The notes beneath the pieces are model-generated. The model saw nothing but the letters and a program-made list of their open reading frames with translations. It was not told where the DNA came from and did no database searches. From an uncultured Erysipelotrichaceae bacterium (GTDB lineage Bacteria; Bacillota_I; Bacilli_A; RFN20; CAG-826): a stretch of DNA of 64,000 nucleotides. Position numbers and translations under genes: made by a program. Below, piece by piece: positions 1-64,000 of the stretch (within the stretch, counting starts at the first letter, position 1; the number at the start of each line of letters is the position of its first letter). The stretch spans positions 1,942 through 65,941 of the forward strand of contig CADAIJ010000010.1 in assembly GCA_902787955.1 (NCBI GenBank), read 5' to 3'.

Positions 1-152
1 TAATAGAAATACATTGCCATTTATTTAGTCTCCAAATTAAGTCTTTATGTTTCTATATAATAGACTAATAGAAATGAATATATCTATCAATAATAAAACA
101 TAGTTTTAAGTTAATATACATTACTCTATATAAGGAAAATAATCTAAAAAAG

Positions 153-182
153 TTTACTTATTTTAAAAATAAGCTCTATAAT
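153..182 (+). promoter_or_regulatory. sigma70-type promoter TTTACT-N18-TATAAT upstream of riboswitch/GGDEF transcript
   Basis: -35 TTTACT at 153-158, 18-nt spacer, -10 TATAAT at 177-182; predicted TSS a few nt before the aptamer. Confidence 0.4.
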
Positions 183-185
183 AGT

Positions 186-262
186 TAACGGCAAACCCGG
201 AGTAATCCGGCGACGCAAAGCTAGAGGGTCCTTATTAATTAAGGGCAGCCAGTTGCACTATA
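186..262 (+). promoter_or_regulatory. c-di-GMP-I (GEMM) riboswitch aptamer
   Basis: Read as RNA: ACGGCAAACC-CGGAGUAAUCCGG-CGACGCAAAGCUAGAGGGUCC...GGGCAGCCAGUUGCAC. All GEMM-I hallmarks in canonical order: GCAAAnCC, a GNRA (GUAA) hairpin, GACGCAAAGC, a GGG/CCC helix, and GCAGCCAGUUGC. Confidence 0.85.
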
Positions 263-292
263 TATTCATCCTTTATATAGTTCTTCTTTCAC

Positions 293-325
293 TCAGTATT
301 GCTTTGCGTAATACTGATTTTTTTT
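293..325 (+). terminator. intrinsic terminator forming the riboswitch expression platform
   Basis: 8-bp stem UCAGUAUU/AAUACUGA with loop GCUUUGCGU, followed by 8 U. The loop is the exact reverse complement of the aptamer's conserved ACGCAAAGC (213-221). Confidence 0.7.
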
Positions 326-338
326 ACCCTAAAAACAC

Positions 339-1814
339 ATGAAAAAAGAAAAGAAACCATTCCGATTCCCTATCAGAATTAAAACTATTCTCGTAATAGT
401 TATTTTTGGTCTTGTTTTAACTGAGATCGCGATGGTCTTCTTTTCCGTAGTAAGTTCTAACGATAACCAAATTAACTATAAAAATGATGCGACTGAATTA
501 TCTAATACAATCGCCTTATCTATTGATAAAACTAAAACAAAAACTTTAACTGACGCTGTTATTGCAATCTATAACTCATATGATGAAAAGCCAGTTAGAG
601 AAGAATATGAAGGCACTCCACTATATGAAGAGTATTTAGCAAAATTCGATACCATTAAAGAAACTGAAGAATATAAATATCTTCAAGAATATTTAGCAAG
701 CGTTAAAAGTGTAAACCTTAATACTGAAGGTATTTATTTAGGTTGGGTAGATACCACGCTTAAATACACTTTATATATTGTTTATGATCAAGAAAACGAA
801 TTATATCCGGTTGGTGTTATTGATTATTTATATGAAGAAGATTATCCGATGCTTGATAATCCAAAACTTGGCTTTGTTGCCTCTATTTATGACGCTGGTG
901 AAGAAGGTATATTAGTTACCGCTGGCGCACCTATAGTTGATGATAGTGATAACGTTATTTGTTACGCTTTAGTGGATATTGCTTTAGCAACGGTAAGAGC
1001 TAAACAAGCTAGCCGTATTATTCGTTTATTCTTCTATCTTTTATCCACGGTTATTGTCTTATGCTTCATTGGTATAATCGTTATTAACTTCATTCTTATT
1101 AAACCTATTAAGACTCTTCAAGATGTCACAAATAGCTACGATATTAATGATATTGAAGAAACTCATAAGAGATTCACTGATCTTAAACTTTATGTTCATG
1201 ATGAATTCACCGATTTAGCGGATAATATGAAACGTATGGAAAACGATATTCATAATAAGATTAATGAATTATCTGAAGTTAATAAGGAATTAGTGGAATC
1301 ACAAAAAGTCGCTGAAAAGATGACTGAACTCGCTAATAAAGATTCATTAACTGGAGTAAGAAATAAAACAGCTTACGATAACTTTGTTAATAATATTAAC
1401 ACTAAGATTACTAATAAAGAAAATCTTAAGTTTGGGGTGGCTATGGTTGACCTTAACTACTTAAAAGAAATTAATGATGATTATGGTCATGATAGCGGAG
1501 ACGTAGCTTTAATTAAGTTATGTAATTTAATCTGTGCGACATTTGCTCACTCCCCTGTCTTTAGAGTGGGTGGTGATGAATTTATCATTATCGTTAGAAG
1601 TAAAGACTATACTGAATCAGATAAACTTATTTCAACCTTTAACGCTAAGATTGATGAATTAAGTGAAGATGATGAACTTCTCCCAGAAGAAAAAATCTCT
1701 GCTGCTATCGGTTATAGCGAATTTAATAAAGCTATTGATAATAATGTCGATGATGTCTTTAAGCGCGCGGATAAAGCGATGTATGAAAGAAAGCATCAAA
1801 TGAAAAATAAATAA
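339..1814 (+). CDS. membrane sensor diguanylate cyclase (2 TM + ~200-aa extracytoplasmic domain + coiled coil + GGDEF)
   Basis: TM helices at residues ~17-37 and ~240-262. C-terminal GGDEF domain with an intact RVGGDEF active site and flanking DxLTG/GHDxGD-like motifs. Confidence 0.8.
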   Translation: MKKEKKPFRFPIRIKTILVIVIFGLVLTEIAMVFFSVVSSNDNQINYKNDATELSNTIALSIDKTKTKTLTDAVIAIYNSYDEKPVREEYEGTPLYEEYLAKFDTIKETEEYKYLQEYLASVKSVNLNTEGIYLGWVDTTLKYTLYIVYDQENELYPVGVIDYLYEEDYPMLDNPKLGFVASIYDAGEEGILVTAGAPIVDDSDNVICYALVDIALATVRAKQASRIIRLFFYLLSTVIVLCFIGIIVINFILIKPIKTLQDVTNSYDINDIEETHKRFTDLKLYVHDEFTDLADNMKRMENDIHNKINELSEVNKELVESQKVAEKMTELANKDSLTGVRNKTAYDNFVNNINTKITNKENLKFGVAMVDLNYLKEINDDYGHDSGDVALIKLCNLICATFAHSPVFRVGGDEFIIIVRSKDYTESDKLISTFNAKIDELSEDDELLPEEKISAAIGYSEFNKAIDNNVDDVFKRADKAMYERKHQMKNK

Positions 1815-1835
1815 TATATAATCCATTAAAAAAGA

Positions 1836-1890
1836 AAAGGGCTTAATCTATGAGGTGGACCAACCTCACTAGATGCCCTTTTTCTTTCCT
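1836..1890 (+). terminator. intrinsic terminator after the GGDEF gene
   Basis: Long hairpin AAAAGGGC...GAGGUGGACCAACCUCAC...GCCCUUUU followed by a U-run. Confidence 0.5.
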
Positions 1891-2261
1891 TTTCCTTTAC
1901 CGTTCTTATAAGGGGGTAGGAGGATTAATCTATGACATCATATATTAATCGTTTTCTTTTGCTAATATTAGCGATTATTTAACAAAAGAACGATAAAGTA
2001 AGGAATCACCTAGATAAAGCTTAGGATCAATATCTAGGATTATCTAGAAAGAAGAGATATAGCCTTTATAGGCCAAATTCATGTGCAAGGATTCTCTACT
2101 TTAGATAACTTAAATATATCTTTAAATATTTAGTGTTTCAATAGGGATTTTTAAGGTAAAAAAGGATCCCTATATTTATTAATAAGTACTACTTCTTATA
2201 TAGATTATAAACTATATAAATATAGGGATTTTTTCTAAAAATTTTTTGTTAGAAAAAAGAA

Positions 2262-2310
2262 AACCACCTAGGAACTCCCTTATTTGGGAAAATTAGGTGG
2301 TTTTTAAAAT
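2262..2310. terminator. bidirectional intrinsic terminator
   Basis: 11-bp stem AAAACCACCUA/UAGGUGGUUUU flanked by A-run and U-run. Ends the minus-strand operon after the BspA-like gene and any + strand readthrough. Confidence 0.6.
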
Positions 2311-2319
2311 ATAGGATAA

Positions 2320-5300
2320 TTACGCAAAAGTTGTTCCAGTTAAGGTATGTCCACTACTGAAGGTAACTATACTTCCATTCCATCCTGTAACTGTTCCTAA
2401 AAACATTGCTGAGCCATCAGGATTTGTGGTCCAGAATGGAATGTCACCATTAATAACGGTATAAGGAGCAGAAGCAGAAATAATTAAACTATTTGTGCTT
2501 AAATCAGTAACATTATCTACGAAATAGTGAATAGTTTCGAGATTACTGCCATTCTTTCTCCATTTCTCAGTGCTAGTGGTAGAAGAAGTAAATTCACCAT
2601 GATAATAAATAACTAACGAAGTGTCACAACCACTGATAATAGAGTTAGCACCATTCTTAATGTTAAACTTAGATGTAAGTTGTAATTCGGTTAAGCTGGT
2701 GCAATTATTAAATAAACTTTGATTGTGGCTTGGGAATAATGCATCGGTTTTAATGAATCTTACAGAAGCTAAACTTGCACTATTTTGGAAAGCTCCTTCG
2801 CCTAATGTAATTGAGGTTGTTGTCACAATAACTCTTGTAAGTCCACTATTATTAAAAGCGTTTTTGCTAACGTTAATACTCTTATTTGCATTGGCAACAG
2901 GATCTTTAAATGTCATTTCACCGGTTGATGTAATGCTTCCAGTATTTTGGAAAGAACCTTCACCGAAATCACGAAGTTCTGGGAACTTAGAAAAATCAAA
3001 ATTCGCTAGACTTGTACAACCTTTAAATGAAGCAGAGTTAGCTTTTTGAAGACTACAGTCACCACCATTTTGAGTTGTAACATTTACTAAACTTGTGCAG
3101 CCTTCAAACATTGAAGATGAAAAGCTAGTAAGGCCTTCAGGAATAGTAGCATTTACTAAAGAGGTGCAGTTTTGGAAACAATAGTTTCCTGGATTAACAG
3201 TAACTATAGAAGGATCATTATCTGGCCAAATGATAGTTGTTACACCAGTGTTTTTAAATGCACTGACATTTATGTTAATTGTGCCTGTAACATTACTTAA
3301 GTCGATTGTGGTTAAATTAGTGCAGTTTTCAAAAGCATTATCTTTAATTGTAAACGTAGAAACATCAGGAGCAATAAATGTCTGAATAGAAGCATTATTC
3401 TTAAATGACTCTTTACCAACATAAGAATATCCGGTACCTCTTAAGTCAAGAACATGGGCTTCACTACCTCGTGGCGCTGGAGAAGTTTTGTAATTTGTAT
3501 CCGCTAAAGTGACATCTTTAAATACACCATCAGGGATACCGTTACCAGTATCATTGTTTAACTCAACTGTAAGTAAATTCTCACACCCTGCAGTAGCATA
3601 TCTAGGCATTTTAGTAACAAGGCCTGCAATAGTGTCTAGATCACACATTAAGTTAGGATAATAATAACCTTCCGTGCCTAAATATAAATATTTAACAGTT
3701 AACTCATTGCCTTTAGAACCTCTTGTTCCAATTCCAGAGAATAATGGCTGAGCAAAGACATTAGAAGAACTATCAAGAGTAGGATTTCCTAAAACTAATT
3801 CTTTAATCCAATATCCCATCTTATACGCTCCAAAAAGGAATGGATTAGTTCTATATTGACCATTAAATCTAATGCCATTTGTATCATCGGATAAAGCTGC
3901 ATCGAGAGCAGTTTGTTTGAAATCTGCCTTAGTTCTATTTAAAACCATTAAAAGTCTATCTTTGTTATAGGAATAATCAGTTCCATTAGCGTCTTTTGAA
4001 TAAATAGAACCAGTATATGTTGGAGTTCCACTAGTTTTAGAAGTGTAAGTAATCGCCTTATAGTAAGCTGATTCATTTCCTTCGGTCGAATTATCACTTC
4101 CTAAAAATGTGATTTGTCTTAAGGAAACAGCATTAGCAAAAACACAAGCTTCTTTATATGTTTGAGTGTAATTTTCATAGAAAACGCATTCATATGGGAT
4201 TTTAAGAATCTTCTTAAGTCCTGAAAAAGCAAACGCCATTTTGCCTATTTTCTCTAAGCTTGAAGGCATACCTTCTGTAGGAGTATTGTTTCCAGTATAT
4301 GATTTAATAGTGGTAACACCATAAGCTCTCATAAAAGCATAATCGCCAATAGTTTCTATAGCGTTAGGTAGCACGACAGTTGTTAAATCATCAAAAGTAC
4401 CCGGATTTTTCTTTGGACTAGTATCTTGTCCATCACAGAAACACGCTGAGAAAGCATTATTACCAATGTGTTTAACTGTGTATTCTTCCCCATTTCTATC
4501 AGTAACAGTTTCAGGAACTGTGCAAGTTGTTAAATCAGCGGAACCATCATGAAGGTTATATAGATAGTTAGTCATTGTGGCGATATTAGAAGCATTAACA
4601 GTTTCACAAACAAAAGAGCATTTATCTTGTTCAACGTATTCTTTTGTGTTTGAACTACCAAGATTAACAGTGGTTATTACCGTTTCGGCTTCTATAACTT
4701 GTTTATAATAATGAATTTGATCATATATTTCTAATTCTTGGTTAATTCCAAAAGAATTAAGTTCACCATTATTATCTAAAGTGTATGTATCTGTTCTTTT
4801 ATTCGTAAAGCAATAACCAATTCTTGCTGGATTATATTTAGCAGAATAATAGTCTTCTGAGCCAATTGTTTTCCATTCTTTAGCTTGAGAAATTGGAGAA
4901 GCTAAGAAGTCTAAATTTTTCCAGTGACCACATCTACTATCAGAATAGAAATGTGAGCCAGCCTCATCAGGCATTAATCCAGTTAAATAGATTGCTGCTC
5001 TTGAGTTAGCATGGAATGCAAGGTTTTGAATATATAAATCAGTGTATTGATTTGGGAGAACTAAAGTTTGTAAGAATGGCTCGCCACGGAAATCATTACT
5101 ACCAGCACCGGAGTTACTACCAATTGATTCTTGGGCAGAACTTTGGTCCCCTACACCACCATTTGTACCAACTTGGGTATGAAAAACAATCTTATGTCCA
5201 GCCCGTTCTTCAAAAATAATGGTTTGAAGCGATTCGTTAAAAACGAAAGTCTGTAATGGAATAATTAAATCTGTAGTTTCTCCTGAATTCATGCTGCCCT

Positions 5301-7095
5301 TAAATATGACTGTTCCAAATAAAGAACAACCAAGGAAGGCGTGAGCAGGTCTAGTTGCCTTCGTAGAACGTTCAGCAGGAATAACACTAAAATGGAATGG
5401 GTTAGAAGGAAGAGAATTAAATCTAGTTACATCAGTATCAAGCAAACCAAAGTATTTAAATGTTTTAGGGAAAATAATAGTAGAAGCAGTGTGCGGCCTA
5501 TAAGTTTCATTTTTTGCTAAGGTGCCACCTGTAGTACAACCAAGTCCATAAAAAGCATCAGCACCAATACACTCTAAGCGAGAATTAGCATCACTATATC
5601 CCCAACTAAATGTTGTTACATTTGGAAGCGATCTTTTACTCGCTCCAAAAACACCAAAAGCTTCATCACCGATAGCGCGAATCTTGGCAGGAAGACGAAG
5701 AGTGTCTATTCTTTGAGTTGTGACACTTGGTTCATTAAACGCAAATGCTCTAATGCCAATAAACTCTAAATCTGTAATGCCACTTAAATCAATTCGAGCA
5801 GGAATATCATTTAAAGTAGGATATACACTAGTATCGCTATCACCGGCACAAGCCTTATTATCATCAATAACAAAAATGTTTGAGTAATTATATCTAAACA
5901 TTAAATTTTCAATTGAAAGTAATGTTGTTGGTAAATATAGTCTTCTAATTTTACCTTTTGTGGTTGTACTAAAAGCATTAGGGTCGATACGAATAACTTT
6001 ATTGCCTTCAGGAGCCGCCATGGTATCAGGAATAGAAATAAGCCAACCATGTGCTTCATCTGGATCTGGGCCGGTATATTCAGTTAAAGTAACCTCCCCA
6101 TTTTCATTACATTGATAAACCCAATCAGAAGTGAAATAACTATCACCAGTTTCTTGTCGGTAGGCGTAGCAGTTTGTAGGATCGTCAGGATCTCCTAAAT
6201 CATTTTTCCAACCCCACTTTTTATGTTTGTTTACCCAAGTAGTAACAGCGCTTTCCTCTCCGCAGAAACGAATATCTAAGTCAGCGTGACAGTAGTTAAA
6301 AGCGTGAGGTTCTATACCAATATTATTTCCATCATTATCGAATAATGTTTTAGAAACATAGACCTTTCTTAAGCCAATACAGCCTTGGAACGCTCTTTCA
6401 CGAACAATTCTAATACTTTGGAAGAAGATGGTTGATGTTAAAGCAGAGCAACCGTTAAAAGCTTCTTCCCCTACTTCTTGAATAGAACCAGGAAGAGAAA
6501 GTTCTCTAAGGGCAGTACACTTAAAGAAACACATTGTTGGTATTTTTTGCAAAGTTGTAAAGGTAGCGGATTCGCTTTCACCACTATCATCGCAGTTACA
6601 AGTAATCGAACTACCTGTACTAGCAGCGGTACTGTTTTTAAAGTTAGCAACAGCTAAACTTGAACAAGCATAAAAAGCACAATCGCCAATTTGTTGAAGG
6701 GAAACTGGAAGAGTGATACTTGTAATGGAACTATGTAAGAAGGCTTCAAAGTCAATGGTCTTAATACCTTCGTGTAAATTGATAGTTGTAGCAGGAGTAT
6801 TATGGAAAGCATTATGCCAGATTCCAGTAACAGGGATTTCATCATAAGCAGTTGGAACATTAATTGTGCCAGTTAAGGAAGTTTTAACACTATCTTTTAA
6901 AGATACATATAGTTCATTACCACCTTTTTTCTTATAGTAATCATAGTTACCGTTAGTAGCATAAAATGTTCCATCTAATAAATAGTGTGGCTTAATTTTA
7001 GGTGTATCTTCTCCATTAATGTTACATGAAACAGGAACAACAAAAACAAAAGAGAGCACGATTGCTTTAAGAATATTTCTAATTACATTTTTCAT
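2320..7095 (-). CDS. giant cell-surface protein with BspA-type (TpLRR/LRR_5) leucine-rich repeats; likely lipoprotein or signal peptide
   Basis: Many repeats of the IG..AF..C..L..I.IP pattern (IGDCAFYACSSL, VGEEAFNGCSAL, IRERAFQGCIGL, IGNNAFSAC, IGDYAFMRAYGV, IGKMAFAFSGL). Start chosen at ATG 7095 (MKNVIRNILKAIVLSFVFVVPVSC...), preceded by AAGGAG 9 nt upstream; the ORF-track start at 7113 overlaps that SD. Confidence 0.6.
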   Translation of the reverse strand: MKNVIRNILKAIVLSFVFVVPVSCNINGEDTPKIKPHYLLDGTFYATNGNYDYYKKKGGNELYVSLKDSVKTSLTGTINVPTAYDEIPVTGIWHNAFHNTPATTINLHEGIKTIDFEAFLHSSITSITLPVSLQQIGDCAFYACSSLAVANFKNSTAASTGSSITCNCDDSGESESATFTTLQKIPTMCFFKCTALRELSLPGSIQEVGEEAFNGCSALTSTIFFQSIRIVRERAFQGCIGLRKVYVSKTLFDNDGNNIGIEPHAFNYCHADLDIRFCGEESAVTTWVNKHKKWGWKNDLGDPDDPTNCYAYRQETGDSYFTSDWVYQCNENGEVTLTEYTGPDPDEAHGWLISIPDTMAAPEGNKVIRIDPNAFSTTTKGKIRRLYLPTTLLSIENLMFRYNYSNIFVIDDNKACAGDSDTSVYPTLNDIPARIDLSGITDLEFIGIRAFAFNEPSVTTQRIDTLRLPAKIRAIGDEAFGVFGASKRSLPNVTTFSWGYSDANSRLECIGADAFYGLGCTTGGTLAKNETYRPHTASTIIFPKTFKYFGLLDTDVTRFNSLPSNPFHFSVIPAERSTKATRPAHAFLGCSLFGTVIFKGSMNSGETTDLIIPLQTFVFNESLQTIIFEERAGHKIVFHTQVGTNGGVGDQSSAQESIGSNSGAGSNDFRGEPFLQTLVLPNQYTDLYIQNLAFHANSRAAIYLTGLMPDEAGSHFYSDSRCGHWKNLDFLASPISQAKEWKTIGSEDYYSAKYNPARIGYCFTNKRTDTYTLDNNGELNSFGINQELEIYDQIHYYKQVIEAETVITTVNLGSSNTKEYVEQDKCSFVCETVNASNIATMTNYLYNLHDGSADLTTCTVPETVTDRNGEEYTVKHIGNNAFSACFCDGQDTSPKKNPGTFDDLTTVVLPNAIETIGDYAFMRAYGVTTIKSYTGNNTPTEGMPSSLEKIGKMAFAFSGLKKILKIPYECVFYENYTQTYKEACVFANAVSLRQITFLGSDNSTEGNESAYYKAITYTSKTSGTPTYTGSIYSKDANGTDYSYNKDRLLMVLNRTKADFKQTALDAALSDDTNGIRFNGQYRTNPFLFGAYKMGYWIKELVLGNPTLDSSSNVFAQPLFSGIGTRGSKGNELTVKYLYLGTEGYYYPNLMCDLDTIAGLVTKMPRYATAGCENLLTVELNNDTGNGIPDGVFKDVTLADTNYKTSPAPRGSEAHVLDLRGTGYSYVGKESFKNNASIQTFIAPDVSTFTIKDNAFENCTNLTTIDLSNVTGTININVSAFKNTGVTTIIWPDNDPSIVTVNPGNYCFQNCTSLVNATIPEGLTSFSSSMFEGCTSLVNVTTQNGGDCSLQKANSASFKGCTSLANFDFSKFPELRDFGEGSFQNTGSITSTGEMTFKDPVANANKSINVSKNAFNNSGLTRVIVTTTSITLGEGAFQNSASLASVRFIKTDALFPSHNQSLFNNCTSLTELQLTSKFNIKNGANSIISGCDTSLVIYYHGEFTSSTTSTEKWRKNGSNLETIHYFVDNVTDLSTNSLIISASAPYTVINGDIPFWTTNPDGSAMFLGTVTGWNGSIVTFSSGHTLTGTTFA

Positions 7096-7160
7096 TGTTC
7101 TTACTCCTTCCATCTAATCTATCAATATTTAAATATTATTTTTCCTTAATTATTTAATAA

Positions 7161-10100
7161 TTATGGCGTTTCAGGCGCAGGATAAACAATTGGGGTTGTT
7201 GTCACGCCATCACCACTAAATAAGACAACAGTTGTGTTATAAATATCCGTTAAGGCATGGTTAATCGCATAGTTAGATACAGCGACATGTTCCATCGCCC
7301 CTAACGTGTCCGTTGTTATCTTAAATTTATTGTCTAAAGGATCAAAATAGAACCTTATATTACTTGTTGCATCAGTGAATAAAGAACGGTCTCTATTCGC
7401 TAATAAAACATATATTCTCTTACATTCAATATAATTGGTGGCTGGATCATAGCGAGGAGCGTCATCCATAGTAATGTTTGTCGTGGTTACATGAGTTTCT
7501 GGATTATAGGTATAACGTTCCACTCTTGTAAAGTCATAGTTTTTAACTTCATCAGCACTAGCGAAAATGTTAGAGGAGAAGTCAAGTTGACCATCAGTTT
7601 GACCTTGAGCACAAACGTAATAAATTTTAGCCGTGCCTTCTAAACCACCATCGCGATGTGTTCCAGTAGCAGAACCTAAACAATATCGGCCACGTGGAAG
7701 CTTAAAGGTGTGAGCATATAATCTTGTTGTTGGGTGTTCTTTATCATAACCATATTCAGTAACTTGTGAATAAGAAGTACCAACTGCGTCATCAGAAGCA
7801 TAAGTATTTGGAACGGTTGCGTCAGTATGCACATCTGCTTCTGACCAAGTACCATTTTTATCATAAGTTCCAATACGACCTTTACCTAATCCATCTACTA
7901 CATAGTCAAAATAAGCAAGATGATCATCAACTGGCATAAAGAATGCATAATCAGGACTTTCAAATGGCTTTTTGTAGTATTTATTACCGTCAACTGTTCC
8001 AGTTTCAGCGTTATCCAAACGATATACACCTAACGCGGCTGGTTTACTTCTATCCGCTAAACCGGCAACAACAGTAACGTTAGCAAGAGGTGTTTTAATT
8101 TCAAAGTTAACCATGTTAGAAGCAGGATCATCATAAGTAGCGTTTGAAACTGCAATCATTTTTGGTCTTGAAGCTTCAGATGCATTTGATAGATAAGAAT
8201 AATCAGGTGTAGCAAAACTAGATTCTAGTTTTCTAATTTCACGTCCTAAACTATCACGAAGCATAATACCACTTCGTTTACTATTAGCAGATGCTAGAAT
8301 CTTGTAGCCGTTTTGGTCTACAAGTTTATTTTCGAAATATTTAGAAAGGAATGAACCACCAACTGTAGTTTTATCAATATCAGAGAAATAGAACCCTTTA
8401 CCAGCGCGGTAATTATGATCGATTTGGAAACGGAAGAAGTAGTTTTGATAACGATCACGTTCTTCAAAGCTTTCTGATGTCATTTCATCAACACCAGGTA
8501 AATGGTAACCAAGGTGGAATGTACTTGGATTATTTGTATTAAATGAATCGCGGTATTTATCAAAAGTAATTCCTTTAGTGCTATCGTATTCACCAGTTGC
8601 ATAATAAACATAATATTTACTATTAACAGCGGTATTTTCTTTTAAAACAGTGGAAACATTTAAACCGTTAGTAGCGTCATCATACATACCAGTTCCATAA
8701 TAGTCAGTAGCGATTGTAAAAATACCTAAGTCAGTATTCGAAATAACTTTTTGACGGTTAAAGGAGACTGTATTCGCTTGTTGAGTAATATATTTGCCGG
8801 ATGAATTAACTCTTAAGAATCTTTTATATTTTTCCGAAGTTGATGGAACATAAGTTACACCATCTTCAAAAGGGGTAGAACCGCTAAAGGAGGTTGGAGT
8901 AATAACATCATCATAAACAGTTGAAAAGTCAAGAACACCGATGGATTTACCAATATCAGTCGCACCATCAGTTTCGTTAGCGTTAACATTATGAACAGTG
9001 CCACCAATCATACCAATAAGACCGGTATTTGAACCATTCGGCAAGGTGTAATATGTATTACCAGTAACAGCATTACCATTATTCATCTTAAATTCACCAT
9101 TATTGACATAACAGTGATCCAAAGAACCATCGCAGTGGCCAATAACAAAACCAATATTGTTAGTGTGTTCACCACCTAAAATAACATTTAATGTTAATAC
9201 TCCTGAATCAGCTTCAGGTAAAGAAATATCAAAGTCTAAGGAAGCAATAACTTTGGAGTGGTCTAAACCATAGTTATCGGTTGTAGAAGCAATTAAAGAA
9301 ACAGAAGATGAAGCGTTAAGTGGATAATCATCAGCTTCCAAATCAGCCTTTTGTTCTTTAAAGAATTGATAGATAGTTGGTAAATCAAGTCTTACTTCGT
9401 TTTCACCGTTTTCCGTTAGGAAGTCACCTGAAATTAACATTTTATATTTGTAGTTTGAGTTAGTAGATGTAAAGCCAATAACCGGATAATCTTCTGGTAT
9501 TGCAGGAGCGTCACCTTCACCATCCCACGCAAAATAGGCCGAAGCATCAAAATATAATTCTTTTACTTTTTCAGTATCTGATTTAGTAAATGTATCTTCA
9601 TCTTCACCACATTCATAGGTAAAAGCTGTACCTACCGCGGCAACTTGGGAATTGCCATATAAATCAGCGTAACTAGAGGTATAACCAAGCGCGTTAATTG
9701 TGATGTTACTTAAAAATAAATCATGAACAATTGAACCATGCGCTGTATAACCAAATAACCCAGCGTCTTCAGGGTCTGCAAAGACTTCAAGGTTTTTGAT
9801 TTCAAGTCCTTGACCATCAAATTCGCCATAGAATGGAACAGCTTCTGAACCGATTGCGTTAATAGGTTCATAAGTATAGGTGGATGATGTCATATCAAGG
9901 AATGGAACTGTTTCTGAAGTTGAGTCATTTAAATAACAAAGTGGTTTCCCGCTATCATCACCAGCTAAGCCAACTAAACCCAATTGGAAGAAAGTAGGTT
10001 CGTTAAAGACACCTAAACCTTGTAAACGAGAAAGGTTATACATGTGTCTTGGTCGAGTAATAACGTATGGATCCCCTGGATCATCAATGCCATTTGTGCC

Positions 10101-10304
10101 TTTTGGTCTACCTGTTCCACGTTCAAAGTATGAACGGAGAGCAACTTGACCATAAAAACCTTCACGTTCCGCGTCTTTTTCAAAAATAGCAATCGCAAAA
10201 GGTGCTACTAAAGCAAGTAAAGAAGTAGCAATTGAAGCGACGAAAGTGATTATAAAAGCTTTTGATTTAAGTAATTCAGTTTTTCTTTTATTCATTTTCG
10301 TCAC
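7161..10304 (-). CDS. large secreted or surface protein, hypothetical (N-terminal signal anchor with an A-x-A-x-F motif)
   Basis: 1047 aa. Basic n-region, long hydrophobic segment ...LVAPFAIAIFEKD. No recognisable enzymatic motifs. Translationally coupled to the upstream gene by a 17-nt overlap. Confidence 0.5.
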   Translation of the reverse strand: MTKMNKRKTELLKSKAFIITFVASIATSLLALVAPFAIAIFEKDAEREGFYGQVALRSYFERGTGRPKGTNGIDDPGDPYVITRPRHMYNLSRLQGLGVFNEPTFFQLGLVGLAGDDSGKPLCYLNDSTSETVPFLDMTSSTYTYEPINAIGSEAVPFYGEFDGQGLEIKNLEVFADPEDAGLFGYTAHGSIVHDLFLSNITINALGYTSSYADLYGNSQVAAVGTAFTYECGEDEDTFTKSDTEKVKELYFDASAYFAWDGEGDAPAIPEDYPVIGFTSTNSNYKYKMLISGDFLTENGENEVRLDLPTIYQFFKEQKADLEADDYPLNASSSVSLIASTTDNYGLDHSKVIASLDFDISLPEADSGVLTLNVILGGEHTNNIGFVIGHCDGSLDHCYVNNGEFKMNNGNAVTGNTYYTLPNGSNTGLIGMIGGTVHNVNANETDGATDIGKSIGVLDFSTVYDDVITPTSFSGSTPFEDGVTYVPSTSEKYKRFLRVNSSGKYITQQANTVSFNRQKVISNTDLGIFTIATDYYGTGMYDDATNGLNVSTVLKENTAVNSKYYVYYATGEYDSTKGITFDKYRDSFNTNNPSTFHLGYHLPGVDEMTSESFEERDRYQNYFFRFQIDHNYRAGKGFYFSDIDKTTVGGSFLSKYFENKLVDQNGYKILASANSKRSGIMLRDSLGREIRKLESSFATPDYSYLSNASEASRPKMIAVSNATYDDPASNMVNFEIKTPLANVTVVAGLADRSKPAALGVYRLDNAETGTVDGNKYYKKPFESPDYAFFMPVDDHLAYFDYVVDGLGKGRIGTYDKNGTWSEADVHTDATVPNTYASDDAVGTSYSQVTEYGYDKEHPTTRLYAHTFKLPRGRYCLGSATGTHRDGGLEGTAKIYYVCAQGQTDGQLDFSSNIFASADEVKNYDFTRVERYTYNPETHVTTTNITMDDAPRYDPATNYIECKRIYVLLANRDRSLFTDATSNIRFYFDPLDNKFKITTDTLGAMEHVAVSNYAINHALTDIYNTTVVLFSGDGVTTTPIVYPAPETP

Positions 10305-11832
10305 CTCCTTCTTTATAGATTGGAGATGGAGATGGTTCTAATCTTTGAGTTGCGGTAAAGTAGAAACCAAAATCACGGTCAAGATAATATGTTTTGCCTA
10401 AACGTTCTTGGTTAACGAAGAAATTTGTATAAGCGTAATCATAATCAATAGCGATATAGATATGGTATGTGCTTTCTTCAAGTGAACCAGGAATAATTGT
10501 AGAGTCTGACATTGTTTTACCTTTGACATTCATTTGGATTTCACGGTCAAAGGTAGTGTTATTTTGATATTTTTGATAGATATATTGAGCGTCTTCTTGT
10601 TGGTCAGTTTTTAAAGCATGGAAAGCTTCCCAAGCGAAAGTAGGCGATGCATATTTATTCTCTTCCTTAGCAATTACGGAATAGAAAGTATAGAAATCAC
10701 TAGCGTTTAATGGATTACGATGTTCATCATCTTGATAGCCACGATATGTATAAGCATCAGTTGTGTTATATTTTCCAGTAAAGCTATAAATAGATTGAGC
10801 AGAAACTCCTTCACGCATAATTTTTAAACCCGCATCAATATCGATTTTGTTTTGATATTTAACTTCAACATCTAAAACCACCATTGTGTTTTGTTCTTGG
10901 ATAGCGGTTGAAAGATAATCGGTAATTTCTGGGTATTCTTCTTTATCAACAGAACCGCGATAATCAATTGAAATCTTGGTTGGATCGATGAGGTTTGAAC
11001 CGATAATTGCGTTATCACCTCTAGCGGTTAAATTGATATCTAAGAACTTATCTCCAGAAGAATTGATGCGATATCTTATGGTATAAATGCCGCTTTCTAA
11101 ACATTTGATACGATTATTATCTATAATAGCAAAACGAGAATTCTTACTTGTTTCTGGAACTGGTGTCCCATAAGTAAAGTAAGAGCAAGTTGTGTTTAAA
11201 TTATTAACAGTTCTAACATCGAAAAGGATAAATTCAGAACCTTGTGATAAAACGACATTTTTAACAATCGCGGTTTGATCATCAGTTGGATCATCAGTCG
11301 CTACAGGAATATCACGTCTAGAAAATGCGGTAGCGGTTAATGTTGACCAAGGATTATTAGTAACTCCATTAAAAGTACTATTTCCGATGAGATAATATTT
11401 AAAGTCTTGCGATCTTTCAAAACTAATATTTGTTGAGGTTTTTTCTCCACCACCGTTACATGTTTGCCCTTCAAGTACAGTGAGAGGAATGGTAACTGTA
11501 TCGCTTAAGTTTTCAGGAATTTCAATTGAAGAATCCTTAACAACATAACTTTTAACAACACCGTCTCCTTCATAATCAATAAAGTCAGCGGAGTTATTGT
11601 AATATGGGTAAACATATTTATAGGCTGAGACTTTGTTAATGTTGATATCTAAGTCTCCAGAGAATGTGTTGATTGATGATTTTGTATTAGCGTTTGCCAC
11701 AAACCAGGCAAAAGTAATGGAGGATAAAGCGAAAAGATTTCCAATCGTTAGAGCGGCCAAAGCAGCAATCACTCTATTTTTCTTGGAACTAAGTAACTTT
11801 TCTTTTAGTAACTTAATCTTACTTTCCTTCAT
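10288..11832 (-). CDS. SipW-cognate secreted protein, TasA/camelysin-like
   Basis: N-terminus KKNRVIAALAALTIGNLFALSSITFAWFVANAN resembles the TasA GGGTWAAFND / camelysin GGGTFAYFSD class. C-terminus FGFYFTATQ matches the TasA C-terminal ..LQFSFEATQW strand. Confidence 0.55.
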   Translation of the reverse strand: MKESKIKLLKEKLLSSKKNRVIAALAALTIGNLFALSSITFAWFVANANTKSSINTFSGDLDININKVSAYKYVYPYYNNSADFIDYEGDGVVKSYVVKDSSIEIPENLSDTVTIPLTVLEGQTCNGGGEKTSTNISFERSQDFKYYLIGNSTFNGVTNNPWSTLTATAFSRRDIPVATDDPTDDQTAIVKNVVLSQGSEFILFDVRTVNNLNTTCSYFTYGTPVPETSKNSRFAIIDNNRIKCLESGIYTIRYRINSSGDKFLDINLTARGDNAIIGSNLIDPTKISIDYRGSVDKEEYPEITDYLSTAIQEQNTMVVLDVEVKYQNKIDIDAGLKIMREGVSAQSIYSFTGKYNTTDAYTYRGYQDDEHRNPLNASDFYTFYSVIAKEENKYASPTFAWEAFHALKTDQQEDAQYIYQKYQNNTTFDREIQMNVKGKTMSDSTIIPGSLEESTYHIYIAIDYDYAYTNFFVNQERLGKTYYLDRDFGFYFTATQRLEPSPSPIYKEGGDENE

Positions 11833-11837
11833 AATTC

Positions 11838-12716
11838 TTACGCTAATTCGAAATCTAATTTATCGAAGAATAACCTTTCGTAACAGTTGCTATTTCCGTA
11901 ATCATCTTGTGTATAGTAGCCAGTTTCCTCATCATAGCTATAGTGAGTGCTCACATCGTTAGAGAATTCTAAAGTGAAATAGATAATTACACGGTGACCG
12001 CTTTCCTTTTCTGGCATATCACCGCTTTCGATAATATCAATCACAGGTTTTGAAGAAGTTGGAGCAAGCGATTCTTCGGAATATTCAAATACATCTTCTA
12101 AAGTATCGTCGGCATAATATGTTCTAAAACCAGTTGCAACATCATTAGCGATTGCTTCGTTAGTATCTCCGGTGCTTGTCACACTGTAGGCGGCACCATA
12201 AATATCAATAGCCCAAGATAATCTAACAAATTGACTAACGCTTGTTTTAGCGGCGTCATCCGCTTCATGTCCTTCATTTTCACCCCAATCAGAAATGGAG
12301 AATTTTTCAACTTCACTAGATGTAATAACAACAGCAAATGTTAATTTATGAGCAGGCCATAAATGAGTAATATTAGTTGGGTTTGGATCATTTATAACAT
12401 GACCATCAGAATAATTTATTTTAGTAAATGTGGCGTCTTCGTAAGCAACTTCATAACCAGAGAAGCTTTCAATAGTAGGATTATAATTGCCTAATTTAGT
12501 ATTTCCTTCTCCATCATCAAATTCGCTTAAATAATAAAGGTCAAAGCCAATAGCTTCTGGGCCAACAACAGTAAAATTACCGGCGGTCGTATTAAACATA
12601 TTTAATGACTCAAACCAGGCAAAAGTCGCACTAAAAGTGGTCGCTAGTGTGAAAATAGTGATTAATGTAGCGATTGCAATCCTAACTTTAGGTTTTTTGA
12701 AGAAGTCACTTGCCAT
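11838..12716 (-). CDS. SipW-cognate secreted protein, TasA/camelysin-like
   Basis: Start at ATG 12716 (MASDFFKKPKVRIAIATLITIFTLATTFSATFAWFESLN). The longer ORF-track N-terminus is just translated riboswitch sequence. C-terminal IIYFTLEFSN motif. Confidence 0.55.
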   Translation of the reverse strand: MASDFFKKPKVRIAIATLITIFTLATTFSATFAWFESLNMFNTTAGNFTVVGPEAIGFDLYYLSEFDDGEGNTKLGNYNPTIESFSGYEVAYEDATFTKINYSDGHVINDPNPTNITHLWPAHKLTFAVVITSSEVEKFSISDWGENEGHEADDAAKTSVSQFVRLSWAIDIYGAAYSVTSTGDTNEAIANDVATGFRTYYADDTLEDVFEYSEESLAPTSSKPVIDIIESGDMPEKESGHRVIIYFTLEFSNDVSTHYSYDEETGYYTQDDYGNSNCYERLFFDKLDFELA

Positions 12717-12744
12717 TAAATAAAAATCCCAGTCACCTATAGTT

Positions 12745-12812
12745 GGCAACTGGCTGTCTTCTCTTATAAAGACCCTATAGCTTTGCGTCACCACATTACT
12801 GTGGTTTTGCTT
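12745..12812 (-). promoter_or_regulatory. c-di-GMP-I (GEMM) riboswitch aptamer
   Basis: Minus-strand RNA: GCAAAACC-ACAGUAAUGUGG-UGACGCAAAGCUAUAGGGUCUUUAUAAGAGAAGACAGCCAGUUGCC. Aligns element by element with the riboswitch at 186-262. Confidence 0.8.
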
Positions 12813-12819
12813 TTGTCTA

Positions 12820-12853
12820 TTTTTAGTTTTACTACTACAAAAAAAGAGTGTCA
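12820..12853 (-). promoter_or_regulatory. promoter TTGACA-N16-TAAAAC for the riboswitch-2 operon
   Basis: Perfect -35 TTGACA (rc of 12848-12853), weak -10. The transcript would begin a few nt upstream of the aptamer. Confidence 0.4.
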
Positions 12854-12878
12854 ATATTTTTTTATTTATATAAAAATC

Positions 12879-14984
12879 TTAATATACGTTGATGGAAATA
12901 ATTTGGCTAATAGAAGTAATGATTAATTCAAATGTTTTTTCGTCTTTTAGCCATGTTAAAGTGTATCCATATTCATCTTCGATTTTTGAAGAATATTCTC
13001 TTAAGACTTCTTTAAAGCAGTTCTCAACAACTACATATGTTTCATCACTAAAAGTTTCGGAATAAAAACCAAAATTTACTGCGCTTCCATCTCTTTCAAA
13101 TGATGACGACATTAAGGAAACATCCTCGAAAACTGGAATATTTGTTCCAAAGAGATAATTAAATGCGTATGTTGATTGTTCATAATCAAGATCAATTGAT
13201 TCTTGCATTAAAATGTTGATTGTAAACATATCGCTTTCAAGTGTATAAATTAACTCTAATTCATCTAAGAAAACCGAGGTGTATTTATAGCATAATGAAT
13301 CGTCATCTTTTGTGTATTGTTCTTTGCTCCAAGAAGTTAACTCATTATCTAAAAATTCATAAATTGTATCAAAAGTTTGACTTGATAAATTATCCCCTCC
13401 AATAACTTTGAATGAATATTGGGTATCACCTTCAGTATAAGGATAATCATCAACCTCAATTCCTTCTAACGCTGGAAGAAGTATATTGCTAACCAAATAG
13501 AATTCATCGCGAGCTTTCTTATATGATTCAGTCATATTTACTGGAGAATATTCAAATTTCCCATATATAGTCTCGTCTTTTTGGGAAACTAAGTATGTCA
13601 TTGGGCTTGAAGTTGAGACTTCTTCGTCGTTTATATACCAGCCTTTAAATTCATAATCTTGATTTGGATATGCGTTAAATTGAAGTGTCTCACCATCAAG
13701 AATTGCAATAGTGTTGTCGCTAATGAGATCACCATGATATCGCATAGAAACACTACCATTATCATCGCTCAATAAAGTTATAGTTCTATATTCATTTATG
13801 CTACCTAAAATGCTAATTACCTTATCGTTAATAGATAATACGAATGTTGCAAAATATTTTTTATCTGATTCTTCAAAATCATATTCCCACTTAACTTGGG
13901 TATCTTCTTTTAGAATTGGATCAGAACTTATATAAAGACTAAGATAGGTCAAAACATCATTAAATAGTGTTTCATCACCATTAAAGCAAATTTGCGCTAC
14001 ATGTTTATCGTAATCAAAATATGAACTATCAAGAATCTCAACACCATAAAGTTCCATCAGCAATAAACCGGTTATTTCATGGAACTTATTTCTACCTTCT
14101 TTATATGATTCGCTCATTTCTTGAGTAGAAGTAGGCTTAGTCTCAATTTGAATAGTTTTATCAAAGTGAGTTATATATTCACGGTTTAATAGCGTCCATT
14201 TAGCGGTTCTTCCATTCTCACTAGTTTCATCTCCTGTTGGATAACCTTCATCGCAATCGCCAATTAATTCTTTAAAGAAATTCTCAAATATTAAATAAGT
14301 GTCATAATTTAGTTTAGAGCCAAAAATAAGGGAGATTATATATTCTTTTTGACCCGGAACATATTTAGCAATATACATCTCGTCTGCTTTGACATCATAG
14401 ACAATTGGTAGTTCAATTCCAGTTACTTCTTTGAACTGTTCCCTACTTGTCACGTATGATTCATATAACACAGGATCTATTTTTCTTTGAGCTGTGTTAA
14501 TTGCAATCGTCTTAATAGAAGCATCCCAAAATGTTTGATACCACCTATCGTTTCTAGTCCATTCAGCGTATCTATTATTTTCTTCATGAGTGGTTTTATC
14601 GCTTTTATCTGGTTCGCCAAATAACTCGATAAAATAGTCTTCAAACACAAAATAATTTTGGTATTTAAGGTTCTTCCCACTTATGATTTTAAAACAATAT
14701 GTAGTGTCACCCTCTTTATAAGAGTAAGGCTCAACTTCCATATCGCTAAATATTGGTAGCTCCACACGTGTAACTTCATTAAATTCATCTCTCGCTTTAG
14801 CGTAACTCTCAGTCATAACAATTTCTTCTGATGTTGATTCGCTTGTAGTTTCACTACTAGAAGAAGATGAACTTGATGAATTACTTGGGTTAGGATTATT
14901 TCCGCAGCTAGATATAACAAAAGAGGCTATAGTTATTAAGCCAGTCATTAATAATTTTTTCTTTTGTTTTAATGCCATAACCAT
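12879..14984 (-). CDS. lipoprotein with four internal ~90-aa repeats, hypothetical
   Basis: Signal peptide + lipobox (LITIASFVISSC), poly-Ser linker, four repeats starting MTESYAKARDEF / LYESYVTSREQF / MSESYKEGRNKF / MTESYKKARDEF. Confidence 0.55.
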   Translation of the reverse strand: MVMALKQKKKLLMTGLITIASFVISSCGNNPNPSNSSSSSSSSSETTSESTSEEIVMTESYAKARDEFNEVTRVELPIFSDMEVEPYSYKEGDTTYCFKIISGKNLKYQNYFVFEDYFIELFGEPDKSDKTTHEENNRYAEWTRNDRWYQTFWDASIKTIAINTAQRKIDPVLYESYVTSREQFKEVTGIELPIVYDVKADEMYIAKYVPGQKEYIISLIFGSKLNYDTYLIFENFFKELIGDCDEGYPTGDETSENGRTAKWTLLNREYITHFDKTIQIETKPTSTQEMSESYKEGRNKFHEITGLLLMELYGVEILDSSYFDYDKHVAQICFNGDETLFNDVLTYLSLYISSDPILKEDTQVKWEYDFEESDKKYFATFVLSINDKVISILGSINEYRTITLLSDDNGSVSMRYHGDLISDNTIAILDGETLQFNAYPNQDYEFKGWYINDEEVSTSSPMTYLVSQKDETIYGKFEYSPVNMTESYKKARDEFYLVSNILLPALEGIEVDDYPYTEGDTQYSFKVIGGDNLSSQTFDTIYEFLDNELTSWSKEQYTKDDDSLCYKYTSVFLDELELIYTLESDMFTINILMQESIDLDYEQSTYAFNYLFGTNIPVFEDVSLMSSSFERDGSAVNFGFYSETFSDETYVVVENCFKEVLREYSSKIEDEYGYTLTWLKDEKTFELIITSISQIISINVY

Positions 14985-15046
14985 ATATGCAACCTTTGTA
15001 TTAATAATATTATATTATTTACTGAGAAAAACGATTAAAAAGAATA

Positions 15047-15066
15047 AAATTGGGGCCCCAATAAAG
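15047..15066 (-). terminator. GC-rich perfect palindrome TTGGGGCCCCAA followed by a U-run on the minus strand
   Basis: 12-bp perfect palindrome in an AT-rich intergenic region. On the minus strand it is followed by UUUUAUUCUUUUU. Could also be a protein-binding site. Confidence 0.35.
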
Positions 15067-15103
15067 GTATCCTAAGCTACCTCTATCAGGAATCTTCACG
15101 TTC

Positions 15104-15180
15104 TTGCCACATCTCAGTTGATATTATATAATGTAGTCAAGTTGTTGGAGGATTCGCGCTTAGGCACGAACCTTTTTTTA
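15104..15180 (+). ncRNA. putative ~45-nt small RNA unit A: near-consensus promoter + hairpin + U7
   Basis: TTGCCA (15104-15109), 17-nt spacer, TATAAT (15127-15132). Hairpin UUCGCGC-UUAG-GCACGAA then UUUUUUU (15173-15179). Convergent with small ORF 15193-15324 and downstream of it. Confidence 0.3.
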
Positions 15181-15192
15181 TCACTTAGGGGA

Positions 15193-15324
15193 CTAGCCCT
15201 TAAGCGCCAACAAGGCAACAAGAATCAATCCGAAGAGAATGATTCCAACCAGTGGTTCCACTAGATTTCTCCTTTCGAGATGTTTGGTAAGAAGTAGTGA
15301 AGATGATAATAAAATGGTAACCAT
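15193..15324 (-). CDS. small hydrophobic peptide (43 aa; alternative internal GTG start gives 22 aa)
   Basis: MVTILLSSSLLLTKHLERRNLVEPLVGIILFGLILVALLALKG. GGAGGA SD 7 nt upstream of ATG. An internal AAAGGAG + GTG would give VEPLVGIILFGLILVALLALKG, a paralog of the peptide at 15486-15554. Confidence 0.3.
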   Translation of the reverse strand: MVTILLSSSLLLTKHLERRNLVEPLVGIILFGLILVALLALKG

Positions 15325-15399
15325 CGTATTATCCTCCATCACTAAGAGTTCCTAGAAGATTTTTCCTGAGCAAAACCAACTAGGACACCCCTCACCCTA

Positions 15400-15475
15400 T
15401 TGCTATTTCAAGCTCGATATCGTAAAATATTATTGTTATTGAGGTGAACGGTGCTCAGGCGCCGTCCATTTTTAA
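15400..15475 (+). ncRNA. putative ~45-nt small RNA unit B: promoter + hairpin + U5
   Basis: TTGCTA (15400-15405), 17-nt spacer, TAAAAT (15423-15428). Hairpin ACGGUGC-UCAG-GCGCCGU then UUUUU. Similar in sequence to unit A (GUUGUUGGAGGAUUCGCGC vs GUUAUUGAGGUGAACGGUGC). Confidence 0.3.
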
Positions 15476-15485
15476 TAAGAGAGTG

Positions 15486-15554
15486 TTAGTCTCTTAAGAC
15501 CAAAATAGCCAATATTATCAAAGCTAATGCAATGATAAAGGCGAAGTCGCCCAT
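15486..15554 (-). CDS. small hydrophobic peptide (22 aa)
   Basis: MGDFAFIIALALIILAILVLRD. Excellent SD GAAAGGAGAGG 8 nt upstream of the ATG. An overlapping upstream 31-aa ORF (MVIIRKSPRYPCYSLSERRGNIWATSPLSLH) also has an AGGAGGA SD. Confidence 0.35.
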   Translation of the reverse strand: MGDFAFIIALALIILAILVLRD

Positions 15555-15744
15555 ATATTACCTCTCCTTTCTGAAAGGGAGTAACAGGGATATCGGGGCG
15601 ATTTTCTTATGATTACCATAAAAAAATCCTCCTACTATTAAATAGGGGTAAAAATATACTAAACGTTAAAAGTTTGGGAAATTTTGTCTCAAAGAGGGGA
15701 CTTCCTATATATTTATCCATCAAAAAATTTTTACATTGGACGAT

Positions 15745-15768
15745 AAAAAAGCCACCCTTACGGATGGC
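15745..15768 (-). terminator. intrinsic terminator ending the riboswitch-3 operon
   Basis: Minus-strand hairpin GCCAUCC-GUAA-GGGUGGC followed by UUUUUU, immediately after the stop of gene 15797-18883. Confidence 0.7.
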
Positions 15769-15796
15769 GATAAGTAGATAGGTTTTAAACTCTCCA

Positions 15797-18700
15797 CTAT
15801 TTGTTTTGTCTAAGGGCTTCGATAAATGTTGATTTATCAAGTGGCTTATAGAAGTGATAACCTTGTAAGGCGATATCTTTAGAAATATCTCTAAGTAAGG
15901 CGTATTGATCACTATTTTCAACACCAACGAGGGCGACTTTAACACCGCGAGATAAGGCGACATCAGCGAGGTCTTTAATGGTTTGATATTTATTCTTATC
16001 TGTATCGATACCATTAACGAGATAACGGCCAATCTTAATCTCACTAAAGCCAAGTTCTTTTAAGACATCAACAGAGAGGAATGAACCACTGTATTGGTCA
16101 CAAATAAGAGCAATTCTTTGATGCAAGGATTTAGATAGTTTCTTAAATTCGTCTAAGTGGTCAAAGACTTCTTTTTCCGTAATTTCAAAACCCAGGAATT
16201 CTTTTGGGAAGTGATAGGTATTAATTAAGGAATAGATTGTTTCAAAGAAGTTTGGATCAGAGAAATAAGAGAAGTCGGTGTTAATAGTTAAACGATGGAA
16301 ACCATAAACCTTAAACGCGGTTAAACCAAATTGTTGATATAAATTACCAATATATTCAATTAAGGCGTTAGAAATAAGGGAGATCTTACCATTTTCCGCG
16401 GCAACCTTAACAAGTTCATCAGCGTTAAAGACAATCTTTCGATAATCATCAGCGATACGTAAGAGTAACTCAGCACCAAAGATGGCTTTGGTTCCTGCTT
16501 TAACCATTGGTTGAAGTAAGACAGAGAAGGTCTTATTACCAAATTGATCATCGATAACAGAGAGCATAAATCTCTTACGAGAGGCACTTCTAGAGTAATC
16601 ACTATCAGCGAAGTAGATGAAGTCTTTATTAGAAGCGTAGTTACCGCTATCTTTGAATTTCCAAGCAAACTTAATAAATTCTTCCGCTGTAGAGTAGCCC
16701 ATTGGATATGGGATTGGTAAATAAGTGATATTAAAGCTATTATGAGTTTCGTTATAGATATAATCTTCTTTAGAAGCTTCATAAATAGATTCAATAATAT
16801 TAACGACGTTAGCTTGACCAACTTCAGGAAGTAGGATAGCCACTGTATAGTTAGAGAAATGGAAGATATTATCTCTTCTAATGCCTTTCTCTTTAAGTCT
16901 TTGTAAGAAGCCTCTTTCTAAGAAGAGAGCGCCTTCGCTACCATATTTAGTTATTAATTCTTCTAAGTTATCAATATTAAGAAGTAATAAATATCCATGG
17001 GAGTTAACTTTATAGTAGTTACCCATTGAAATAACTAATGAAAGATAAGAGTTAATAAGTAAGTCACGGTCAAAACGATCTTCCACCGCTTCATTATTTT
17101 CAAGTAAACGAATGAACATTCTTCTTAAATAAGTGTTCTTAACGTTAACGGATAGAGATGTTTCGATACGTGAACCACTTTCGATTTCACTAACTTTCTT
17201 CTTTTCAGTTAGAATTGGACAATCTTTACATGGTGCATCTAAACCATATAAAACTTTGTAGCACTTCTCGCCCCACTTAATATTTGGGAATAAAGTAGGC
17301 ATATGTTGAGAGAAAGATGTTAGTTCATAAGATTCTGGGTTAACTCTATATAACGCGGTATTAGACGCTTGCAAGGTGGAGTTAATCTCTAAGAATGTTT
17401 CACTAAAGGTCATCTCTCTTTGGATATTTAAGATATATTCGCCTAAACGAGAAGTAACAACATATAAAGCTTCTCTAATATATGAATTGATACGGAGTTC
17501 ACGGCCATTTTCATTAAAGAAATAACACATACCCATGAGTTTTCCGCGGTCTAAAATCATATTATAGAAGCCACTTGTGATATTAATTTTGTCTAAGATT
17601 CTCGCTAAAGAAGGGTTAGTGTGCTTTCTTGTGGAGAAATAATATGAACCATCTTCTTCACGAACTTCACTAAAGACTTTTAGAATTTCATATTCAACGA
17701 TTTTGCCACGGTCAAAGTAGGTATTATTACCGTTTTCAACATGGATTATAGAATCATAACCTCTATGTCTATTTGAAATCGAAACAATACCAGCGCAGTC
17801 GATATTTAAGTGTTTAGCGAGTAATTTAAAGGTTGTTTCAATCTTCTCTAAGTTACTTTCATGATCCGCGACACTTAATGGCAAATCATGAAGACATTTT
17901 AAAATCTTAGTCATGACATTAAGTGACATTGAAGATTGAAGTATCTTTGAATTAGCGGTGTCAGAAAGACGATTTGGAATATAGAAGTTAATGACTTTAC
18001 CTTGACGTTTTGCGTATCGAAGGTCACTAAAGATTTCATTAACATCACTATATGGATAAGCGACTAAAGAGAATCTAGCGGGAATAGTAACTAAGCCATC
18101 ATATGTTTTCTTTGAGATGGATAAAGTTTTCATTAATGTGAAGAGTTGTTCATGAAGACAAGAAAGGGTATCAAAGTTTGGTAAATAAACATATATTCCC
18201 TTCTTTTCATCATCATTAATGATATAAAGGACATTTTCATATTCCTTAAATAAACTGATTGCATAAGAAATAACACGGTTAGTTTCTTCCTTAGTTAAGG
18301 TATCATGATCCATTTGATAATAGATTTCGATAACCGCGTTTCTAAAAGCCTGCGCAGAATTAATGATCGGAACTAAGTTTTCTTTAAATGATTCTAAGGA
18401 AACAATGTTTCTTTCTTTATCTAAGAAATCTAGTGGGATATTTTTATAACCATTAGAGAAATTAAGGAATTCAGTATCGTGAAGTTGAACTTTTAATTCA
18501 TCAATCGCTTTATTTAGTTCATCTACTTCATTAATTGATACAAAGTTAGAAGTGTATTTTTCAAGACTTTTAGAGGAATTAGTTAAGTTCTTATAGTTTT
18601 CTTTAGTGACGGAATAGATTCCACGATAGAAAACTTCAAGAGCGATTTTCACTCCAAAATAGACTGTTAAGCCGAACAAAACAAATAAAACCGAAATAAC

Positions 18701-18883
18701 ACTAATTAAGACAACTAATAGAATAGTGTTTGGTTCTTTTAAGTAGAAGAAAGTAAGTGGAACCCCTACTGCAAAGATAGTAATTAAAACGACAAAAGGA
18801 ATAGCTACCCCGAGGACCGCGGCAACTTTAAGAGATATTGGCTTCTTAAAAAGAAGGTTATTATGTTCTTGCTTATTAGACAT
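15797..18883 (-). CDS. membrane protein with degenerate GGDEF and degenerate EAL domains; candidate c-di-GMP receptor/scaffold
   Basis: Start at ATG 18883 (MSNKQ...) with AAGGAGGAG SD. 2-3 N-terminal TM helices. GGDEF-like region with the active site replaced (..HFSNYTVAILLPE). C-terminal EAL fold with LLQPMV, AELLLR, CDQYSGSF (in place of DDFGTGYSS), KIGRYL, VGVE. Confidence 0.6.
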   Translation of the reverse strand: MSNKQEHNNLLFKKPISLKVAAVLGVAIPFVVLITIFAVGVPLTFFYLKEPNTILLVVLISVISVLFVLFGLTVYFGVKIALEVFYRGIYSVTKENYKNLTNSSKSLEKYTSNFVSINEVDELNKAIDELKVQLHDTEFLNFSNGYKNIPLDFLDKERNIVSLESFKENLVPIINSAQAFRNAVIEIYYQMDHDTLTKEETNRVISYAISLFKEYENVLYIINDDEKKGIYVYLPNFDTLSCLHEQLFTLMKTLSISKKTYDGLVTIPARFSLVAYPYSDVNEIFSDLRYAKRQGKVINFYIPNRLSDTANSKILQSSMSLNVMTKILKCLHDLPLSVADHESNLEKIETTFKLLAKHLNIDCAGIVSISNRHRGYDSIIHVENGNNTYFDRGKIVEYEILKVFSEVREEDGSYYFSTRKHTNPSLARILDKINITSGFYNMILDRGKLMGMCYFFNENGRELRINSYIREALYVVTSRLGEYILNIQREMTFSETFLEINSTLQASNTALYRVNPESYELTSFSQHMPTLFPNIKWGEKCYKVLYGLDAPCKDCPILTEKKKVSEIESGSRIETSLSVNVKNTYLRRMFIRLLENNEAVEDRFDRDLLINSYLSLVISMGNYYKVNSHGYLLLLNIDNLEELITKYGSEGALFLERGFLQRLKEKGIRRDNIFHFSNYTVAILLPEVGQANVVNIIESIYEASKEDYIYNETHNSFNITYLPIPYPMGYSTAEEFIKFAWKFKDSGNYASNKDFIYFADSDYSRSASRKRFMLSVIDDQFGNKTFSVLLQPMVKAGTKAIFGAELLLRIADDYRKIVFNADELVKVAAENGKISLISNALIEYIGNLYQQFGLTAFKVYGFHRLTINTDFSYFSDPNFFETIYSLINTYHFPKEFLGFEITEKEVFDHLDEFKKLSKSLHQRIALICDQYSGSFLSVDVLKELGFSEIKIGRYLVNGIDTDKNKYQTIKDLADVALSRGVKVALVGVENSDQYALLRDISKDIALQGYHFYKPLDKSTFIEALRQNK

Positions 18884-19622
18884 TTTCTCCTCCTTTAATA
18901 ACGTCATTATGAGAAATCTCACCAATGCAGGTAACAATAGCTTTACCTACAGAGGAGAACTCTTGTAAGACTTTAATATAACTATCTGTGGTTGCTGGAG
19001 TGTTTAACACTCTTTCAACAACCTTAACTGTAACAAATGGAACTTTATTGATATAGGCTGAGATACAAACCCCAACAGAAGTACAGTCAAAAACTAAATT
19101 GTTTTTATGACCAAACATATATCCACCCGTTTCAATGTTAGCAATTTTATTAGATGTATCGATAATTGTGTTAGAAGATATAAAACTAGCGATTTTATAT
19201 TTAGAGAATGATCTTTTTTCAATAGAAGATGCGACTAATTTCATAATTTCTTCTTCTGATTTAAAGTTAGGTGGAAAGCCAGGAAGTTGACCTAAACGGA
19301 CATTAGCCTCTCTTATTTGGTCAACGTCTCCAGCGATAACTCGTTTTGATATGGCTATTTCACCAGGTTTAAAGTCATCGTTAAAAGCGACACATTTACC
19401 TACCACAAAGATTAAAAGAACGAAGTATTTCTCAATTAAATAGTTTGTAAGCATCGCAGAGATATAAGAAGTATAAACATCATAAACAAGTAAGACTTCT
19501 TGGTTAAAAATCTTACCAATTTGAACTTTATAGTTATTCATTACTACTTCTTCTCGACGGTCAGTCATGACACTTTCGAAATATAAAACGTCATCATGAA
19601 CGCTACCAAGAATCATAATCAT
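18876..19622 (-). CDS. PNP/UDP phosphorylase-superfamily protein (MTA/SAH nucleosidase-like)
   Basis: MIMILGSVHDDV...VGKCVAFNDDFKPGEIAI...ETGGYMFGH resembles MtnN (MKIGIIGAMEEEV...TGSAGGL..GDVVI...ATGDSF). Divergent; assignment tentative. Confidence 0.4.
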   Translation of the reverse strand: MIMILGSVHDDVLYFESVMTDRREEVVMNNYKVQIGKIFNQEVLLVYDVYTSYISAMLTNYLIEKYFVLLIFVVGKCVAFNDDFKPGEIAISKRVIAGDVDQIREANVRLGQLPGFPPNFKSEEEIMKLVASSIEKRSFSKYKIASFISSNTIIDTSNKIANIETGGYMFGHKNNLVFDCTSVGVCISAYINKVPFVTVKVVERVLNTPATTDSYIKVLQEFSSVGKAIVTCIGEISHNDVIKGGENV

Positions 19623-19624
19623 AA

Positions 19625-21166
19625 TTAACGTTTACCCTCCTTTCTTTCAAATGGATTAGAAATAAGGAATTTCTCGTATTCTGCTTTTGGAATTGGACGA
19701 GAATAATAGAAACCTTGAATTGTATCGCATTTCGCTTTCTTTAAGACTTCAACTTGATCTTTATTATCAACACCTTCAGCGATAACTTCGAGTTCGTTAG
19801 CTTGGCAAAGTTCGATTAAGAATTTAACAATCGCACTAGCTTTCTTATCGGATTCAATGTTATCAATAAAGGATTTATCAATTTTAACCGCATCAAATGG
19901 CATCTTTCTTAAGTTACCAATGTTGGAGAAACCGACACCGAAGTCATCCATTAAAACACGAATGCCATGGTCTCTAAGTTTACGAATAACAGAACTTGCC
20001 ATAAAGGTATTAGTTTGAGAAGTTGATTCGGTAATTTCAATTTCAATTAAGGATGGGTTGATATCGTGTTTTTCAATCGTGGAGATAACTGAATCAAGGA
20101 AGTTCATCGAGTAGAATTCATGTAAAGAGAAGTTAATTGATACAGGAAGCACTCTTCTACCTTTTCTTTTAGCTTCATTTAAATCTTCACAAACACGGTT
20201 AAACACATAAGTATCAATGCTATGGATTAAACCAGCGTTTTCAGCGATAAAAATGAATTTAGAAGGTTCTAATAAACCGTGTGTTGGAGAATTCCATCTA
20301 ACAAGAGCTTCACTAGAAACAAATCTTTTCGCGGTTAAAGAGAATTTAGGCTGATAATAAACAACAAATTCATTGTTGGTTAAGGCTTTAGTAATTTCAT
20401 CAATTTCGGATTTAGAGGAATGCTTACGGAAAGATTCATGATAGAAAGTTAAAGATTCGAAGTTTCTTTCACTAACATCACGAGCGATAGAAGCATTTTC
20501 AATATCCTCGATTAATGGAGATTCATAGTTAACTTCGGTAACACCAAAGAATGGTTGAACCCAGACATGTAAATCTTCATCCTCGGCGATTCTAAATAAA
20601 TCATTAGAAATAGCGTTAACTAGGTTTTTAATATGGTCATCTTCATCAGAAACAGTGTACACATAGAATAAACCCTTGTTATACGCGAAGGCACTATCAC
20701 GATGGAGTAAACCTTTATCTTTATCAAAATAAGAAGTTAAGAAGTCCGCTATTTTGGCAGAGAAACTAATAATAGATTCATCGTGAGAAGTGTTCTCCAT
20801 GACTGATTGGTTCGCCGCGGAGAAGATAGTAATATATTGTTTTTTCTTACGGTTTAAGAACGATTTTTTAAGAAGAGACACTCTAACTTCAAAAGACGCT
20901 AAGTTAAAGAATGTTGTCTTTTTACCTAAGGCGTATAAGTTTTCATTTTCAAGGTTAATCTTCTTTTGAGTTTCTTGAGTAAATCTCATGAAGAAGAACA
21001 TTGCTGCGGAAATAACAGCAGGAACAAGAATAATTAATAAAATAGCAATAGCAGGATGTTCCTTAAGCATGCCATTAAGTTCAAAAATGAATGAAAGAAC
21101 AAAGCCAGCAAGGAAAATGGTGCCTGTTGTTATAAATAATGCAAGATATCTTCTACGTAGGTTCAT
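19625..21166 (-). CDS. membrane-anchored c-di-GMP phosphodiesterase (2 TM + degenerate GGDEF-like + EAL)
   Basis: EAL domain with YYQP, EALVRW, DDFGVGFSN, KIDKSF, EGVD and QGFYYSRP motifs all intact. Start overlaps the stop of the upstream SipW gene. Confidence 0.75.
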   Translation of the reverse strand: MNLRRRYLALFITTGTIFLAGFVLSFIFELNGMLKEHPAIAILLIILVPAVISAAMFFFMRFTQETQKKINLENENLYALGKKTTFFNLASFEVRVSLLKKSFLNRKKKQYITIFSAANQSVMENTSHDESIISFSAKIADFLTSYFDKDKGLLHRDSAFAYNKGLFYVYTVSDEDDHIKNLVNAISNDLFRIAEDEDLHVWVQPFFGVTEVNYESPLIEDIENASIARDVSERNFESLTFYHESFRKHSSKSEIDEITKALTNNEFVVYYQPKFSLTAKRFVSSEALVRWNSPTHGLLEPSKFIFIAENAGLIHSIDTYVFNRVCEDLNEAKRKGRRVLPVSINFSLHEFYSMNFLDSVISTIEKHDINPSLIEIEITESTSQTNTFMASSVIRKLRDHGIRVLMDDFGVGFSNIGNLRKMPFDAVKIDKSFIDNIESDKKASAIVKFLIELCQANELEVIAEGVDNKDQVEVLKKAKCDTIQGFYYSRPIPKAEYEKFLISNPFERKEGKR

Positions 21167-22098
21167 TATTTGCCGCCTTTCTTTTTCATCATTTCATCTA
21201 ATAATTCTTGTTTGAGTTTCTTTTTCTCTTCTTCACTGAAGCCATCTAATGAACTTGAATCAGATCCTCCTGGCTTTTTATCGCCTTTTGGATTATCTCC
21301 TCCACTAGCGCCTTCTTCAGGTTCTTTAACCGCCTTAAATATATCTAAGACAGAAGTGACAATAAGATATGAAGCTGGAATTAAGAGTAAAACAATTAAA
21401 CCCCAAGGAGTTGTAATGAAATACAAAAGTCCACCTAAAACAGGACTATTTAATATTACCACACCAAAGAGTTCTTTTTCGGTGAAAGTTTGATATTGAC
21501 CGAATTGGGATTTATAGCCTTCTTTATTAGTGCCAGAGGTAAAGAAGATATATCTTCCTTCGCCAAGAGGCTTAGATTCATCAATTTGAATTTCTCTTAA
21601 ACGGTGGGTCATTGGATAATTAGTTGGTGAAGTTGGATCACTTGGACCAATTTCCTTATCCCATTTAGTAATTCCGCCAGTAGTAGGAACATATGGGTAT
21701 CTTTGGTTATCGAAGAAAGTCAAATCAATAGTTTCTTCTTTTAAATACATTTGATAGATAGTTTCACAATCGTGTTTATGAGTAACAATTGCGGTATTTA
21801 CACCATATTCAGGAAGCATGGAATCAGTTTCAATAAGGAATGTTGAATAACCAAAGGCAACATTGCGGCCATAGTTTTCACCGCGATGAATCATTCCATC
21901 AATAACAAAAACACCAGCAAACACAAATACTGCGGCAAAGAAACCAGTAATAACCCATTCGATTATACGACGGGCTTTCGATTTTGGTTTCTTCTCTTTT
22001 TTATCAGTAGAGTCTTGAGGTTTAGCTTCATTATTAGCTTCACTTTCAGTAGCAGGTTTTTCTTCTACTGGAGTTTCTGTTTTCTTTTCTTCATCCAT
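21166..22098 (-). CDS. sipW: SipW-type (archaeal/ER-type, family S26B) signal peptidase I with long charged N- and C-terminal extensions
   Basis: TM helix; Ser box ..LIETDSMLPE (cf. SipW VLSGSMEP); His box MTHRLREIQI...FFTSGTNKEG (cf. SipW VTHRIVDIT...FKTKGDNN); C-terminal TM LGGLLYFITTPWGLIVLLLIP. ~50-aa acidic/K-rich N-tail and ~60-aa G/S/D/K-rich C-tail, which the ~190-aa B. subtilis SipW lacks. Confidence 0.7.
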   Translation of the reverse strand: MDEEKKTETPVEEKPATESEANNEAKPQDSTDKKEKKPKSKARRIIEWVITGFFAAVFVFAGVFVIDGMIHRGENYGRNVAFGYSTFLIETDSMLPEYGVNTAIVTHKHDCETIYQMYLKEETIDLTFFDNQRYPYVPTTGGITKWDKEIGPSDPTSPTNYPMTHRLREIQIDESKPLGEGRYIFFTSGTNKEGYKSQFGQYQTFTEKELFGVVILNSPVLGGLLYFITTPWGLIVLLLIPASYLIVTSVLDIFKAVKEPEEGASGGDNPKGDKKPGGSDSSSLDGFSEEEKKKLKQELLDEMMKKKGGK

Positions 22099-22100
22099 AG

Positions 22101-23795
22101 TTATTCAGCTTCCCCTCCTTCCTCTTTCTTTTCTTCATCTAAAAGTTTTTCAGAACCATCCTCATCGTTTTGTTCTTCGGATTCATCTTCTACACTTTGT
22201 TCTTCGGAATCTTTATTTTCTTCTAAAGACTCTTCATCCTCTTCAGATTCTTCAGCAGGAATTTCTTCATCTTCTTCCGCAGGAGTTTCTTCATTTTCAT
22301 CAGCTGAAAGTTCTTCAATAGGTTCTTCAACTACTTCATTTTCTTCAGTTAAAGGCTCAGAAGTCGCTTCGATTGGACTATTTGTCTCATCCACAGGAGT
22401 TTCTGCAGGTTTTTCTTCAATAACTGGTTCTTCAGGAATATCAAATTCATCAGTCTTAGCAGTATCGATAAGTTTTTGTCTTTCTTCTTCGATACGTTGT
22501 TGTTCGGCAAGACGAATATCTTCAAGACGTTTACGTTCAGCCTCAGCTTCTTCTTTTTGTCTTTTAGCGATAATATTTTGTACTTTCTTTTCCCAAGCTT
22601 TTTGTTCTTTTTCTTTACGCTTGGCGAGCTTCTCTTTTTCAGATTGTTCTTCTTTATTCTTTTTCTTTTGTTCTATCTCTTCTTTGTAGTATTCTTTTTC
22701 GAGTTTAGTTGGACGGACTGGGAGATCTTCTTTAACTAAAGAATTAAGATATTGTTGATATGCTTCATCAACACGAACATATTCCACTGGTCCTTTTAAA
22801 AGCTCATCATAGATGAATGGCTCATCGTCAAGAGATTTAAGAAGTTTTGGTTTATATACTCTATTTTTAGCTTTGAGTTTGTTCTTTTTGTCTTTAGATT
22901 TAAGCGCTAAATAGTTGGCAAACATTACCATATTGAGCTCTTTAAGTTCTTTTTCATTATAATTAAAGACATCTTCATTAACTTTATAAGCAACTCCTAA
23001 GTTTTCATAACGTTGAATGAAGTTAAATAATTCATAACATTTATGATATTTTGGGTTCTTTCTTAAGATGTTAGTCATAACGATAGGAGCACGAACATCG
23101 TGATCGGTCTTCATCGTTCTCATGAAGTTAGAGTTATAGTAATAAAGCACATATTCTCTAATATTTTTAATTCTTTCGATATATGAGTTAGATGATTGAG
23201 CAACCGCGTTTTCAGCGTTAGAACGAACTTTGACTTTGGTTTCTACTTCAACTTCTTCACCACCGATAATGGCTTTAGATTTGTAATATAAAATTTCTTC
23301 ATCGTGTAAAGGAGCGAAACCTTTAACGAATTCATAACGTTTTTCAACGAAAATAACTAATCTTCTAACAAGTGTAGCGATAAATCTATTTTCGTAAGTA
23401 TGAATATCAGTTTCGTTAGCGATATTTAAAATTTTAGAAGGAATAACTTGTCCACGTTCATCAACAGTTTTGATGTATTGAGTGTGGCTTGCTAAATGTC
23501 GAACTGATTCAGCGTTTGTTTTTCTAGCTAATTCAACAGGAACTAAATTAGCAACTGAAGCGGTAACTTCACGAGGATTAGTAATAATATCACCTAAGTC
23601 AAATAAGCAGTCTTCAATCTTTTTAATCCAGCTTAAGTCGAAGGAAGAGGATTCAACTCTATCCATTCTCATATAGGAATTTTGGCCTTCAGAAAGATGT
23701 GTCAAAGCTTCACGAGCGGTTTCGTCAGTGAAGAGTGATTTTGTCTTGGTGATATATCTACCAAAGAGTTTTTTGTTACGATTACGAACTGCCAT
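22101..23795 (-). CDS. hypothetical protein: ~330-aa globular N-domain + ~230-aa E/K/D-rich coiled-coil and acidic tail; possible partner of the adjacent McrB-like GTPase
   Basis: Tightly coupled downstream of the McrB-family gene (12-nt gap). The C-terminal half is a low-complexity EEQ/KEE/EEDEE repeat. I could not see a PD-(D/E)xK nuclease motif. Confidence 0.4.
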   Translation of the reverse strand: MAVRNRNKKLFGRYITKTKSLFTDETAREALTHLSEGQNSYMRMDRVESSSFDLSWIKKIEDCLFDLGDIITNPREVTASVANLVPVELARKTNAESVRHLASHTQYIKTVDERGQVIPSKILNIANETDIHTYENRFIATLVRRLVIFVEKRYEFVKGFAPLHDEEILYYKSKAIIGGEEVEVETKVKVRSNAENAVAQSSNSYIERIKNIREYVLYYYNSNFMRTMKTDHDVRAPIVMTNILRKNPKYHKCYELFNFIQRYENLGVAYKVNEDVFNYNEKELKELNMVMFANYLALKSKDKKNKLKAKNRVYKPKLLKSLDDEPFIYDELLKGPVEYVRVDEAYQQYLNSLVKEDLPVRPTKLEKEYYKEEIEQKKKNKEEQSEKEKLAKRKEKEQKAWEKKVQNIIAKRQKEEAEAERKRLEDIRLAEQQRIEEERQKLIDTAKTDEFDIPEEPVIEEKPAETPVDETNSPIEATSEPLTEENEVVEEPIEELSADENEETPAEEDEEIPAEESEEDEESLEENKDSEEQSVEDESEEQNDEDGSEKLLDEEKKEEGGEAE

Positions 23796-23807
23796 TTAGA
23801 CCTCTAA

Positions 23808-25325
23808 TTAGATTGATTTAAGTAAGTTTTGAATATAGGCGTGAGCCATTGGGAAAGTATTCTTTCCGTATAATTTATCGAGTTGAACTTCGAGTTCTTT
23901 AAGTTCGTCTTTTAAGAAAGCGATATTTAAAGATTCGAATTTCTTTAAGATTTTGTTTGTAAAGATAAAGTCAAAGCCATCGGTTTCTTTACCACCTGTC
24001 GCAACAAAGACTGGGATAAAGGTATCGAGTTGTTTTAAGATACGGTTACCAAAGGCGAGTTTGAATTTTTTAATGACGAAGTTATCAAGAGTTTCAAATT
24101 TCTTAAGCATAGCTTCGGAAATTGGATAGTTAGAAACAGCTTCATCATACAATGATTTGATTTGAGCGTATGGAACAGAAATAGCTTCTTGGTTTTCTGC
24201 TTCAAATGGACGGCCTTTATCATCAAAGAATAAGGAAACCGCACGGTCATAGACCTTATCAGAAATTGTATAGGTACTATCATCGTTGTTCGCAGTGCCA
24301 AAGAAGATGATGTTTTGTGGAATTAATAACTTACCATCTTTGAGGTTCTTTGGATCCCCTGCCATTGGAGATGGAATTAAGTCGATTAACCAGTCAGCTG
24401 GATCTCTCATTTCCATGACGGATAAGAATTCAGCAAAGTAGTATTCAATACGTGCTAAGTTCATTTCATCGAGGACGATAACGTTTAAGTCTTTACGGTA
24501 AGTAGAAACATATAATGCTCTTAAGAATTCAGATTCATTGAACTTCTTAGTGAATTCGTTATAGTAACCGATAAGTTCAGATCTATCTTTCCAAGATGGT
24601 TGAACTGGAATGATAGAGGAGTCAAAACTAAAGAATTTACCTAAAGCATAGGCCATGGAAGTTTTACCTGTACCAGAGATACCTTCTAAGATAATTAGCT
24701 TAGAAGTGGCCATACCTGCAAATAATTGTCTAATTGTTTCAATTTTATAGTAAAGATGTAATTGGCTTGCCGCATAATTTCTAAAAGCGTTACATAATTC
24801 TTCAAGTGATAAGCCTTCTTTATATGGAACAGACATATCAACACCGTTATAGGAATTATCAACACGGACAAGTTTTGGGAAACGAGATGTAACTTCTTCG
24901 ACAACTTCTTGGTCTTGTTTAGACATTTCACCAGGTTTAACGCCCATATAAGCAGTCTTTAAGTTGAGGATTTTATCTTTTTCTTGAACAGCTTGATAGA
25001 GTTCAAATGATAATCTTTCAACTTGACGATAGAGTTCATCTTTTTCAAGTTCTCTTTTATAGAATTTGACGTATTTACGGATTAAAAGATATAAGCCAAA
25101 TCCAATACCTCCAATTAAACCGATAAATAAGAGGAGGAAAAGAATCCAGAAGAACCAGAACCAGAAATCTGGTGGATTGGAATAATGTTCAAGTAACGAA
25201 TTATAGTAATTGAAGTTAGCAGGAACATCCGCCCACGGGGAAGCGAAGGCTTTGTTAAAGAAAGTGCCTAGATCGCTAAAAAATCTGATTAATAATTCTC
25301 TTAAGTATTCAAAGTATGCACTCAT
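23808..25325 (-). CDS. membrane-anchored McrB-family AAA+ GTPase (AAA_5)
   Basis: Walker A GISGTGKTSMAYALGKF; Walker B VIVLDEMNLARIEYYFAEFLSVMEMRD (cf. McrB FIIDEINRANLSKVFGEVMMLMEH); NxxD motif FFGTANNDDST (cf. McrB GLMNTADRS). Unusual N-terminal TM segment FWFWFFWILFLLLFIGLIGGIGFGLYLLI. Confidence 0.65.
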   Translation of the reverse strand: MSAYFEYLRELLIRFFSDLGTFFNKAFASPWADVPANFNYYNSLLEHYSNPPDFWFWFFWILFLLLFIGLIGGIGFGLYLLIRKYVKFYKRELEKDELYRQVERLSFELYQAVQEKDKILNLKTAYMGVKPGEMSKQDQEVVEEVTSRFPKLVRVDNSYNGVDMSVPYKEGLSLEELCNAFRNYAASQLHLYYKIETIRQLFAGMATSKLIILEGISGTGKTSMAYALGKFFSFDSSIIPVQPSWKDRSELIGYYNEFTKKFNESEFLRALYVSTYRKDLNVIVLDEMNLARIEYYFAEFLSVMEMRDPADWLIDLIPSPMAGDPKNLKDGKLLIPQNIIFFGTANNDDSTYTISDKVYDRAVSLFFDDKGRPFEAENQEAISVPYAQIKSLYDEAVSNYPISEAMLKKFETLDNFVIKKFKLAFGNRILKQLDTFIPVFVATGGKETDGFDFIFTNKILKKFESLNIAFLKDELKELEVQLDKLYGKNTFPMAHAYIQNLLKSI

Positions 25326-25328
25326 AAA

Positions 25329-26480
25329 TTACATCTCCCTTAATATCTTAAATTCAATTTGAGCAAGGAACTTTGCTCCCATAGTTGTATTAATACAATA
25401 TAAATCCCAGCCTTCTAAGTATATAGAAAGCACGAATTTAGATGGTACATTTCGATAAACTGGAATAACGATTCCATCATCTAAATCGAATACATTTGTT
25501 TTGTCATAAGCCTTCTCAGTTTTGATAGATAAGCCACCTTCTTGAACAGCTTTATCATAATCAAATGGATGAGCATATTCATGTGAACTCGCGGTAAAAG
25601 CAGAAAATTTGCTATTTGGAGGTAAAATTGTACCAGTTCCGACTTCACCATAATATGAATCTGAGAAACGTTCATTTAAAACTTCACCATAAATAGTTTC
25701 ATAACGGCTGCTATTTTTAGTAAAGGTGTCATAGTAAGAATCTTTATCAATATCAAGTCTACCACCTAATAAAGTTGGTTTTGTTTTAGCAGTTTTGTTT
25801 GGATTATAAATATAGTAGTTATAATCATCACCGTTATTGACAAGGATTGAGATTCTCATCGCATTCGCTAAATTGTTTAAGCATTCATAGATATCATCTT
25901 CTTCGTAGCCACGGAATCCAACATCTTTAGATTCAAATAATTCGTGAGCAATTCTTCTATTCTCATCTATATCTGGAAGAATGGAGGTAGTTTCAGGATT
26001 GATGCTGACGTAAACGTCATCATCAGCGATTAAATAAAGATCTTGAGAATAGTAATTATTTAAGTAATCTCTTAAGTTATGATCTTCGTCATAAACTTTA
26101 TTAGATACTTCCTCTAAACGTGGTTCTTCTTCAAATGATAAAGCAGTTTGATATTCATAGAATTTTGGTTCTTCCGCTCTATCAGCGATTGGAGCAGTTT
26201 TATCAAACCATTTTGACTCATACATGGAAGAAACTGGAGAGAAGATTCTAGTGTGTTTTAATTCATTATCTTTAAGTTCGTTTTTAGTGTAACTTTCGAT
26301 GTCATCGATATCTTTGGTGGTTGAGATTCTTAAATCTCTAGTGGCTTTCATCTCAATATCAATCGTGTCTACATAGGCGCGCGATGAAGAAGCAAACCAA
26401 GCAACTGATACAGATAAAGAAATCGTCGCAAGTGAAATAACTGCTACTAAAGTAGAGATAAATGCGCGACGAATATTCAT
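25329..26480 (-). CDS. SipW-cognate secreted protein, TasA/camelysin-like paralog
   Basis: N-terminus MNIRRAFISTLVAVISLATISLSVSVAWFASSS; C-terminus ..SIYLEGWDLYC...AKFLAQIEFKI. Confidence 0.55.
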   Translation of the reverse strand: MNIRRAFISTLVAVISLATISLSVSVAWFASSSRAYVDTIDIEMKATRDLRISTTKDIDDIESYTKNELKDNELKHTRIFSPVSSMYESKWFDKTAPIADRAEEPKFYEYQTALSFEEEPRLEEVSNKVYDEDHNLRDYLNNYYSQDLYLIADDDVYVSINPETTSILPDIDENRRIAHELFESKDVGFRGYEEDDIYECLNNLANAMRISILVNNGDDYNYYIYNPNKTAKTKPTLLGGRLDIDKDSYYDTFTKNSSRYETIYGEVLNERFSDSYYGEVGTGTILPPNSKFSAFTASSHEYAHPFDYDKAVQEGGLSIKTEKAYDKTNVFDLDDGIVIPVYRNVPSKFVLSIYLEGWDLYCINTTMGAKFLAQIEFKILREM

Positions 26481-26482
26481 AA

Positions 26483-27586
26483 TTAATCAACTCTATTAAT
26501 TTGGAAAGTTAATCCAAGATTAAATTTGTGAGAAATCTCCTCATTAACAACATGGTGGTCCCAACCTTCAATGTAAATGGTTAATGTAGCTTCTCCTAAC
26601 GCACTTACAGTGTTCGCGGTTGTACAAATTTGTTTACCACCACTTAATACACCAGTACCATCATCAATAGGCTTGATGGAATTTAAAGTTTCATAATCTG
26701 CTTCAAGTGGACTTAAAGCATCCATGCTATCGTACCCATATACGCCTGGGAAATGTTTGCCAACAAAAGTTGATGGATCAGTATTACCAACTCCATTGAC
26801 ATCAACAAAATCACTCTCAGTTGCATAATATGTTCTAGCAGCACTTGGATTTGTGACATGGCCATAAACGATTTCGTTATCAGAATCATCATGATCGTAG
26901 AAACCATCATCATTAAGGTCTAAAAGACCCCCTACAGCATTGGAGGCAGCCCCTCCTTCTGCGGATGGATTGAAGATATACTTTGTATCTCCGTTCACAT
27001 GTACACGAATAGATTTATAAATCTCGCCATCGGTAAGGATATTCTTTGGATTTGCATCCGCGCCAGAAATCCAAACCTTTTGGTTTCTCGCATAGTAATT
27101 TGGAGATTCTGAAACTTCGTTAGTTCTAATGATTCTAAACACAAACGGAATCTGCACATATTGATTCTTTGTAGCAATATTATCGTTTTGTGCATGGCCT
27201 GCAATTAAGCATTCGGTCAATGATAAAGTATCACCATAGTGATATTCATTTGATGAAACTGGTCTTAATTCATTAGTGGCATAGCCAGAGAGTTCAAGAT
27301 ACCCGTTAATGGCGTCGGAATCGAGACCTTTACCAGGCTGAGCCCAAGCATACGAAACAGCATCTATAACTTCGGTAGTTAAACCGTAGCTAGATAGATT
27401 TTTGTCTGTTTTGATACCTATTTGTAATTGCTCACCAACAGTGACAGATGTTCCAGAATAGGACATTGTCGCTTTAGTGACGTAATTGAACCATGAAATG
27501 GATCCAGCGATAGAACCTAAGAAGGTGAACATAGTCGCTGCAATCAAAGTCGTGGTTAATAGGCCCGCTTTTCTTGAACTCTTCAT
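26483..27586 (-). CDS. SipW-cognate secreted protein, TasA/camelysin-like paralog
   Basis: N-terminus ..FLGSIAGSISWFNYVTKATMSYSGTSV; C-terminus ..TIYIEGWDHHV..HKFNLGLTFQI. Close paralog of 27699-28670. Confidence 0.55.
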   Translation of the reverse strand: MKSSRKAGLLTTTLIAATMFTFLGSIAGSISWFNYVTKATMSYSGTSVTVGEQLQIGIKTDKNLSSYGLTTEVIDAVSYAWAQPGKGLDSDAINGYLELSGYATNELRPVSSNEYHYGDTLSLTECLIAGHAQNDNIATKNQYVQIPFVFRIIRTNEVSESPNYYARNQKVWISGADANPKNILTDGEIYKSIRVHVNGDTKYIFNPSAEGGAASNAVGGLLDLNDDGFYDHDDSDNEIVYGHVTNPSAARTYYATESDFVDVNGVGNTDPSTFVGKHFPGVYGYDSMDALSPLEADYETLNSIKPIDDGTGVLSGGKQICTTANTVSALGEATLTIYIEGWDHHVVNEEISHKFNLGLTFQINRVD

Positions 27587-27698
27587 TAGCTATTTCCTTT
27601 TTAAAATACGTTTAAAGTAAATAATATTTAATAATTAAAGATTTTATATAAATATAATTAAGACGAATAAATGTAGTATTTACAATACTAAGTTATTG

Positions 27699-28670
27699 TT
27701 ATGCGTGGTCGACGTGAGGTTTAACAGCAAATCTCATACCAACTTGGAAGTCGTGGATATATTTAGAGACATCCCAAATAGATTTAGCTGGAGTACCTAA
27801 TTCTGCCCAACCTTCTAACCAAATGGTAACTGTGAACTTTAAAGCTTGGTTATTACCTTTAGTGTTAGTTTGACCTAAAGCAGTTTTACCATCAACACTG
27901 AAGTCTGCAACAGAATCATCAACATCAAAAGAACTTAACTTTCCAGCAACTTGGGTTAAAGTATCATCGCCATATTTTGTAGCAACTGTTTCGTCCCATT
28001 CATAACCTGTAGACTTATCATTAGCTGTATCGTTATTTAAATCTAAATAACCACCTAATGTAGTTGTGACATCATCAGTATGGGTAGTAATTAAGTTACC
28101 AGTTGTACCATTAGTAATATGGAATCTTAAACCTTTAGCAAAGTCGGCAGCTTGAACACCAGCGCCAGCATAACCTGCACCAGTCTTAGCGTTAGCAGCA
28201 ACTGTTAAGTCAGCAAGATAGACATCCTTTTCAAGGAATTTTTCTTCAGCCGCACCATTAATGTCTTTAACTCTAAGATAGACATCATATTGTAAATAAG
28301 CAGCATTATCAGCAGCCATCCAAGTAGAATAATTAAAATATTGATAAATTGGGTTGCCTTTGAATGATGCTGGAGCGGTTGCTAAATTCTTAGCACGTGC
28401 TGCACCTTCGGTGACAGGTTGTAATTTCATACCTGTATGTGTATCGGCGGCAGCGATAATTTGAGCGCTAGTTAAATCAGAATACCAGTTAGTGCCATCA
28501 AGGCTTATTTGAAGAGCTTCAGTACAGTGAACAGAAGTTCCCATATAAGACATTGTGGCTCTGGTAGAATATTGGTACCATGCGACAGATCCTGAAAGGG
28601 AACCGACTAAACCTGCTCCCGCGAGAAGACCTAACGCACCAACAATGAGTTTTTTATTATTAGTTTTCAT
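27699..28670 (-). CDS. SipW-cognate TasA-like protein, Ala/Gly/Thr-rich (candidate major structural subunit)
   Basis: N-terminus MKTNNKKLIVGALGLLAGAGLVGSLSGSVAWYQYSTRATMSYMGTSV; C-terminus TIWLEGWAELG...HDFQVGMRFAV. Higher GC and Ala-rich composition than its neighbours. Followed by a hairpin + U-rich attenuator in the 112-nt gap. Confidence 0.55.
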   Translation of the reverse strand: MKTNNKKLIVGALGLLAGAGLVGSLSGSVAWYQYSTRATMSYMGTSVHCTEALQISLDGTNWYSDLTSAQIIAAADTHTGMKLQPVTEGAARAKNLATAPASFKGNPIYQYFNYSTWMAADNAAYLQYDVYLRVKDINGAAEEKFLEKDVYLADLTVAANAKTGAGYAGAGVQAADFAKGLRFHITNGTTGNLITTHTDDVTTTLGGYLDLNNDTANDKSTGYEWDETVATKYGDDTLTQVAGKLSSFDVDDSVADFSVDGKTALGQTNTKGNNQALKFTVTIWLEGWAELGTPAKSIWDVSKYIHDFQVGMRFAVKPHVDHA

Positions 28671-29490
28671 AAGCGTTTATTTCAACTCCTAATTTCATGT
28701 TTGCACCTTCTGGTGCTTCGAGACTTGAATTTGATTGAGGGTCTTCACCTTCAACCCAAGTCACGATTGTGTAACGTTTCATATCACCTGCATTGAAATT
28801 AGAAACTGGAATAGTAGCGATCGTAGTGTCATTTTCGAACTCTTCTGCAAATCCAGGGAATGGGTTAGCAGCGTCCGCTTTTGATAAAGGAATAGAAATA
28901 TACTCTTTTTGAGTAGGGTTTCCATCCTCATCATAGTTAATGCCTTCACTTCGTTTTGCGTACACGGTGTAATCGTGATCAGTGGAAATGCCATCATTTT
29001 CATAGATCATAACTCTAACAAGGTTATCAATGTATCTTCCATCTTTAGATGGTTTGTTTTCAGTGATATTAACCTTAAAGTCATATCTACAAGTAGAGTT
29101 TCCTACGTTTTTAAGGAAGAATGTGTACTTAAAGAAATCCATAGAGACGACTTCTTTGTTCTTTGAATCATAGTTAGCACCATAAAGGTAATCATAACTA
29201 TCATTGTCGATACGAGATTCGTCTTCTCTGATTTTCTCAAAAGTGTATTCCTCGTATGTCTTAATCTCACCAACGTGTAAATAAGATGTAGGATTACTGA
29301 AAGATGATTTTTCACTTAAAGCGATCTGAACACCCCCAGTTCCTAAAGTAACTGTGAATGTACCTGTGTATTGACCAAGAAAAGCGACTATCGCTAATGA
29401 AGTTACTCCACCTGCGCCAACAAGTGCAATAATAGCGGCAGCCTTTTTTCTTCGGTGCTTTTTCGCATACTCAATTTCTAGTTCTTTCAT
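28660..29490 (-). CDS. SipW-cognate secreted protein, TasA/camelysin-like; first gene of the riboswitch-3 operon
   Basis: N-terminus KKHRRKKAAAIIALVGAGGVTSLAIVAFLGQYTG; C-terminus IVTWVEGEDPQS...ANMKLGVEINAYEN. No obvious SD before the ATG. Confidence 0.5.
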   Translation of the reverse strand: MKELEIEYAKKHRRKKAAAIIALVGAGGVTSLAIVAFLGQYTGTFTVTLGTGGVQIALSEKSSFSNPTSYLHVGEIKTYEEYTFEKIREDESRIDNDSYDYLYGANYDSKNKEVVSMDFFKYTFFLKNVGNSTCRYDFKVNITENKPSKDGRYIDNLVRVMIYENDGISTDHDYTVYAKRSEGINYDEDGNPTQKEYISIPLSKADAANPFPGFAEEFENDTTIATIPVSNFNAGDMKRYTIVTWVEGEDPQSNSSLEAPEGANMKLGVEINAYEN

Positions 29491-29543
29491 AGATGATAAT
29501 AGTGTTGCTCAAATAGCTTGAGCTAAATGTCCCAAAGGAAGGA

Positions 29544-29606
29544 AATAAAAACCAGTTGCCTATCATCCAATCAATTGGCGGAATATTTCATCCTTTAAGG
29601 CAACTG
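29544..29606 (-). terminator. riboswitch-controlled terminator (alternative to aptamer P1)
   Basis: Minus RNA: CCAGUUGCC (the aptamer's conserved 3' element) pairs perfectly with downstream GGCAACUGG (9 bp), followed by UUUUUAUUU. Confidence 0.65.
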
Positions 29607-29668
29607 GCTATCTTTTTCAAGACCCTATAGCTTTGCGACCCCATATCTCTATGAGTGTGCTTTTATCT
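29598..29668 (-). promoter_or_regulatory. c-di-GMP-I (GEMM) riboswitch aptamer
   Basis: Minus RNA: AAAAGCACACU-CAUAGAGAUAUG-GGGUCGCAAAGCUAUAGGGUCUUGAAAAAGAUAGCCAGUUGCCUU. GNRA (GAGA) hairpin, UCGCAAAGC, GGGUC...GAU, GCCAGUUGCC. The first element is a variant (GCACAC instead of GCAAACC). Confidence 0.75.
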
Positions 29669-29675
29669 CGCTTAC

Positions 29676-29703
29676 ATTATACACACCCCAAAACAAGATG
29701 CAA
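29676..29703 (-). promoter_or_regulatory. promoter TTGCAT-N16-tgTATAAT (extended -10)
   Basis: -35 TTGCAT = rc of 29698-29703; TGTGTATAAT = rc of 29676-29685. The TSS falls just 5' of the aptamer. Confidence 0.45.
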
Positions 29704-29749
29704 ATATTTTTTTAAAAACTTTTTTTCTCAATAATATGTAATCTTTATA

Positions 29750-29780
29750 AATAAAAAATAGGACTTTCGACCTATTCCTT
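29750..29780 (-). terminator. intrinsic terminator (bidirectional) after the small membrane protein gene
   Basis: AAUAGG-ucgaaagu-CCUAUU hairpin followed by UUUUUUAUUU on the minus strand, with an A-run on the other side. The stop codon lies inside the stem. Confidence 0.65.
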
Positions 29781-30143
29781 ATTTTCTTCGTTTTGGAGAT
29801 CCTTGAGAAGTTCTTTTCTGAGAGCTTCTTTTTGTTCTTCACTAAGATCTGCAACTTTTGGAGTTTCTCTTTTAGCAGACTTTCTGACATAGATTACTAA
29901 ACCGATGATATTGACTGCTAGAAGAACGAATAATGGAAGAACAAATACAAGACCGTAGAATGTTGGATTATTTTGGAGGAATCCAATTAATCCATCTGCT
30001 TCTCTAACATCTGCAGGACCCTTACCTATTGTGGAAGCAAGCATAATTATAGAGATAACTAATAAGAATATAGTTAAACCAACATCTAAGGCAATGCCTA
30101 TAAGAAGTAATATTTTCTTACCAGTTAGTTTTTTAAGTTCCAT
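29772..30143 (-). CDS. small membrane protein (2 TM, K/E-rich C-terminal tail), hypothetical
   Basis: MELKKLTGKKILLLIGIALDVGLTIFLLVISIIMLA...GLVFVLPLFVLLAVNIIGLVIYV then a charged tail. Confidence 0.5.
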   Translation of the reverse strand: MELKKLTGKKILLLIGIALDVGLTIFLLVISIIMLASTIGKGPADVREADGLIGFLQNNPTFYGLVFVLPLFVLLAVNIIGLVIYVRKSAKRETPKVADLSEEQKEALRKELLKDLQNEENKE

Positions 30144-30256
30144 AAAAATAAATCCCCAGGAGAGAAATCCTAGGGATATATTGTAACATATTTATTCTTA
30201 AATCAAGAAATATTTACGCTTGATTAATCAAGAATTTATGCGAGATTTGAAGATAA

Positions 30257-31444
30257 CTATGCAGCGTTTGGAATATTGATGGCTTCAAAGGATAAGTAAG
30301 AAACCATTGTATCGTAAATGGTGTCAATAGTATTGACGATATTATCATCAGTACCTTCAAACCATGCAACAACAGTGTATTGTAAGGATACAATAGTTCC
30401 AGCTTGTGCTTTATCAAAGTAGCCAAGGAATAATGGAGAACCTGTATATGTGGTTCTAACTTCGCCTGTTAAGCTTTCTGGATTGGTAGCATTAGTGCTA
30501 TCAATAAGAGCAGGAGCTACATAAGAAGCAGTTTTACCATCGGTTGCAAATGCACCATTGACTGCAGCGGCTCCAACTACGTGTTTAGCAAGATGTTCGC
30601 CGCTGATTGGTCTGAAATCAGACCAGACACGTGTTTCGGCATGAGAATTTGTGCCAACAAATGCAAGGCGGAAACCTAAACCGGTATCAACACGATATGG
30701 GTTTTTAACATAAACATCAACAGCTTCACCTGATGCACCTCTTGCTTCAACATATGTGGTACAAGCAGCGGTTGTATAGTAAGTACTTGCAGGAATAGCT
30801 GTATTTTCTGGGATTTGGAACGCATAAGATAAAGCAGTACTTCTGGTAAAAGCAGTTTTAGCAGAAGTTTCTACAAAACCAGCTTCAATAGCTGTGGTAC
30901 ATTTTTCATCAGAATAGAAAATGCCAGTGCCAACAGCAAAGCCAACTGGAAGTGTAACTTTCTTAGCCATAATTGCTTCATTAGCTTTGAAGAAGAGACC
31001 AACGTCTTTTGCAGCAGCGCTAGAAAGAGCTAATTTGAAATTCATTGTAAATGTAAAAGCGGAATAGATTTCTTCATTTGTGTCTCTTTTGAGACCATTA
31101 GCGCCAGTAGTCATATCAGCATCTTCTAATGCAACTTTTTTGCCGACTTTATCGCCATCAGCATTTGGTGCAAAGATGTAATGATCTTCAGTAATGTGAT
31201 CAAAAGAAGCGTCAGTTAAAACTTTGCCACTATCAACAGAAACAATATTGGATTCAACATCTGTTCCAAGGCCTTTGCCCATTTCACAAACGAGGTTATC
31301 TTTAGTATTAACAACTGCGAATTCACCAACAGTTGTATTGAATAATCTGTTAGCAGTGAACCATGCAACGGTACCAGTAACGGAAGCCGCTGTGGAAAGT
31401 AATAAGACTGCTAAAGCAGGTACTATAATTTTTGATTTTTTCAT
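30257..31444 (-). CDS. SipW-cognate TasA-like protein, Ala/Thr/Gly-rich; candidate major fibre subunit with its own strong promoter
   Basis: N-terminus MKKSKIIVPALAVLLLSTAASVTGTVAWFTANRLFNTTVGEF; C-terminus ..YTVVAWFEGTDDN...MVSYLSFEAINI (cf. TasA KLQFSFEATQ). AAGGAG SD. Confidence 0.55.
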   Translation of the reverse strand: MKKSKIIVPALAVLLLSTAASVTGTVAWFTANRLFNTTVGEFAVVNTKDNLVCEMGKGLGTDVESNIVSVDSGKVLTDASFDHITEDHYIFAPNADGDKVGKKVALEDADMTTGANGLKRDTNEEIYSAFTFTMNFKLALSSAAAKDVGLFFKANEAIMAKKVTLPVGFAVGTGIFYSDEKCTTAIEAGFVETSAKTAFTRSTALSYAFQIPENTAIPASTYYTTAACTTYVEARGASGEAVDVYVKNPYRVDTGLGFRLAFVGTNSHAETRVWSDFRPISGEHLAKHVVGAAAVNGAFATDGKTASYVAPALIDSTNATNPESLTGEVRTTYTGSPLFLGYFDKAQAGTIVSLQYTVVAWFEGTDDNIVNTIDTIYDTMVSYLSFEAINIPNAA

Positions 31445-31580
31445 AATATTTACTCCTTAAACGACAAAATCATTCAAATAATTCGTCTTTTTACTTGAAT
31501 GGATGATAGGATTAAGATCGCATCGCTTTGTCGCTAATGAGCTTGGGACTTTGCCAACTAGTTTCCGGCTTTGCACCATT

Positions 31581-31610
31581 ATTATATTAAGTTTCTTTTT
31601 TTCTTGTCAA
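31581..31610 (-). promoter_or_regulatory. consensus sigma70 promoter TTGACA-N18-TATAAT with ~130-nt structured 5'UTR
   Basis: rc of 31605-31610 = TTGACA; rc of 31581-31586 = TATAAT. The 5'UTR contains three GCAAAG repeats and a long-range complementarity CGACAAAG / UUUUGUCG. Confidence 0.5.
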
Positions 31611-31707
31611 ACAAAAATGTGAAAGTTTATTTATTTTTATGATTATTTAGTAAGTAATACTTTCTAAAAAATATTGATGTGGTAACATTTATAGTCACTG
31701 GGACATT

Positions 31708-33648
31708 ATGAAAAGTAGAAGATTAGTTTTAGGAAGCTGGGCAATATACTTCATTCTATTGCTATGTTTTTACTTTATTGAAATGATCTTTATGAATAAG
31801 GATATGAGTGTGAGATTCATGGATTTAACTCACCTTGTTCCTTTTTTTATTGGAATCTTGCTTCTCGCTACTTTGTTCTTCTATTTTGAAAAGAAACATA
31901 ATAAGGAGAATCTGAATTTACCATTTATCATAATTCTTTCTTCTTTATTCATAATGTTTGCAATAGTTATCTTCCTTTTTCCAGAAGAAAAAGAATTTAC
32001 GGTTTTAGAAGAATTAGGAGACTATCATCCTAGCTCCCCTACTTTTATATATGAATTAAGTCTTAACGATAAAATCTATTTCATCCTTATGGCGTTTATC
32101 TCTTGCTTAATGTCATATATCTATATTGTTCTTCTTCCGAAGAAATATTATTTCACTAGGATTATAAATCCTATCTATTACACTGCTTTAGTGTTCGTGA
32201 CTGTAGTTATGGTTTATAGCTACATAACTGAATTTAATATGTATCTAGAGTTCCCTAAGAACTTATTTAATCTAGGTGTCGCGGGATATCCTAAACCAAA
32301 ATCATTCTTCTTAAATAGTAATAACCTTGGTTTTCTTTATTTAGCAATGATTTGTTTTACCTTACTTGTTCATCATCAGCATCCAAGATGGTGGTATTAC
32401 ATGATCGCAGGTATATTACTCGCTAACTCGTTAACAGTGGTTAGTAAAACTAACTTTGCTTTAAGTGTCTTTATTTTTGCCGCCTATTTCATTGGTAGAT
32501 TCTTCGCCACATTTAAAGAACAAAGGAAGATGAATATTATCGCGGGCTCAATAATTACATCTATCTTTGTCGCGTTAGTTATATCTGTAAGTATTTCTTC
32601 TATCTTTAGAAATGAATACTATTTATTCTTTGAAAGAATCTATTTAACCACCTTTAAGTTTGATGAATCTCATTTCTCCACTTTTACAGGGAGAACTTAT
32701 CTATGGGAGATGGTTATTGATATCTTAAATCAAACATCCTGGGTAGTAGGAGCAGGTCATGGGGTCTTTAATACCTTATTCTTAAAGTATTGCTCCATGT
32801 ATTGGGGAGAACACGCCACCACGATGCCACATAATGGCTTTATGCAGTTACTTGGTGAAGGAGGAATAATCTATTTAATCGCCTTCTTTGCCTTTATTGG
32901 ATATGTTATTTATAAACTCGTTAGAATTCAAAAAACCCATAAAGGGTTAGCTATTTTTGAGTGGCCAATGCTAATTGTTATTTTAGCCCATATGTTATTT
33001 GAATCCGCCACACCAGTAGTGTTTGCAATTCCAACTGTAGATTCGATGATCTTTGTCTTCTTATTCGCTCTTCCAATTCTTAATACTAGATTTAAAGATA
33101 AACATCAGGAAGTTTTAAAAGATATTGCGATAGAAAGTGAAGTAGTTAAATACTATAACTTAAAAGAAAAGCCACTTTATAAAGCTAATACGATTTTATT
33201 CTTCTTAACTCCTTTTGTCTCCTTCTTAATTGGTATTACTTATGCCTTATTTGGATTTAATGTTCCTTTATATTACTTTGTAATCATTTTAGGCGCGTTA
33301 TTTATTTATATATTTATTCCTTATTTATTTAATAGTAATGAGAAATTTAGCGATTATCTTAAGCACTCAGTATGGAAAGTACTACTCCTAGTGTTTGTCT
33401 TAGCTCTTTATTATTTCTTATTTACCTTATGGTCTAAATCTGATAAATCTGCACTTATGTTTATCGGCTTCAGCGGAGGAATGCTATATATCTTCCTTAT
33501 CTCTACGATTAAAGAGCTTCACTTCTTAGCAGATTTCTTATTCATGTTATTCGATAATTTAAATACATTCTTTATTCGCCTATATTCGAGCTTTGTAATT
33601 AAAGAGTTAGAACATAGAAAAGCTCAAAGACTAGAATTAAATAAGTAA
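31708..33648 (+). CDS. O-antigen ligase / Wzy_C-family polytopic membrane protein
   Basis: ~12 TM helices. Wzy_C-type motif ..SWVVGAGHGVFNTLF...HATTMPHNGFMQLLGEGGIIYLIAF. Confidence 0.5.
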   Translation: MKSRRLVLGSWAIYFILLLCFYFIEMIFMNKDMSVRFMDLTHLVPFFIGILLLATLFFYFEKKHNKENLNLPFIIILSSLFIMFAIVIFLFPEEKEFTVLEELGDYHPSSPTFIYELSLNDKIYFILMAFISCLMSYIYIVLLPKKYYFTRIINPIYYTALVFVTVVMVYSYITEFNMYLEFPKNLFNLGVAGYPKPKSFFLNSNNLGFLYLAMICFTLLVHHQHPRWWYYMIAGILLANSLTVVSKTNFALSVFIFAAYFIGRFFATFKEQRKMNIIAGSIITSIFVALVISVSISSIFRNEYYLFFERIYLTTFKFDESHFSTFTGRTYLWEMVIDILNQTSWVVGAGHGVFNTLFLKYCSMYWGEHATTMPHNGFMQLLGEGGIIYLIAFFAFIGYVIYKLVRIQKTHKGLAIFEWPMLIVILAHMLFESATPVVFAIPTVDSMIFVFLFALPILNTRFKDKHQEVLKDIAIESEVVKYYNLKEKPLYKANTILFFLTPFVSFLIGITYALFGFNVPLYYFVIILGALFIYIFIPYLFNSNEKFSDYLKHSVWKVLLLVFVLALYYFLFTLWSKSDKSALMFIGFSGGMLYIFLISTIKELHFLADFLFMLFDNLNTFFIRLYSSFVIKELEHRKAQRLELNK

Positions 33649-33650
33649 AT

Positions 33651-33680
33651 TAAAAGCCTCTCATAGAGAGGCTAAAATTT
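33651..33680. terminator. bidirectional intrinsic terminator
   Basis: AGCCUCUC-AUA-GAGAGGCU 8-bp hairpin between convergent genes, with A/U runs on both sides. Confidence 0.55.
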
Positions 33681-33693
33681 TATTATATTTCCT

Positions 33694-34638
33694 TTACTTT
33701 AGAAGGGCTTCTGCTGGTTCTTTAGGAGCGTCTAAGAAGGATAAGATATCGTTATAAACTTTATCTTTTTCTTTTTCATTTAAGATTTCATGTCTTAAAC
33801 CTTCATATAACTTAAGTTGAACATCAGTTAAACCAAGTTTGGTGTAGAGTTTTGCTAAAGAAGCTGGTCCTTTACCAAAGGCACCGACTGGGTCATCTTT
33901 ACCAGCGATAAGTAAGACAGACATATCTTTACGGATTTTCTTTAAGAATTTACGTTTAAATAATCTAGCGTTACCTTTAATGAATTCGCGGTAGAATCCT
34001 TTACTTGGAATAAATCCACAGTAAGGATCAGCGATATATTTATCAACGTTTTCTTCGTTAACACTTAACCAATCAAATTCAGTTCTAGCTGGTTTAAATT
34101 TCTTATTATAGCCACCAAAGATGATTTTATTTAATAAATCACCTTGTTCTAAATATTTGCGTTTAGGCGCTAAAAGTTTACAGGTTAAATAACCAACGGA
34201 GAATAAACCTTTGGCATTTGGTCCATTTGTGCCACAGATAACGACCTTATTAATATGGTCAGTAAATCTTTGGATGTAGTCTTGAAGCATAAAGCTTCCC
34301 ATTGAGTGAGCAAAGATAAATGTTGGTTTTAAAGAAGCGCGAAGTCTAACCACTAAATTATCGATATCTTTAACTGAACGAGAGAAGAAGGATGGTGGGA
34401 CTACACCAAGATTTTCGGTATTTCCTGCGGTTAAACCTTGGCCATAATGATCTAAACAATAAACATCATAACCATGTTCATTTAAAAAGTTAGCAAAGTC
34501 ATCATAACGGATCGCGGTTTCTGCCATACCGGTAACGATAATAACGTTAGCTTTTGGTTCTTTAATTGTCCAAGCGTAACCTCTTTTAATAGATTCACCT
34601 ATTTGTTGATATATTTCTTCTCGAGCCATAAGTTTCAC
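33694..34638 (-). CDS. alpha/beta hydrolase (lysophospholipase / monoacylglycerol lipase-like)
   Basis: GxSxG nucleophile elbow AHSMGSF; hydrolase_4-like length and pattern. Confidence 0.6.
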   Translation of the reverse strand: MKLMAREEIYQQIGESIKRGYAWTIKEPKANVIIVTGMAETAIRYDDFANFLNEHGYDVYCLDHYGQGLTAGNTENLGVVPPSFFSRSVKDIDNLVVRLRASLKPTFIFAHSMGSFMLQDYIQRFTDHINKVVICGTNGPNAKGLFSVGYLTCKLLAPKRKYLEQGDLLNKIIFGGYNKKFKPARTEFDWLSVNEENVDKYIADPYCGFIPSKGFYREFIKGNARLFKRKFLKKIRKDMSVLLIAGKDDPVGAFGKGPASLAKLYTKLGLTDVQLKLYEGLRHEILNEKEKDKVYNDILSFLDAPKEPAEALLK

Positions 34639-34650
34639 TCCTTTAATTAA

Positions 34651-35673
34651 TTATTTATCAAAACCTTTTGGATTTTTCTTTTGCCAGTTCCATGAGTCGC
34701 GGCAGCTATCCACTATAGTATATTTGGTTTTAAAGCCCATTTCACGGAATGCTTTATCTGCGTTCGCGTAGCTTTGTGGTAAGTCGCCAGGTCTTCTTCC
34801 TACGATTTTATATGGAATATTAACATGGTTAGCTTCCATAAAGGCATTGATGAGTTCTAAGACAGATGTACCGACACCAGTACCTAAGTTATAAATAACT
34901 CTTCCTGGTTTTTCTTCTAGTTTCTTAAGTGCTAATAAATGACCATGGGCTAAATCGACAACATGGATATAGTCTCTAATACATGTACCATCTGGAGTTG
35001 GATAATCATTACCAAAAACAGAAAGCATTGGAAGTTTGCCAACAGCAACTTGGGTAATATATGGCATTAAGTTATTTGGAATACCATTTGGATCTTCTCC
35101 AATTAAGCCAGATTTATGGGCACCAATTGGGTTAAAGTAACGAAGAATGACAGGGTTAAATTCTGGGTCATTTTTCGAAATTTCCTCTAACATCTCCTCT
35201 ATTTTGACTTTAGTTTCGGCATATGGGTTAGTGACATTACCGATTGGATCAGTCTCATAAAGTGGCATTCTTTCTGGTTGTCCATAGACTGTTGCAGATG
35301 AAGAGAAAACAATATTATGAACACCGTGTTCTTTCATCTTTTTAAGTAAGACTTCAGTGGAACCAATGTTGTTATCGTAATATAGTTGTGGTTTTTGGAC
35401 TGATTCTCCAACAGATTTTAAACCCGCAAAATGGATGACCGCGAAGATATCATGGTTAGAGAAGATTTTTTCCATACCTTCTTCATCACGGACATCATAT
35501 TCATAGAATGTTGGTCTAACTCCCGTGATTGTTTCAAGTCTATTTAAGACTTCAAGTTTAGAGTTAACTAAGCTATCAACAATAACTACTTCGTAGCCAT
35601 TTTCAATAAGCTCAATAACAGTGTGAGAGCCAATATAGCCAAGGCCTCCAGTAACTAAAATGGTTTTCTTCAT
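34651..35673 (-). CDS. galE: UDP-glucose 4-epimerase
   Basis: MKKTILVTGGLGYIGSHTV NAD-binding GxxGxxG; YxxxK (YAETK); full-length GalE pattern. Confidence 0.85.
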   Translation of the reverse strand: MKKTILVTGGLGYIGSHTVIELIENGYEVVIVDSLVNSKLEVLNRLETITGVRPTFYEYDVRDEEGMEKIFSNHDIFAVIHFAGLKSVGESVQKPQLYYDNNIGSTEVLLKKMKEHGVHNIVFSSSATVYGQPERMPLYETDPIGNVTNPYAETKVKIEEMLEEISKNDPEFNPVILRYFNPIGAHKSGLIGEDPNGIPNNLMPYITQVAVGKLPMLSVFGNDYPTPDGTCIRDYIHVVDLAHGHLLALKKLEEKPGRVIYNLGTGVGTSVLELINAFMEANHVNIPYKIVGRRPGDLPQSYANADKAFREMGFKTKYTIVDSCRDSWNWQKKNPKGFDK

Positions 35674-35678
35674 GCTTT

Positions 35679-37109
35679 TTACCTCTTCTTTAATTCTTCA
35701 AGTAATAAGTCATTAGTAAGTTTTGGGTTTACTTTGCCTTGGGTTTTCTTCATGACTTGTCCAATCATAAAGCCTAAAGCACGACCTTTACCTTCTTTAT
35801 AGTCAACGATGGAATTTGGGAATTCATCGAGAACTTCATTAATAACTTTAATGATAAATTCATTATCCGATATTTGTTCACTGATGCCTAGAGCTTTCTT
35901 AGCTTCTAAGGCAGTTAAGTTATCGGAAATCATCTTATTAAATATCTCTTTAGCTTGGTTAGATGAGATGGTGTTTTTAGCAACCATTTCCACTAAAGAG
36001 GCGAGTTCCTGTGGTTTTAATGAGAAATTAAGCACAGTAATATTGTTCTTATTTAAGTAACCATTGATATCAACATTAACCCAGTTTGCAAGGAGTTTAT
36101 ATTGCTTAGAATATTTAGTTAATTCATCGTAATAATTGCTTAAATCTTTATCGATTAAAAGTTGAGATGCATCGTATTCATTAAGTCCATATTCATTCAT
36201 ATAACGAACTTTTTTAGAATCGGCGAGTTCTGGACAATTTTTAATAGCATCATCTACAAATTCATCACTTAAAGCAATTGGGGTGATATTTGGTTCTGGG
36301 AAATATTTATAGTCAACCGCATCAGTTTTAACACGCATGAGAATTGTTTCTCGTTTAGCATCATCATAGCGGCGGGTTTCTTGAGCAATCGTACCACCTT
36401 CATTAAGAATCTTAGATTGTCGAGCAATTTCAAAGTCCACTGCTCTTTGGATATGAGAAATGGAGTTAATATTCTTAATTTCAACTTTAGTACCAAATGG
36501 TTCAGTTCCTTTTTCTCTAAGAGAAATGTTAACGTCACATCTTAGGGAACCTTCTTCCATCTTACCATCACTAACTTCACTAAAAACAACAATAGAACGA
36601 ATCTTTTCAACATATTTCATCGCTTCTTCACCACTTCTAATATCTGGACGAGAAACGATTTCGACAAGTGGAGTACCCGCACGGTTATAGTCAAGTAAAG
36701 TGAAGGTATTAAAGTGAAGTTGCTTACAAGTATCTTCTTCCATATGTAAGCGTTCGATATTGATACGTTTAGTTTTACCATCAACTTCAATCTCTAAATA
36801 ACCATCCGAACCAATTGGGCGGAGGTTTTGAGTGATTTGATAGCCCTTTGGAAGATCACTATAGAAATAGTTTTTACGATCAAAATGTAATTCATGATCA
36901 ATCTTCATATGAAGCGCATTACTCACTCTAATCGCATAGATAACCGCTTCTTTATTGACTACTGGCATAGTTCCTGGGAAGCCCATATCTAAAGGAACCA
37001 CTAAGGTATTTGGTTCTGCACCAAAAAGAACAGGACCATTAGAGAACATTTTCGATTTAGTTTTAAGTTCAACGTGGATTTCTAATCCAATGACAGGCTC
37101 AAATTCCAT
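35679..37109 (-). CDS. gatB: Asp/Glu-tRNA amidotransferase subunit B
   Basis: MEFEPVIGLEIHVELKT... canonical GatB N-terminus and length. Confidence 0.9.
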   Translation of the reverse strand: MEFEPVIGLEIHVELKTKSKMFSNGPVLFGAEPNTLVVPLDMGFPGTMPVVNKEAVIYAIRVSNALHMKIDHELHFDRKNYFYSDLPKGYQITQNLRPIGSDGYLEIEVDGKTKRINIERLHMEEDTCKQLHFNTFTLLDYNRAGTPLVEIVSRPDIRSGEEAMKYVEKIRSIVVFSEVSDGKMEEGSLRCDVNISLREKGTEPFGTKVEIKNINSISHIQRAVDFEIARQSKILNEGGTIAQETRRYDDAKRETILMRVKTDAVDYKYFPEPNITPIALSDEFVDDAIKNCPELADSKKVRYMNEYGLNEYDASQLLIDKDLSNYYDELTKYSKQYKLLANWVNVDINGYLNKNNITVLNFSLKPQELASLVEMVAKNTISSNQAKEIFNKMISDNLTALEAKKALGISEQISDNEFIIKVINEVLDEFPNSIVDYKEGKGRALGFMIGQVMKKTQGKVNPKLTNDLLLEELKKR

Positions 37110-37110
37110 C

Positions 37111-38571
37111 TTATTTGCCCTCCTTTGCTACTAGACCATATAGTCCAGTTATTTCTTCTATCTTATTAGCGAGTTGAAGTACTTCCGCTTCATGGAAATC
37201 TTTACCCATAATATTAACTCCAAGAGGTAAATCATTTTCAAAACCAACTGGAATAGTAATTGATGGTAAACCGGTGAAGTTACCAATAACCAAATGGTTA
37301 TCTGCGATTAAGTATTCATCGCTAAGTTTATCGCTAGCATTATCAAATGTTGGGGCAACTGATGGTGCGGCGATAGTATAGATTAAGTCATATTCTTCTA
37401 AAATCTTATTAATTTCTTCCACAATACGACGTCTATTCTTTTGTGCTCTTAAGAATAATTCGTTTTGGTTTTCTCTCATTAAGGCGTAACTACCAATAAC
37501 GAATCTTCTTTTAATAAGTTCAGAGAAACCTTTTGTTCTCGCTTTAGTCATAACTTCTTGATAAGTAGCACCATCATAAGCTGGGCCAAATTTAACTCCA
37601 TCAAGGTTAGCATTATTTGATGTAGCTTCCGCGCAAGAGATAACAAAATAGGTTGGGAATAAAGTTTCTAAAAGATGACGAGAAACACTAACATAGTGGA
37701 CTTCTGCGCCTTTATTTTCTAATTCCTTAACAGTTTTAGCGAATAAATCTAATAAAGTTTTATCGCTTGTTGCTTCGTTAATTTCTTTAATAATAGCAAT
37801 TTTTTTACCTTTGATTGGTTCATTCAGTAAGCGTGTATAATCTTCAACTTCTTTAGTGGAACTTGTAGAGTCATTTAAGTCTCTTCCTGCTAAAACGTTA
37901 AGAGTATAAGCACTATCTAAAACCGAACGAGTAAAGAAACCAATCGTATCTAAACTTGGTGCAAATGGGAATAATCCAAAACGAGAAATTCTAGACCAAG
38001 TAGGTTTAAAACCAACTAAACCAGCATAGGAAGCAGGTTTGCGTGTGGAGTCGCCAGTATCAGAGGCTAACGCTAAAGGAGTAACGCCATCTGCCACTAA
38101 AGCAGCAGAACCACATGAAGATCCACCGACTAAGTGTTTGTGACTTCTATCATATGGATTATAAGTTGTTCCTAAATGACCGGTTGTACCAGTTCCACCC
38201 ATAGCGAGTTCATCTAATGTAGCTTTACAAATTGGTACTGCTTGGGCTTCTTTTAGTTTAGTTACTACAGTAGCATCAAATAATGGAACATAGCCATTTA
38301 AGATATTACTACTAGCGGTAGTAGGAACATCTTTTGTGGACATATTATCTTTAATAATAAATGGAATACCCCAAAGTGGATTATTAACTTCAGGTTCTTT
38401 TAAATTTGAAGCAATTTCAAGAGCCTCTTTCTCCATTAAATATTCAATAGCGTTATTTGTGTCTTTTTTAGCTAACTCTAACGCTTCTTTAGTTAATTCA
38501 AGAGGTGTTACTTCTTTTTTAACTAATAATTCATGGAGCTCTTTGATGGTGAGATTACGATAGTTTTTCAT
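37111..38571 (-). CDS. gatA: Asp/Glu-tRNA amidotransferase subunit A (amidase family)
   Basis: Amidase signature GGSSCGSAALVA; operon position between gatC and gatB. Confidence 0.9.
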   Translation of the reverse strand: MKNYRNLTIKELHELLVKKEVTPLELTKEALELAKKDTNNAIEYLMEKEALEIASNLKEPEVNNPLWGIPFIIKDNMSTKDVPTTASSNILNGYVPLFDATVVTKLKEAQAVPICKATLDELAMGGTGTTGHLGTTYNPYDRSHKHLVGGSSCGSAALVADGVTPLALASDTGDSTRKPASYAGLVGFKPTWSRISRFGLFPFAPSLDTIGFFTRSVLDSAYTLNVLAGRDLNDSTSSTKEVEDYTRLLNEPIKGKKIAIIKEINEATSDKTLLDLFAKTVKELENKGAEVHYVSVSRHLLETLFPTYFVISCAEATSNNANLDGVKFGPAYDGATYQEVMTKARTKGFSELIKRRFVIGSYALMRENQNELFLRAQKNRRRIVEEINKILEEYDLIYTIAAPSVAPTFDNASDKLSDEYLIADNHLVIGNFTGLPSITIPVGFENDLPLGVNIMGKDFHEAEVLQLANKIEEITGLYGLVAKEGK

Positions 38572-38573
38572 AA

Positions 38574-38870
38574 TTAAAGCACCACCTTTGGAAGTTTGAT
38601 TTGTCCACCGGTCTTATTACCAGCGTTTTTAATCGCTTCTTCTCTTACTAATGGAGTTCCAGGGATATCTTCTCTTAAGAATGTAGTCGTACATTCAAAT
38701 GGGAAGGTCATTGGTTCAAGATTGTCTAAGGTATTATCTTCACCGATAAGTCTCATTTGTTTAGTGATAATATCAAATTCTTCGAGTAAGGTTTGATACT
38801 CTTCATCCGACATATCAAAAAGCAAACGGTTAGCGGCGTCTTTTAATACTTCAATGTTGTATTCTTTCAT
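38574..38870 (-). CDS. gatC: Asp/Glu-tRNA amidotransferase subunit C
   Basis: Start at ATG 38870 (MKEYNIEVLKDAANRLLFDMSDEE...) with GAGGAAAA SD. ~98 aa. The longer track ORF overlaps the ligA 3' end. Confidence 0.8.
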   Translation of the reverse strand: MKEYNIEVLKDAANRLLFDMSDEEYQTLLEEFDIITKQMRLIGEDNTLDNLEPMTFPFECTTTFLREDIPGTPLVREEAIKNAGNKTGGQIKLPKVVL

Positions 38871-38883
38871 CTTTTTTCCTCGC

Positions 38884-43151
<4,268 letters not shown>

Positions 43152-43221
43152 AATTTACCTATAGGTAATAATACCATAAGGTAGACGCTTAATAAAGAAT
43201 AATAAAACTTTATTTTCTTAT

Positions 43222-43710
43222 TTAAATGTGGAGCGCGTTTCTTATTGGAGCAACCCCAGCATATTGGTTTATTAAAGTCTTGTTTTCAATAACTAATAAA
43301 GTAGGAAATCCTCTTATTCCTAAATCATCAATATTGGTAACATTTATATTCATTGCTTTGTTTTCATCAATAACCACTGAAGATGATTCTTGAACAAAAT
43401 AAATAGTAGGAACTCCACTAAGTGCGTATTCAATGATCGGATTTTTCAGCTCTGCACAGTGCGAACAAGATAAGGAATAAAGGTATACATAATAGTTTGT
43501 TGATTCCACTAAAAAGATCTGTGACCAGAATATTTTTAAATGATTTATTTCATTATAGTCATGATTAATGAGGGCACTTATGGTTGTGCTTTGGTTAGGG
43601 TAGGATGAGTTATAGAAAGGTATGGTATTAGCCGAGCAACTGAAAGAAAAAAGCGAAAGAAATCCTATAATCAGTGCTTGGCTTTGTATTTTAAAATTGA
43701 AAATCTCCAT
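43222..43710 (-). CDS. secreted thioredoxin-fold protein with CxxC (CSHC) motif
   Basis: Start at ATG 43710 (MEIFNFKIQSQALIIGFLSLFSFSCS signal peptide). ..YVYLYSLSCSHCAELK thioredoxin-like active site. Confidence 0.5.
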   Translation of the reverse strand: MEIFNFKIQSQALIIGFLSLFSFSCSANTIPFYNSSYPNQSTTISALINHDYNEINHLKIFWSQIFLVESTNYYVYLYSLSCSHCAELKNPIIEYALSGVPTIYFVQESSSVVIDENKAMNINVTNIDDLGIRGFPTLLVIENKTLINQYAGVAPIRNALHI

Positions 43711-43902
43711 AATTGTGCCCTCACCATATAAGTAGGAAAAAATTAGAAAAAGCGCGCAAAAATTTTCTCTTAATAAACTTTTGTATCTTTGATACAGATG
43801 CATATATTAAAAATTTTTCATTATTTAGTTATTTTTATTGTTATTTTTCTAGCTCTTTCTTTATTTATTTTTTAAGTTAAATCACATAAAATCTTTGTAG
43901 AT

Positions 43903-44802
43903 ATGAAGTTTTTTAATAAGAAAGAAACCTTAATTGAAAATATGACATTTATGGCCATCACAGCTATTATCAATGTCATAGTTTCTTTAGTTGCCGGTTT
44001 TTCCGTTATCGCTTCTTTATTCTTGATTATCTTTTTACCACTTGTAAGCGCGCTTACTGAGATAGTTTGTAAAGATAAATATTATCCAATATATGCAGTG
44101 GTTGCGATTGGCTTATCCATTGTTACCACATTATGGAATATTGAAACCACTATTTTTTATACAATCCCATCAATCTTAACTGGGTTTATTTTTGGCTTCA
44201 TTTTGAAGCATAACTTTAAACCATTTTATAGTGTGGTTCTTGCTTCACTAGTTCAAGCTGGATTTGTCATGCTTTCCATCCTTTTTATTAACTATGTTTT
44301 AGAGATTGATATTGTTAATACTTTTAAGACTGCGCTAGGCTTAATTGACTCTCCAATAATTGCAATAATTTTCCCATCCGCGGTACTTCTTGCGGGTTTT
44401 ATTGAAATGTCGCTTGCATATTTTGTTATTCAAGCGGAGGCTGTTAAGTTTGGAATTAGCCTTAAAGAAGAAGGCCAAAATTACATAATTCCAGTCATTG
44501 CATTTGTTTCAAGTGCATCCTTATTTGGACTATATTTTTTAGATCTAACCACAGCATATTTCTTTATGTTCTTATCATTATTTGTAATTAGTTATGTTGT
44601 AGTTTTAGCTATTGTTCAAAAGGATATTCTTTTACTAATTTTATATGGTCTCTATTTTGTGATAACCATTATTTTATATGTACTATTTGGCTCTAAATTA
44701 GCTCCTAATAGTGGCTTTTTATTACTAGGTTCTTTCCCACTATTAGTTTCCTTAACAAATTTAAGTTATTCCTTCTTGAAGAAGAAAGATAACAAAGAAT
44801 AA
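43903..44802 (+). CDS. polytopic membrane protein, hypothetical
   Basis: ~8 predicted TM helices; no recognisable motifs. Confidence 0.45.
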   Translation: MKFFNKKETLIENMTFMAITAIINVIVSLVAGFSVIASLFLIIFLPLVSALTEIVCKDKYYPIYAVVAIGLSIVTTLWNIETTIFYTIPSILTGFIFGFILKHNFKPFYSVVLASLVQAGFVMLSILFINYVLEIDIVNTFKTALGLIDSPIIAIIFPSAVLLAGFIEMSLAYFVIQAEAVKFGISLKEEGQNYIIPVIAFVSSASLFGLYFLDLTTAYFFMFLSLFVISYVVVLAIVQKDILLLILYGLYFVITIILYVLFGSKLAPNSGFLLLGSFPLLVSLTNLSYSFLKKKDNKE

Positions 44803-44815
44803 AATATTTATACTT

Positions 44816-45427
44816 ATGAAACTATTTCTCAAAACACTAGGTTATGGAGCGCTTTATATTGTGCTATCTCCTGCGATAGCGGCAATTTTAGTGTTCTATT
44901 TTATCTATTGTATTGGGATTTTCTTATTCCAAGCTATTAGAAACACTATTGTGTTTTTCTCAGGTGGAACTGTAGGTGGAGACCTTGCTCCAGATGTTGA
45001 AGCTAAGAAAATTCTTCTTCAAAAACAAAGAGATAAACTTGAAGAAAAACCTGAGCCAGCCCCACAACCACAACAAAATATCTATGTCTTTAATGGTGCG
45101 GTTCCTCAAAACGGATTCCCAAATCCGCAAAGCCAAAACATGCAAAGACCTCAATTAGATCAACAAACACCTTTTGGAATCGAGCAACAAACTCAAAAGC
45201 AAATCGCTGAACCACAAAAAGAAGTTCCTAGTGAAGAAGTCGTTGAAGAAGCACCAAAACAAAATGATATGTCTTTTGATGATGCTTTAATGCAAGCTTT
45301 AGGAATTAAATCAAAAAGACCAGACATGTCTGATGAAAGTCCAAAAGAATCTCATTCAATGCCTAAATTCAATGAGAATGATTTTGATGATATAACAGTT
45401 TCTAGCGAGGAGGATGACGATGAATAA
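44816..45427 (+). CDS. membrane-anchored protein with Pro/Gln-rich and acidic disordered tail, hypothetical
   Basis: N-terminal TM hairpin, then PEPAPQPQQ... low complexity, ending SSEEDDDE. Confidence 0.45.
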   Translation: MKLFLKTLGYGALYIVLSPAIAAILVFYFIYCIGIFLFQAIRNTIVFFSGGTVGGDLAPDVEAKKILLQKQRDKLEEKPEPAPQPQQNIYVFNGAVPQNGFPNPQSQNMQRPQLDQQTPFGIEQQTQKQIAEPQKEVPSEEVVEEAPKQNDMSFDDALMQALGIKSKRPDMSDESPKESHSMPKFNENDFDDITVSSEEDDDE

Positions 45428-46091
45428 TTTATTTATCATTTATGATAAAGTCATGCCAGAAGACGCTAGAAGATTAATCATCTACGCTCTCCTTATTTTA
45501 GTGTTATTCATTATTATTGTAGGAGCAATCGGCGCTTTAGTTCGTCATATTATGAAAGAACAAGGTAAACAAGCCGATGGTTTAGTTCATGATGTCGTAG
45601 TAACTGGTGTAATTACTTCGGAAAAGAAATTATTCTGGTTTGGCGTTAAGAAAAACCAAAGATTATTCTTTAAAGAAGCCTGGATTCCTTTCTTAATAAT
45701 GCTTGTTTCTTCTTTAATCCTTCTTATCTTCTGCATCACAAATAATGCTTGGGGTAAGAACCCATTCGGCATGGATCAATTTGGAACAATCTTCCACCAC
45801 TTCGACTGGGATGGCGCTAAAGGTGAATTCTTTGGAATGTGGATTGTTGTTCGTTGGCCAGAAGTTATTTCTGAACCACATTTCAGTGCAGATGCCTGGG
45901 GCTCATATATTTTCGTTCCAGGAATTCTAGTTGGAGGAATTTGGTTCTTAGTGGATGTCCAAGCTTATATTGCTCGCGACTGGAAATTATACAAATTATC
46001 AAAAAGAGTCTTTAACAAGACCCTTGATGATTATAATCCTAATGATGCTCCCGCTCAGGAAGCTAATCCGGAAAACCCGGAAAATGAATAG
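45414..46091 (+). CDS. membrane protein, hypothetical
   Basis: 3-4 TM helices; overlaps the upstream gene by 14 nt (operon). Confidence 0.45.
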   Translation: MTMNNLFIIYDKVMPEDARRLIIYALLILVLFIIIVGAIGALVRHIMKEQGKQADGLVHDVVVTGVITSEKKLFWFGVKKNQRLFFKEAWIPFLIMLVSSLILLIFCITNNAWGKNPFGMDQFGTIFHHFDWDGAKGEFFGMWIVVRWPEVISEPHFSADAWGSYIFVPGILVGGIWFLVDVQAYIARDWKLYKLSKRVFNKTLDDYNPNDAPAQEANPENPENE

Positions 46092-46092
46092 T

Positions 46093-46248
46093 TTATTTAG
46101 TAACTAAAGTAACAATTTCAATAACAATAAAAGCCAATAGGAGAATATCGATTATAAGGAAAAGACCGAAGAACCTATTGGTTTTTCTTTGTTCTTTGAT
46201 TTCTTTACCAGAAACTTTTTCCTTAGTTAAATCTACTTCTTGTGCCAT
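46093..46248 (-). CDS. small C-tail-anchored membrane protein (51 aa), hypothetical
   Basis: MAQEVDLTKEKVSGKEIKEQRKTNRFFGLFLIIDILLLAFIVIEIVTLVTK. ATG 8 nt after the asnS stop; no SD. Below the ORF-track size cutoff. Confidence 0.25.
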   Translation of the reverse strand: MAQEVDLTKEKVSGKEIKEQRKTNRFFGLFLIIDILLLAFIVIEIVTLVTK

Positions 46249-46256
46249 AAAGTTTA

Positions 46257-47795
46257 TTAATATTTGATTGGATCAGATGTTCTTGGATATGGTTGGACAT
46301 CACGGATGTTACTCATACCAGTGCAGTACATAAGTAAGCGGTCAAAGCCAATACCGAAGCCAGCGTGTTTACAACCACCATATTTTCTTAAATCAAGGTA
46401 CCATTCAAGACCTTTGAGGTTGCCACATTCTTCCATTTTCTTCTTAAGTAAGTCATAACGTTCTTCTCTTTGAGAACCACCAACAAGTTCACCAACATAA
46501 GGAACGAGTAAGTCGCATGCGGCAACTGTCTTACCATCATCATTAAGTCTCATATAGAAAGCTTTTTGTTCTTTTGGATAGTCAGTAATGAAGACTGGAC
46601 CTTTTACAACAACTTCAGATAAATATCTTTCGTGTTCAGATTGTAAATCCATACCCCAGAAGATATTTTCGTTATCAAATTTATGACCGTGTTCTTTCGC
46701 ATATTTAAGTTCTTCAATCGCATCAGTATAAGTCATACGTTTGAAGTCACTATCTCTAACCGCGGTTAATCTATCAAATAAGGTGTTATCAACCCATTGA
46801 TTGAAGAAGGCTAATTCATCTTTGCAATCATCTAAAGCATAGTTAATGCAATATTTAATACATTGTTCGATACAATCCATATCACCTTCTAAGTCACAGA
46901 ATGCCATTTCTGGTTCAATCATCCAGAACTCAGAAGCGTGTCTAACTGTATTAGAATGTTCCGCGCGGAAAGTTGGACCAAATGTATAAACATTTCTAAA
47001 GGCTAAAGCGAAAGATTCAACATGAAGTTGGCCAGAAACTGATAAGCTAACTGGCTTGCCAAAGAAAGCATTTGGATCTTTATCTTTTGTGACAACATTA
47101 AATGTTTCACCCGCACCTTCTGCATCGTTAGCAGTTAAGATTGGAGTGTGAACATACATAAAGCCATTTTGTTGGAAGAAAGAGTGAATTGCCATTGATA
47201 AAGAGTTTCTCACTCTATAAACAGCATTAAACATGTTCGCTCTTGGTCTTAAGTGAGCAATATCACGTAGGAACTCAAGTGAATGGCGTTTCTTTTGAAG
47301 TGGATAATCTTGATCGACTTGACCTAAAAGTTCCCATTCTTCAACATGAATTTCAAATGGTTGTTTACCTTCTGGAGTAAGTACTAATCTACCAGTAACT
47401 TCAATGGCGGCACCGGTAATAATGTGACTTAGTTCTTCATAGTCTTTTGTTTTATCACTAGAATAAACAAGTTGGATATTATTGAAGCAAGAGCCATCGT
47501 TTAAAGCGATAAAACCAATGGAACCATTATCTCTATTAGTTCTAACCCAGCCAGATAAGACGAGATTAGATTCTTTAAGAATCTTTAAATAATCTTCCTC
47601 TTCTTCATCATGATGGCAGCATTCATGTTCTTCTTCGTGGCTATGGCAGCATTCATGTTCTTCGTTTTCATGTTTATGATGACCACAGCAACATTCATGT
47701 TCATTTTCCATCATTGATTCGGAAATGACAGTGTATATGTCTCTTACTAATACTTCATATGTTTCCATTTGCGTTACCTCTTTTATAGTATTCAA
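46257..47795 (-). CDS. asnS: asparaginyl-tRNA synthetase with His/Cys/Glu-rich N-terminal extension
   Basis: Class II motifs; AsnRS signature FRAEHSNTVRHASEFWMIEPEMAF; anticodon-binding LVLSGWVRTNRDNGSIGF. Preceded by ~70 aa containing HECCCGHHKHENEEHECCHSHEEEHECCHHDEEEED. Confidence 0.85.
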   Translation of the reverse strand: MNTIKEVTQMETYEVLVRDIYTVISESMMENEHECCCGHHKHENEEHECCHSHEEEHECCHHDEEEEDYLKILKESNLVLSGWVRTNRDNGSIGFIALNDGSCFNNIQLVYSSDKTKDYEELSHIITGAAIEVTGRLVLTPEGKQPFEIHVEEWELLGQVDQDYPLQKKRHSLEFLRDIAHLRPRANMFNAVYRVRNSLSMAIHSFFQQNGFMYVHTPILTANDAEGAGETFNVVTKDKDPNAFFGKPVSLSVSGQLHVESFALAFRNVYTFGPTFRAEHSNTVRHASEFWMIEPEMAFCDLEGDMDCIEQCIKYCINYALDDCKDELAFFNQWVDNTLFDRLTAVRDSDFKRMTYTDAIEELKYAKEHGHKFDNENIFWGMDLQSEHERYLSEVVVKGPVFITDYPKEQKAFYMRLNDDGKTVAACDLLVPYVGELVGGSQREERYDLLKKKMEECGNLKGLEWYLDLRKYGGCKHAGFGIGFDRLLMYCTGMSNIRDVQPYPRTSDPIKY

Positions 47796-47824
47796 TATTA
47801 TATGTGTCTTTTAATGAACTTTCA

Positions 47825-48835
47825 TTAATATTCTTTATATTTATCGATTCTCCAGTTTGGATCACTAGAGATAGTTAAAGGTGCAAAGACCTTCATTTCA
47901 TATAAGTGTTCACCTAATTTCGCAATCATCGCGGCGTTATCGGTCGTGCACCAAATAGGTGGAACGATTAAATCGATTGGAGAATTATCGAGTCTTTCGT
48001 GCATTCTTTCTCTTAAATAAGAGTTGGCAGAGACCCCACCTGCTAAAACGACTTGTTTAATATCATATCTTTCAATTGCTTTATCAAGTCGATCCATCAC
48101 CATACCAATCGCGGTATCTTGAAATGACTTACATAAATCAGGAACATTAATTTCATTTCCTCTCGCTTTTTCATTATTAACAAGATTAATAACGGCAGTC
48201 TTAAGTCCTGAATAAGAGAAATTAAGGCTATCATCATGAAGCGGAGTAGGTAATTTATAAGTGTGTTTACCTTCTTTGGATAATTTATCAATTGGAATAC
48301 CACCTGGATAAGGAAGGCCAAGAGTTCTCGCCACCTTATCAAAGCATTCACCAATTGCATCATCTTTAGTTTCTCCGATGATTTCAAATTCCATCGTATT
48401 TTTCATATATACGAATTCGGTGTTACCCCCACTAACAACGATAGATAGAAGTGGGAATTTAAGTTCTTTTACGTATTCGTTCGCGTAAATATGACCAGCT
48501 AAATGATGGACTGGAATTAATGGTTTTTCATATAGCATCGCCAGTGTTTTAGCCATTTGCATGCCGACATGAAGCGCGCCAATTAAGCCTGGACCACGGG
48601 TAAAAGCAAAAGCATCAATTTCTTCTAAAGTAACATTAGCTTCTCTAAGTGCTTCATCTAAAACAAATAAGATATTTTCCGCGTGTAATCTTGATGCAAC
48701 TTCTGGCATTACTCCACCGAATTGTTGATGCATCTTAATTTGAGTAGCAACAACATTACTTAATAGTTTTCCATCACGAGTAATAGCGATTGAAGTTTCG
48801 TCACAACTAGATTCAAGTCCTAATATAGTAGCCAT
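47825..48835 (-). CDS. tsaD: tRNA N6-adenosine threonylcarbamoyltransferase
   Basis: Kae1/Gcp family (ILGLESSCDETSIAI..., HxxGH metal site HLAGHIY). ATG at 48835 with AAGGTGG SD; 2 nt after the rimI stop. Confidence 0.85.
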   Translation of the reverse strand: MATILGLESSCDETSIAITRDGKLLSNVVATQIKMHQQFGGVMPEVASRLHAENILFVLDEALREANVTLEEIDAFAFTRGPGLIGALHVGMQMAKTLAMLYEKPLIPVHHLAGHIYANEYVKELKFPLLSIVVSGGNTEFVYMKNTMEFEIIGETKDDAIGECFDKVARTLGLPYPGGIPIDKLSKEGKHTYKLPTPLHDDSLNFSYSGLKTAVINLVNNEKARGNEINVPDLCKSFQDTAIGMVMDRLDKAIERYDIKQVVLAGGVSANSYLRERMHERLDNSPIDLIVPPIWCTTDNAAMIAKLGEHLYEMKVFAPLTISSDPNWRIDKYKEY

Positions 48836-48837
48836 AA

Positions 48838-49320
48838 TTAAAACCACCTTCCTAAGTATAAGGCGGTCTCCCCGTCTTTATAGTATCCTGGTTTCTTTCT
48901 AAGTTCTTTAAAACCAAGCTTTTTATATAAGTTAATTGCTTTAGTGTTCGATTCTCTAACTTCTAAAGTCATAGTTTCAATAAAGTTTTCTTCGATTTCT
49001 TTTTCATCTTTAAGAAGTTTATTGGAAGAGATGATTAAATTAATCATTTCATTCATTAAAGCTTCTCCAACACCTTGTTTACGGTATTCTTTCTTCACTG
49101 CGATTTGTGCGATTGTGGAAGAATTAAAGGTAATGTAATAAATAATAAATCCAATAACTTTGTTATTAAGTTCAGCGACTAAGATTCGAGCGAAAGGATT
49201 TGTTTGAAATTCTGATTCAAGATTTTCTTTCTTCCAAGGATCAATAAAAGATTCGGATTCTATTTCTAAAATCTCATCAACATCATTTATAGAAGCATTA
49301 CGAATAATTAAATCAGTCAT
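48838..49320 (-). CDS. rimI: ribosomal-protein-alanine N-acetyltransferase (GNAT)
   Basis: GNAT motif QIAVKKEYRKQGVGEALM; conserved position between tsaB and tsaD. Confidence 0.8.
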   Translation of the reverse strand: MTDLIIRNASINDVDEILEIESESFIDPWKKENLESEFQTNPFARILVAELNNKVIGFIIYYITFNSSTIAQIAVKKEYRKQGVGEALMNEMINLIISSNKLLKDEKEIEENFIETMTLEVRESNTKAINLYKKLGFKELRKKPGYYKDGETALYLGRWF

Positions 49321-49912
49321 TATTATATAAATCCTTTAAATAAACTGGATTGAGTTTATAAATATTTTCCACAAGATACTTATCGTTAAGCCCACTTAAT
49401 AAAGCATTAGCAACATTAAATTTTGCAGATTCAATTCCTAAATGTTCGGTCTCACCACTTACAAGATAGGTTGGGTGATTCTTAATATATTCAAGAACTT
49501 GTTCATTCTCTAAAATTTGGTCTTTTTCAATAACTTCATCATCATTATAAACCGCAAAATAAGAACGGTTAGAACGGGCGTTAGTTATGCAAATAGTGGA
49601 CTTCTGCGGGATTTTAAATAATCCAAGAGAAGAAACAGCATATATTTTAGCTTTCAAAACATAGCCCATTGTTTTAGCGATTGTTAAAGCAATTCTTACG
49701 CCTGTATATGAACCTGGACCAATGCCTACCACTATAGAATCAATATCTTCTTTTTTTATATTATTTCTTTTCATGATGTTGTGGATTTCTTCCACCATAA
49801 CTTCGGATTGTCTTTGCCAAGCGTTATAAGTGATATCATCCACTAAAACACCTTCTTTAGCTAAAGCAACACAAAGAAGACGATTAGAACTATCTAATAA
49901 AAGTTGATACAT
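49313..49912 (-). CDS. tsaB: tRNA threonylcarbamoyladenosine biosynthesis protein TsaB
   Basis: YeaZ-like inactive Kae1 homolog (MYQLLLDSSNRLLCVALAK..); operon context. Confidence 0.8.
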   Translation of the reverse strand: MYQLLLDSSNRLLCVALAKEGVLVDDITYNAWQRQSEVMVEEIHNIMKRNNIKKEDIDSIVVGIGPGSYTGVRIALTIAKTMGYVLKAKIYAVSSLGLFKIPQKSTICITNARSNRSYFAVYNDDEVIEKDQILENEQVLEYIKNHPTYLVSGETEHLGIESAKFNVANALLSGLNDKYLVENIYKLNPVYLKDLYNND

Positions 49913-50371
49913 TTATTTAGCCTCGAAAGAATTTAATAATCTTTCATAAGATGGATGAGTGGAAGAAATAACAATTTGACGAGTATTATCATCCACTCTT
50001 GTAATTACGATATTTAAATGTTTATTTGGGATTAATGGTTCAATAAACTTTGGCCATTCAATAAAAGCAATTCCATCCCCTTCAATATATTCTTCTAAAC
50101 CAATATCAATGTTTTGATCTTCAAGACGGTAAGCATCGATATGGTAAATATGAGGAGTAACTTCGAAATAGCACTTTAATATATTAAAAGTTGGAGAAAT
50201 AACATGGCCTTTATAACCAAGTTCTTCCATAACTCCTCCGACAAAGGTGGTTTTACCTGCGCCTAAGTCACCAGATAATAAAACCACATCACCAACACTT
50301 AGTTCGTGAATGAGTTTTTTAGCGATTAATTTAGTTTCTTCTACTGAATGTGTGACAATTACTTTTTCCAT
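49913..50371 (-). CDS. tsaE: tRNA threonylcarbamoyladenosine biosynthesis ATPase TsaE
   Basis: P-loop LSGDLGAGKTTFVGG; ~150 aa YjeE family. Confidence 0.85.
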   Translation of the reverse strand: MEKVIVTHSVEETKLIAKKLIHELSVGDVVLLSGDLGAGKTTFVGGVMEELGYKGHVISPTFNILKCYFEVTPHIYHIDAYRLEDQNIDIGLEEYIEGDGIAFIEWPKFIEPLIPNKHLNIVITRVDDNTRQIVISSTHPSYERLLNSFEAK

Positions 50372-50423
50372 AGCGTTGATTATTATAGCAAAAATAAAAA
50401 ATTATTTTTATAATGTTTTCATT

Positions 50424-51335
50424 ATGAATAGAAATGTAGATGTTATTATTGTCGGCGCAGGCCCTATTGGTTTATACCTTGCTTCCTTATTTGAAAATGC
50501 GAATAAATCATATCTTTTACTTGAAGCTAGCGATCATGTTGGTGGTCAATTAGTTAACCTTTATCCAGAAAAAGATATCGTAGATATTCCAGGAATTGAA
50601 TGTATTAAAGCTAAAGATTATATAGCATTAGTATCTTCTAAAGTTAGTTTTGATCATGTTTTATTAAATCAAAACGTCCTTTCAATTGATGAAATTAATA
50701 ACGAAGTAATAACAAAAACAAAAGATAATGAATTCCATTCTAAATACGCGGTTATTTCAGTTGGTTTAGGTTTTTCAAAACCAAGACCACTTGGAGTAAA
50801 TAATGAAGAGGAAGCTAAAAATATTCTTTATTCACTTAAAGATTTCACTTTCTTAAAAGATAAAAGAGTCGCGATTTTTGGTGGAGGTGATAGCGCGCTT
50901 GACTGGGCGAAAGCAATCAGTGAACTTAGTGATGACACTCATTTAATCCACCGCCGTTTAGAATTTAGAGGAAATCCAGAAACCATTAAAAATTCTCATA
51001 ACTTAAAAGTGCATCTTCCTTATGTTCCTAAAGAGATTGATTTTAAAGATGGATTAGCAAGATCTGTCACTATAAGTAAAGTAATTTCCGAAGGTGAAAA
51101 AGAGGAAGAAATTATAATTCCAGTGGACTATATACTAGTTAATTACGGAAATGTCCCAACAAATACACCATTTAATTTAGACTATGATGGTAACTTCATT
51201 AAGGTAGATGAAAACTTAAGAAGTAAAGGTAACATCTACGTTATTGGAGATGCTTGTAGTTACGAAAATAAAAAGAGGCGTATTGCCCCTGGAAATAATG
51301 AAGCTGATAAATTATTCAAGCTTCTAGCTATCTAG
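50424..51335 (+). CDS. FAD-dependent ferredoxin-NADP reductase / thioredoxin-reductase-like oxidoreductase
   Basis: Start ATG 50424 (MNRNVDVIIVGAGPIGL...). Two Rossmann GxGxxG motifs (IIVGAGPIG; IFGGGDSALD); YVIGDA. Confidence 0.7.
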   Translation: MNRNVDVIIVGAGPIGLYLASLFENANKSYLLLEASDHVGGQLVNLYPEKDIVDIPGIECIKAKDYIALVSSKVSFDHVLLNQNVLSIDEINNEVITKTKDNEFHSKYAVISVGLGFSKPRPLGVNNEEEAKNILYSLKDFTFLKDKRVAIFGGGDSALDWAKAISELSDDTHLIHRRLEFRGNPETIKNSHNLKVHLPYVPKEIDFKDGLARSVTISKVISEGEKEEEIIIPVDYILVNYGNVPTNTPFNLDYDGNFIKVDENLRSKGNIYVIGDACSYENKKRRIAPGNNEADKLFKLLAI

Positions 51336-51855
51336 TTTTATCTAAAAATTCCTGATACAAACGATAGATCTCGCTATCGACAAACGGGAATTTTTTCTTA
51401 TCCATCATCACTAAAATATTATCGACTGCGTTAGTAAGAATATCTTTAACATCACTTGGATAATTTAATTCTTCAGCGTGCTTTTTATATTCACTAACAT
51501 CAAGTAATCTAGTGCTACCATCATGATACTTTTTAACATCTAGATCGTAATCAATATATTTTAGGAAGCCTTTATCCTTAATAGTTGGAGAGGCAACATT
51601 AACATAATAGGTAATTCCATCTTCCTTAAGCATAGCGATAACATTAAACCATTCTTTCTTAGAAAGAATCATAAGGGCTGGTTCTCTAGTGTGCCACACT
51701 CTTCCATCAGATTCAACAACACTACTTCTAACGGAAGCTACCATATAATAATTATCATTTTCTTCAACAAGAAAACCATGACTCCATTGACGATGAAGTT
51801 CACCATTATGTTTATATGCTTGGATAATAATCCAGTTATTATTAGTAGTAGTCAT
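51328..51855 (-). CDS. DUF402 family protein (YgaC/Ntdp-like nucleoside di/triphosphatase)
   Basis: ~175 aa with ..YIDYDLDV.. motif typical of DUF402/FomD-like proteins. Confidence 0.45.
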   Translation of the reverse strand: MTTTNNNWIIIQAYKHNGELHRQWSHGFLVEENDNYYMVASVRSSVVESDGRVWHTREPALMILSKKEWFNVIAMLKEDGITYYVNVASPTIKDKGFLKYIDYDLDVKKYHDGSTRLLDVSEYKKHAEELNYPSDVKDILTNAVDNILVMMDKKKFPFVDSEIYRLYQEFLDKTR

Positions 51856-51917
51856 AAGTTCAATACAATAAGAATTAGCCTTGCTATAAGTATAGCGAAT
51901 GAAAAATAAATTTATAG

Positions 51918-52946
51918 TTATTTATTAAGTAGTTCGATAAATTTTACTGTCTTTAATAAATCTTCCTTATATTCTTTGTTTGGAGTTGGGTTAAATGGTT
52001 TTTCAAGTGGAATAATCATTAAATCATCATCATAACCTAAGCAGACAAAGACTTTACCGTCTCTAATAGAGACCGCAACATCGATTAAGGTGTTATCTGG
52101 TTTAATTTGGAATAAGGCTTGTTTAAATTTAGCGTTAACAACTTTATTCCAGTTTTCATTATTTGAATAAACGCTCATCTTTTCATCATCGAAGACAAGC
52201 TTAATGTCATCAATATTGGTTGGAGGAATTGATCTCTTATCGCCTTTTAAGTAAACAATAATTTGTTCATCATTATAATTTGCTGGAGCGATAAAGAATT
52301 TACCAACAAAGATGGTTTGCATGGATTTACCGTTATTGATTTTGGCGCCAGCATCTGCCACTAGGAAGTTAAGACCATGATATTTAACATCACAGACGTT
52401 ACGGGAATTAACTTGAATGACATTCTTATATAGATAAGCTTCATCGAATTGAATCTTTTCAAGTGTCTTTTTTGCACCGCCTTCGAGAAGTTCAAGTTCG
52501 CCATCAAAATGATACTTATTTAAAGTTTCATATAAGGTATCAAAATATGTTCTTAACTTTTTATTCATTGAGCGACGGACAACAAATGAATAAGTAAACA
52601 TAATAAGTAAAGATATAGCCGCCATAACAACCATAAGAGAAATTCTTAAGGTGTTATATTCTTCACCTTTAATGATATTTGGAACCCCAATAAAGGCAAA
52701 AATCAAAACACCAATACCAAGTAAAGAAACAATTATTTTAATAACATTTTGTTTTTTATAAGCTTGATAAAGCTCTTGTCTAGATTCTTCAATTACATTC
52801 AAAAAATCAATAGGAAGTCCATCCTTTTCGTCTAAAACTGGTTCTTCTTCTTTTTGATTAATAACTTCTATTTCTTCGTTATTTTCTTCTGTAACAGGTT
52901 TAGTTTCTTCCGTTACTTCTTCATTCTTTAATTCTTTTTCTTCCAT
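51918..52946 (-). CDS. membrane protein with acidic N-terminus and 2 TM helices, hypothetical
   Basis: ATG 52946 with AAAGGAAA SD. TM segments VIKIIVSLLGIGVLIFAFIGV and LRISLMVVMAAISLLIMF. Confidence 0.45.
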   Translation of the reverse strand: MEEKELKNEEVTEETKPVTEENNEEIEVINQKEEEPVLDEKDGLPIDFLNVIEESRQELYQAYKKQNVIKIIVSLLGIGVLIFAFIGVPNIIKGEEYNTLRISLMVVMAAISLLIMFTYSFVVRRSMNKKLRTYFDTLYETLNKYHFDGELELLEGGAKKTLEKIQFDEAYLYKNVIQVNSRNVCDVKYHGLNFLVADAGAKINNGKSMQTIFVGKFFIAPANYNDEQIIVYLKGDKRSIPPTNIDDIKLVFDDEKMSVYSNNENWNKVVNAKFKQALFQIKPDNTLIDVAVSIRDGKVFVCLGYDDDLMIIPLEKPFNPTPNKEYKEDLLKTVKFIELLNK

Positions 52947-52998
52947 AAGCAAACATTTCCTTTAAAAGGACTATAACACAAATTCACTTAATTATTAA

Positions 52999-53982
52999 TT
53001 AAAATGATTCTCCATCAGTTGGGAATCTTGCTTCGATCATTTTAATTGGGCCAAGTAAGAAGATAAGGATAATCATCGCAACTCCACCGGTTAATGGAAT
53101 ATAGGCTGCGTTATATGCTAAAGCTGCAGCAAAATCATATTCATAAATAATCATTGAGGAGGCTGTAGAACCGATTAATCTAATTAAAGTTGCTAGAACA
53201 CAACCAACAATAATAAATAAGATGCTCTTTAAGTTATATAAGGAGCTATCTTCATTAAGAATAAGTTTTCTAAAGAAACCTAAAGCCATAACACTACCAA
53301 AACCAATAAGGTAATCAAATGGATAAGTAGCAAAGCCATAGCCATCAGTTAAGCAAGTAATTAAACCAAAGATAATACCACCTGAAACAAAGGCGTGCAT
53401 TGGTCCTCTTCTAATTGCAATTAAGAATAATGGGAGCATTTGGAAGTTAAATGAACCACCAGTGCTACCAATTTGAACTTTAATTAAGTTAAAAACAAAG
53501 GCTAACGCAATTAAAATACCATCTTCTGACATTCCTTTAATAGTCGCGTTATTAAATGAAGACAATGAGGTGATAAGTCCAATTGTGACAAATAATGTGG
53601 AGATTGGCACACCAAATGAAACCTTAACTGATTTCATCGTTTCAATTGGATTATAAGAATAAAATTCTCTTTGAAGGATGATAAATACCACCGCAATAGC
53701 AAGCACCATTGCAGCAGCACTAGCACATTCCTTTTTTACAAATGAACCTAGCATTAATAAAACGCCACCACTAACTAAAAGGGCTAAATATCCATACATT
53801 GCCCAGTTAAATGGTTGAATATCACTAAAGAAGTCCCATAAATAGAGATCACTATAAGTGCTATCGGTATATTTAACAGTTAAGATAGGTAGTAAAAGCG
53901 ATAAAATCGCTAACACAATAGCGCCTAAACCAATATAAGCGGTACTGTGTTTAATCAAAGATTCATCATTGTCTCTTTTCAT
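52999..53982 (-). CDS. polytopic membrane protein under a TPP riboswitch; putative thiamine or thiamine-precursor transporter
   Basis: 8-9 TM helices. Function inferred only from the upstream THI-box. Confidence 0.45.
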   Translation of the reverse strand: MKRDNDESLIKHSTAYIGLGAIVLAILSLLLPILTVKYTDSTYSDLYLWDFFSDIQPFNWAMYGYLALLVSGGVLLMLGSFVKKECASAAAMVLAIAVVFIILQREFYSYNPIETMKSVKVSFGVPISTLFVTIGLITSLSSFNNATIKGMSEDGILIALAFVFNLIKVQIGSTGGSFNFQMLPLFLIAIRRGPMHAFVSGGIIFGLITCLTDGYGFATYPFDYLIGFGSVMALGFFRKLILNEDSSLYNLKSILFIIVGCVLATLIRLIGSTASSMIIYEYDFAAALAYNAAYIPLTGGVAMIILIFLLGPIKMIEARFPTDGESF

Positions 53983-53994
53983 AAAAAATTCCTC

Positions 53995-54100
53995 TCTAGG
54001 AGGTGAGCAAAATTGTTACCTCCGCCAGCATTACCTGGATCAGGTTCCGTTTGGTCTACTATAGACTCTTCTCAGCCTTCTGATAGAAAGCACCGGTTGA
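53995..54100 (-). promoter_or_regulatory. TPP (THI-box) riboswitch
   Basis: Minus RNA: ..ACCGGUGCUUUCUAUCAGAAGGCUGAGAAGAGUC..ACGGAACCUGAUCCAGGUAAUGCUGGCGGAGG.. matches the THI-box consensus (GGUGC..GGCUGAGA..AACCUGAUCUGGAUAAUGCCAGCGUAGGGA). Then GGAGGU...ACCUCC hairpin before the SD GAGAGGAA. Confidence 0.8.
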
Positions 54101-54120
54101 CATGATTAATTATAGTCTTA

Positions 54121-54777
54121 CTAATTTTTCCAATCAATAGGCTTAACACCATGTTCTAATAAGTATTCATTGCAACGTTTAAATTGATTGGTGTTAAACC
54201 ACCCACCTCTATTTGCGCTAAGTGGCGATGGATGCGAACTTTGTAAGACTAATTTATTAGGATTAGTGATGTATTTAGCGAATTGTTTAGCGAAATTTCC
54301 CCAAAGCATAAAAACAATAGGTTGATCTAGATTATTTAAAAATTTCATTAAGTCTATGGCTAGTTTTTCGTATTCCACTCTTTTATGAGATAAGGCATGA
54401 CTAGCCACTACACTTAAATAAACGTTATAAAGTAGAACTCCTTGTTTAGCTAAATAGGTTAGGTCGCCATTCCTTTTCATCTTATAGCCAAATTCAAGAT
54501 ATATTTCTTTATAAATATTAATTAGACTTGGAGGAATTTCAGTTGTAGATGGAACACTAAAAGATAAACCCATAGCCTGATTTACTTCGTGATATGGGTC
54601 TTGTCCAATAATAACGACTTTAAGATTGTCAAGTTCACATAATTCAAAAGCTTTAAACATATTTTCGCGAGGTGGAAAAATAGTTTTTGTCTTATACTCT
54701 TCATCTAAAAAAGACATCAGAGATTGATAATAATCTTTTTGTTTTACTTCGTTAAAGAAGGAATCCCAATTTGGCAT
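54121..54777 (-). CDS. ung: uracil-DNA glycosylase
   Basis: Family-1 UDG motifs GQDPYH and HPSPLS; full length ~218 aa. Confidence 0.9.
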   Translation of the reverse strand: MPNWDSFFNEVKQKDYYQSLMSFLDEEYKTKTIFPPRENMFKAFELCELDNLKVVIIGQDPYHEVNQAMGLSFSVPSTTEIPPSLINIYKEIYLEFGYKMKRNGDLTYLAKQGVLLYNVYLSVVASHALSHKRVEYEKLAIDLMKFLNNLDQPIVFMLWGNFAKQFAKYITNPNKLVLQSSHPSPLSANRGGWFNTNQFKRCNEYLLEHGVKPIDWKN

Positions 54778-54827
54778 ATAACTATTATATCTTTGAAATA
54801 AATGATAACAAAGTTATAATTTTAGCA

Positions 54828-55922
54828 ATGAAAAAAGTTCTATTTGTGTTTAATCACCCTGCTCCATATAAAGTTAAGCTCTTAAACGAACTCGCTAAAT
54901 ACTTAGACTTAACTGTTATTTTTGAACGCGAAAAAACCGGTGGAAGAAATAATGAATTCTATAGCGAACATAAATACAACTTTAAAACTGTACCTATTAA
55001 ACATATTAGCTTGGGTGATGAAAACGTTATCTCATCCGGAGTAAAAAAACATATTAAGAAAAACCACTACGACTTGATCATTATGAATGGTTATCGTAAT
55101 TTTGCTGAGATGAGCGCTATTAAATGGATGAAAAAACATAATGTTGAATTTGTTCAATATATTAATGGTGGAATCATCCATCAAGATGAACCTAAGTGGG
55201 TTAAAAGAATTAAAACTAAATATATCTCTGGTGCGAAATACTATATGTCTCCAGATGAAAGATCTAATGAATATCTAGTCTATTATGGTGCTGATAAAGA
55301 TAAAATCTTCAATTATCCTTATAGCACCATCTATGAAAAAGAGATTCTTAACAATAAACCAACTGAAGAAGAAATTGCTAAGGTTAGAAAAGAATATAAC
55401 TTAAATGCTAAAAACATCTTTGTTTCATGTGGCCAATTAATCGAAAGAAAAAACTACTTAGAACTTGTTAATAAGTGGGCAGAAATAGATAAAGAAAACG
55501 AATTAATTATCGTTGGAGAAGGCCCACAAAAAGAACAAATAGAAAGTCTAATCAATGAGAAAAAAATCCCAAATGTCCGACTTCTTGGGTACTTATCTCA
55601 TGAAAATCTCTTTAAACTCTATAAAGCATCTAAGGCTTTTGTCTTCCCAAGTAAGGAAGATATTTATGGACATGTTGTTAATGAAGCTTTCTCCCAGGGA
55701 TTACCTGTTATCTGTTTAAATAATGTTAATTCAGGTGTTCATTTAATTCATGATAAGGTTAATGGTTTTGTTCTAGAAAATATTAATTCTCAAAGTTTCA
55801 TTGATGCGATAAACTATGTTTTATCTCATGATATGTTTGATGAGGCAATTAAAACTGCAAAAGCAAACACAATAGAGAAAATGGTTGAAGCTAACTTAAA
55901 AATTATTGAGGAAAACGAATGA
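54828..55922 (+). CDS. glycosyltransferase family 4
   Basis: Start at ATG 54828 (MKKVLFVFNHP..). C-terminal Glycos_transf_1 E-x7-E region ..FPSKEDIYGHVVNEAFSQGLPVI. Confidence 0.7.
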   Translation: MKKVLFVFNHPAPYKVKLLNELAKYLDLTVIFEREKTGGRNNEFYSEHKYNFKTVPIKHISLGDENVISSGVKKHIKKNHYDLIIMNGYRNFAEMSAIKWMKKHNVEFVQYINGGIIHQDEPKWVKRIKTKYISGAKYYMSPDERSNEYLVYYGADKDKIFNYPYSTIYEKEILNNKPTEEEIAKVRKEYNLNAKNIFVSCGQLIERKNYLELVNKWAEIDKENELIIVGEGPQKEQIESLINEKKIPNVRLLGYLSHENLFKLYKASKAFVFPSKEDIYGHVVNEAFSQGLPVICLNNVNSGVHLIHDKVNGFVLENINSQSFIDAINYVLSHDMFDEAIKTAKANTIEKMVEANLKIIEENE

Positions 55923-57091
55923 ATATAGTTGTACTAACTAGCTCTATGGCCGATGCGGACTTTAACGAATTCGCTAAAAGTGCTCGCATTAAACCAAATC
56001 CTAGTAACCAAAACTTCTACAATAAACTCATTAAAGCACTTTCATTTTATAACAACGTTAGTGTTCTTTCCTTACGTCCTTTTGTTAAAGGTATGTTTGA
56101 TGATGATTATTTGGATTCCCGTGATGGTAATGACGGTACAATTAAGTATTATTATCCTTATATAAAAGCTTCTAAATCATTTAAAGTTTCTAAGCAAACC
56201 GATGAAATCTTAGGTACATTTGAAAGATTATTAATTGAACAAGGTTACAAAACATTTGTTTTAGTTGTTGATACCTTAAGGTATTCATTACTTAAAGCCG
56301 CGAAAGAAATAGTTAAAAAATATGGCTGTAAAGTTATTGGTGTTGTTACCGATAACCCATCTAATATAAGTGGAGCAAGACCAAGCTATATTGCTTCAAT
56401 TAAAAGATTAACTAATAACCTAGATGGCTATATTGCTCTAACCGAATCTTTAAATAGAGTTATTAATATTAAAAAGAAACCTTCACTTGTTACTGAAGGT
56501 CTTGTTGAGGATATTGAAGAATCACCAAAACTTCCTATTGGAGAATATATCTTCTTTGGAGGAGCCTTATCCGAGCGTTTTGGGGTTAGAAGAATGTTAG
56601 ATGCTTTCCATAAATCTAATTCTAAATTTAAATTTGTTATCGCAGGTTCAGGTGAACTTACAAAATATATTTATGATTTAAGTGATAAAGATAGAAGGAT
56701 TTTATTCTTAGGTTTACTAGATAAATCCACTTTATATATGCTTGAACAACATGCTGTTGTTAATATTAATCCACGCCCATACGATTGGAGAATGGATAGA
56801 GAATCAGTTCCATCTAAATTATTAGAATATTTTGCTAGTGGCGCGCCTGTAATGTCTACTAAACATTCTAAGACTCAAGAGATTTTCTATAACAGTGCGA
56901 TTTGGTTAGAAGATGATAGCGAAAAAGGACTTCAAAGAGCAATAGAATCTTTAGATCATCAAGATTTCGTCGAATTAAAAAAGCGCGCTATCAATGCCCG
57001 CTTAAGAGTGTATGAACTTTATGGATTAAGAAGCCAAGGTGAATCTTTCACTCACTTTATTGCTTCTATTAATTCTTCTTCTATTAAATAA
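55919..57091 (+). CDS. glycosyltransferase (GT4-like)
   Basis: 4-nt overlap with the upstream GT. C-terminal ..SKLLEYFASGAPVMSTKHS.. GT-B motif. 3' end overlaps the convergent GT gene by ~40 nt. Confidence 0.6.
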   Translation: MNIVVLTSSMADADFNEFAKSARIKPNPSNQNFYNKLIKALSFYNNVSVLSLRPFVKGMFDDDYLDSRDGNDGTIKYYYPYIKASKSFKVSKQTDEILGTFERLLIEQGYKTFVLVVDTLRYSLLKAAKEIVKKYGCKVIGVVTDNPSNISGARPSYIASIKRLTNNLDGYIALTESLNRVINIKKKPSLVTEGLVEDIEESPKLPIGEYIFFGGALSERFGVRRMLDAFHKSNSKFKFVIAGSGELTKYIYDLSDKDRRILFLGLLDKSTLYMLEQHAVVNINPRPYDWRMDRESVPSKLLEYFASGAPVMSTKHSKTQEIFYNSAIWLEDDSEKGLQRAIESLDHQDFVELKKRAINARLRVYELYGLRSQGESFTHFIASINSSSIK

Positions 57092-58236
57092 GATATCTTT
57101 GTAGCAGTTAAATTCTCATCAAAATATTTCTTATTATTGTTACCCATTTCTAATTTCGTTTCTTCGTCTAAGGAAACGATTTTTTCTATAATTGAGGCGA
57201 TTTCTTGTGGGTTTTCCGATGAAAACATTGATCCATTAGCTTTACTTAATAAATCTTTTCCATCTCCAGTTAAAACTCCTAATATTGGTCTTCCATAAGA
57301 CATATATTGATTAACTTTATTTGGAATAGTTTTTCCAACTGAACCTTTACTTGATAAAGACACAACAAGTGCATCAGCGTTATAAAAATAAGCTTCAGCT
57401 TTTTCAATTGGAAGCGCACCATGATAAGTAACTACATCACTAAGTTTTTCTTCTTCAATTCTATGTTTAATATGTTCTAGTTCACTACCCATACCAGAGA
57501 TATGAAGCATGATATCTTTCCCTTTTAAGATTTTCATCGCATTAAGAAGTTCATCAAGAAGCTGGATCTTACCAATATTACCCGCATAAACGATGTTATA
57601 TTTATTTTTATATTCAATCGGTTTTTCGCTTCTTTTTGATTTAAGAATTGGCTGATTAATATACACGAATGGTTTTTCAACATGAAGAACGTTTTTAAAA
57701 TAATCCACGAAAGATGGGGAAGAAACGATTATCTTATCAGTCTTTTCGTATAACGCTTTTGACCATTTATATAAGATTTTATAAGGTAGAGAATTCATCT
57801 TAAATGTGCCTGTTACTACAGTAGATTCAGGCCATAGATCTTGGCAGAAAAGAACATGAGGTACTTTATGCTTTTTAGCGTATAAGTTAGCGCACGCGAT
57901 GGAAATAACTGGAGAAATAGAGAAAGATAAAACAACATCAAATTCTTTCTTAAAGCGCCTTACAAATCTTTTAGAGGTACGATGAAAACTTAAATAATTA
58001 AAAATAATTGATAATTTACCTCTTTTACGCGCATGTAAATTAACGCGGTGAACTTTAACCCCATTAATTATTTCTTCTTTAACATTTTTGTATTCTTCAA
58101 GCTTTTTATCGAAACCACAGTTAGGTTTCCCTGTTATTACTTCAACTTCGTGACCAAGGCGTAATAAACCTTCTGCTACTTCGTTAACAGAAAATCTTTC
58201 CGGATAATAAACTTGAGAGGTTATTAATATTTTCAT
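57052..58236 (-). CDS. glycosyltransferase family 4
   Basis: ATG 58236 (MKILITSQVYYPE..). ..GSVGKTIPNKVNQYMSYGRPILG.. GT4 C-terminal motif. Confidence 0.7.
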   Translation of the reverse strand: MKILITSQVYYPERFSVNEVAEGLLRLGHEVEVITGKPNCGFDKKLEEYKNVKEEIINGVKVHRVNLHARKRGKLSIIFNYLSFHRTSKRFVRRFKKEFDVVLSFSISPVISIACANLYAKKHKVPHVLFCQDLWPESTVVTGTFKMNSLPYKILYKWSKALYEKTDKIIVSSPSFVDYFKNVLHVEKPFVYINQPILKSKRSEKPIEYKNKYNIVYAGNIGKIQLLDELLNAMKILKGKDIMLHISGMGSELEHIKHRIEEEKLSDVVTYHGALPIEKAEAYFYNADALVVSLSSKGSVGKTIPNKVNQYMSYGRPILGVLTGDGKDLLSKANGSMFSSENPQEIASIIEKIVSLDEETKLEMGNNNKKYFDENLTATKISYLIEEELIEAIK

Positions 58237-58269
58237 TGAGACAATTATACTCAATCTATTATTAATTAA

Positions 58270-59481
58270 CTAAACATTATGTTCTTTTAAATATTCTTTT
58301 CGAGAATACATTAACTTATCAGCGCGGCTAAACACTGCTCTATAAGTGTTATCTTGTCCTCTACGATAAATCGACATTCCCGCGGAAATAATTGGTTTAT
58401 CTGAATCCACTGCTTCATCAATTTGGTGGTTAAAGGAAGCAAATAATGATTTACGGTTTTGATAATTATCATTTTGTAAAATAACAACAAATTCATCGCC
58501 GCCAAAACGATATAAGTTATCTTCACCAAAATATTTCGCAATTACTTTAACTGAATCACAAATATATTTATCACCTGCATCATGGCCTAAAGTATCATTT
58601 ACTTGTTTTAAACCATTGAGGTCAAATACGATAACACCAAATTCTTTAATCTCGTCTTTCGCGATTAATTTATCCATCTTTTCTTCCATTTCAACATAAG
58701 CGTGTTTGTTATGAATATGAGTTAATGGATCAGTATAGGCTAAAGTAATGGCACTACCTAATGCTTCATCTTTAATCTTTTCATTATCTTTAGATACTTT
58801 TAAAGCATCATCTAGTTCTTTTCTAACATCGCCCACCATAAAGGCATGGAGAGAACAGATACCTATTAATAAACCCATTGAATAAAGTGGGAGATGAGTA
58901 TCAAATGTTTGGATAAGAATAAAAACGCCATTAATTAAAGAGAATGAAGAAATTGCAAAATATCTTCTACTCATCTTGTCTTTATTTCTCAAAGTAACGA
59001 TGAGGGTATAAACAAATAAGATAAAGTAAAAACCAGTTTGAACATAAAGTAAGATATCTCTAGCAGGTCCGCCAACATATTCAGCGGTTTCAAGATTCAC
59101 TGCAAAGAAAATTGGGGTGAAGAAGTTAATTATAATACAAACTATTTCTGCAACTAAAAAGGCCAAGCCAGTAAGCCGGGCAATTCTAGTAAATACTTTA
59201 TTCGATTGTAAAAATGTAATAACAAAGTGCATCCAGAAGAAGATTGTTAAACCTGTAAATAAGAAATAGAAAACTGTATCAATATAAAGAGGTAGACCTA
59301 ATTTAGCTTCTTCAAAAATACCCCATATAAAATCACTTATAAATAAGGATAATAAAGCGGTTAGAAATAACTTAAATGGTCTTAAGATATAAATGGCTTT
59401 AGATTCTGGGCGTCTTAAAGAATCAAAGTTAATTACTAAATGAATAGAAATAGCTAATGCAAGAAAGGCCCAATATGGCAT
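58270..59481 (-). CDS. integral-membrane diguanylate cyclase (6-7 TM sensor + GGDEF)
   Basis: C-terminal GGDEF domain with RFGGDEF and GLKQVNDTLGHDAGD. AAGGAGAAG SD. Confidence 0.85.
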   Translation of the reverse strand: MPYWAFLALAISIHLVINFDSLRRPESKAIYILRPFKLFLTALLSLFISDFIWGIFEEAKLGLPLYIDTVFYFLFTGLTIFFWMHFVITFLQSNKVFTRIARLTGLAFLVAEIVCIIINFFTPIFFAVNLETAEYVGGPARDILLYVQTGFYFILFVYTLIVTLRNKDKMSRRYFAISSFSLINGVFILIQTFDTHLPLYSMGLLIGICSLHAFMVGDVRKELDDALKVSKDNEKIKDEALGSAITLAYTDPLTHIHNKHAYVEMEEKMDKLIAKDEIKEFGVIVFDLNGLKQVNDTLGHDAGDKYICDSVKVIAKYFGEDNLYRFGGDEFVVILQNDNYQNRKSLFASFNHQIDEAVDSDKPIISAGMSIYRRGQDNTYRAVFSRADKLMYSRKEYLKEHNV

Positions 59482-59569
59482 AAGCTTCTCCTTGTTCTCT
59501 TTAAATAAAATTATAAAGAAATTTGTATAATTATCTAGATTAATAATATTAGAGGGGACTTCCTATAGG

Positions 59570-60598
59570 TTATTTACTTAAAATTGCGGAGTCAGGTGGC
59601 AAATCACCAGCAGTATTAAATTTCTCAAGCAAGTCCTCAATGGTGAGCTTTTGTTTCTCTTCTCCTCTAACATCTAGGATGATATGTCCACCATGGAACA
59701 TAATTAATCTATTTCCGTATGTTAACGCATCTTTCATATTATGAGTAATCATTAAAGTGGTCATCCCGTTTTCTTTAACAATCTTATCGGTTAATTCTAA
59801 AACCTTCTTCGCGGTTTTAGGATCAAGCGCGGCAGTGTGTTCATCTAAAAGAAGGATTTGTTTAGTTAAATCGAACTTAGAAACTTTCTGACAGAATAAT
59901 CTATTTGCTTCAATTAACTTAGCTCTTTTTTCTTTATGTTTTAACGTTCTATCAAATAAGATAGCGCGGAATTCTTTTTTAAATTCTTGATATGCAGGAT
60001 TATAAAAATCTTCGAATTCCTTTTTAGCGACATCGTGATCTTTTTCTGAGAATCTAATGTAATCTTTCTTCATTGTGCGGTGAGTTGGTTTATTACGGAT
60101 TGTCGCCATTAAGAGGGTTAGTGCTTGCCTTTGTCCACCAGACATAACACCAACTTTTTGATTGAGTCTATCTTCTAAACCTAAATCAAAGCGTTTAAGT
60201 TCATTAATAAAGATTTGTTTATGTGATTTTCTAAAGCCCCAAAGGAATGGAGAATGTTTTCTTCCGCGTCTATAGGCTATTTCTAGATTTTCTAATACTG
60301 ACATATCGCCAGAAGTACCAAGCATTGGGTCTTGGAATACATGACCAAAATATGACGCTCTTTGATGTTCGTCTAATTTCGTAATATCAACATTATTAAG
60401 TAATACCTGGCCTGAATCAGGTTTAACTGAACCAGTGATAACGTTAACTGTTGTAGATTTACCTGAACCATTACTACCAATAATAGTTACGAATTCACCA
60501 CTTTCGATTTGAAGATTAATATGGTCTAATGCGGTTCTTAAGTCTTCTTTATTTCCAGTAAGGTTGAAAGTCTTAGTTACATTTCTAAGTTCTAGCAT
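59570..60598 (-). CDS. ABC transporter ATP-binding protein with ~85-aa K/E-rich insertion between the signature motif and Walker B
   Basis: Walker A GSNGSGKST; Q-loop; signature MSGGQRQ; Walker B ILLLDEHTAALD; H-loop MITHN. Confidence 0.7.
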   Translation of the reverse strand: MLELRNVTKTFNLTGNKEDLRTALDHINLQIESGEFVTIIGSNGSGKSTTVNVITGSVKPDSGQVLLNNVDITKLDEHQRASYFGHVFQDPMLGTSGDMSVLENLEIAYRRGRKHSPFLWGFRKSHKQIFINELKRFDLGLEDRLNQKVGVMSGGQRQALTLLMATIRNKPTHRTMKKDYIRFSEKDHDVAKKEFEDFYNPAYQEFKKEFRAILFDRTLKHKEKRAKLIEANRLFCQKVSKFDLTKQILLLDEHTAALDPKTAKKVLELTDKIVKENGMTTLMITHNMKDALTYGNRLIMFHGGHIILDVRGEEKQKLTIEDLLEKFNTAGDLPPDSAILSK

Positions 60599-61557
60599 GA
60601 TTCACTTTCTCCCTTCTTAGTAAATAATCTAACGAAAAATGGGATTATATGTTTCTTGAATAAATCCTTAAATAACGGAATACATAAAGCAGTCGCGATT
60701 AAGAAAGCATAGAGTAAGCTCTTTAATTCAGTTGGAAGACCAAGTCTAATCGCAATCGTAATAATTGTGAAATAGAAGATAGCCCCTAACGCAACCGAAA
60801 TAAGCCAGTTCTTAAAGGATCTTTTACCAAATATAGCTTCTCCCATAAGGATACTTGCTAAACCAATTACTAAATACCCAGTCGCACTTACAGTTGAAAC
60901 ACTTAAAGCATCTTGAACATATAACGCACCCGCTAAACCAATTAAGCCATTAGATATAGCAATACAGGTAATAGTTGATATGTTAGTGTTAATTCCTTGG
61001 CTTCTAGCCATCTTTTCATTCATTCCTGTCGCTCTAATGGCCATTCCATATTCAGTGCCAAAGAAGTAGTAGATAAGTAAAATAACAACTAAAACTACTA
61101 CCACCATAACAGCGGCTTCAACAATCTTATTCCATTCATTCCAAGGATAGAAAACAGAATAAATAGTTTGTTGACCAGCGGCTAAAGAGATAGGAACTTG
61201 AGTAGCAAAGATTTGATCTGGACGAGTAATACCCATAATTAACATTGCAATCGACATCGACGCGGTTAAAGTGATAATTCCACTTAATAACTTAGGTATT
61301 TTTAATACTCGATTAAGTATTCCAGTTAGAATACCACAGGCTATTCCCACTAATACACCTAATAATGTAGCTAAGAATGGATTCATGCCGTTATAAATAC
61401 ATGAGCCAGTTAAAGCGGCACCTAAAAGGAAACTTCCTTCCGCCGACATATCGGCAAAATCGAGTAATCTAAAAGTTAGAAATACTCCTATTGCAAGTAA
61501 GCAACACGGAAGTCCGCTCGTTAAGATATTGAATATTACATTAACTATATCTGGCAT
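60592..61557 (-). CDS. ABC transporter permease
   Basis: ~9 TM helices; operon with the ATPase and the substrate-binding lipoprotein. Confidence 0.65.
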   Translation of the reverse strand: MPDIVNVIFNILTSGLPCCLLAIGVFLTFRLLDFADMSAEGSFLLGAALTGSCIYNGMNPFLATLLGVLVGIACGILTGILNRVLKIPKLLSGIITLTASMSIAMLIMGITRPDQIFATQVPISLAAGQQTIYSVFYPWNEWNKIVEAAVMVVVVLVVILLIYYFFGTEYGMAIRATGMNEKMARSQGINTNISTITCIAISNGLIGLAGALYVQDALSVSTVSATGYLVIGLASILMGEAIFGKRSFKNWLISVALGAIFYFTIITIAIRLGLPTELKSLLYAFLIATALCIPLFKDLFKKHIIPFFVRLFTKKGESESC

Positions 61558-61562
61558 AAGTC

Positions 61563-62549
61563 TTATTTATCTAAATTTTTCCATTCGTGTTTATTTAATA
61601 ATTCTTCACTCATTGTTAAACCTGAAGAGGCTAATGCGGAAGCACTATAAGCATATGTACATTCACTACTTGCAACAGGAACAACAGGGAAATCAGTTGG
61701 TTTCTTTTCGTTTTTAAGTATTTGAGCCGCCATCTTACCAGTAGCAAAACCTAAACTAAAGTAATCAATTGATAAAGTGACATGTCCACCACCTAAAACC
61801 ATGTTTTCTTCACCACAAACAATTAAGACACCTTTATTAGTGGCAGCATCTTTAACTGCATTCATATTAGCAGCGATATTATTATCAGTTGGTAAATATA
61901 TAGCGTTAACACCTTCACTTACTAATGCTTCAGCGGTTGCTTTAATATCGCTTGAATTAGAGCAAGTTTTAATAGAAGAGGCCATTCCTGCCGCTTTAAT
62001 TGCCGCGTCAGCTTGATCAGCTTGAACTTTAGAATTTACTTCTGTTTGAGTATACATAATACCAACTTTAGTGGCATCTTTATTGAATTCTTTAACTAAA
62101 GCAATCTGTTCTTCAACTGGGTTAGCATCGGTTGTACCACAGACATAACCAGATGTATTGTCTTTAGATTTAACTAAACCAGCTTGAACTGGATCAGTTA
62201 CCGCGGTAAAAAGAAGAGGCTTATTATAACCAGCGTTATCTTCTGCACCTTTTAATGCTAGGGACGCGCCTGTACCTATACCTAATGTTAAAGAAGAAGT
62301 ATCAACTAAATCTTTAGCAAGTAAATTTAAGTCAGCGTCATTTCCGCCAGCGTTACGATAATCGATTTTAGCGTTTTCAAAACCGTTTTCTTTTAAACCT
62401 TTAATAAAACCATCACGGGCAAGACCTAACGCAACATGTTCGACTGGTTGAAGAATTCCAATCTTAACTCCTCCATCACCACCACAGCCCGATAATGCGC
62501 CAGCGGCAAGGACGGATAATCCTAATACAGAAATTAAATTCTTTTTCAT
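61563..62549 (-). CDS. ABC transporter substrate-binding lipoprotein (ABC_sub_bind/PF04392-like; putative aromatic amino-acid binding)
   Basis: ATG 62549 with AGAAGG SD. Lipobox LSGC. ..VKIGILQPVEHVALGLARDGFIKGLKENGF.. typical of the uncharacterised-ABC SBP family sometimes annotated Trp/Tyr transport. Confidence 0.55.
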   Translation of the reverse strand: MKKNLISVLGLSVLAAGALSGCGGDGGVKIGILQPVEHVALGLARDGFIKGLKENGFENAKIDYRNAGGNDADLNLLAKDLVDTSSLTLGIGTGASLALKGAEDNAGYNKPLLFTAVTDPVQAGLVKSKDNTSGYVCGTTDANPVEEQIALVKEFNKDATKVGIMYTQTEVNSKVQADQADAAIKAAGMASSIKTCSNSSDIKATAEALVSEGVNAIYLPTDNNIAANMNAVKDAATNKGVLIVCGEENMVLGGGHVTLSIDYFSLGFATGKMAAQILKNEKKPTDFPVVPVASSECTYAYSASALASSGLTMSEELLNKHEWKNLDK

Positions 62550-62569
62550 AATAAGTACCTTCTCTTTCA

Positions 62570-62597
62570 ATAAAAATTTGGTGTTACGAGCACCAAA
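62570..62597 (-). terminator. attenuator terminator 2 in the SBP leader
   Basis: UUUGGUG-CUCGUAA-CACCAAA + UUUUUAUUG, immediately 5' of the SBP SD. Alternative pairings GCACCAAGU/AUUUGGUGC and GGUGUUA/UAACACC can act as antiterminators. Confidence 0.5.
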
Positions 62598-62643
62598 TTC
62601 CAATTTATTACTTGGTGCTACCTTTAAGCGATAACACCACTAG

Positions 62644-62677
62644 CCAAAAAGCCAAGATATTATCGATTCCCTCTTGG
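62644..62677 (-). terminator. attenuator hairpin 1 overlapping the leader-peptide stop codon
   Basis: CCAAGA-GGGAAUCGAUAAUA-UCUUGG followed by CUUUUUGG. Confidence 0.45.
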
Positions 62678-62716
62678 ATAAAAATAGCTATAAAAGTAAT
62701 AAACGTATCTTTTCAT
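62660..62716 (-). CDS. Tyr/Phe-rich leader peptide (18 aa) of a transcription attenuator
   Basis: AAGGU SD, then ATG AAA AGA TAC GTT TAT TAC TTT TAT AGC TAT TTT TAT CCA AGA GGG AAT CGA TAA = MKRYVYYFYSYFYPRGNR (6 Tyr + 2 Phe in 18 aa). Confidence 0.6.
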   Translation of the reverse strand: MKRYVYYFYSYFYPRGNR

Positions 62717-62876
62717 ACTTACCTTTTTCTTGAAAATTAATCTATCACTCGGCTGAAAACTTTTCAATATATTCTTAGTAAAGATGGGAATTTTTTCCTA
62801 AACACGTCATTTCTGAGTGATTTTTTAATAAATTAAAGCAAAATGTAAGCGAAGAAAAATTTTCATTATTTTCATA

Positions 62877-62912
62877 TTAAAAGGCCTCCACCTAATGATG
62901 GAAGCCTTATGT
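62877..62912 (-). terminator. intrinsic terminator after fusA
   Basis: AGGCUUCCAUCAUUAGGUGGAGGCCU hairpin followed by UUUU on the minus strand. Confidence 0.55.
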
Positions 62913-62922
62913 TTAATTTAGA

Positions 62923-64000
62923 TTATTCTTTAATCTTATTTTCAGCGATTACTTTATCAACTAAGTAGTTTGGTAATTCTTCGTAATCGACGAATTCTCT
63001 ATTGAAGTAACCGCTAGCTTGGGTAATTGACTTAAGTTGTGTAACATAGTCAATAATTTCTGCTTCTGGTACAAGGGCTTCAATTTCTTGATAACCATGT
63101 TCTTTTTCTTCAATATTTTGAATTCTGGCTCTTCTTGTATTTAAGTCGGAAAGAATGCTACCAGTATAACGAGATTCAACGTTAACTTTGACTCTCATAA
63201 TTGGTTCAAGAATAATTGGACGGCATTTCATATATGCATCTTTAAAGGCTAAGATACCGGCCATCTTGAAGGCTTGTTCATTGGAATCTACTGGATGGTA
63301 TTTGCCATCAATTAAGACACCTTTAACACCAATAACTGGGAAACCTGCAAGTAAACCACTATTAAGAGCTTCAAAGAAACCTTTTTCAACAGCTGGGAAG
63401 TAATTCTTTGGTACGGCTCCACCGAAGACTTCTTCAGCAAATTCATTTTCTTCAGCTGGTTCAAATCTCATCTTAACGACGCCATAGAAGCCACTACCAC
63501 CAGATTGTTTTACGTAACGGCCATCGCCTTCCGCGGTACCTTTAATAGATTCTCTATAGACTACTTTCATCTTTTCAGTAGTTAAGTTGATCTTATAAAG
63601 TGTTTTTAGTTTTTCTAATGCGAAGTTAATGTGGGATTCAGATAAACCACCAAGTAATAATTGTTTAGTTTCGTTATTACGTTTAACTTCTAAAGCTGGA
63701 TCTTCAAGTTGCATCTTTGCTAATGCTGGACCTAACTTAGATTCATCATTCTTATTCTCTAAGATAATAGCTTTAAAGATAACAGCGGTTGGGAATTTAA
63801 CAGGTTTAAAGATAGTAATTGATTTTGGAGAGGATAAACTATCACCAGATTTAACTTTTTCCACTCTAGTAATGGCGCCGATATCACCTGCGATAATTTC
63901 ATTAGCGTTATCAAGTTTCTTACCAGTCATGGTGTAAAGCATACTGATTCTTTGGGTTTCACCATTAACATAAACTTCATCACCAACATGAAGAACACCA
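62923..64000 (-). CDS. fusA: elongation factor G-type translational GTPase, C-terminal part (gene continues beyond the window)
   Basis: Domain IV GRYVKQSGGSGFYGVV (cf. EF-G GKFVRQSGGRGQYGHV). Domain II/III sequence continues in frame to the window edge. Confidence 0.7.
   Translation of the reverse strand, partial: GVLHVGDEVYVNGETQRISMLYTMTGKKLDNANEIIAGDIGAITRVEKVKSGDSLSSPKSITIFKPVKFPTAVIFKAIILENKNDESKLGPALAKMQLEDPALEVKRNNETKQLLLGGLSESHINFALEKLKTLYKINLTTEKMKVVYRESIKGTAEGDGRYVKQSGGSGFYGVVKMRFEPAEENEFAEEVFGGAVPKNYFPAVEKGFFEALNSGLLAGFPVIGVKGVLIDGKYHPVDSNEQAFKMAGILAFKDAYMKCRPIILEPIMRVKVNVESRYTGSILSDLNTRRARIQNIEEKEHGYQEIEALVPEAEIIDYVTQLKSITQASGYFNREFVDYEELPNYLVDKVIAENKIKE

Follow-up and report, generated by a model that had tools for sequence, protein, structure and literature searches.

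A candidate OFF-type c-di-GMP-I riboswitch, with a terminator loop complementary to the aptamer core, upstream of a membrane-anchored diguanylate cyclase gene

The locus described here lies at the start of a 64-kb stretch of DNA (64,000 nucleotides, analysed as a whole and referred to below as the window) and carries a c-di-GMP-I aptamer, a separate intrinsic terminator and a gene for a diguanylate cyclase. The features of the locus are given below in their order along the DNA.

153-182, + strand: promoter, with the -35 element TTTACT at 153-158, an 18-nt spacer and the -10 element TATAAT at 177-182
180-260, + strand: c-di-GMP-I (GEMM-I) aptamer, Rfam RF01051
213-226, + strand: proposed switching strand ACGCAAAGCUAGAG, holding C214, G215, C216, A217, the base of P3 (219-222) and GAG (224-226)
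257-281, + strand: AU-rich hairpin ACUAUAUA/UAUAUAGU (257-264/274-281), directly 3' of the aptamer and predicted in all folds
292-309, + strand: 3' half of the predicted antiterminator, with CUC 292-294 facing GAG 224-226 and GCUUUGCGU 301-309 facing ACGCAAAGC 213-221
293-317 and 318-325, + strand: intrinsic terminator TCAGTATTGCTTTGCGTAATACTGA followed by U8, from a terminator scan, with the stem 293-300/310-317
339-1814, + strand: diguanylate cyclase gene encoding a membrane-anchored product of 491 amino acids, from the open reading frame and its Pfam GGDEF match

The product of the open reading frame at 339-1814 carries a C-terminal GGDEF domain (Pfam PF00990, 100.7 bits) with an intact GG(D/E)EF motif, reading RVGGDEF, and the segment INDDYGHDSGD, whose asparagine and aspartate are taken to be the guanine-specifying residues equivalent to N335 and D344 of PleD. 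The RxxD inhibitory site (I-site) lies five residues before GGDEF in many members of the family, if not in all. At that position, which was assigned by assuming correspondence with PleD, the cyclase of the window has FAHS (FAHSPVFRVGGDEF) and no RxxD, and the consensus over 16 orthologous cyclases is FxHSPVYRVGGDEF, in which FxHS replaces RxxD. Full-length relatives of the cyclase are numerous in uncultured gut and rumen Bacilli. The gene had been described as lying 75 nt downstream of the aptamer; Rfam and the open reading frame agree on the order of the two elements and place the ATG after a gap of 78 nt.

Searches with the Rfam covariance models returned three c-di-GMP-I aptamers in the window, and the one upstream of the cyclase gene (#1), called a textbook GEMM-I aptamer in the preliminary description, matched RF01051 over the whole model (positions 1-87 of 87) with 59.1 bits, above the gathering score of 35, and an E-value of 5e-9. 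Pairs read from the cmscan alignment give a P2 hairpin at 191-216 with a GUAA loop at 202-205 and a P3 hairpin at 219-254. P2 is closed by G215-C192 and C216-G191, and the first pairs of P3 are A219-U254, G220·U253 and C221-G252. The ligand-contacting residues could be mapped onto known structures: G190, an unpaired G before the GC/GC closing pairs that aligns to model position 11, is the equivalent of G20 in Vc2, and A217 that of A47, the adenine that intercalates between the bases of the ligand. The distance of 27 nt from G190 to A217 equals the spacing in Vc2 (G20/A47), Vc1 (G12/A39) and Bc1 (G11/A38). C214 corresponds to the interhelical C44 of Vc2 and stands 3 nt 5' of A217, as C36 of Vc1 does relative to A39. 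For the equivalent of C92, which pairs with the second guanine of the ligand, the alignment offers C256 and C258 within UUGCAC as candidates.

The promoter abuts the aptamer. It was the top promoter-like site within positions 1-2500, with 10 of 12 positions matched, and the -10 hexamer ends exactly 7 nt 5' of the G20 equivalent in 13 of 15 orthologous leaders, in nine of those 13 as a perfect TATAAT, while a match of at least 5/6 to the -10 element at that position was found in none of 84 unrelated leaders sharing the aptamer core. From this arrangement the transcript most likely begins at 188-190, at the first conserved G of the aptamer, and with the -10 box only 7 nt before G190 the transcript probably lacks a 5' strand of P1. 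A possible P1 helix of AUAGU (181-185) with ACUAU (257-261) was considered and rejected: its 5' strand would fall on the -10 box and the nucleotides that follow, the complementarity is missing in two orthologous leaders (L087 and L096), and its 3' strand is taken up by the conserved hairpin 257-281. That hairpin is present in 6 of 10 aligned orthologues, is 100 % paired in those and has three compensatory pairs; we speculate that it serves as a spacer, or as a stand-in that stacks at the usual place of P1.

The stand-alone terminator was recovered by the terminator scan as previously described, with an 8-bp stem, a 9-nt loop and the U8 tract TTTTTTTT at 318-325. Its hairpin energy is -10.8 to -11.6 kcal/mol, and the pairs C302-G308 and G301·U309 may lengthen the stem to 10 bp with a 5-nt loop. 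Inspection also bore out the observation from which this analysis set out, namely that the loop GCUUUGCGU (301-309; GCTTTGCGT as DNA) is the exact reverse complement of the aptamer segment ACGCAAAGC at 213-221. Counting both strands, GCTTTGCGT occurs three times in the window against 0.21 expected (per 128 kb): twice as the reverse strand of an aptamer core (#1 and #2) and once in the terminator loop at 301-309. It is unlikely that a 9-nt complement of this kind between loop and aptamer is accidental. As 213-221 holds C214, the closing pairs of P2, A217 and the start of P3, the ligand and the terminator loop would compete for identical nucleotides. A second candidate, pairing of CGGAGUAAU in the P2 hairpin (199-207) with AUUGCUUUG (298-306), was rejected; it includes three G·U pairs, needs the GC-rich P2 to be melted and never appeared in minimum-energy folds. 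For the loop GCUUUGCGU, an example of a replacement that keeps the stem and destroys the complementarity is GCAAAGCGU.

The 9-bp antiterminator helix and the eight core pairs of the terminator (293-300/310-317) share no base, and fully paired loops of 6-7 nt occur in antisense-RNA and kissing complexes. Both points favour a different reading, in which the loop makes a kissing contact with the junction beside an intact terminator, leaves termination unhindered and may tune aptamer folding or the off-rate of the ligand, or in which the leader of about 135 nt, once terminated, acts through its loop in trans on other GEMM-I leaders. In the window leader, though, the pairing of GAG with CUC takes the foot of the terminator 5' arm, and in four orthologous leaders (L087, L089, L091 and L093) the complement reaches 3-7 nt into that arm, so that the stem could not stay intact; the trans variant further has the difficulty that its targets would be locked by ligand exactly when terminated RNA accumulates. 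A kissing contact or a leader acting in trans is accordingly judged very unlikely. Pseudoknot connecting loops have minimum-length requirements. If both helices were present, the result would be an H-type pseudoknot whose connecting loops have zero length, presumably too tight for a 9-bp stem, and this steric reasoning, the competition between GAG/CUC and the terminator, and the reach of the complement into the 5' arm in the same four leaders are the grounds on which the two helices are taken to exclude each other.

Folding was computed with ViennaRNA, which considers nested structures only and has no ligand term; a loop-strand kissing complex of 6-7 bp with an intact stem is outside the reach of such an energy model. 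A plain minimum-energy fold of 170-330 did not reproduce the aptamer and took in sequence that probably lies outside the transcript; it was not used for the mechanism. For the RNA 188-325, the structure with the aptamer, the 257-281 hairpin and the terminator has -36.1 kcal/mol and the antiterminator fold -34.7 to -34.9 kcal/mol, so that the leader is predicted to fold as a bistable switch with near-isoenergetic end states. Which of the two forms is preferred depends on the 3' end. Without ligand, transcripts with 3' ends 308-316 have the antiterminator as their minimum-energy structure, with a probability of 0.95-0.98 at 3' ends 309-315 and of 0.81 at 316, and the terminator fold is preferred only from 3' end 317 on, by 1-2 kcal/mol. 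The direct-path barrier from the apo aptamer to the antiterminator is 4.8 kcal/mol and that from the antiterminator to the terminator 15.1 kcal/mol. With so high a barrier an antiterminator, once formed, should persist over the time scale of transcription, as in the Clostridioides difficile riboswitch Cd1; since the ligand-free terminator fold is slightly more stable at full length, read-through would depend on kinetics. The preliminary description had proposed that, without ligand, the aptamer segment invades the terminator loop and acts as an antiterminator. The pairing of 213-221 with 301-309 does form in the minimum-energy structures at 3' ends 308-316; invasion of the loop alone does not describe it, as GAG 224-226 additionally pairs with CUC 292-294, and AGUAUU (295-300) stays in an internal loop.

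Orthologous leaders were compared for 13 loci whose cyclases share 31-94 % protein identity with that of the window (L081 94 %, L082 68 %, L086 66 %, L083 64 %, L084/85 64 %, L096 62 %, L087/88 61 %, L089/90 61 %, L001 61 %, L091/92 57 %, L093-95 55 %, L002 43 % and L012 31 %). Genome contigs were scanned with generic GGDEF peptide patterns, and among the matches listed the true orthologues with a leader were L001, L002 and L012; the closer orthologous leaders were retrieved protein by protein. A c-di-GMP-I match directly upstream of the cyclase gene (48.9-63.9 bits) and a stand-alone terminator were present in 13 of 13. Conservation of the loop complementarity in orthologous leaders had been named at the outset as a test of the proposed switch, and 10 of the 13 keep a terminator apex that is complementary to the junction strand. 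The loop GCUUUGCGU is unchanged in the window, L081, L082, L083 and L096 while the stem varies (U293-A317 becomes C-G in L082, and U300-A310 becomes U·G in L083 and L096). L084 and L086 share the loop GCUUUGUGU, which turns G215-C307 into G·U and keeps the pairing, and in the stem of L084 U300-A310 is replaced by C-G. In four more leaders the register is shifted, and the same aptamer strand faces other complements, 7-12 nt long: in L087, UUGCGUC (the complement of GACGCAA) overlaps CUUUGC (the complement of GCAAAG); in L089, GGCUUUGC extends from the upper end of the 5' arm into the loop; in L091, CCUAUAGC faces the adjacent GCUAUAGG of the same strand; and in L093, UCUAGCUUUGCG is a 12-nt complement of CGCAAAGCUAGA. 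When the orthologues were cut at the end of the terminator loop, a pairing of 9-14 bp between aptamer and terminator was the minimum-energy structure in every one; it was centred on the junction strand in 10 of 13 and was still the minimum-energy structure at full length in seven.

In the alignment of 10 sequences both sides change at five of the eight terminator stem pairs, and the antiterminator helix is 88.9 % paired with three changes from G-C to G·U. Because ligand binding keeps the aptamer strand invariant, the latter helix shows one-sided changes only and no double-sided covariation. That such covariation is unobtainable for the antiterminator helix leaves room for another reading, in which the leader works as an OFF switch by something other than the loop complementarity: the loop would be kept by descent or for another reason, such as a protein or nuclease site, and antitermination would use another pairing, or attenuation at the terminator would be constitutive for the most part, as has been reported for Bc1 of B. 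thuringiensis, which looked locked OFF whatever the c-di-GMP (PMC11218506). A complement of at least 7 nt to the core strand is indeed missing in L001, L002 and L012; weak complements occur in L001 and L002, and the distant L012 is the only leader in which the 3' tail of the aptamer, GUUGCACC, pairs with GGUGCAAC, as in the usual OFF design. Against this stand the facts that terminator loops usually drift, whereas here the loop is fixed and the stem covaries, that the changes seen in the loop (L084, L086, L087, L089, L091 and L093) stay G·U-compatible or are complements in a shifted register, and that the window leader has no further complement of at least 6 nt between the aptamer and the rest of the platform. 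An OFF switch of which the loop complementarity is no part is therefore considered unlikely.

How often such complements arise was gauged in a control set. From 120 stretches returned by a metagenome scan for the aptamer-core pattern GGYGACGCAAAGCTANAGGG, 129 distinct leaders were extracted, orthologues included, and each leader was scored by the longest run in its best stand-alone terminator-like hairpin that is Watson-Crick complementary to the 19-nt core strand. Among 63 distinct unrelated hairpins this run was 3-5 nt in 59, 6 nt in one and at least 7 nt in three; among 13 distinct orthologue hairpins it was at least 7 nt in eight, and with G·U allowed nine reached at least 8 nt. In two of the three unrelated exceptions, L109 and L188, the complement lies directly 5' of the U-run. 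In these leaders, in L115 and in their relatives the junction strand is likewise the switching sequence, with a U-run directly after the complement of ACGCAAAGC(UA); the long-range helix itself would there be the terminator, which predicts an ON switch, whereas the window leader carries the complement at the apex of a separate hairpin, as part of a predicted antiterminator. That the junction strand is paired as a terminator arm in L109, L115 and L188 fits its being accessible without ligand. L135 was considered as a further example and set aside, as it belongs to another platform family and has no cyclase gene downstream.

The other two aptamers of the window, riboswitches #2 and #3, matched the c-di-GMP-I model with 66 and 54.9 bits, and in both the 5' arm of the terminator, CCAGUUGCC, lies inside the aptamer, which is the ON-type arrangement. 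In #2 the terminator is CCAGTTGCCAACTATAGGTGACTGG followed by a U-run, with its 5' arm within the aptamer; in #3 the aptamer segment CCAGUUGCC pairs with GGCAACUGG, which is followed by UUUUUAUUU. The terminator of #1 (293-325) shares no nucleotide with its aptamer, which ends by 260, so that an aptamer stabilised by ligand leaves the terminator free. This difference in architecture is in keeping with the earlier proposal that #1 has the opposite polarity to #2 and #3. That #1 is instead an ON switch, in which c-di-GMP would favour read-through, or an element insensitive to the ligand has nothing specific in its favour and is considered here since the polarity is deduced and the aptamer probably has no P1 helix. 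The lack of overlap between terminator and aptamer argues against it, as do the different look of the ON architecture in the same genome (#2, #3) and the fact that the sole strong alternative partner of the terminator region is the aptamer strand that the ligand sequesters; we regard it as extremely improbable. Riboswitch #2 carries an identical ACGCAAAGC and #3 carries CGCAAAGC, which would suit an action in trans. In its specific form, in which the terminated leader (about 188-325) accumulates at high c-di-GMP as a small RNA and acts on nascent unliganded riboswitches, this idea is scarcely credible; if it were true, the terminator loop would offer its 9-nt complement to the best-conserved strand of all GEMM-I aptamers of the cell and couple the cyclase leader to the ON switches #2 and #3.

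The leader is thus best read as a c-di-GMP-responsive OFF switch that probably works by way of the antiterminator described above. The aptamer, the terminator, their conserved complementarity and the energetics were established by computation. We infer the ligand dependence, the polarity and the start site of the leader (188-325) from its sequence and predicted folds, and negative feedback of c-di-GMP on the gene for its own cyclase is what this model predicts. Transcription would start at about 188-190, right at the aptamer, without a 5' strand of P1. At low c-di-GMP the junction of the aptamer would be unlocked, and the strand 213-226, with A217, would be captured once 292-309 exits the polymerase. 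The antiterminator would consist of 9 bp between ACGCAAAGC and the apical GCUUUGCGU together with GAG paired to CUC at the foot of the 5' arm; it would form before the 3' arm of the terminator (310-317) exists, would be incompatible with the full terminator stem and would be kinetically trapped, and the polymerase would read through so that the cyclase is produced. At high c-di-GMP, bound ligand would clamp G190, A217 and the junction and make the strand 213-226 unavailable, the stand-alone terminator would fold, and transcription would stop in the U8 tract at 318-325.

To our knowledge, Cd1 is the only OFF-type class I platform that has been dissected. It is the c-di-GMP-I OFF riboswitch of the flgB leader of C. 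difficile, in which a transient antiterminator formed co-transcriptionally without ligand wrecks the binding pocket under kinetic control (PMC9262584). Like Cd1, the leader described here has a GEMM-I aptamer followed by a stand-alone terminator able to coexist with the ligand-bound aptamer, and its antiterminator is predicted, from nested folds, to consume nucleotides of the binding pocket, here A217. The strands involved are different. In Cd1 the 3' strand of P1 (G86 and C87, with C148 and G147) pairs with the 5' strand of the terminator (PMC9262584), whereas here the internal P2-P3 junction strand with the A47 equivalent would be captured by the apical loop and the foot of the terminator 5' arm, and no 5' strand of P1 would be transcribed from the predicted start. 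The probable lack of a 5' strand of P1 may explain why an internal strand would do the switching and not the 3' strand of P1 as in Cd1. ON-type GEMM-I riboswitches (Weinberg 2007, PMC1950547; #2 and #3 of the window; Bc2) have the same class of aptamer and also act through intrinsic termination, but their terminator 5' arm is the aptamer's own CCAGUUGCC and the ligand blocks termination, whereas the terminator of #1 is separate and its predicted polarity reversed. Of 322 GEMM instances, 78 had a terminator that overlaps the 3' hairpin (PMC1950547).

The class of aptamer, the OFF logic and the type of gene regulated are all already known. OFF-type class I switches include Cd1 (PMC9262584), Vc2 and Bc1 (PMC11218506), and the original description of the class already noted GEMM RNAs in front of some genes for cyclases and phosphodiesterases (PMC1950547). 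It has been stated that c-di-GMP riboswitches rarely control genes of c-di-GMP metabolism (PMC6366702), and searches of the literature for experimental work on a class I riboswitch that controls a cyclase gene yielded general statements and papers on biosensors only. What is new relative to Cd1 is the aptamer that abuts its promoter, the junction strand bearing the A47 equivalent as the proposed switch and the apical part of the terminator as its partner; it is not a new principle. Inhibition at a PleD-type RxxD I-site and the VpsR-CdgC feedback of Vibrio cholerae (10.1101/2024.09.01.610008) share the logic that c-di-GMP limits its own level, whereas in the present family, which has FAHS or xxHS in place of RxxD, the sensor would be an RNA and the target the synthesis of the cyclase mRNA.

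With a length of about 135 nt the leader is compact, and together with its natural variants it offers a testbed for the competition between ligand binding at the junction and strand capture; it could also serve directly as a template for small OFF-type biosensors of c-di-GMP. Should the predicted polarity hold, the window carries ON as well as OFF switches that respond to a single messenger, and these would make up a simple circuit of homeostasis and output. With this conserved leader, a family of cyclases of little-studied gut and rumen Bacilli that is without the usual I-site would gain an RNA-based product feedback on the synthesis of c-di-GMP.

In 13 of the 15 leaders of cyclase orthologues, exactly 7 nt separate the end of a -10 hexamer from the first conserved G of the c-di-GMP-I (GEMM-I) aptamer downstream; no such hexamer was found at this position in any of 84 other GEMM-I leaders that share the core. 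From the position of this motif, the cyclase-leader RNA would begin at the ligand-binding junction, without the 5' strand of P1, the helix that closes the junction. The 3' end of the aptamer in riboswitch #1, which precedes the GGDEF cyclase gene of the window, is directly abutted by an AU-rich hairpin, which is kept with three compensatory pairs in six of ten orthologues, is weak or absent in the remainder, and may serve as a spacer or as a stand-in for P1.

Features adjoining the aptamer of riboswitch #1
177-190, -10 region to first aptamer G (motif position; same position in L081-L096 and L012)
257-281, AU-rich hairpin (GC|ACU...AGU)

A second pairing with the terminator can be drawn from the P2 hairpin, in which CGGAGUAAU (199-207) pairs with AUUGCUUUG (298-306) over nine positions, three of them G.U, and a pairing of this type is also possible in the orthologue leaders L081, L083, L086 and L096. 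This pairing is probably irrelevant, because P2 must melt for it to form. No Shine-Dalgarno-like sequence is present between the U-tract and the ATG of the window cyclase (326-341, ACCCUAAAAACACAUG); one is present in several orthologues, for example AAAGGGGCUAUG in L082 and AAGGGGGACAAAAACAAUG in L012.

A different GEMM-I platform family was represented by eight metagenome leaders (L100, L108, L109, L115, L119, L135, L188 and L213), in which a complement of the P2-P3 junction strand (UAGCUUUGUGU or GCUUUGCGG) is directly followed by a U-run and GTTGACAAGG and runs of CAGAG repeats lie downstream. Complement and U-run would make up the 3' side of a long-range terminator, the 5' arm being ACGCAAAGC. 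Tandem GEMM-I aptamers also occurred in the metagenome sample, three in L141 (121-386) and two each in L116, L145, L168, L196 and L215. Other structured RNAs were located downstream of cyclase orthologues by Rfam.

Structured RNAs downstream of cyclase orthologues
L082, 2050-2760 (-), three copies of cow-rumen-1 RNA
L083, 3733-4114 (+), two copies of cow-rumen-1 RNA
L096, 3219-3293 (+), c-di-GMP-I-GGC variant riboswitch RF03167 (59.3 bits, gathering score 59)

Riboswitch #2 is followed by an operon (2320-12716, (-)) that is convergent with the cyclase gene and whose last gene encodes a BspA-type leucine-rich-repeat protein of 1597 aa (LRR_5, 202 bits). Apart from a weak AAA_5 match, the remaining scanned genes under #2 and #3 gave no Pfam hit. 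In the Rfam alignment, the equivalent of Vc2 G20 (model position 11) is G190 in #1, whereas it is A in #2 and #3.

The ON-type c-di-GMP-I riboswitches of the window
12742-12821 (-), riboswitch #2, A at the Vc2 G20-equivalent
29596-29671 (-), riboswitch #3, A at the Vc2 G20-equivalent

An A is also found here in 18 of 84 unrelated leaders of the metagenome sample. Since the GEMM-Ib subclass, which senses cGAMP, is distinguished by just such an A, the ligand selectivity of the ON switches #2 and #3 may differ from that of #1.

Follow-up and report, generated by a model that had tools for sequence, protein, structure and literature searches.

Introduction

Vc1 and Bc2 are ON-type members of the GEMM-I class of riboswitches, as the element described here is predicted to be, and Bc2 of B. 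thuringiensis lies upstream of a collagen adhesion protein. The prototype of the class is Vc2 of V. cholerae (RF01051). The pilM riboswitch of Geobacter metallireducens, a GEMM-Ib member, turns on transcription; its aptamer and terminator folds exclude each other, and the terminator sequesters the cytosine that pairs with the ligand (PMC9262584). In C. difficile, surface adhesion proteins are turned on through antitermination by class II cyclic di-GMP (c-di-GMP) ON switches, located at CD2831, at CD3246 and at the pilin operon (PMC11477304). Bc1 of the B. cereus group has a class I aptamer followed by two successive terminators, the second of which (T2) is ligand-blind (PMC11218506).

The present analysis concerns a leader on the minus strand of a 64-kb stretch of DNA (hereafter the window), located directly upstream of four genes referred to as A, B, C and D (Table 1). 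Its aptamer has in common with Vc2 the two-hairpin fold, the GNRA tetraloop, the GACGCAAAG junction, the AGCC...GCC 3′ strand, the equivalents of A47 and C92, and the position in a 5′UTR, but differs from it in having an A at the G20-equivalent, no 11-nt tetraloop receptor, and an outer helix of only 4 bp. With pilM it shares the exclusive aptamer and terminator folds, the captured ligand-pairing cytosine and the A at the G20-equivalent; however, pilM is cGAMP-selective and operates alongside Hypr GGDEF enzymes, whereas the cyclases in the window are canonical and the orthologous leaders alternate between A and G (PMC9262584). The C. difficile switches are its biological parallel, but differ in being class II aptamers ahead of sortase-anchored proteins, the window element being class I and preceding an unannotated cassette with a BspA-LRR lipoprotein (PMC11477304). 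Finally, unlike Bc1, the window leader has one terminator instead of two (PMC11218506). Based on the leader sequence and its conservation, this element is very probably a c-di-GMP-responsive transcriptional ON switch ahead of the A-B-C-D operon.

Table 1. Coordinates of the riboswitch leader, the downstream genes and other c-di-GMP-related elements of the window.
Feature	Position	Strand	Details
Promoter –35 hexamer	12849..12854	–	TTGACA; read from the sequence; kept in most orthologous leaders
Promoter –10 hexamer	12826..12831	–	TAAAAC; 17-nt spacer after the –35 hexamer
c-di-GMP-I (GEMM-I) aptamer	12742..12821	–	Rfam RF01051 full-length alignment; sequence (12821..12742) AAUAGACAAAAGCAAAACCACAGUAAUGUGGUGACGCAAAGCUAUAGGGUCUUUAUAAGAGAAGACAGCCAGUUGCCAAC
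Aptamer first hairpin	12810-12785	–	GUAA tetraloop, ACCACA/UGUGGU stem
Aptamer second helix	5′ strand 12782-12771, 3′ strand 12758-12748	–	
Ligand-contact equivalents	A12811, A12784, C12746	–	G20, A47 and C92 in Vc2 numbering
Terminator hairpin	12729..12753	–	9 pairs, 7-nt loop AACUAUA; scanner match
Terminator 5′ arm	12753-12745	–	CCAGUUGCC; same bases as second-helix 3′ strand plus C92-equivalent cytosine
Terminator 3′ arm	12737-12729	–	GGUGACUGG; complementary to CCAGUUGCC
U-rich tract	12717..12728	–	GAUUUUUAUUUA; directly 3′ of hairpin, abuts start codon
Gene A	11838..12716	–	292 aa; AUG at 12716 directly after leader
Gene B	10288..11832	–	514 aa; 5-nt gap after A
Gene C	7161..10304	–	1047 aa, or 1044 aa from ATG 10295; 17-nt overlap with B
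Gene D	2320..7113	–	1597 aa; 47-nt gap after C
Riboswitch #1	180-260	+	RF01051, 59 bits; G at G20-equivalent (~190)
Canonical GGDEF diguanylate cyclase	339-1814	+	Headed by riboswitch #1
Degenerate-GGDEF + EAL protein	15797-18937	–	1046 aa
EAL protein	19625-21166	–	513 aa; in riboswitch-#3 operon
Riboswitch #3	29671-29596	–	RF01051; A at G20-equivalent (29661)
Second canonical GGDEF protein	58270-59481	–	

A GEMM-I aptamer upstream of gene A

Three GEMM-I matches were obtained with Rfam in the window, the best-scoring of which (12821..12742, minus strand) reached 66.0 bits (E = 1e-10), against a gathering score of 35 bits for RF01051, and covered the model over its full length (positions 1–87). 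The first-pass annotation of this DNA had recognized a GEMM aptamer here from a set of motifs on the minus strand (i.e., GCAAAACC, a GUAA hairpin closed by ACCACA/UGUGGU, UGACGCAAAGC and GCCAGUUGCC), and all of these were indeed found. In the RF01051 alignment, the hallmarks of the class are present as a GNRA-capped first hairpin (ACCACA-GUAA-UGUGGU), the GACGCAAAG junction (within GACGCAAAGC) and the AGCC...GCC 3′ strand (within GACAGCCAGUUGCC). Moreover, the equivalents of A47 and C92 are conserved (A12784 and C12746; Vc2 positions were placed via the GC pair closing the first hairpin and with the help of PMC6140456). The outer closing helix is short (4 bp, AUAG/CUAU), and the classical 11-nt tetraloop receptor does not occur in the second helix, the corresponding model positions being deleted in the alignment.

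A riboswitch was also found upstream of the gene A orthologue in 37 of the approximately 40 related loci with enough upstream sequence (i.e., 16 of 19 genome loci, all 20 further loci that were scanned, and L045). Given this recurrence and the E-value, the match lies well beyond chance, and the element is a genuine member of the GEMM-I class.

Predicted promoter and terminator

Upstream of the aptamer, a sigma-70-type promoter is predicted (TTGACA-17-TAAAAC), from which transcription would start approximately 7 nt past the –10 hexamer, near position 12819-12821, placing the aptamer at the extreme 5′ end of the mRNA. A simple promoter scanner overlooked this site because its –10 hexamer ends in a C. 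In most orthologous leaders, nevertheless, TTGACA is located about 33–35 nt upstream of the aptamer, with an A-rich –10 element likewise at a constant distance. Promoters at the same place read TTGACA-17-TATAAC in L020 and TTGACA-17-TAAAAC in L021, and the equivalent promoter was called by the scanner in L003 and L026.

Downstream, the 3′ strand of the aptamer runs into a hairpin formed by CCAGUUGCC and GGUGACUGG, after which come AUUUUUAUUUA and the AUG of gene A. The scanner called this region terminator-like (CCAGTTGCC-AACTATA-GGTGACTGG followed by GATTTTTATT, 12753..12729), and the hairpin combines a G+C-containing stem with a directly adjoining U-tract and an overlap with the aptamer, although the U-tract is interrupted (UUUUUAUUU). 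Between 15.2 kb and 2.3 kb, the minus strand has no other strong terminator-like site. The ACUGG that the first-pass annotation had pointed out just before AUUUUUAUUU and the AUG, as an alternative partner of the aptamer 3′ strand, is real. The span assigned to the element at that stage (12745-12853) took in the –35 element and the aptamer, but missed the last aptamer bases (12744-12742), the 3′ arm of the terminator (12737-12729) and the U-tract up to 12717.

The terminator hairpin is conserved in L020, L021 and L001. Nearly all of the 36 orthologous leaders contain an equivalent capture hairpin, the 3′ arm of which differs between leaders through G-C/G-U and U-A/U-G changes.

Predicted switching logic

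Since both the aptamer and the terminator require the same nine bases (12753-12745), the two folds are mutually exclusive. The ligand-free minimum free energy structure retains the first hairpin of the aptamer and forms the terminator, its energy being –30.6 kcal/mol in the 112-nt leader and –32.5 kcal/mol in a 126-nt construct. When the Rfam aptamer pairs are imposed, the energy is –20.3 kcal/mol, and the terminator hairpin alone amounts to –13.3 kcal/mol. Ligand binding would need to contribute approximately 10 kcal/mol, or its effect would have to be a kinetic one in the course of transcription.

Because the folds exclude each other and the terminator belongs to the ligand-free structure, ligand binding should permit read-through, i.e., the riboswitch should act as an ON switch. 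In the mechanism that we propose, the transcript would start from the promoter at 12854-12826, and its first ~80 nt would form the GEMM-I aptamer. In the c-di-GMP-bound state, CCAGUUGCC (12753-12745) would be held in the second helix of the aptamer and by the cytosine that pairs with the ligand, and at high c-di-GMP levels RNA polymerase would read into all four genes, from A to D, the last of which encodes the BspA-LRR lipoprotein. Without ligand, CCAGUUGCC would pair with GGUGACUGG (12737-12729) into an intrinsic terminator with its U-tract, and transcription would stop before the AUG at 12716. The first-pass annotation had suggested the same logic as in riboswitch #3, which uses the same device: its leader contains CCAGUUGCC...GGCAACUGG followed by UUUUUAUUU.

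The opposite polarity, or a decayed and non-functional aptamer, has to be considered since class I c-di-GMP riboswitches in C. difficile are mostly OFF switches (PMC11477304) and since Bc1, at least, is a class I riboswitch without regulatory activity in vivo (PMC11218506). At this locus, however, the 5′ arm of the terminator is the aptamer's own 3′ strand, so that ligand binding excludes termination, and no anti-antiterminator is present in the leader. Moreover, the aptamer scores high, and aptamer, promoter and capture hairpin are strictly conserved across approximately 40 loci, making both an OFF switch and decay extremely improbable.

A second question is whether the hairpin acts mainly on translation, or at both levels, with c-di-GMP freeing, in full-length transcripts, the AGGUGA/GGGA within GGUGACUGG, the only SD-like element close to the AUG. 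The U-tract abuts the AUG and leaves no space for a separate Shine-Dalgarno sequence, and in some orthologues the downstream hairpin sequesters the Shine-Dalgarno sequence or the AUG, either through UUACCU/AGGUAA (L005–L008) or through a UUGCCUA/UAGGCAA-UG hairpin (L009, L012 and L033). On the other hand, AGGUGA lies 16–17 nt from the AUG, too distant for a normal Shine-Dalgarno sequence, and a stem followed by a U-tract is a textbook intrinsic terminator. Furthermore, a clear Shine-Dalgarno sequence is absent before the AUG of gene A, as is the case for about half of the genes in the window, which have no recognizable one either. We therefore regard translational control as rather unlikely, and make no claim for it given the distance of AGGUGA and the patchy use of Shine-Dalgarno sequences; transcriptional antitermination remains the preferred reading.

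The probable ligand

In Vc2, G20 reads the first guanine of c-di-GMP; with the G20A change, Vc2 binds both c-di-GMP and 3′3′-cGAMP (PMC6140456). Natural variants with an A at this position are cGAMP-selective at one end of the range (Geobacter) and bispecific at the other (C. beijerinckii Cbe 1-2), and such variants retain c-di-GMP binding via a protonated adenine (PMC6140456; PMC9481103). In the window aptamer, the equivalent base, immediately 5′ of the GC pair closing the first hairpin (12811, model position 11), is an A. The element thus carries the base of GEMM-Ib instead of the G that marks the c-di-GMP-selective GEMM-I subtype.

This raises the alternative of a GEMM-Ib-like sensor that is bispecific or prefers 3′3′-cGAMP, in which case ON antitermination would be unchanged and the signal would be cGAMP, or both dinucleotides. 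The alternative draws on A12811 sitting at the base that reads the first ligand base, on the dual binding of G20A Vc2 and the reported bispecificity of Cbe 1-2 (PMC6140456), and on a review of tandem riboswitches in which G versus A at the G20 position serves as indicator of c-di-GMP versus c-AMP-GMP (PMC9481103). Nevertheless, of the 36 orthologous leaders preceding the A-B-C-D operon, 21 have an A at the G20-equivalent and 15 have a G, and the base even differs between near-identical leaders (A in L005, G in L006) and between the window leader (A) and that of L020 (G), a relative with 69% identity. Such alternation among leaders of the same operon argues that one ligand serves both variants. 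In addition, Hypr cGAMP synthases have a Ser at the GGDEF specificity position (PMC6456294), whereas both GGDEF enzymes of the window have an Asp (NDDYGHDSGD and NDTLGHDAGD), and no CD-NTase/DncV-like Pfam match was found among the scanned window ORFs. An A at this position is itself compatible with c-di-GMP, which A-variants can bind through the protonated adenine (PMC6140456).

A cGAMP-preferring or bispecific sensor consequently seems very unlikely to us. Since the orthologous leaders alternate between A and G and both local cyclases are canonical, c-di-GMP remains the likely signal and would most likely be the physiological ligand. Binding of both dinucleotides in vitro is nonetheless a realistic prospect. 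In view of the A at 12811, we classify the element as a GEMM-I member whose ligand is probably, but possibly not exclusively, c-di-GMP.

Conservation of the locus and two-copy leaders

The A-B-C-D order is kept in every related locus of sufficient length, with the identity of A ranging from 97% down to 27%. The relatives that carry a label are rumen or gut MAGs, all called Bacilli, Bacillales or Erysipelotrichaceae bacterium; the window itself has a G+C content of 33.8% and contains ordinary bacterial housekeeping genes. A recognizable aptamer is missing upstream in L016 and in the near-identical pair L017/L046 (Ca. Enterosoma). The aptamer-less L016:1-675 and L017:5670-6001 (Ca. Enterosoma, one Bacilli MAG) are the loci with the most divergent cassettes, and the L017 sequence resembles a decayed aptamer (AAAGGCAUGCC...AUGCAAGAAGAUAGGCC...GAUAGCCGGCAGAC).

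In some relatives, a second riboswitch is located approximately 4.7 kb upstream (L003:1142-1216, L014:613-687 and L039:161-238), where it precedes a smaller cassette encoding a protein with an A-like N-terminus and a C-like protein. For the second riboswitch of L003 and the main leader of L039, RF03167 (c-di-GMP-I-GGC) was the best model, barely above its gathering score.

In 21 of the 36 orthologous leaders, the 3′ strand of the aptamer is duplicated, with each copy having its own expression platform (e.g., L009:996-1191, L003:5802-6001 and L005:5835-6001). Copy 1 reads GAUAGCCAG(C/U)AACCUCAA (also GAUAGCCAGCAACCUCAA), lacks the two basal pairs of the second helix, and continues into T1, a strong terminator (AACCUCAA...UUGAGGUU, then U4-5) that the scanner called in L003 and L026. 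Copy 2 reads GA(C/U)AGCCAGUU(G/A)CC, is canonical (GACAGCCAGUUGCC), and supplies the 5′ arm for another expression platform. Depending on the clade, this second platform is either a terminator or a hairpin sequestering the Shine-Dalgarno sequence or the AUG. The Rfam alignment uses copy 2 in L009, L012 and L033 (64–65 bits, with T1 as an insertion) and copy 1 elsewhere (42–57 bits).

An alignment of the 21 two-copy sequences accommodates both folds: bases pair in 96.7% of the cells for the copy-1 fold, in 100% for the second helix of copy 2, and in 96.5% for T1, the latter including two compensatory pairs; the outer helix of copy 2 covaries at one pair. A candidate "helper" stem (AAGAUA/UAUCUU) was weak, with 67.5% of cells pairing, and was rejected. 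The arrangement looks like one aptamer core whose two alternative 3′ strands would gate two successive checkpoints. The nearest described case is Bc1, which also has two platforms but no second 3′ strand (PMC11218506). True tandem c-di-GMP-I riboswitches, in contrast, contain a complete second aptamer, while the two-copy leaders duplicate the 3′ strand only (PMC9481103, PMC4759541), and the review of tandem-riboswitch architectures has no category that matches them (PMC9481103). The window leader represents the simple single-platform form; in the two-copy leaders, the counterpart of its terminator and AUUUUUAUUU(A/C)AAUG motif is the second platform.

The predicted four-gene operon

The leader is directly followed by four genes on the same strand, as the first-pass annotation had stated, and no terminator-like site occurs on the minus strand between 12729 and 2320; co-transcription of A to D is predicted. 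The operon end shows a weak terminator candidate only (2075..2060). The sizes originally given for the products (293, 514, 1047 and 1597 aa) were correct to within one residue, A having 292 aa. Gene callers start A at TTG 12749, inside the 3′ strand of the aptamer (303 aa), and public calls of its orthologues have 301–303 aa; according to the N-terminal alignment of the family this is probably an over-extension, with ATG 12716 as the real start. For C, the public call starts from ATG 10295 (1044 aa) instead of GTG 10304.

All four products are predicted to be membrane-anchored or secreted surface proteins. Protein A consists of a basic stretch, a transmembrane helix, a T-F-A-W-F motif and a beta-sandwich domain (predicted model, pLDDT 85), and none of its 117 homologues is annotated. 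Protein B shares with A only the N-terminal ~35 residues, i.e., the basic stretch, transmembrane helix and T-F-A-W-F motif (HHalign 94.7%, residues 6-40); since the alignment is confined to these residues, A and B were rejected as mutual paralogs. Protein C, the best-conserved of the cassette, has an N-terminal transmembrane anchor followed by a beta-helix and CBM-like modules. No Pfam domain was found in A, B or C, which have hundreds of metagenomic homologues, and for A and B this holds at E ≤ 0.01, with no NCBIfam match at E ≤ 0.1 either. Protein D was borne out as a BspA-type LRR protein (PF13306 LRR_5, 3.1e-60, 202 bits versus a gathering score of 27.7, in six stretches), and its N-terminus has a lipoprotein-type signal (…VPVSC).

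Relation to TasA and to the riboswitch-#3 operon

The first-pass annotation had described A and B as TasA-like, SipW-cognate proteins. At the sequence level, membership of the TasA family has to be rejected, because the profile of the A family aligns with TasA at an HHalign probability of 1%, Pfam (PF12389) and NCBIfam profiles show no match, and no S26/SipW peptidase was found among the scanned window ORFs. The B. subtilis TasA sequence used for comparison scored 129 bits with PF12389 (Peptidase_M73). The HHalign alignment covers the signal-peptide region only (T.AWF versus TWAAF), and Foldseek gave no significant match for A, with TasA at a probability of ~0.3. Likewise, the TIGR04088 signal was not matched (NCBIfam, E ≤ 0.1), and neither SipW nor another S26/S24 peptidase, neighbouring or distant, was present among the ORFs scanned, which were those of the window except for a few small or overlapping ones (e.g., 50310-51335 and 61563-62603). 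The resemblance of the T-x-A-W-F signal motif to TasA is nevertheless real, at the motif level only, and may serve as a lead.

A shared paralog family for this operon and the riboswitch-#3 operon had also been proposed, but could not be upheld: BLASTP returned nothing, and HHalign gave at most 31%, confined to the N-terminal motif, whereby paralogy of the mature proteins was rejected. The proteins of the riboswitch-#3 operon (19625-29490, minus strand) carry this motif in a looser form, three of them (323, 367 and 383 aa) having an N-terminal transmembrane segment followed by VAWY, ISWF or VAWF, respectively. The same operon encodes a membrane AAA-type ATPase (23808-25325) and several proteins without a Pfam match. 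It may encode an assembly or secretion system for this N-terminal signal class.

A more far-reaching reading combines a bispecific c-di-GMP/3′3′-cGAMP switch with an unrecognized surface filament, in which A and B would be strand-complemented fibre subunits with a TasA-type signal, displaying C and D. In this reading, T-x-A-W-F would be a processing signal, degenerate in the proteins of the riboswitch-#3 operon, and C and D would be large adhesins. We consider the reading as a whole a long shot.

Other c-di-GMP elements in the window

In total, the window contains three GEMM-I aptamers, two canonical GGDEF proteins and two EAL proteins, mostly within its first 30 kb, outlining a c-di-GMP network. 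Riboswitch #1 is a c-di-GMP riboswitch over a c-di-GMP synthase gene, i.e., a feedback loop, and a terminator-like hairpin (CAGTATT...AATACTG followed by T8) is located before the ATG of this cyclase gene.

Biological significance

The RNA at this locus, like its mechanism, exemplifies a known class in an ordinary way, with little that is new in the RNA itself. The novelty lies in the regulon, a conserved and unannotated surface-protein cassette of uncultured Bacilli, and in the A20 variant. Since c-di-GMP would permit read-through into four predicted surface genes, the "sessile" signal would be tied to a surface or adhesion apparatus. The orthologous leaders moreover form a natural experiment on G20 versus A20, and include an undescribed design with two 3′ strands on one aptamer core. 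Taken as a whole, the window sketches a compact c-di-GMP regulon in which one riboswitch lies ahead of a diguanylate cyclase gene. By placing the cassette under predicted c-di-GMP control, the riboswitch would provide a first functional handle on these conserved proteins, in adhesion or biofilm formation, in uncultured Bacilli of the rumen and gut.

Follow-up and report, generated by a model that had tools for sequence, protein, structure and literature searches.

The ten minus-strand genes running from nucleotide 29490 down to 15797 of the window, the 64,000-nucleotide stretch of an uncultured Erysipelotrichaceae bacterium analysed here, are best read as a CoCoPALM-type locus specifying a c-di-GMP-induced surface fibre built around a repurposed McrBC GTPase (rough probability 0.55). 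Most likely, assembly or anchoring of the fibre would depend on the repurposed McrBC motor. The case for this motor role is purely one of gene linkage since, to our knowledge, TasA and its related fibres do without a cytoplasmic NTPase.

The architecture has already been named. Bell et al. (eLife 2024; PMC11090510) introduced "CoCoPALM", in a single paragraph that defers analysis to a "forthcoming publication", for McrB/McrC homologs with a fusion of transmembrane (TM) and coiled-coil segments and with associated signal peptidases, which contradicts the claim of an earlier note on this DNA that the combination had no described precedent. Shared with that description are an NxD McrB GTPase with an N-terminal TM segment and coiled coil, a McrC (DUF2357) homolog whose tail is long and charged or coiled, adjoining genes of the signal peptidase family, and occurrence in Bacillota. 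Secreted substrates, the link to a riboswitch and EAL enzymes, and loss of the nuclease triad do not figure in that paper's account of the clade and are the additions made here. In the literature searched, the name was found in no other paper, and neither TasA-like subunits, c-di-GMP control nor nuclease-triad loss was found for this architecture. The combination of McrBC-linked genes with fibre genes is widespread in Firmicutes.

Transcription unit and riboswitch

A sigma-70-like promoter (TTTGCA-17-TATAAT, 10/12 matches; 29676–29704, minus strand) lies directly upstream of a c-di-GMP-I (GEMM-I) aptamer (29596–29671, minus strand), which matches the full length of Rfam model RF01051 with 54.9 bits (E=5.6e-8; gathering score 35). 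Both elements had been placed together at 29598–29703, a range that covers the aptamer plus the promoter and not the aptamer alone. Analogous promoters (TTGACA-17-TAAAAT) precede the riboswitches of two related loci, L064 and L032. The expression platform (about 29541–29608, minus strand), recognised from the sequence and the fold of the leader (MFE -56.7 kcal/mol, z=-2.0), comprises a 12-bp terminator hairpin and a U-run. The 5' arm of this hairpin, CCAGUUGCC, doubles as the 3' strand in the helix of the aptamer, and because the segment is common to both structures an ON switch is predicted: the c-di-GMP-bound aptamer would hold CCAGUUGCC, the terminator would be blocked, and all ten genes would be transcribed. 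The same competing arrangement of aptamer and terminator is present in Acholeplasma granularum (L064, 6224–6252). Among 21 scanned loci a riboswitch lies directly upstream of the first secreted-protein gene (T1) in 13, and in loci lacking one a small EAL gene is often found in that position.

All ten ORFs are co-directional, and the gaps between them are -11, 112, 2, 3, 12, 2, -1 and 2 nt, followed by a last junction that overlaps by 8 nt if the final gene starts at ATG 18883, which is probably its true start, or by 62 nt with TTG 18937. The layout described in the earlier note is confirmed, with corrections. An intrinsic terminator (15745–15768, minus strand; hairpin 15751–15768 plus T-run), consisting of GCCATCCGTAAGGGTGGC followed by TTTTTT, closes the operon at the position proposed in the earlier note. 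The reading of the ten genes as a single unit headed by the riboswitch is supported. The 112-nt gap, between T2 and T3, had been called an attenuator; this label is unsupported, since the gap does not fold stably (MFE -8.8 kcal/mol, z=+1.17) and its length varies from 27 to about 105 nt among relatives.

Secreted proteins and signal peptidase

The first four genes specify exported proteins. T1 (276 aa; 28660–29490, minus strand) is an exported or anchored protein with one N-terminal hydrophobic segment (residues 16–40). T2 (323 aa; 27699–28670, minus strand) is a secreted beta-sandwich protein with a signal peptide ending in ...GSVA|WYQYSTRA, and is the candidate major fibre subunit. T3 (367 aa; 26483–27586, minus strand; ...GSIS|WFNY) is its paralog (hhalign T2–T3 99.9%, E=4.5e-36), and T4 (383 aa; 25329–26480, minus strand; ...VSVA|WFAS) is a paralog of both (T3–T4 99.9%, T2–T4 99.5%). 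The family of four SipW-cognate, TasA-like paralogs proposed earlier holds only in part. Clear full-length paralogy is confined to T2, T3 and T4 (hhalign 99.5–99.9%), whereas T1 matches T2 and T4 only locally, at 96–97% over 43–50 columns, and on this profile evidence is a distant relative; models of TasA/Peptidase_M73 and of the SipW-cognate signal matched none of the four. T1 is the most widely conserved T gene, with a T1-like gene in 38/39 loci.

Further clients of the peptidase probably lie outside the riboswitch unit. T5 (30257–31444, minus strand) has its own promoter (31581–31610), a ...GTVA|WF junction and hhalign matches to the N-termini of T2 (95.9%) and T4 (93.4%); it is kept adjacent to the operon in relatives and is likely an additional SipW client. 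A second c-di-GMP-I riboswitch (12742–12821; Rfam 66 bits) heads a minus-strand unit at 10288–12821, in which it is followed by two proteins with ...TFA|WF motifs and weak similarity to T5 (11838–12716 and 10288–11832, minus strand), likewise likely clients of the same peptidase. In T2–T5 and both of these proteins small residues occupy positions -1 and -3 before an invariant W.

The peptidase itself (310 aa; 21166–22098, minus strand) is of the SipW/SEC11 type, as the earlier note had it. It has hydrophobic segments at 44–72 and 210–257, charged cytoplasmic tails with a conserved LKxELLxEM motif, and invariant S93, M94 and H165, of which Ser93 and His165 are the catalytic residues; its profile matches human SEC11A (7p2p, E=1.7e-17) and 19/19 family members match NCBIfam SipW. 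Sec would export T1–T4, and this Ser93/His165 enzyme would cut T2–T4 after small-x-small, before the invariant Trp (...SVA|W). The N-terminus so exposed, WYQYSTRA..., may serve as a donor strand linking beta-sandwich subunits into a TasA-like fibre, in which T2 is likely to be the major subunit, T3 and T4 would be minor ones, and T1 is possibly a membrane anchor or nucleator. Conservation in the T2 family peaks in the AWYQYSTR segment, which is nevertheless disordered in the monomer model; this state is typical of a donor strand and counts for the fibre reading.

The fold evidence for a fibre of T proteins is only moderate, and this leaves room for a reading in which each of them stays a monomer, serving as a surface adhesin or matrix protein, and the GTPase pair is a membrane regulator or quality control of the peptidase, gating cleavage, for example, or extracting uncleaved signal anchors. 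The size spread of the T family (212–767 aa) is as in adhesins, a BspA-type LRR adhesin is encoded in operons that carry further AWF proteins, the GTPase pair of some distant loci (A. granularum, for example) is directly flanked by two SipW-like genes, and the charged tails of the peptidase could contact coiled coils. We consider this rather unlikely, given the donor-strand character of the T2 N-terminus after cleavage and the several paralogs with a common N-terminal junction, which recall major and minor pilins.

The preferred fibre reading finds a close parallel in the tapA-sipW-tasA operon of Bacillus subtilis and the sipW-calY/tasA operons of the B. cereus group, where a dedicated SipW-type peptidase also stands beside beta-sandwich substrates. 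The cleavage junction of TasA, GTWA|AF, resembles that of the T proteins. Subunits of TasA join through donor-strand exchange at the N-terminus (PMC9674648). Unlike those operons, the present one has no Peptidase_M73 or TIGR04088 member at the sequence level, four to seven paralogs where those have one or two, a cytoplasmic GTPase pair that is obligatory, and a c-di-GMP riboswitch in the place of SinR as its regulator; it also occurs in wall-less Acholeplasma. Type IV filament systems (type IV pili, T2SS pseudopili, archaella) resemble it in logic only, through a major subunit accompanied by several minor ones with a common, conserved processing junction at the N-terminus, a dedicated peptidase and a membrane-associated hexameric NTPase. 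A c-di-GMP riboswitch controls the pilus operon (pilA1) of Clostridioides difficile. All parts differ in origin, however, being here beta-sandwich subunits, an extra-membrane Ser/His SEC11-type peptidase and a McrB-family AAA+ GTPase, and no platform protein was recognised.

The McrB-like GTPase and its partner

The product of the fifth gene (505 aa; 23808–25325, minus strand) is a McrB-family AAA+ GTPase of the NxD type. About 50 N-terminal residues are followed by a predicted TM helix (51–84), a basic cluster, a coiled-coil-like segment (84–125) and the GTPase core, an architecture kept in 21 diverse orthologs; with Pfam HMMs, the FtsB homology of the N-terminal segment was not reproduced. 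The TM-anchored McrB-like assignment made earlier agrees with an hhalign match of 97.3% (E=2.6e-11) to E. coli McrB, in which Walker A, Walker B and the signature motif region are aligned, and the best PDB sequence matches of the profile are to McrB (6hz4, 6ut6, 7vsr). Walker A and Walker B are intact; G215, G218, G220, K221, D286, N346 and D348 are invariant, the last two forming the N346-x-D348 signature, and S217, T219 and E287 are nearly so.

Its neighbour (22101–23795, minus strand), described earlier as a partner with an E/K-rich tail of 230 aa, has an acidic E/K-rich tail of 224 aa and is a homolog of the N-terminal (DUF2357) part of McrC. The DUF2357 core spans about residues 20–160 and is followed by a conserved region at 160–345. 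Pfam DUF2357 was found at E<=0.01 in 13/39 orthologs, 7 of which were examined individually and all scored above gathering; hhalign to an annotated DUF2357 protein gave 95.5% (E=1.6e-8). A Pfam search for PDDEXK_7 gave no hit, and across 77 orthologs no acidic residue or lysine at 160–236 is at least 85% conserved. On alignment the partner thus lacks a conserved nuclease triad, and residues 160–345 may hold a cryptic nuclease fold.

The pair resembles E. coli McrBC (Type IV restriction) in its homologous GTPase core, its adjacent genes in the same order, and the DUF2357 domain, by which McrC enters the McrB hexamer and activates it. It differs in having a membrane anchor in place of the N-terminal DNA-binding domain, an NxD signature instead of NxxD, no detectable PD-(D/E)xK domain or conserved catalytic triad, and a setting within a secretion and signalling operon. 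By analogy, the GTPase would form a ring tethered to the cytoplasmic face by the TM helix and coiled coil, and the partner would plug into this ring and stimulate it as McrC does. With the tail-bearing peptidase they may make up a platform, powered by GTP, for gating, driving or anchoring the assembly of the fibre.

Of the related loci, 39 have enough flank; the GTPase sits beside T-family and SipW-like genes in 39/39 of these, and the partner is present in 37/39. The loci span Acholeplasmatales (including A. granularum), Izemoplasmatales, Ruminococcus, Lachnospiraceae and Oscillospiraceae, and all ten genes are found again, in the same order, in relatives with GTPases 54–77% identical. McrB/McrC ancestry in itself would suit an unrelated restriction cassette inserted into a fibre operon, for which the earlier note named an own promoter, odd codons and repeats as signs. 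A promoter would not fit into the gaps of 3, 12 and 2 nt, the two genes have native GC and codon usage (r=0.90 and 0.93 versus the rest of the window), and no flanking repeats were seen around the pair. Together with adjacency in all related loci, Acholeplasma to Ruminococcus, this supports the pair as a functional part of the operon; the TM helix and lost nuclease triad also speak against a cassette, which we regard as scarcely credible.

An immune system, in which the pair senses or aborts phage infection like CoCoNuT or McrBC, deserves more weight; in one such scheme phages using the fibre as receptor would be the trigger, and the secreted proteins and peptidase sensors or effectors. The family was found in a Type IV restriction census and its NxD clade is common to CoCoNuTs, the PADLOC defence-candidate model PDC-M26A matches the GTPase (E=8e-39), and T-protein evolution is fast. 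Outside the family, the GTPase core is closest to plasmid-borne McrB/DUF2357 defence-type pairs without membrane anchors, which, like the PADLOC match, counts against the fibre reading. Against immunity, no DNA- or RNA-binding domain is present and the triad is unconserved. The GTPase is 72–83% identical among its best 120 matches, which is unusually high, and the locus is syntenic in small genomes, unlike patchy, mobile defence islands. Composition is native, with no full-length copy on plasmid or phage records, and the regulator is c-di-GMP, a lifestyle signal, accompanied by built-in EAL enzymes. We judge immunity to be quite improbable. Within one genome pair the T2-like protein is 28% and the GTPase 77% identical, as would be expected if the machine is conserved and its substrate exposed and fast-evolving.

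c-di-GMP enzymes

A membrane-anchored EAL phosphodiesterase (19625–21166, minus strand; Pfam EAL 2.2e-69), called active in the earlier note, retains YQP, EALVR, N, EITE, DDFGVG, KIDK and QGF; EGVD replaces EGVE, a point against the overall reading; orthologs carry either form. With all other catalytic motifs present it is probably active. Co-transcribed with the fibre genes, it would lower c-di-GMP and so provide delayed negative feedback. The next protein (18876–19622, minus strand; Pfam PNP_UDP_1 3e-10) has the MTA/SAH-nucleosidase fold; activity is doubtful, the equivalents of Asp197 and Glu174 of E. coli Mtn being replaced by R and T and both lost in 11/11 operon orthologs, and it is thus likely a pseudoenzyme, possibly with an accessory role. 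The last gene (15797–18937, minus strand) specifies a 1046-aa GGDEF-EAL membrane protein (Pfam EAL 1.3e-33, GGDEF 0.006) whose motif state, with ELLLR, no DDFG, KIGR and VGVE, confirms that it is degenerate; it is a candidate c-di-GMP receptor.

Operon layout and regulatory leader

The favoured reading of the ten-gene operon, to which we give a probability of about 0.55, is that it specifies a c-di-GMP-induced surface fibre. The second messenger would induce a fibre of T subunits (the exported proteins T1–T4, products of the first four genes) via an ON riboswitch, a dedicated peptidase would process the subunits, a membrane-bound McrB-like ring, activated by its DUF2357 partner, would drive fibre assembly, gating or anchoring, and the co-transcribed phosphodiesterase would give delayed negative feedback. 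This mechanism is inferred, and the architecture of the locus is not unprecedented.

ORF calling placed the ten genes on the minus strand from 29490 to 15797, in a window of 34% GC. In operon order the intergenic gaps are -11, 112, 2, 3, 12, 2, -1 and 2 nt, and the final junction is an 8-nt overlap with ATG 18883 as the start of the last gene. A sequence match revealed a promoter-like site (TTTGCA-17-TATAAT; 29676–29704, minus strand), followed by a full-length c-di-GMP-I aptamer (29596–29671, minus strand; Rfam RF01051, 54.9 bits, gathering threshold 35). Directly after the aptamer is a 12-bp hairpin with a U-run (minimum free energy fold of the leader -56.7 kcal/mol, z=-2.0), and the overlapping segment CCAGUUGCC serves both as the 5' arm of this terminator hairpin and as the 3' strand of the aptamer helix. 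Since the arm is shared, ligand binding should block termination, which suggests that the leader is a c-di-GMP ON switch. The operon ends in a terminator at 15751–15768 (minus strand). The attenuator that the earlier note placed in the 112-nt gap between T2 and T3 was dropped, because this gap is not significantly structured (z=+1.17), neither a terminator nor a sense promoter was found in it, and relatives differ in its length.

Near-identical counterparts of the window proteins are found on metagenomic contigs, and the close relatives are MAGs, most of them of rumen or gut origin, that carry the label "Erysipelotrichaceae bacterium" or "Bacilli bacterium".

The McrB-like GTPase and its partner

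The 505 amino acid product of the fifth gene (23808–25325, minus strand) is assigned to the McrB family of GTPases, NxD-motif clade. Its family profile found E. coli McrB as the best match among PDB sequences (E ~3e-5), and hhalign comparison with that protein gave a probability of 97.3% (E=2.6e-11, 241 columns). The Walker A (GxSGTGKT) and Walker B (LDEMN) motifs are invariant or nearly so in 57 relatives, in which N346 and D348 of the NxD motif are invariant; the position aligned with the Asp of the E. coli McrB NxxD motif (D349) is not conserved. The N-terminus, kept in 21 diverse orthologs, consists of a segment of ~50 residues, a transmembrane helix (51–84), a basic cluster and a conserved charged, coiled-coil-like helix (LLEEIxxLN...EKDxILxLKV). 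Residues 1–140 thus hold an amphipathic segment, a membrane helix and a coiled-coil-like segment, and the McrB-type N-terminal DNA-binding domain is absent. With this helix and the hhalign match, the earlier description of a TM-anchored McrB-family AAA+ GTPase stands. Homology of the N-terminus to FtsB was not reproducible with Pfam, the DivIC/FtsB models being unmatched even at E<=1.

The 564 amino acid partner (22101–23795, minus strand) is identified as a homolog of the McrC N-terminal domain (DUF2357). This domain was matched at E<=0.01 by 13 of 39 partner orthologs over residues ~20–160, exceeded the gathering threshold in all seven looked at singly, and was recovered with 95.5% probability when the family profile was aligned by hhalign to an annotated DUF2357 protein. 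The homology to DUF2357 proteins ends at about residue 160. Beyond this point only R208, P237, T241, N242, K246 and N247 are conserved across 77 orthologs, with no conserved D...(D/E)xK set, and PDDEXK_7 matched none of the 39 orthologs; on this alignment the partner appears to lack a conserved nuclease triad. A candidate nuclease motif, E166...E183xE185xK187, is invariant in close relatives and gone in the 77-ortholog alignment, and was rejected. The partner profile gave no significant hhalign match to E. coli McrC; a 15-column match aligns Tyr218 with the catalytic Lys259, which hints at inactivation but is no proof of it. The C-terminal 224 residues form an acidic, E/K-rich tail (68 Glu, 26 Lys), whose length in orthologs is hugely variable, from ~100 to ~1900 residues (the latter in the related locus L016, 9017–15760). 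Many partner orthologs (e.g. 11522–13816 in locus L003) carry an extra conserved C-terminal domain of ~50 residues, IPGxFxVKTxxGYYV...GGKxVK, which has no Pfam match and is absent from the window partner.

McrBC is a GTP-dependent restriction enzyme, and the GTPase and its partner could have been a restriction cassette inserted by chance, as the earlier note allowed. The 3-, 12- and 2-nt gaps around the pair leave no space for a promoter, its GC content and codon usage fit the rest of the window (r=0.90 and 0.93; other genes 0.87–0.98), no repeats bracket it, and relatives with a GTPase of 54–77% identity share the same order of all ten genes. These features dispose of the inserted cassette, which is now extremely improbable. 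In contrast to Type IV McrBC restriction systems, moreover, the GTPase has no DNA-binding domain and the partner neither PDDEXK_7 nor a conserved triad, so that, judged on defining features, the locus falls outside these systems.

A scan of species-representative genomes confirmed at least 590 matching stretches as relatives, and more than 8000 protein clusters also matched. The best 80 relatives come from uncultured Bacilli, Acholeplasma granularum ATCC 19168, Acholeplasmataceae, Izemoplasmatales, Anaeroplasma, Ruminococcus sp. FC2018, Lachnospiraceae, Oscillospiraceae and other Clostridia. Co-occurrence of McrB-like, SipW and TasA-like genes, which the earlier note had proposed as a check, was borne out: among the 39 loci with enough flank, T-family and SipW-like genes were present in every one and the partner in 37. 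Together with the gaps, native composition, lack of repeats and recurring gene order, this co-occurrence strongly supports the GTPase pair as part of the system and the operon as a functional unit. When one pair of genomes was compared, identity fell from 77% (GTPase) to 55% (partner) and 28% (T2-like protein), a contrast that bespeaks a conserved machine and a fast-diverging exposed substrate.

Of 21 loci scanned, 13 have a c-di-GMP-I riboswitch directly before the T1 gene; several of those without one, from Ruminococcus and Lachnospiraceae, show a small EAL gene in front of T1. In A. granularum (locus L064) a tandem riboswitch with the same shared-arm terminator stands before T1. Such tandems occur before T1 at 6126–6401 of L064, where each riboswitch has a separate TTGACA-17-TAAAAT promoter, and at 6129–6314 of L043, and elsewhere in the locus in L027 (14065–14254) and L037 (20883–21085). 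Four loci (L009, L012, L021 and L043) lie on contigs labelled Bacteroides uniformis, Hallerella or Bacteroidales; since their genes are 47–68% identical to the Bacilli lineage, these labels are probably binning errors, and the four were left out as evidence for taxonomic range.

The earlier note held that such a GTPase in a secreted-fibre operon had no described precedent. This is wrong, as the locus architecture matches the CoCoPALM systems named, in one paragraph and with analysis deferred to a forthcoming publication, in the McrBC survey of Bell et al. (eLife 2024; PMC11090510). Their described features are an NxD-clade McrB GTPase fused to an FtsB-like domain of TM helix and coiled coil, coiled coils on both the McrB and the McrC homologs (in the latter, which carry DUF2357, usually as an extension), and association in genomes with proteins of the signal-peptidase family (PMC11090510). 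The window locus shows three of the four stated features and the architecture of the fourth: its GTPase is of the NxD clade, its McrC homolog joins DUF2357 to the 224-residue charged tail, the partner gene is followed after 2 nt by a SipW/SEC11-type gene, and the GTPase has the TM and coiled-coil-like layout, though no Pfam match to FtsB. The locus is thus a member of a named but unstudied kind. A literature search found the name CoCoPALM in no other paper, and it is absent from those supplements of PMC11090510 that were searched. Nor did the literature search yield anything beyond this CoCoNuT paper (PMC11090510) on the combination of TasA-like proteins with McrB, SipW and a c-di-GMP riboswitch, or any account, in such loci, of families of TasA-like subunits that share one processing junction, of c-di-GMP riboswitch and EAL coupling, of nuclease-triad loss in the partner clade, or of obligatory co-occurrence of T-family, SipW-like and GTPase-pair genes.

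The CoCoNuT relatives suggest that the system might instead have an immune function. In plasmid and phage collections matches to the GTPase have defence-type DUF2357 neighbours; these matches are partial and cover the GTPase core only, and no full-length membrane form was found there. We consider an immune role quite improbable.

Exported proteins, peptidase and c-di-GMP proteins

Each of T1 (28660–29490), T2 (27699–28670), T3 (26483–27586) and T4 (25329–26480), all on the minus strand, has a single N-terminal hydrophobic segment. They had been described as four paralogs of the TasA/camelysin type. Using hhalign, paralogy was upheld over the full length for T2, T3 and T4 (99.5–99.9%) and only locally for T1 (96–97%, 43–50 columns). 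The TasA assignment failed at the level of sequence: T1–T4 matched no Pfam or NCBIfam model at E<=0.1, TasA and Peptidase_M73 included, and a T2 family profile (92 sequences) retrieved no TasA chain from PDB sequences, its sole match being a chance SH3. By its defining features the locus does not belong to the TasA sequence family.

Structure prediction of T2 with AF2 was unusable from the single sequence (pLDDT 34) and was redone with the 92-sequence alignment, which gave a predicted beta-sandwich (pLDDT 81.6, body >90). Foldseek ranked 7pnb and 8aur at the top for this model, weakly (E=0.02–0.03). Conservation in the T2 family peaks at the junction G-S-x-x-G-x-V-A-W-Y-Q-Y-S-T-R, with A30, W31 and Y34 invariant, and residues 30–37 are unstructured in the monomer model. 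T2–T5 (T5 being a further exported protein, encoded outside the riboswitch unit) have small residues at -1 and -3 before the invariant Trp. The likeness to a SipW-cognate signal (small-x-small, then aromatic) is just visual: the N-terminal 60–75 residues of eight T proteins did not match the TIGR04088 model at E<=10. By analogy with TasA (PMC9674648), the T2-family junction resembles a SipW-type cleavage site with a donor strand after it, which would allow donor-strand polymerisation.

The 310 amino acid protein (21166–22098, minus strand) is classed as a SipW/SEC11-type signal peptidase, in agreement with the earlier note. Ser93 (xSMxP box), Met94 and His165 (THR box) are invariant, the profile matches human SEC11A (E=1.7e-17), and all 19 family members examined match the NCBIfam SipW model; the window protein on its own matches weakly (6.6e-5) because of an insertion between its two catalytic boxes. 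It also has conserved, charged cytoplasmic tails. Distant loci have two peptidase genes directly flanking the GTPase pair, and the T proteins could be a set of non-polymeric adhesins, with the pair controlling the peptidase; we regard this as unlikely.

Returning to the fibre reading, its feedback would depend on the 513 amino acid EAL protein (19625–21166, minus strand), previously called an active enzyme. Its motif set is complete but for one, which reads EGVD for EGVE (orthologs have either), and it is probably active. The 1046 amino acid protein (15797–18937, minus strand) is a degenerate GGDEF-EAL membrane protein, as proposed: its GGDEF is degenerate and its EAL domain lacks DDFG, the Asp of KxD and the first Glu of EGVE, losses more in keeping with a receptor than with an enzyme. 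Between the two EAL genes, the 248 amino acid protein (18876–19622, minus strand) has an MTA/SAH nucleosidase fold (Pfam match 3e-10). It is probably a pseudoenzyme, because in alignment with E. coli Mtn the catalytic Asp197 is replaced by Arg and the ribose-binding Glu174 by Thr, both being lost in all 11 operon orthologs. This protein also gives a weak NCBIfam match to the cytoskeletal Fib of Spiroplasma, whose N-terminal domain is likewise MTAN-like.

TasA-type fibres are thought to self-assemble. If the fibre reading is true, this would be the first proposed GTP-dependent step for them, and an immune motor would have been domesticated for surface biogenesis, with DNA binding and cleavage exchanged for a membrane anchor; such repurposing of McrBC would surprise specialists. 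The circuit would be simple, consisting of an ON riboswitch, a built-in phosphodiesterase and a degenerate receptor. Bacilli and Clostridia of the rumen and gut, whose means of adhesion are little understood, carry the system in abundance, and A. granularum ATCC 19168 and Ruminococcus sp. FC2018 are culturable carriers. More tentatively, the loci might represent an unrecognised, c-di-GMP-switched class of prokaryotic surface filament with type IV logic and unrelated parts (TasA-like donor-strand subunits, SEC11-type peptidase, membrane-anchored McrBC-derived GTPase motor), the motor having been domesticated from McrBC after loss of DNA binding and nuclease, and the whole conserved from wall-less Acholeplasma to rumen Clostridia; we hold this joint reading possible and rather doubtful.

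Other elements of the window

A second c-di-GMP-I riboswitch (12742–12821, minus strand; 66 bits) heads an operon at 2320–12821. On the same strand this operon specifies two proteins with a ...TFA/WF junction (11838–12716 and 10288–11832), a 1047 amino acid membrane protein (7161–10304) and a 1597 amino acid BspA-type LRR lipoprotein (2320–7113). No peptidase is encoded in this operon, so the two TFA/WF proteins are probably clients of the SipW-like gene product (21166–22098). The same layout is seen at 13907–16948 of the A. granularum locus.

The third c-di-GMP-I riboswitch (180–260, plus strand; 59 bits) is followed by a gene for a GGDEF diguanylate cyclase (339–1814, plus strand; Pfam 9.5e-29), and the two could form a positive-feedback arm on the same signal. 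Just upstream of the ten-gene operon's riboswitch are genes for a small two-TM protein (29772–30143, minus strand) and T5, which has an AWF junction (30257–31444, minus strand) and its own 12/12 promoter (31581–31610). Both are conserved at this spot in close relatives. Between the two riboswitch operons lies the gene for a 701 amino acid lipoprotein (12879–14984, minus strand) with a Ser-rich linker, internal repeats and an InlB B-repeat-like domain (Flg_new_2).

Follow-up and report, generated by a model that had tools for sequence, protein, structure and literature searches.

A gene pair encoding a McrB-like GTPase and a McrC-like partner lies between signal peptidase and secreted-protein genes on a 64,000-nt stretch of DNA (hereafter, the window) from an uncultured Erysipelotrichaceae bacterium. 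We consider it rather likely that this pair is a nuclease-less, membrane-tethered descendant of McrBC of the CoCoPALM type, which acts with SipW-type peptidases in building c-di-GMP-controlled, TasA-like fibres and not in restriction. A preliminary description of this DNA had suggested an exapted McrBC-like motor for fibre assembly or export, and this proposal is supported by the synteny with SipW-type peptidase and subunit genes and by the lack of a detected nuclease.

Layout of the gene pair and its operon

The two neighbouring open reading frames (ORFs) are located on the minus strand at exactly 25325-23808 and 23795-22101, as originally reported. They had been described as translationally coupled; they are indeed adjacent but do not overlap, and the intergenic gap of 12 nt has an AGAGG ribosome-binding site in its sequence. 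The operon and its surroundings contain the following features.

15751-15768: terminator-like hairpin at the distal operon end
15797..21166, minus strand: distal operon genes for an EAL phosphodiesterase (513 aa, Pfam EAL 2e-69), a PNP_UDP_1-family protein (248 aa, Pfam 3e-10) and a degenerate-GGDEF/EAL protein (1046 aa, Pfam EAL 1e-33)
21166..22098, minus strand: SipW-type signal peptidase I, 310 aa (motifs, TM helices, NF046067, BLASTP)
22101..23795, minus strand: partner gene, ORF of 564 aa
23808..25325, minus strand: McrB-like GTPase gene, ORF of 505 aa
25329..29490, minus strand: four paralogous secreted T proteins (putative fibre subunits) of 276, 323, 367 and 383 aa, ORFs
29543..29609, minus strand: terminator hairpin with a 12-bp stem and a U-tract (-22.9 kcal/mol, z-score -4.29)
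29596..29671, minus strand: c-di-GMP-I riboswitch aptamer (Rfam RF01051, 54.9 bits against a cutoff of 35)
29676..29704, minus strand: promoter-like TTTGCA-17-TATAAT just upstream of the riboswitch, a consensus match only (10/12 positions)
29772..30143, minus strand: small two-TM protein of 123 aa with a K/E-rich cytoplasmic tail (ORF, TM helices)
30152-30177: terminator-like hairpin downstream of T395
30257..31444, minus strand: T395, the first T-family gene, ORF of 395 aa
31581-31610: sigma-70-like promoter upstream of T395, perfect match

The operon bears both a c-di-GMP-I riboswitch and c-di-GMP enzymes. The terminator hairpin and the aptamer overlap, the former with its 5' arm and the latter with its 3' strand, indicating that this hairpin is the expression platform of the riboswitch. 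A c-di-GMP-I riboswitch occupies the equivalent position in nine of the 12 related loci scanned and is absent in three. Elsewhere in the window's clade, the trio of EAL, PNP_UDP_1 and GGDEF-EAL genes is also found downstream of the peptidase, and the 123-aa two-TM protein keeps its position.

The GTPase and its McrC-like partner

Sequence comparison identifies the 505-aa protein as a McrB-family, NxD-type AAA+ GTPase behind one TM helix. Its predicted elements are listed below.

N-terminal ~50 residues: predicted extracellular, preceding the TM helix
25074..25175, minus strand: TM helix, residues 51-84, PPDFWFWFFWILFLLLFIGLIGGIGFGLYLLIRK, hydropathy 2.55
23946..24758, minus strand: AAA+ GTPase domain, residues ~190-460, aligned to E. 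coli McrB residues 176-429
24660-24683, minus strand: Walker A GISGTGKT, residues 215-222
24459-24470, minus strand: Walker B LDEMN, residues 285-289
24282-24290, minus strand: sensor N-x-D, within GTANNDDST

The initial McrB/AAA_5 assignment holds, based on the Walker A and B motifs, AAA_5 matches in relatives and hhalign against E. coli McrB (probability 95.6%, E 1.2e-8). Pfam AAA_5 matched 24 of 39 GTPase relatives, and the window protein itself fell just under the cutoff (E 2.8e-4). The PADLOC model PDC-M26A matched the GTPase core only (E 7.9e-39). From its N-terminal segment, the predicted protein runs through a single TM helix and a charged juxtamembrane helix into the AAA+ GTPase domain; heptad periodicity in the charged helical linker is weak. 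The W/F-rich TM segment noted near the N-terminus was found again as one very hydrophobic stretch (residues 51-84). The 15 residues before it contain no K or R and four follow it, which predicts a cytoplasmic GTPase domain. No DNA-binding domain was found on the N-terminus in Pfam or NCBIfam, its place being taken by the 50-aa segment and the TM helix. Short relatives have one or two TM helices at the equivalent site, and TM-free relatives with long N-termini (700-870 aa) make up a separate architectural group. More than 8000 homologues of the GTPase were found, the best 120 clusters being 72-98% identical and about 505 aa long.

The claim of an NxxD motif has to be corrected. The string GTANNDDST can be read as either NxD or NxxD, but 124 diverged relatives show NxD(D/E): the sensor N-x-D is invariant in 124/124 and is followed by D (72%), E (24%) or Q/G/A (4%). 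Among 39 diverged relatives, G215, G218, G220, K221, D286, N289, N346, D348, S350 and T351 are invariant, and position 349 is not (D/E/Q/G/A). The family motif is accordingly NxD(D/E), with a strict first D and a variable residue behind it.

The partner consists of a conserved N-domain and a long charged C-terminal region.

22704..23795, minus strand: conserved N-domain, residues 1-364, AF2 pLDDT 77
23313-23765, minus strand: DUF2357-type McrC N-terminal domain, approximately residues 11-161, from family-level Pfam matches
Residues 164-193: long beta-hairpin of the N-domain
22461..22703, minus strand: K/E-rich helical, coiled-coil-like stretch, approximately residues 365-445, 26% E and 22% K
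22101..22460, minus strand: acidic low-complexity tail, residues 446-564, net charge -50

The partner had been thought not to be McrC-like, which is wrong for the N-domain. The Pfam DUF2357 cutoff was passed by nine of 43 partner family members (best E 2.3e-8), which are 47-62% identical to the window partner, within a family range of 47-70%. The window partner itself gave no DUF2357 match in Pfam (below threshold), its AF2 model matched no McrC among PDB structures in Foldseek, and a comparison by hhalign with one McrC sequence, that of E. coli, gave nothing. A nuclease domain was not detected in the partner using Pfam, NCBIfam, PADLOC and PDB sequences, in agreement with the earlier failure to see a PD-(D/E)xK motif, and no PADLOC model, PDC-M26 included, matched it. 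The suggested check of the N-domain against DUF2357 and McrC therefore tells against the first view: by these profile matches, the McrC N-terminal (DUF2357) domain belongs to the partner family, in which no nuclease was detected.

Beyond residue 230, the predicted secondary structure of the partner contains a single strand element, and the AF2 model has a helix at residues 371-399. The composition reported for the 230-aa EEQKKK/EEDEE tail is correct (30% E, 11% K, 7% D, net charge -49), but the tail is not a single piece: a K/E-rich helical part, alignable across the family, precedes an acidic part rich in E/D/P/S. The DNA behind the tail is GAA-rich and of low complexity, as described (44% A, 60 GAA codons), and its acidic part has imperfect 24- and 27-nt repeats at 22157-22317. 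A check of the length stability of the acidic tail had also been proposed, and its length proved to differ among near-identical strains: partner length ranges from 535 to 573 aa among strains at least 98% identical, the acidic tail being the variable part.

Associated peptidases and secreted proteins

The gene next to the partner encodes, by its motifs and family matches, an archaeal/ER-type (SipW) signal peptidase I, an assignment that is weak for the window copy alone. Its catalytic ectodomain, with the Ser box SMLP at residue 93 and the His box HRL at residue 165, lies between two TM helices; both tails are cytoplasmic, the N-terminal one K-rich and the C-terminal one K/E-rich. It matched NF046067 partially (E 6.6e-5) and a Ruminococcus SipW-like protein in BLASTP (E 7e-9, both catalytic boxes aligned); the Ruminococcus protein reaches 125 bits against the SipW model. 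Orthologous flanking peptidases score 57-108 bits on TIGR02228 (cutoff 51.85), with copies from loci L064 and L068 passing. Long cytoplasmic tails are present on the peptidases, and most lineages have two peptidases per locus.

A motif of the G-[ST]-x-A-W-[FY] type closes each of the four T signal peptides. When HMMs were built from all five T paralogues in the window, including T395, which is possibly the major subunit, each retrieved 165-201 ORFs from related loci, in largely identical sets. The T proteins matched no TasA, camelysin or SipW-cognate HMM in Pfam or NCBIfam and no such PDB sequence. The AF2 model of T323 (pLDDT 80) is beta-rich, and its top PDB match is the TasA fibre 8aur_A, which is non-significant (E 0.15, probability 0.47, TM 0.40). 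Conservation within T323 is highest in an N-terminal stretch, which the monomer model leaves disordered, a feature compatible with a donor strand.

Relatives of the GTPase were found in at least 596 species-level genomes of Bacilli, Acholeplasma/Izemoplasma and Clostridia. Many carriers are gut or rumen Bacilli, Acholeplasma-, Izemoplasma- or Anaeroplasma-like lineages, or Clostridia, and the cultured ones include Acholeplasma granularum ATCC 19168 and Ruminococcus sp. FC2018. The partner adjoins the GTPase in 58 of 60 usable loci (L037 and L078 are without it). A check of the co-occurrence of McrB-like and fibre genes gave a positive result: a SipW-type peptidase flanks the pair in 53/53 usable loci, and paralogous T genes lie no more than 9 kb away in 50/53. 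The pair is fixed beside SipW-type peptidases and paralogous secreted proteins across hundreds of species. On shared contigs, identity is 83%/77% for the GTPase, the most conserved operon gene, 71%/61% for the partner and ~42%/28% for the subunit, a gradient that would be expected of machinery versus exposed subunits.

Relation to known systems and proposed function

The pair fits the CoCoPALM class, which was named in one paragraph and left uncharacterised by Bell et al. (2024, eLife 13:RP94800, PMC11090510); the GTPase is assigned to it by its motif. According to that paragraph, the class shares with the window pair an NxD-type McrB GTPase whose N-terminus bears a TM segment and a charged helix, a McrC homologue with DUF2357 (here at family level) and a coiled-coil-like extension, a tight association with signal-peptidase-family genes, and Bacillota hosts. 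The NxD clade is presented in the same source as having a constant N and first D followed by a variable residue (PMC11090510). An FtsB-like TM and coiled-coil domain was reported there for CoCoPALM GTPases (PMC11090510), but this homology was not reproduced by Pfam here, with no DivIC/FtsB match in 39 GTPase family members. The CoCoPALM text (PMC11090510) makes no mention, in its one paragraph, of a c-di-GMP-I riboswitch, twin K/E-tailed peptidases, paralogous TasA-like subunits or a strain-variable acidic tail.

Like E. coli McrBC, the pair has a McrB-family AAA+ GTPase (Walker A/B, sensor Asn) directly upstream of a DUF2357-bearing partner. In contrast, the window GTPase has a TM anchor instead of the N-terminal DNA-binding domain, its family motif is NxD and not NxxD, the partner has a long charged tail and no PD-(D/E)xK nuclease, and the context is a surface-fibre operon and not restriction-modification. 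The CoCoNuT/PDC-M26 systems are similar in the NxD-type GTPase branch, the coiled-coil-type extensions and a McrC nuclease that is often missing. An assignment to the PDC-M26 defence system was rejected, as only the GTPase core was matched and the partner matches no PDC-M26 model; no paper on PDC-M26 was found.

The tapA-sipW-tasA operon of B. subtilis and the sipW-bsaA-bsaB-bsaC operon of C. perfringens also combine a SipW-type peptidase with several paralogous secreted subunits, and as described they have no NTPase, unlike the window operon (PMC11580942). The TasA fibre is the best, albeit non-significant, structural match of T323 (E 0.15), but the window subunits match no TasA, camelysin or SipW-cognate HMM, and the peptidases here are long-tailed and number two in most lineages. 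Type IV pili and type II secretion offer an analogy only, with a hexameric cytoplasmic NTPase (the hexamer is inferred here), a leader peptidase and paralogous subunits with hydrophobic N-termini. There is no homology to type IV pili, the proteins being of McrB and not PilB type, of SipW and not PilD type, and beta-rich instead of pilin-fold. Type IV pilus genes of Clostridia can likewise be controlled by a c-di-GMP riboswitch.

The pair is probably a GTP-driven module for fibre assembly or processing, and not hitch-hiking defence. Judging from McrBC structures, in which an asymmetrically inserted McrC activates the McrB ring (as outlined in PMC6624300), the GTPase may form a hexameric ring on the cytoplasmic membrane face, and the DUF2357 stalk of the partner may enter this ring and stimulate GTP hydrolysis. 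More speculatively, charged helical tails could tie the GTPase (by its linker), the partner and the peptidases together as one membrane platform, and GTP hydrolysis could act via the TM helices on subunit processing, release or polymerisation on the outer face, a loose parallel to type IV pili with their ATPase-driven platform. At high c-di-GMP, terminator formation might be prevented and the operon thereby turned on. The mechanical coupling of the GTPase to assembly is conjecture. The tapA-sipW-tasA and sipW-bsaA-bsaB-bsaC biofilm-fibre operons are not known to contain an NTPase, nor is the assembly of TasA fibres in B. subtilis known to need one, so a motor is not obviously required. The fuller proposal, in which a McrB/McrC ring powers a distinct fibre machine widespread in Bacillota and their wall-less relatives, is a tentative one; the energy of GTP hydrolysis at the cytoplasmic face would pass by way of TM helices and coiled-coil tails to twin SipW peptidases and so drive the processing and donor-strand polymerisation of TasA-like subunits, with c-di-GMP acting on the riboswitch as the on-switch.

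A regulatory role is the strongest competitor, although we think it rather unlikely. The GTPase would then be a switch or checkpoint that senses or gates SipW, or signals fibre status via the coiled-coil tails, with hydrolysis as a timer. The conserved context suits such a switch as well as it suits the fibre-assembly module, the K/E-rich cytoplasmic tails of the peptidases are possible docking sites for cytoplasmic partners, and signalling elements are numerous in the operon (EAL, GGDEF, riboswitch). A regulatory role has been reported for the C-terminus of B. subtilis SipW, which counts in the same direction, as does the fact that TasA of that organism is not known to need a motor. The top conservation of the GTPase suits a core machine equally with a switch. 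However, no output domain (HTH, kinase) was found in either protein in Pfam or NCBIfam, and every characterised McrB-type ring covered by the account in PMC6624300 is a processive machine driven by NTP.

The preliminary description had also offered the alternative of a defence module hitch-hiking in the operon, that is, an anti-phage or anti-plasmid system (McrBC/CoCoNuT/PDC-M26-like) merely inside or captured by a surface-protein operon. Its attraction is that the closest characterised relative of the GTPase is a restriction enzyme, that PADLOC PDC-M26A matches the GTPase domain (E 7.9e-39) and that the operon has a PNP_UDP_1-family gene, a fold used by some defence effectors. We nevertheless regard it as very improbable: no nuclease or other effector domain was found in the partner, which matches no PADLOC model, a TM anchor replaces the DNA-binding domain of the GTPase, and Bacilli, Mollicutes-like lineages and Clostridia all keep one gene arrangement of the pair with peptidases and subunits. 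The occurrence of defence genes tends to be patchy, whereas the GTPase is the most conserved gene here, in sequence and in length (72-98% identity in the best 120 clusters), and the pair shares a transcription unit and its c-di-GMP riboswitch with the subunit genes. Only slightly less improbable is a membrane-remodelling or division-site factor, in which an FtsB-like TM and coiled-coil anchor would put the GTPase at the septum or poles, where it might, for instance, set the site of fibre export or give the membrane of wall-less cells its shape. The FtsB homology reported in the CoCoPALM paragraph (PMC11090510) and the many Acholeplasma-, Izemoplasma- or Anaeroplasma-like carriers speak for this, but the 39 members gave no DivIC/FtsB match in Pfam, no division genes occur near the pair in the window or related loci, and walled Clostridia carry the module too.

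McrBC is a textbook restriction enzyme, and TasA-type fibre assembly is thought to be independent of energy input. The concept of the pair is not new, because the class has already been flagged as CoCoPALM (Bell et al. 2024); the specifics added here are c-di-GMP riboswitch control, twin tailed SipW peptidases, the predicted GTPase topology, the strain-variable acidic tail and two cultured carriers. A nuclease-less, membrane-anchored McrBC fixed in the fibre operons of at least 596 species-level genomes would clearly exemplify the recruitment of a defence motor to cell-surface biogenesis. If the powered fibre machine is real, it would represent a third NTP-driven route to surface filaments, beside type IV pili and flagella/archaella, derived from a restriction enzyme, and an obligatory GTPase would revise the view of energy-free TasA assembly for many poorly studied gut bacteria.

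The GTPase, its relatives and the partner protein

The window carries a run of genes on the minus strand, two of which, adjacent to each other, encode the pair:
25325-23808, minus strand: McrB-like GTPase, 505 aa
23795-22101, minus strand: partner, 564 aa

The ORFs are separated by 12 nt, which include an AGAGG ribosome-binding site, and the adjoining genes lie 2-3 nt from the pair on both sides. A single W/F-rich segment of very high hydrophobicity (residues 51-84) is present in the GTPase, confirming the hydrophobic start and the two-ORF arrangement noticed in the preliminary description. Since Lys and Arg residues are absent just N-terminal of this transmembrane (TM) segment and four occur just C-terminal of it, the C-terminal part of the protein should be cytoplasmic.

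The GTPase core contains a Walker A motif (GISGTGKT), a Walker B motif (LDEMN) and the stretch GTANNDDST. The Pfam model AAA_5 fell slightly short of its cutoff with the window protein (E 2.8e-4) and was matched in 24 of 39 diverged relatives. In hhalign, the profile made from close homologues matched residues 176-429 of E. coli McrB (probability 95.6%, E 1.2e-8), and the core matched the PADLOC candidate defence GTPase model PDC-M26A (E 7.9e-39). Phmmer searches of PDB sequences with the GTPase and its partner returned nothing useful.

An exhaustive search of 1.8 billion cluster representatives revealed 8432 GTPase relatives, including 730 with E < 1e-30. The sensor motif, readable in 124 of the best 150 relatives, was N-x-D in all 124, followed by Asp (72%), Glu (24%) or, in the rest, Gln, Gly or Ala. 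In an alignment of 39 diverged members, N346, D348, S350 and T351 are invariant and D349 is variable. Thus, the McrB-type Walker B and GTANNDDST motifs reported earlier are present, but the accompanying "NxxD" was a literal reading of one sequence and not the family motif. The N-x-D pattern is the same as the NxD-clade motif described by Bell et al. 2024 (eLife, PMC11090510). The relatives show three architectures:
~450-530 aa, 1-2 N-terminal TM helices (window type)
~560-840 aa, 4-5 TM helices
~700-870 aa, zero TM helices

The window partner had no match in Pfam, NCBIfam, PADLOC or PDB sequences. In its family (275 matches; residues 1-364 well conserved), however, 9 of 43 members exceed the Pfam cutoff for DUF2357 (26-34 bits versus 23.3); these nine share 47-62% identity with the window copy, and the match spans approximately residues 11-161. 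Judged by these members, the partner contains the McrC N-terminal domain (DUF2357), contrary to the earlier impression that it is not McrC-like. Hhalign of the family against E. coli McrC, for which the template was a single sequence, gave no match. Searches of PDB sequences with the partner-family profile gave nothing useful, and a Foldseek search of the PDB with the elongated partner model found nothing with E < 0.1. A weak PvuII match in the PDB-sequence searches (E 0.34) was dismissed.

No nuclease was seen in the partner, in agreement with the preliminary description (no PD-(D/E)xK motif): the database searches gave no nuclease match, a single strand element is predicted past residue 230, and D323, D324 and E325, which form the sole conserved acidic cluster, lie within a low-confidence unstructured stretch. 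This cluster belongs to a nearly invariant D-D-E-x-F-x-Y motif (residues 321-327, SLDDEPF; window positions 22815-22835), and the surrounding residues 318-338 are predicted to be unstructured (pLDDT < 50). It could represent a short linear motif for binding.

The acidic low-complexity tail described earlier was also found: the C-terminal 230 residues of the partner carry a net charge of -49 and have a Glu content of 30%, and the A-rich DNA encoding them has 60 GAA codons. The tail consists of a K/E-rich helix (residues 365-445), alignable throughout the family, and an acidic E/D/P/S-rich region (residues 446-564) that contains imperfect 24- and 27-nt repeats. Its length is variable, with partners of 535-573 aa among strains whose N-domains are at least 98% identical and indels located in the acidic part. 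Over the related loci the partner ranges from 369 to 2247 aa, the extremes between species being due to the tail (2247 aa in locus L015; 369-1313 aa in others). Some homologues (for example P0193, P0207, P0228 and P0185; alignment A1, columns ~700-790) have a small conserved C-terminal domain (GRFIVKTxxGYYV...A.VFxDFxxA...GGKVIKL); the window copy has the acidic tail instead.

Conserved neighbourhood and secreted proteins

With each species represented by a single genome, GTPase relatives were detected in at least 596 genomes, including rumen and gut 'Bacilli'/Erysipelotrichaceae MAGs, Acholeplasma granularum ATCC 19168, Izemoplasmatales and Anaeroplasma, as well as Ruminococcus sp. FC2018, Oscillospiraceae and Lachnospiraceae. 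Synteny was analyzed in 80 fetched loci using HMMs made from the window proteins. Of the 60 loci whose sequence was sufficient, 58 have the DUF2357 partner directly 3' of the GTPase. SipW-like signal peptidases, at least one per locus, flank the pair in 53/53 loci, and secreted proteins of the T family (putative fibre subunits) are encoded within 9 kb in 50/53. The preliminary description had proposed checking whether McrB-like and TasA-like genes co-occur in related genomes; here, the GTPase co-occurs with the putative fibre-subunit genes. Distant lineages usually have the genes arranged as T-T-T, peptidase, GTPase, partner, peptidase. In two Tenericutes/Acholeplasmataceae loci (L037:9980-13626 and L078:5873-9530) the place of the DUF2357 partner after the GTPase is taken by a T-family gene and two genes for ~220-aa proteins. 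In the records of L007, L011, L020 and L043, contigs with this Bacillota-type operon are assigned to Bacteroides uniformis, Hallerella sp. or Bacteroidales; they are probably mis-binned.

Two SipW-type peptidase genes flank the pair in most lineages, including loci L064 (A. granularum), L068 (Ruminococcus), L046, L075 and most distant loci; the window's clade has the downstream copy only. The example from L064 is:
9265-9948 and 13324-13914: twin peptidase genes

In Acholeplasma and Ruminococcus, the peptidases beside the pair pass TIGR02228 (archaeal/ER-type signal peptidase) and match the SipW model. Like the twin copies of most lineages, they carry a K/E-rich tail on the cytoplasmic side, after a C-terminal TM helix. 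The 310-aa window peptidase has the topology of the Ruminococcus copy, and the two align (E 7e-9) over the Ser and His boxes. A further membrane protein has a conserved position in the window's clade:
29772-30143, minus strand: small two-TM protein, 123 aa, with a K/E-rich tail

The HMMs of this protein and the peptidase converged on one match set. Its interpretation as a SipW remnant was rejected, since pairwise comparison with the peptidase showed no similarity, and the merging could reflect composition alone.

The T proteins of the window had no family match in Pfam, NCBIfam or PDB-sequence profile searches, and no TasA, camelysin or SipW-cognate signal was found with Pfam and NCBIfam in those of Acholeplasma, Ruminococcus and others. 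The best PDB match of the AF2 model of the 323-aa protein T323 (pLDDT 80, pTM 0.77) was the TasA fibre 8aur_A, at only E 0.15 and probability 0.47. The most conserved segment of T323 (A30, W31, Q33-R37) comes after the signal peptide, and the monomer model shows it as disordered, as expected of the donor strand found in TasA/BsaA-type fibres (PMC11580942). We regard the T proteins as likely TasA-like.

Probable cyclic di-GMP control

Within the operon, Rfam searches identified a c-di-GMP-I riboswitch that precedes the genes for the T proteins, GTPase, partner and peptidase and has a promoter-like site just upstream of it:
29596-29671, minus strand: c-di-GMP-I riboswitch, between the 123-aa protein gene and the first of the four T genes preceding the GTPase
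29543-29609, minus strand: terminator hairpin, 12-bp stem and U-tract (-22.9 kcal/mol, z -4.29)

The aptamer's 3' strand and the hairpin's 5' arm overlap, so ligand binding should prevent termination, which suggests an ON switch. Scanning 12 related loci showed this riboswitch in 9 of them, upstream of the GTPase and in the orientation of the operon; the carriers extend from the window's clade to Acholeplasma and include some Clostridia. The operon ends distally with genes for an EAL protein, a PNP_UDP_1-family protein and a degenerate-GGDEF/EAL protein, followed by a terminator-like hairpin, and this gene order is repeated on a relative's 1.15-Mb contig. The PNP_UDP_1-family (nucleoside phosphorylase-like) gene (18876-19622, minus strand) lies between the two EAL-domain genes, and the trio is located 3' of the peptidase throughout the window's clade. 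Other features of the window include:
12742-12821, minus strand: second c-di-GMP-I riboswitch, preceding the sixth T-family gene
11838-~12700: sixth T-family gene, then genes for 514-aa, 1047-aa and 1597-aa (BspA-type LRR) proteins
180-260, plus strand: third c-di-GMP-I riboswitch, preceding a GGDEF protein gene (339-1814)
31708-33648, plus strand: Wzy_C (O-antigen ligase-like) polytopic membrane protein, 646 aa, divergent and adjoining the operon promoter region

The listed ORF of the sixth T-family gene (11838-12854) begins upstream of the riboswitch, and its true start is therefore probably further downstream.

Candidate roles of the pair

The preliminary description suggested an exapted McrBC-like motor for fibre assembly or export, with a hitch-hiking defence module as the alternative. 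The former is supported by the missing nuclease and fixed synteny, but has already been published as a hypothesis. A restriction or defence role appears highly unlikely: the GTPase is the best conserved gene on shared contigs (83%/77% identity, compared to 71%/61% for the partner and about 42%/28% for a subunit), the 120 best GTPase clusters have identities of 72-98% and are almost all 504-511 aa long, the synteny with peptidases is fixed, and the pair belongs to a c-di-GMP-controlled transcription unit. Furthermore, in contrast to the McrBC restriction system, neither a nuclease nor a DNA-binding domain was found in the pair. The main rival to a motor is a regulatory or checkpoint role of the GTPase, which we consider possible but rather unlikely; a function in division or membrane remodelling is less likely still and seems improbable.

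The mechanism proposed for a motor is based on McrBC, in which McrC enters the McrB hexamer asymmetrically and activates GTP hydrolysis (PMC6624300). From this homology, we infer that the GTPase would form a ring under the membrane, tethered by six TM helices and activated by the DUF2357 stalk of the partner. The K/E-rich helices of the partner, GTPase linker and peptidase tails might build a platform. We speculate that GTP hydrolysis could be coupled to extracellular processing, release or polymerisation of the SipW-dependent subunits.

The survey of McrBC systems by Bell et al. 2024 (eLife, PMC11090510) named a class, CoCoPALM, and deferred the details to a future paper. The window pair has three of the four features stated there and was filed as a member of this named, uncharacterised class. 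For the fourth, FtsB homology, Pfam gave no FtsB/DivIC match in 39 GTPase relatives, although the architecture of a TM segment and charged helix is present. Our literature searches found no later CoCoPALM paper and none on PDC-M26, and in the single paper where SipW, TasA and McrB all appear, McrB is part of an E. coli strain genotype. The CoCoPALM-type class is widespread and now has concrete features that can be tested.
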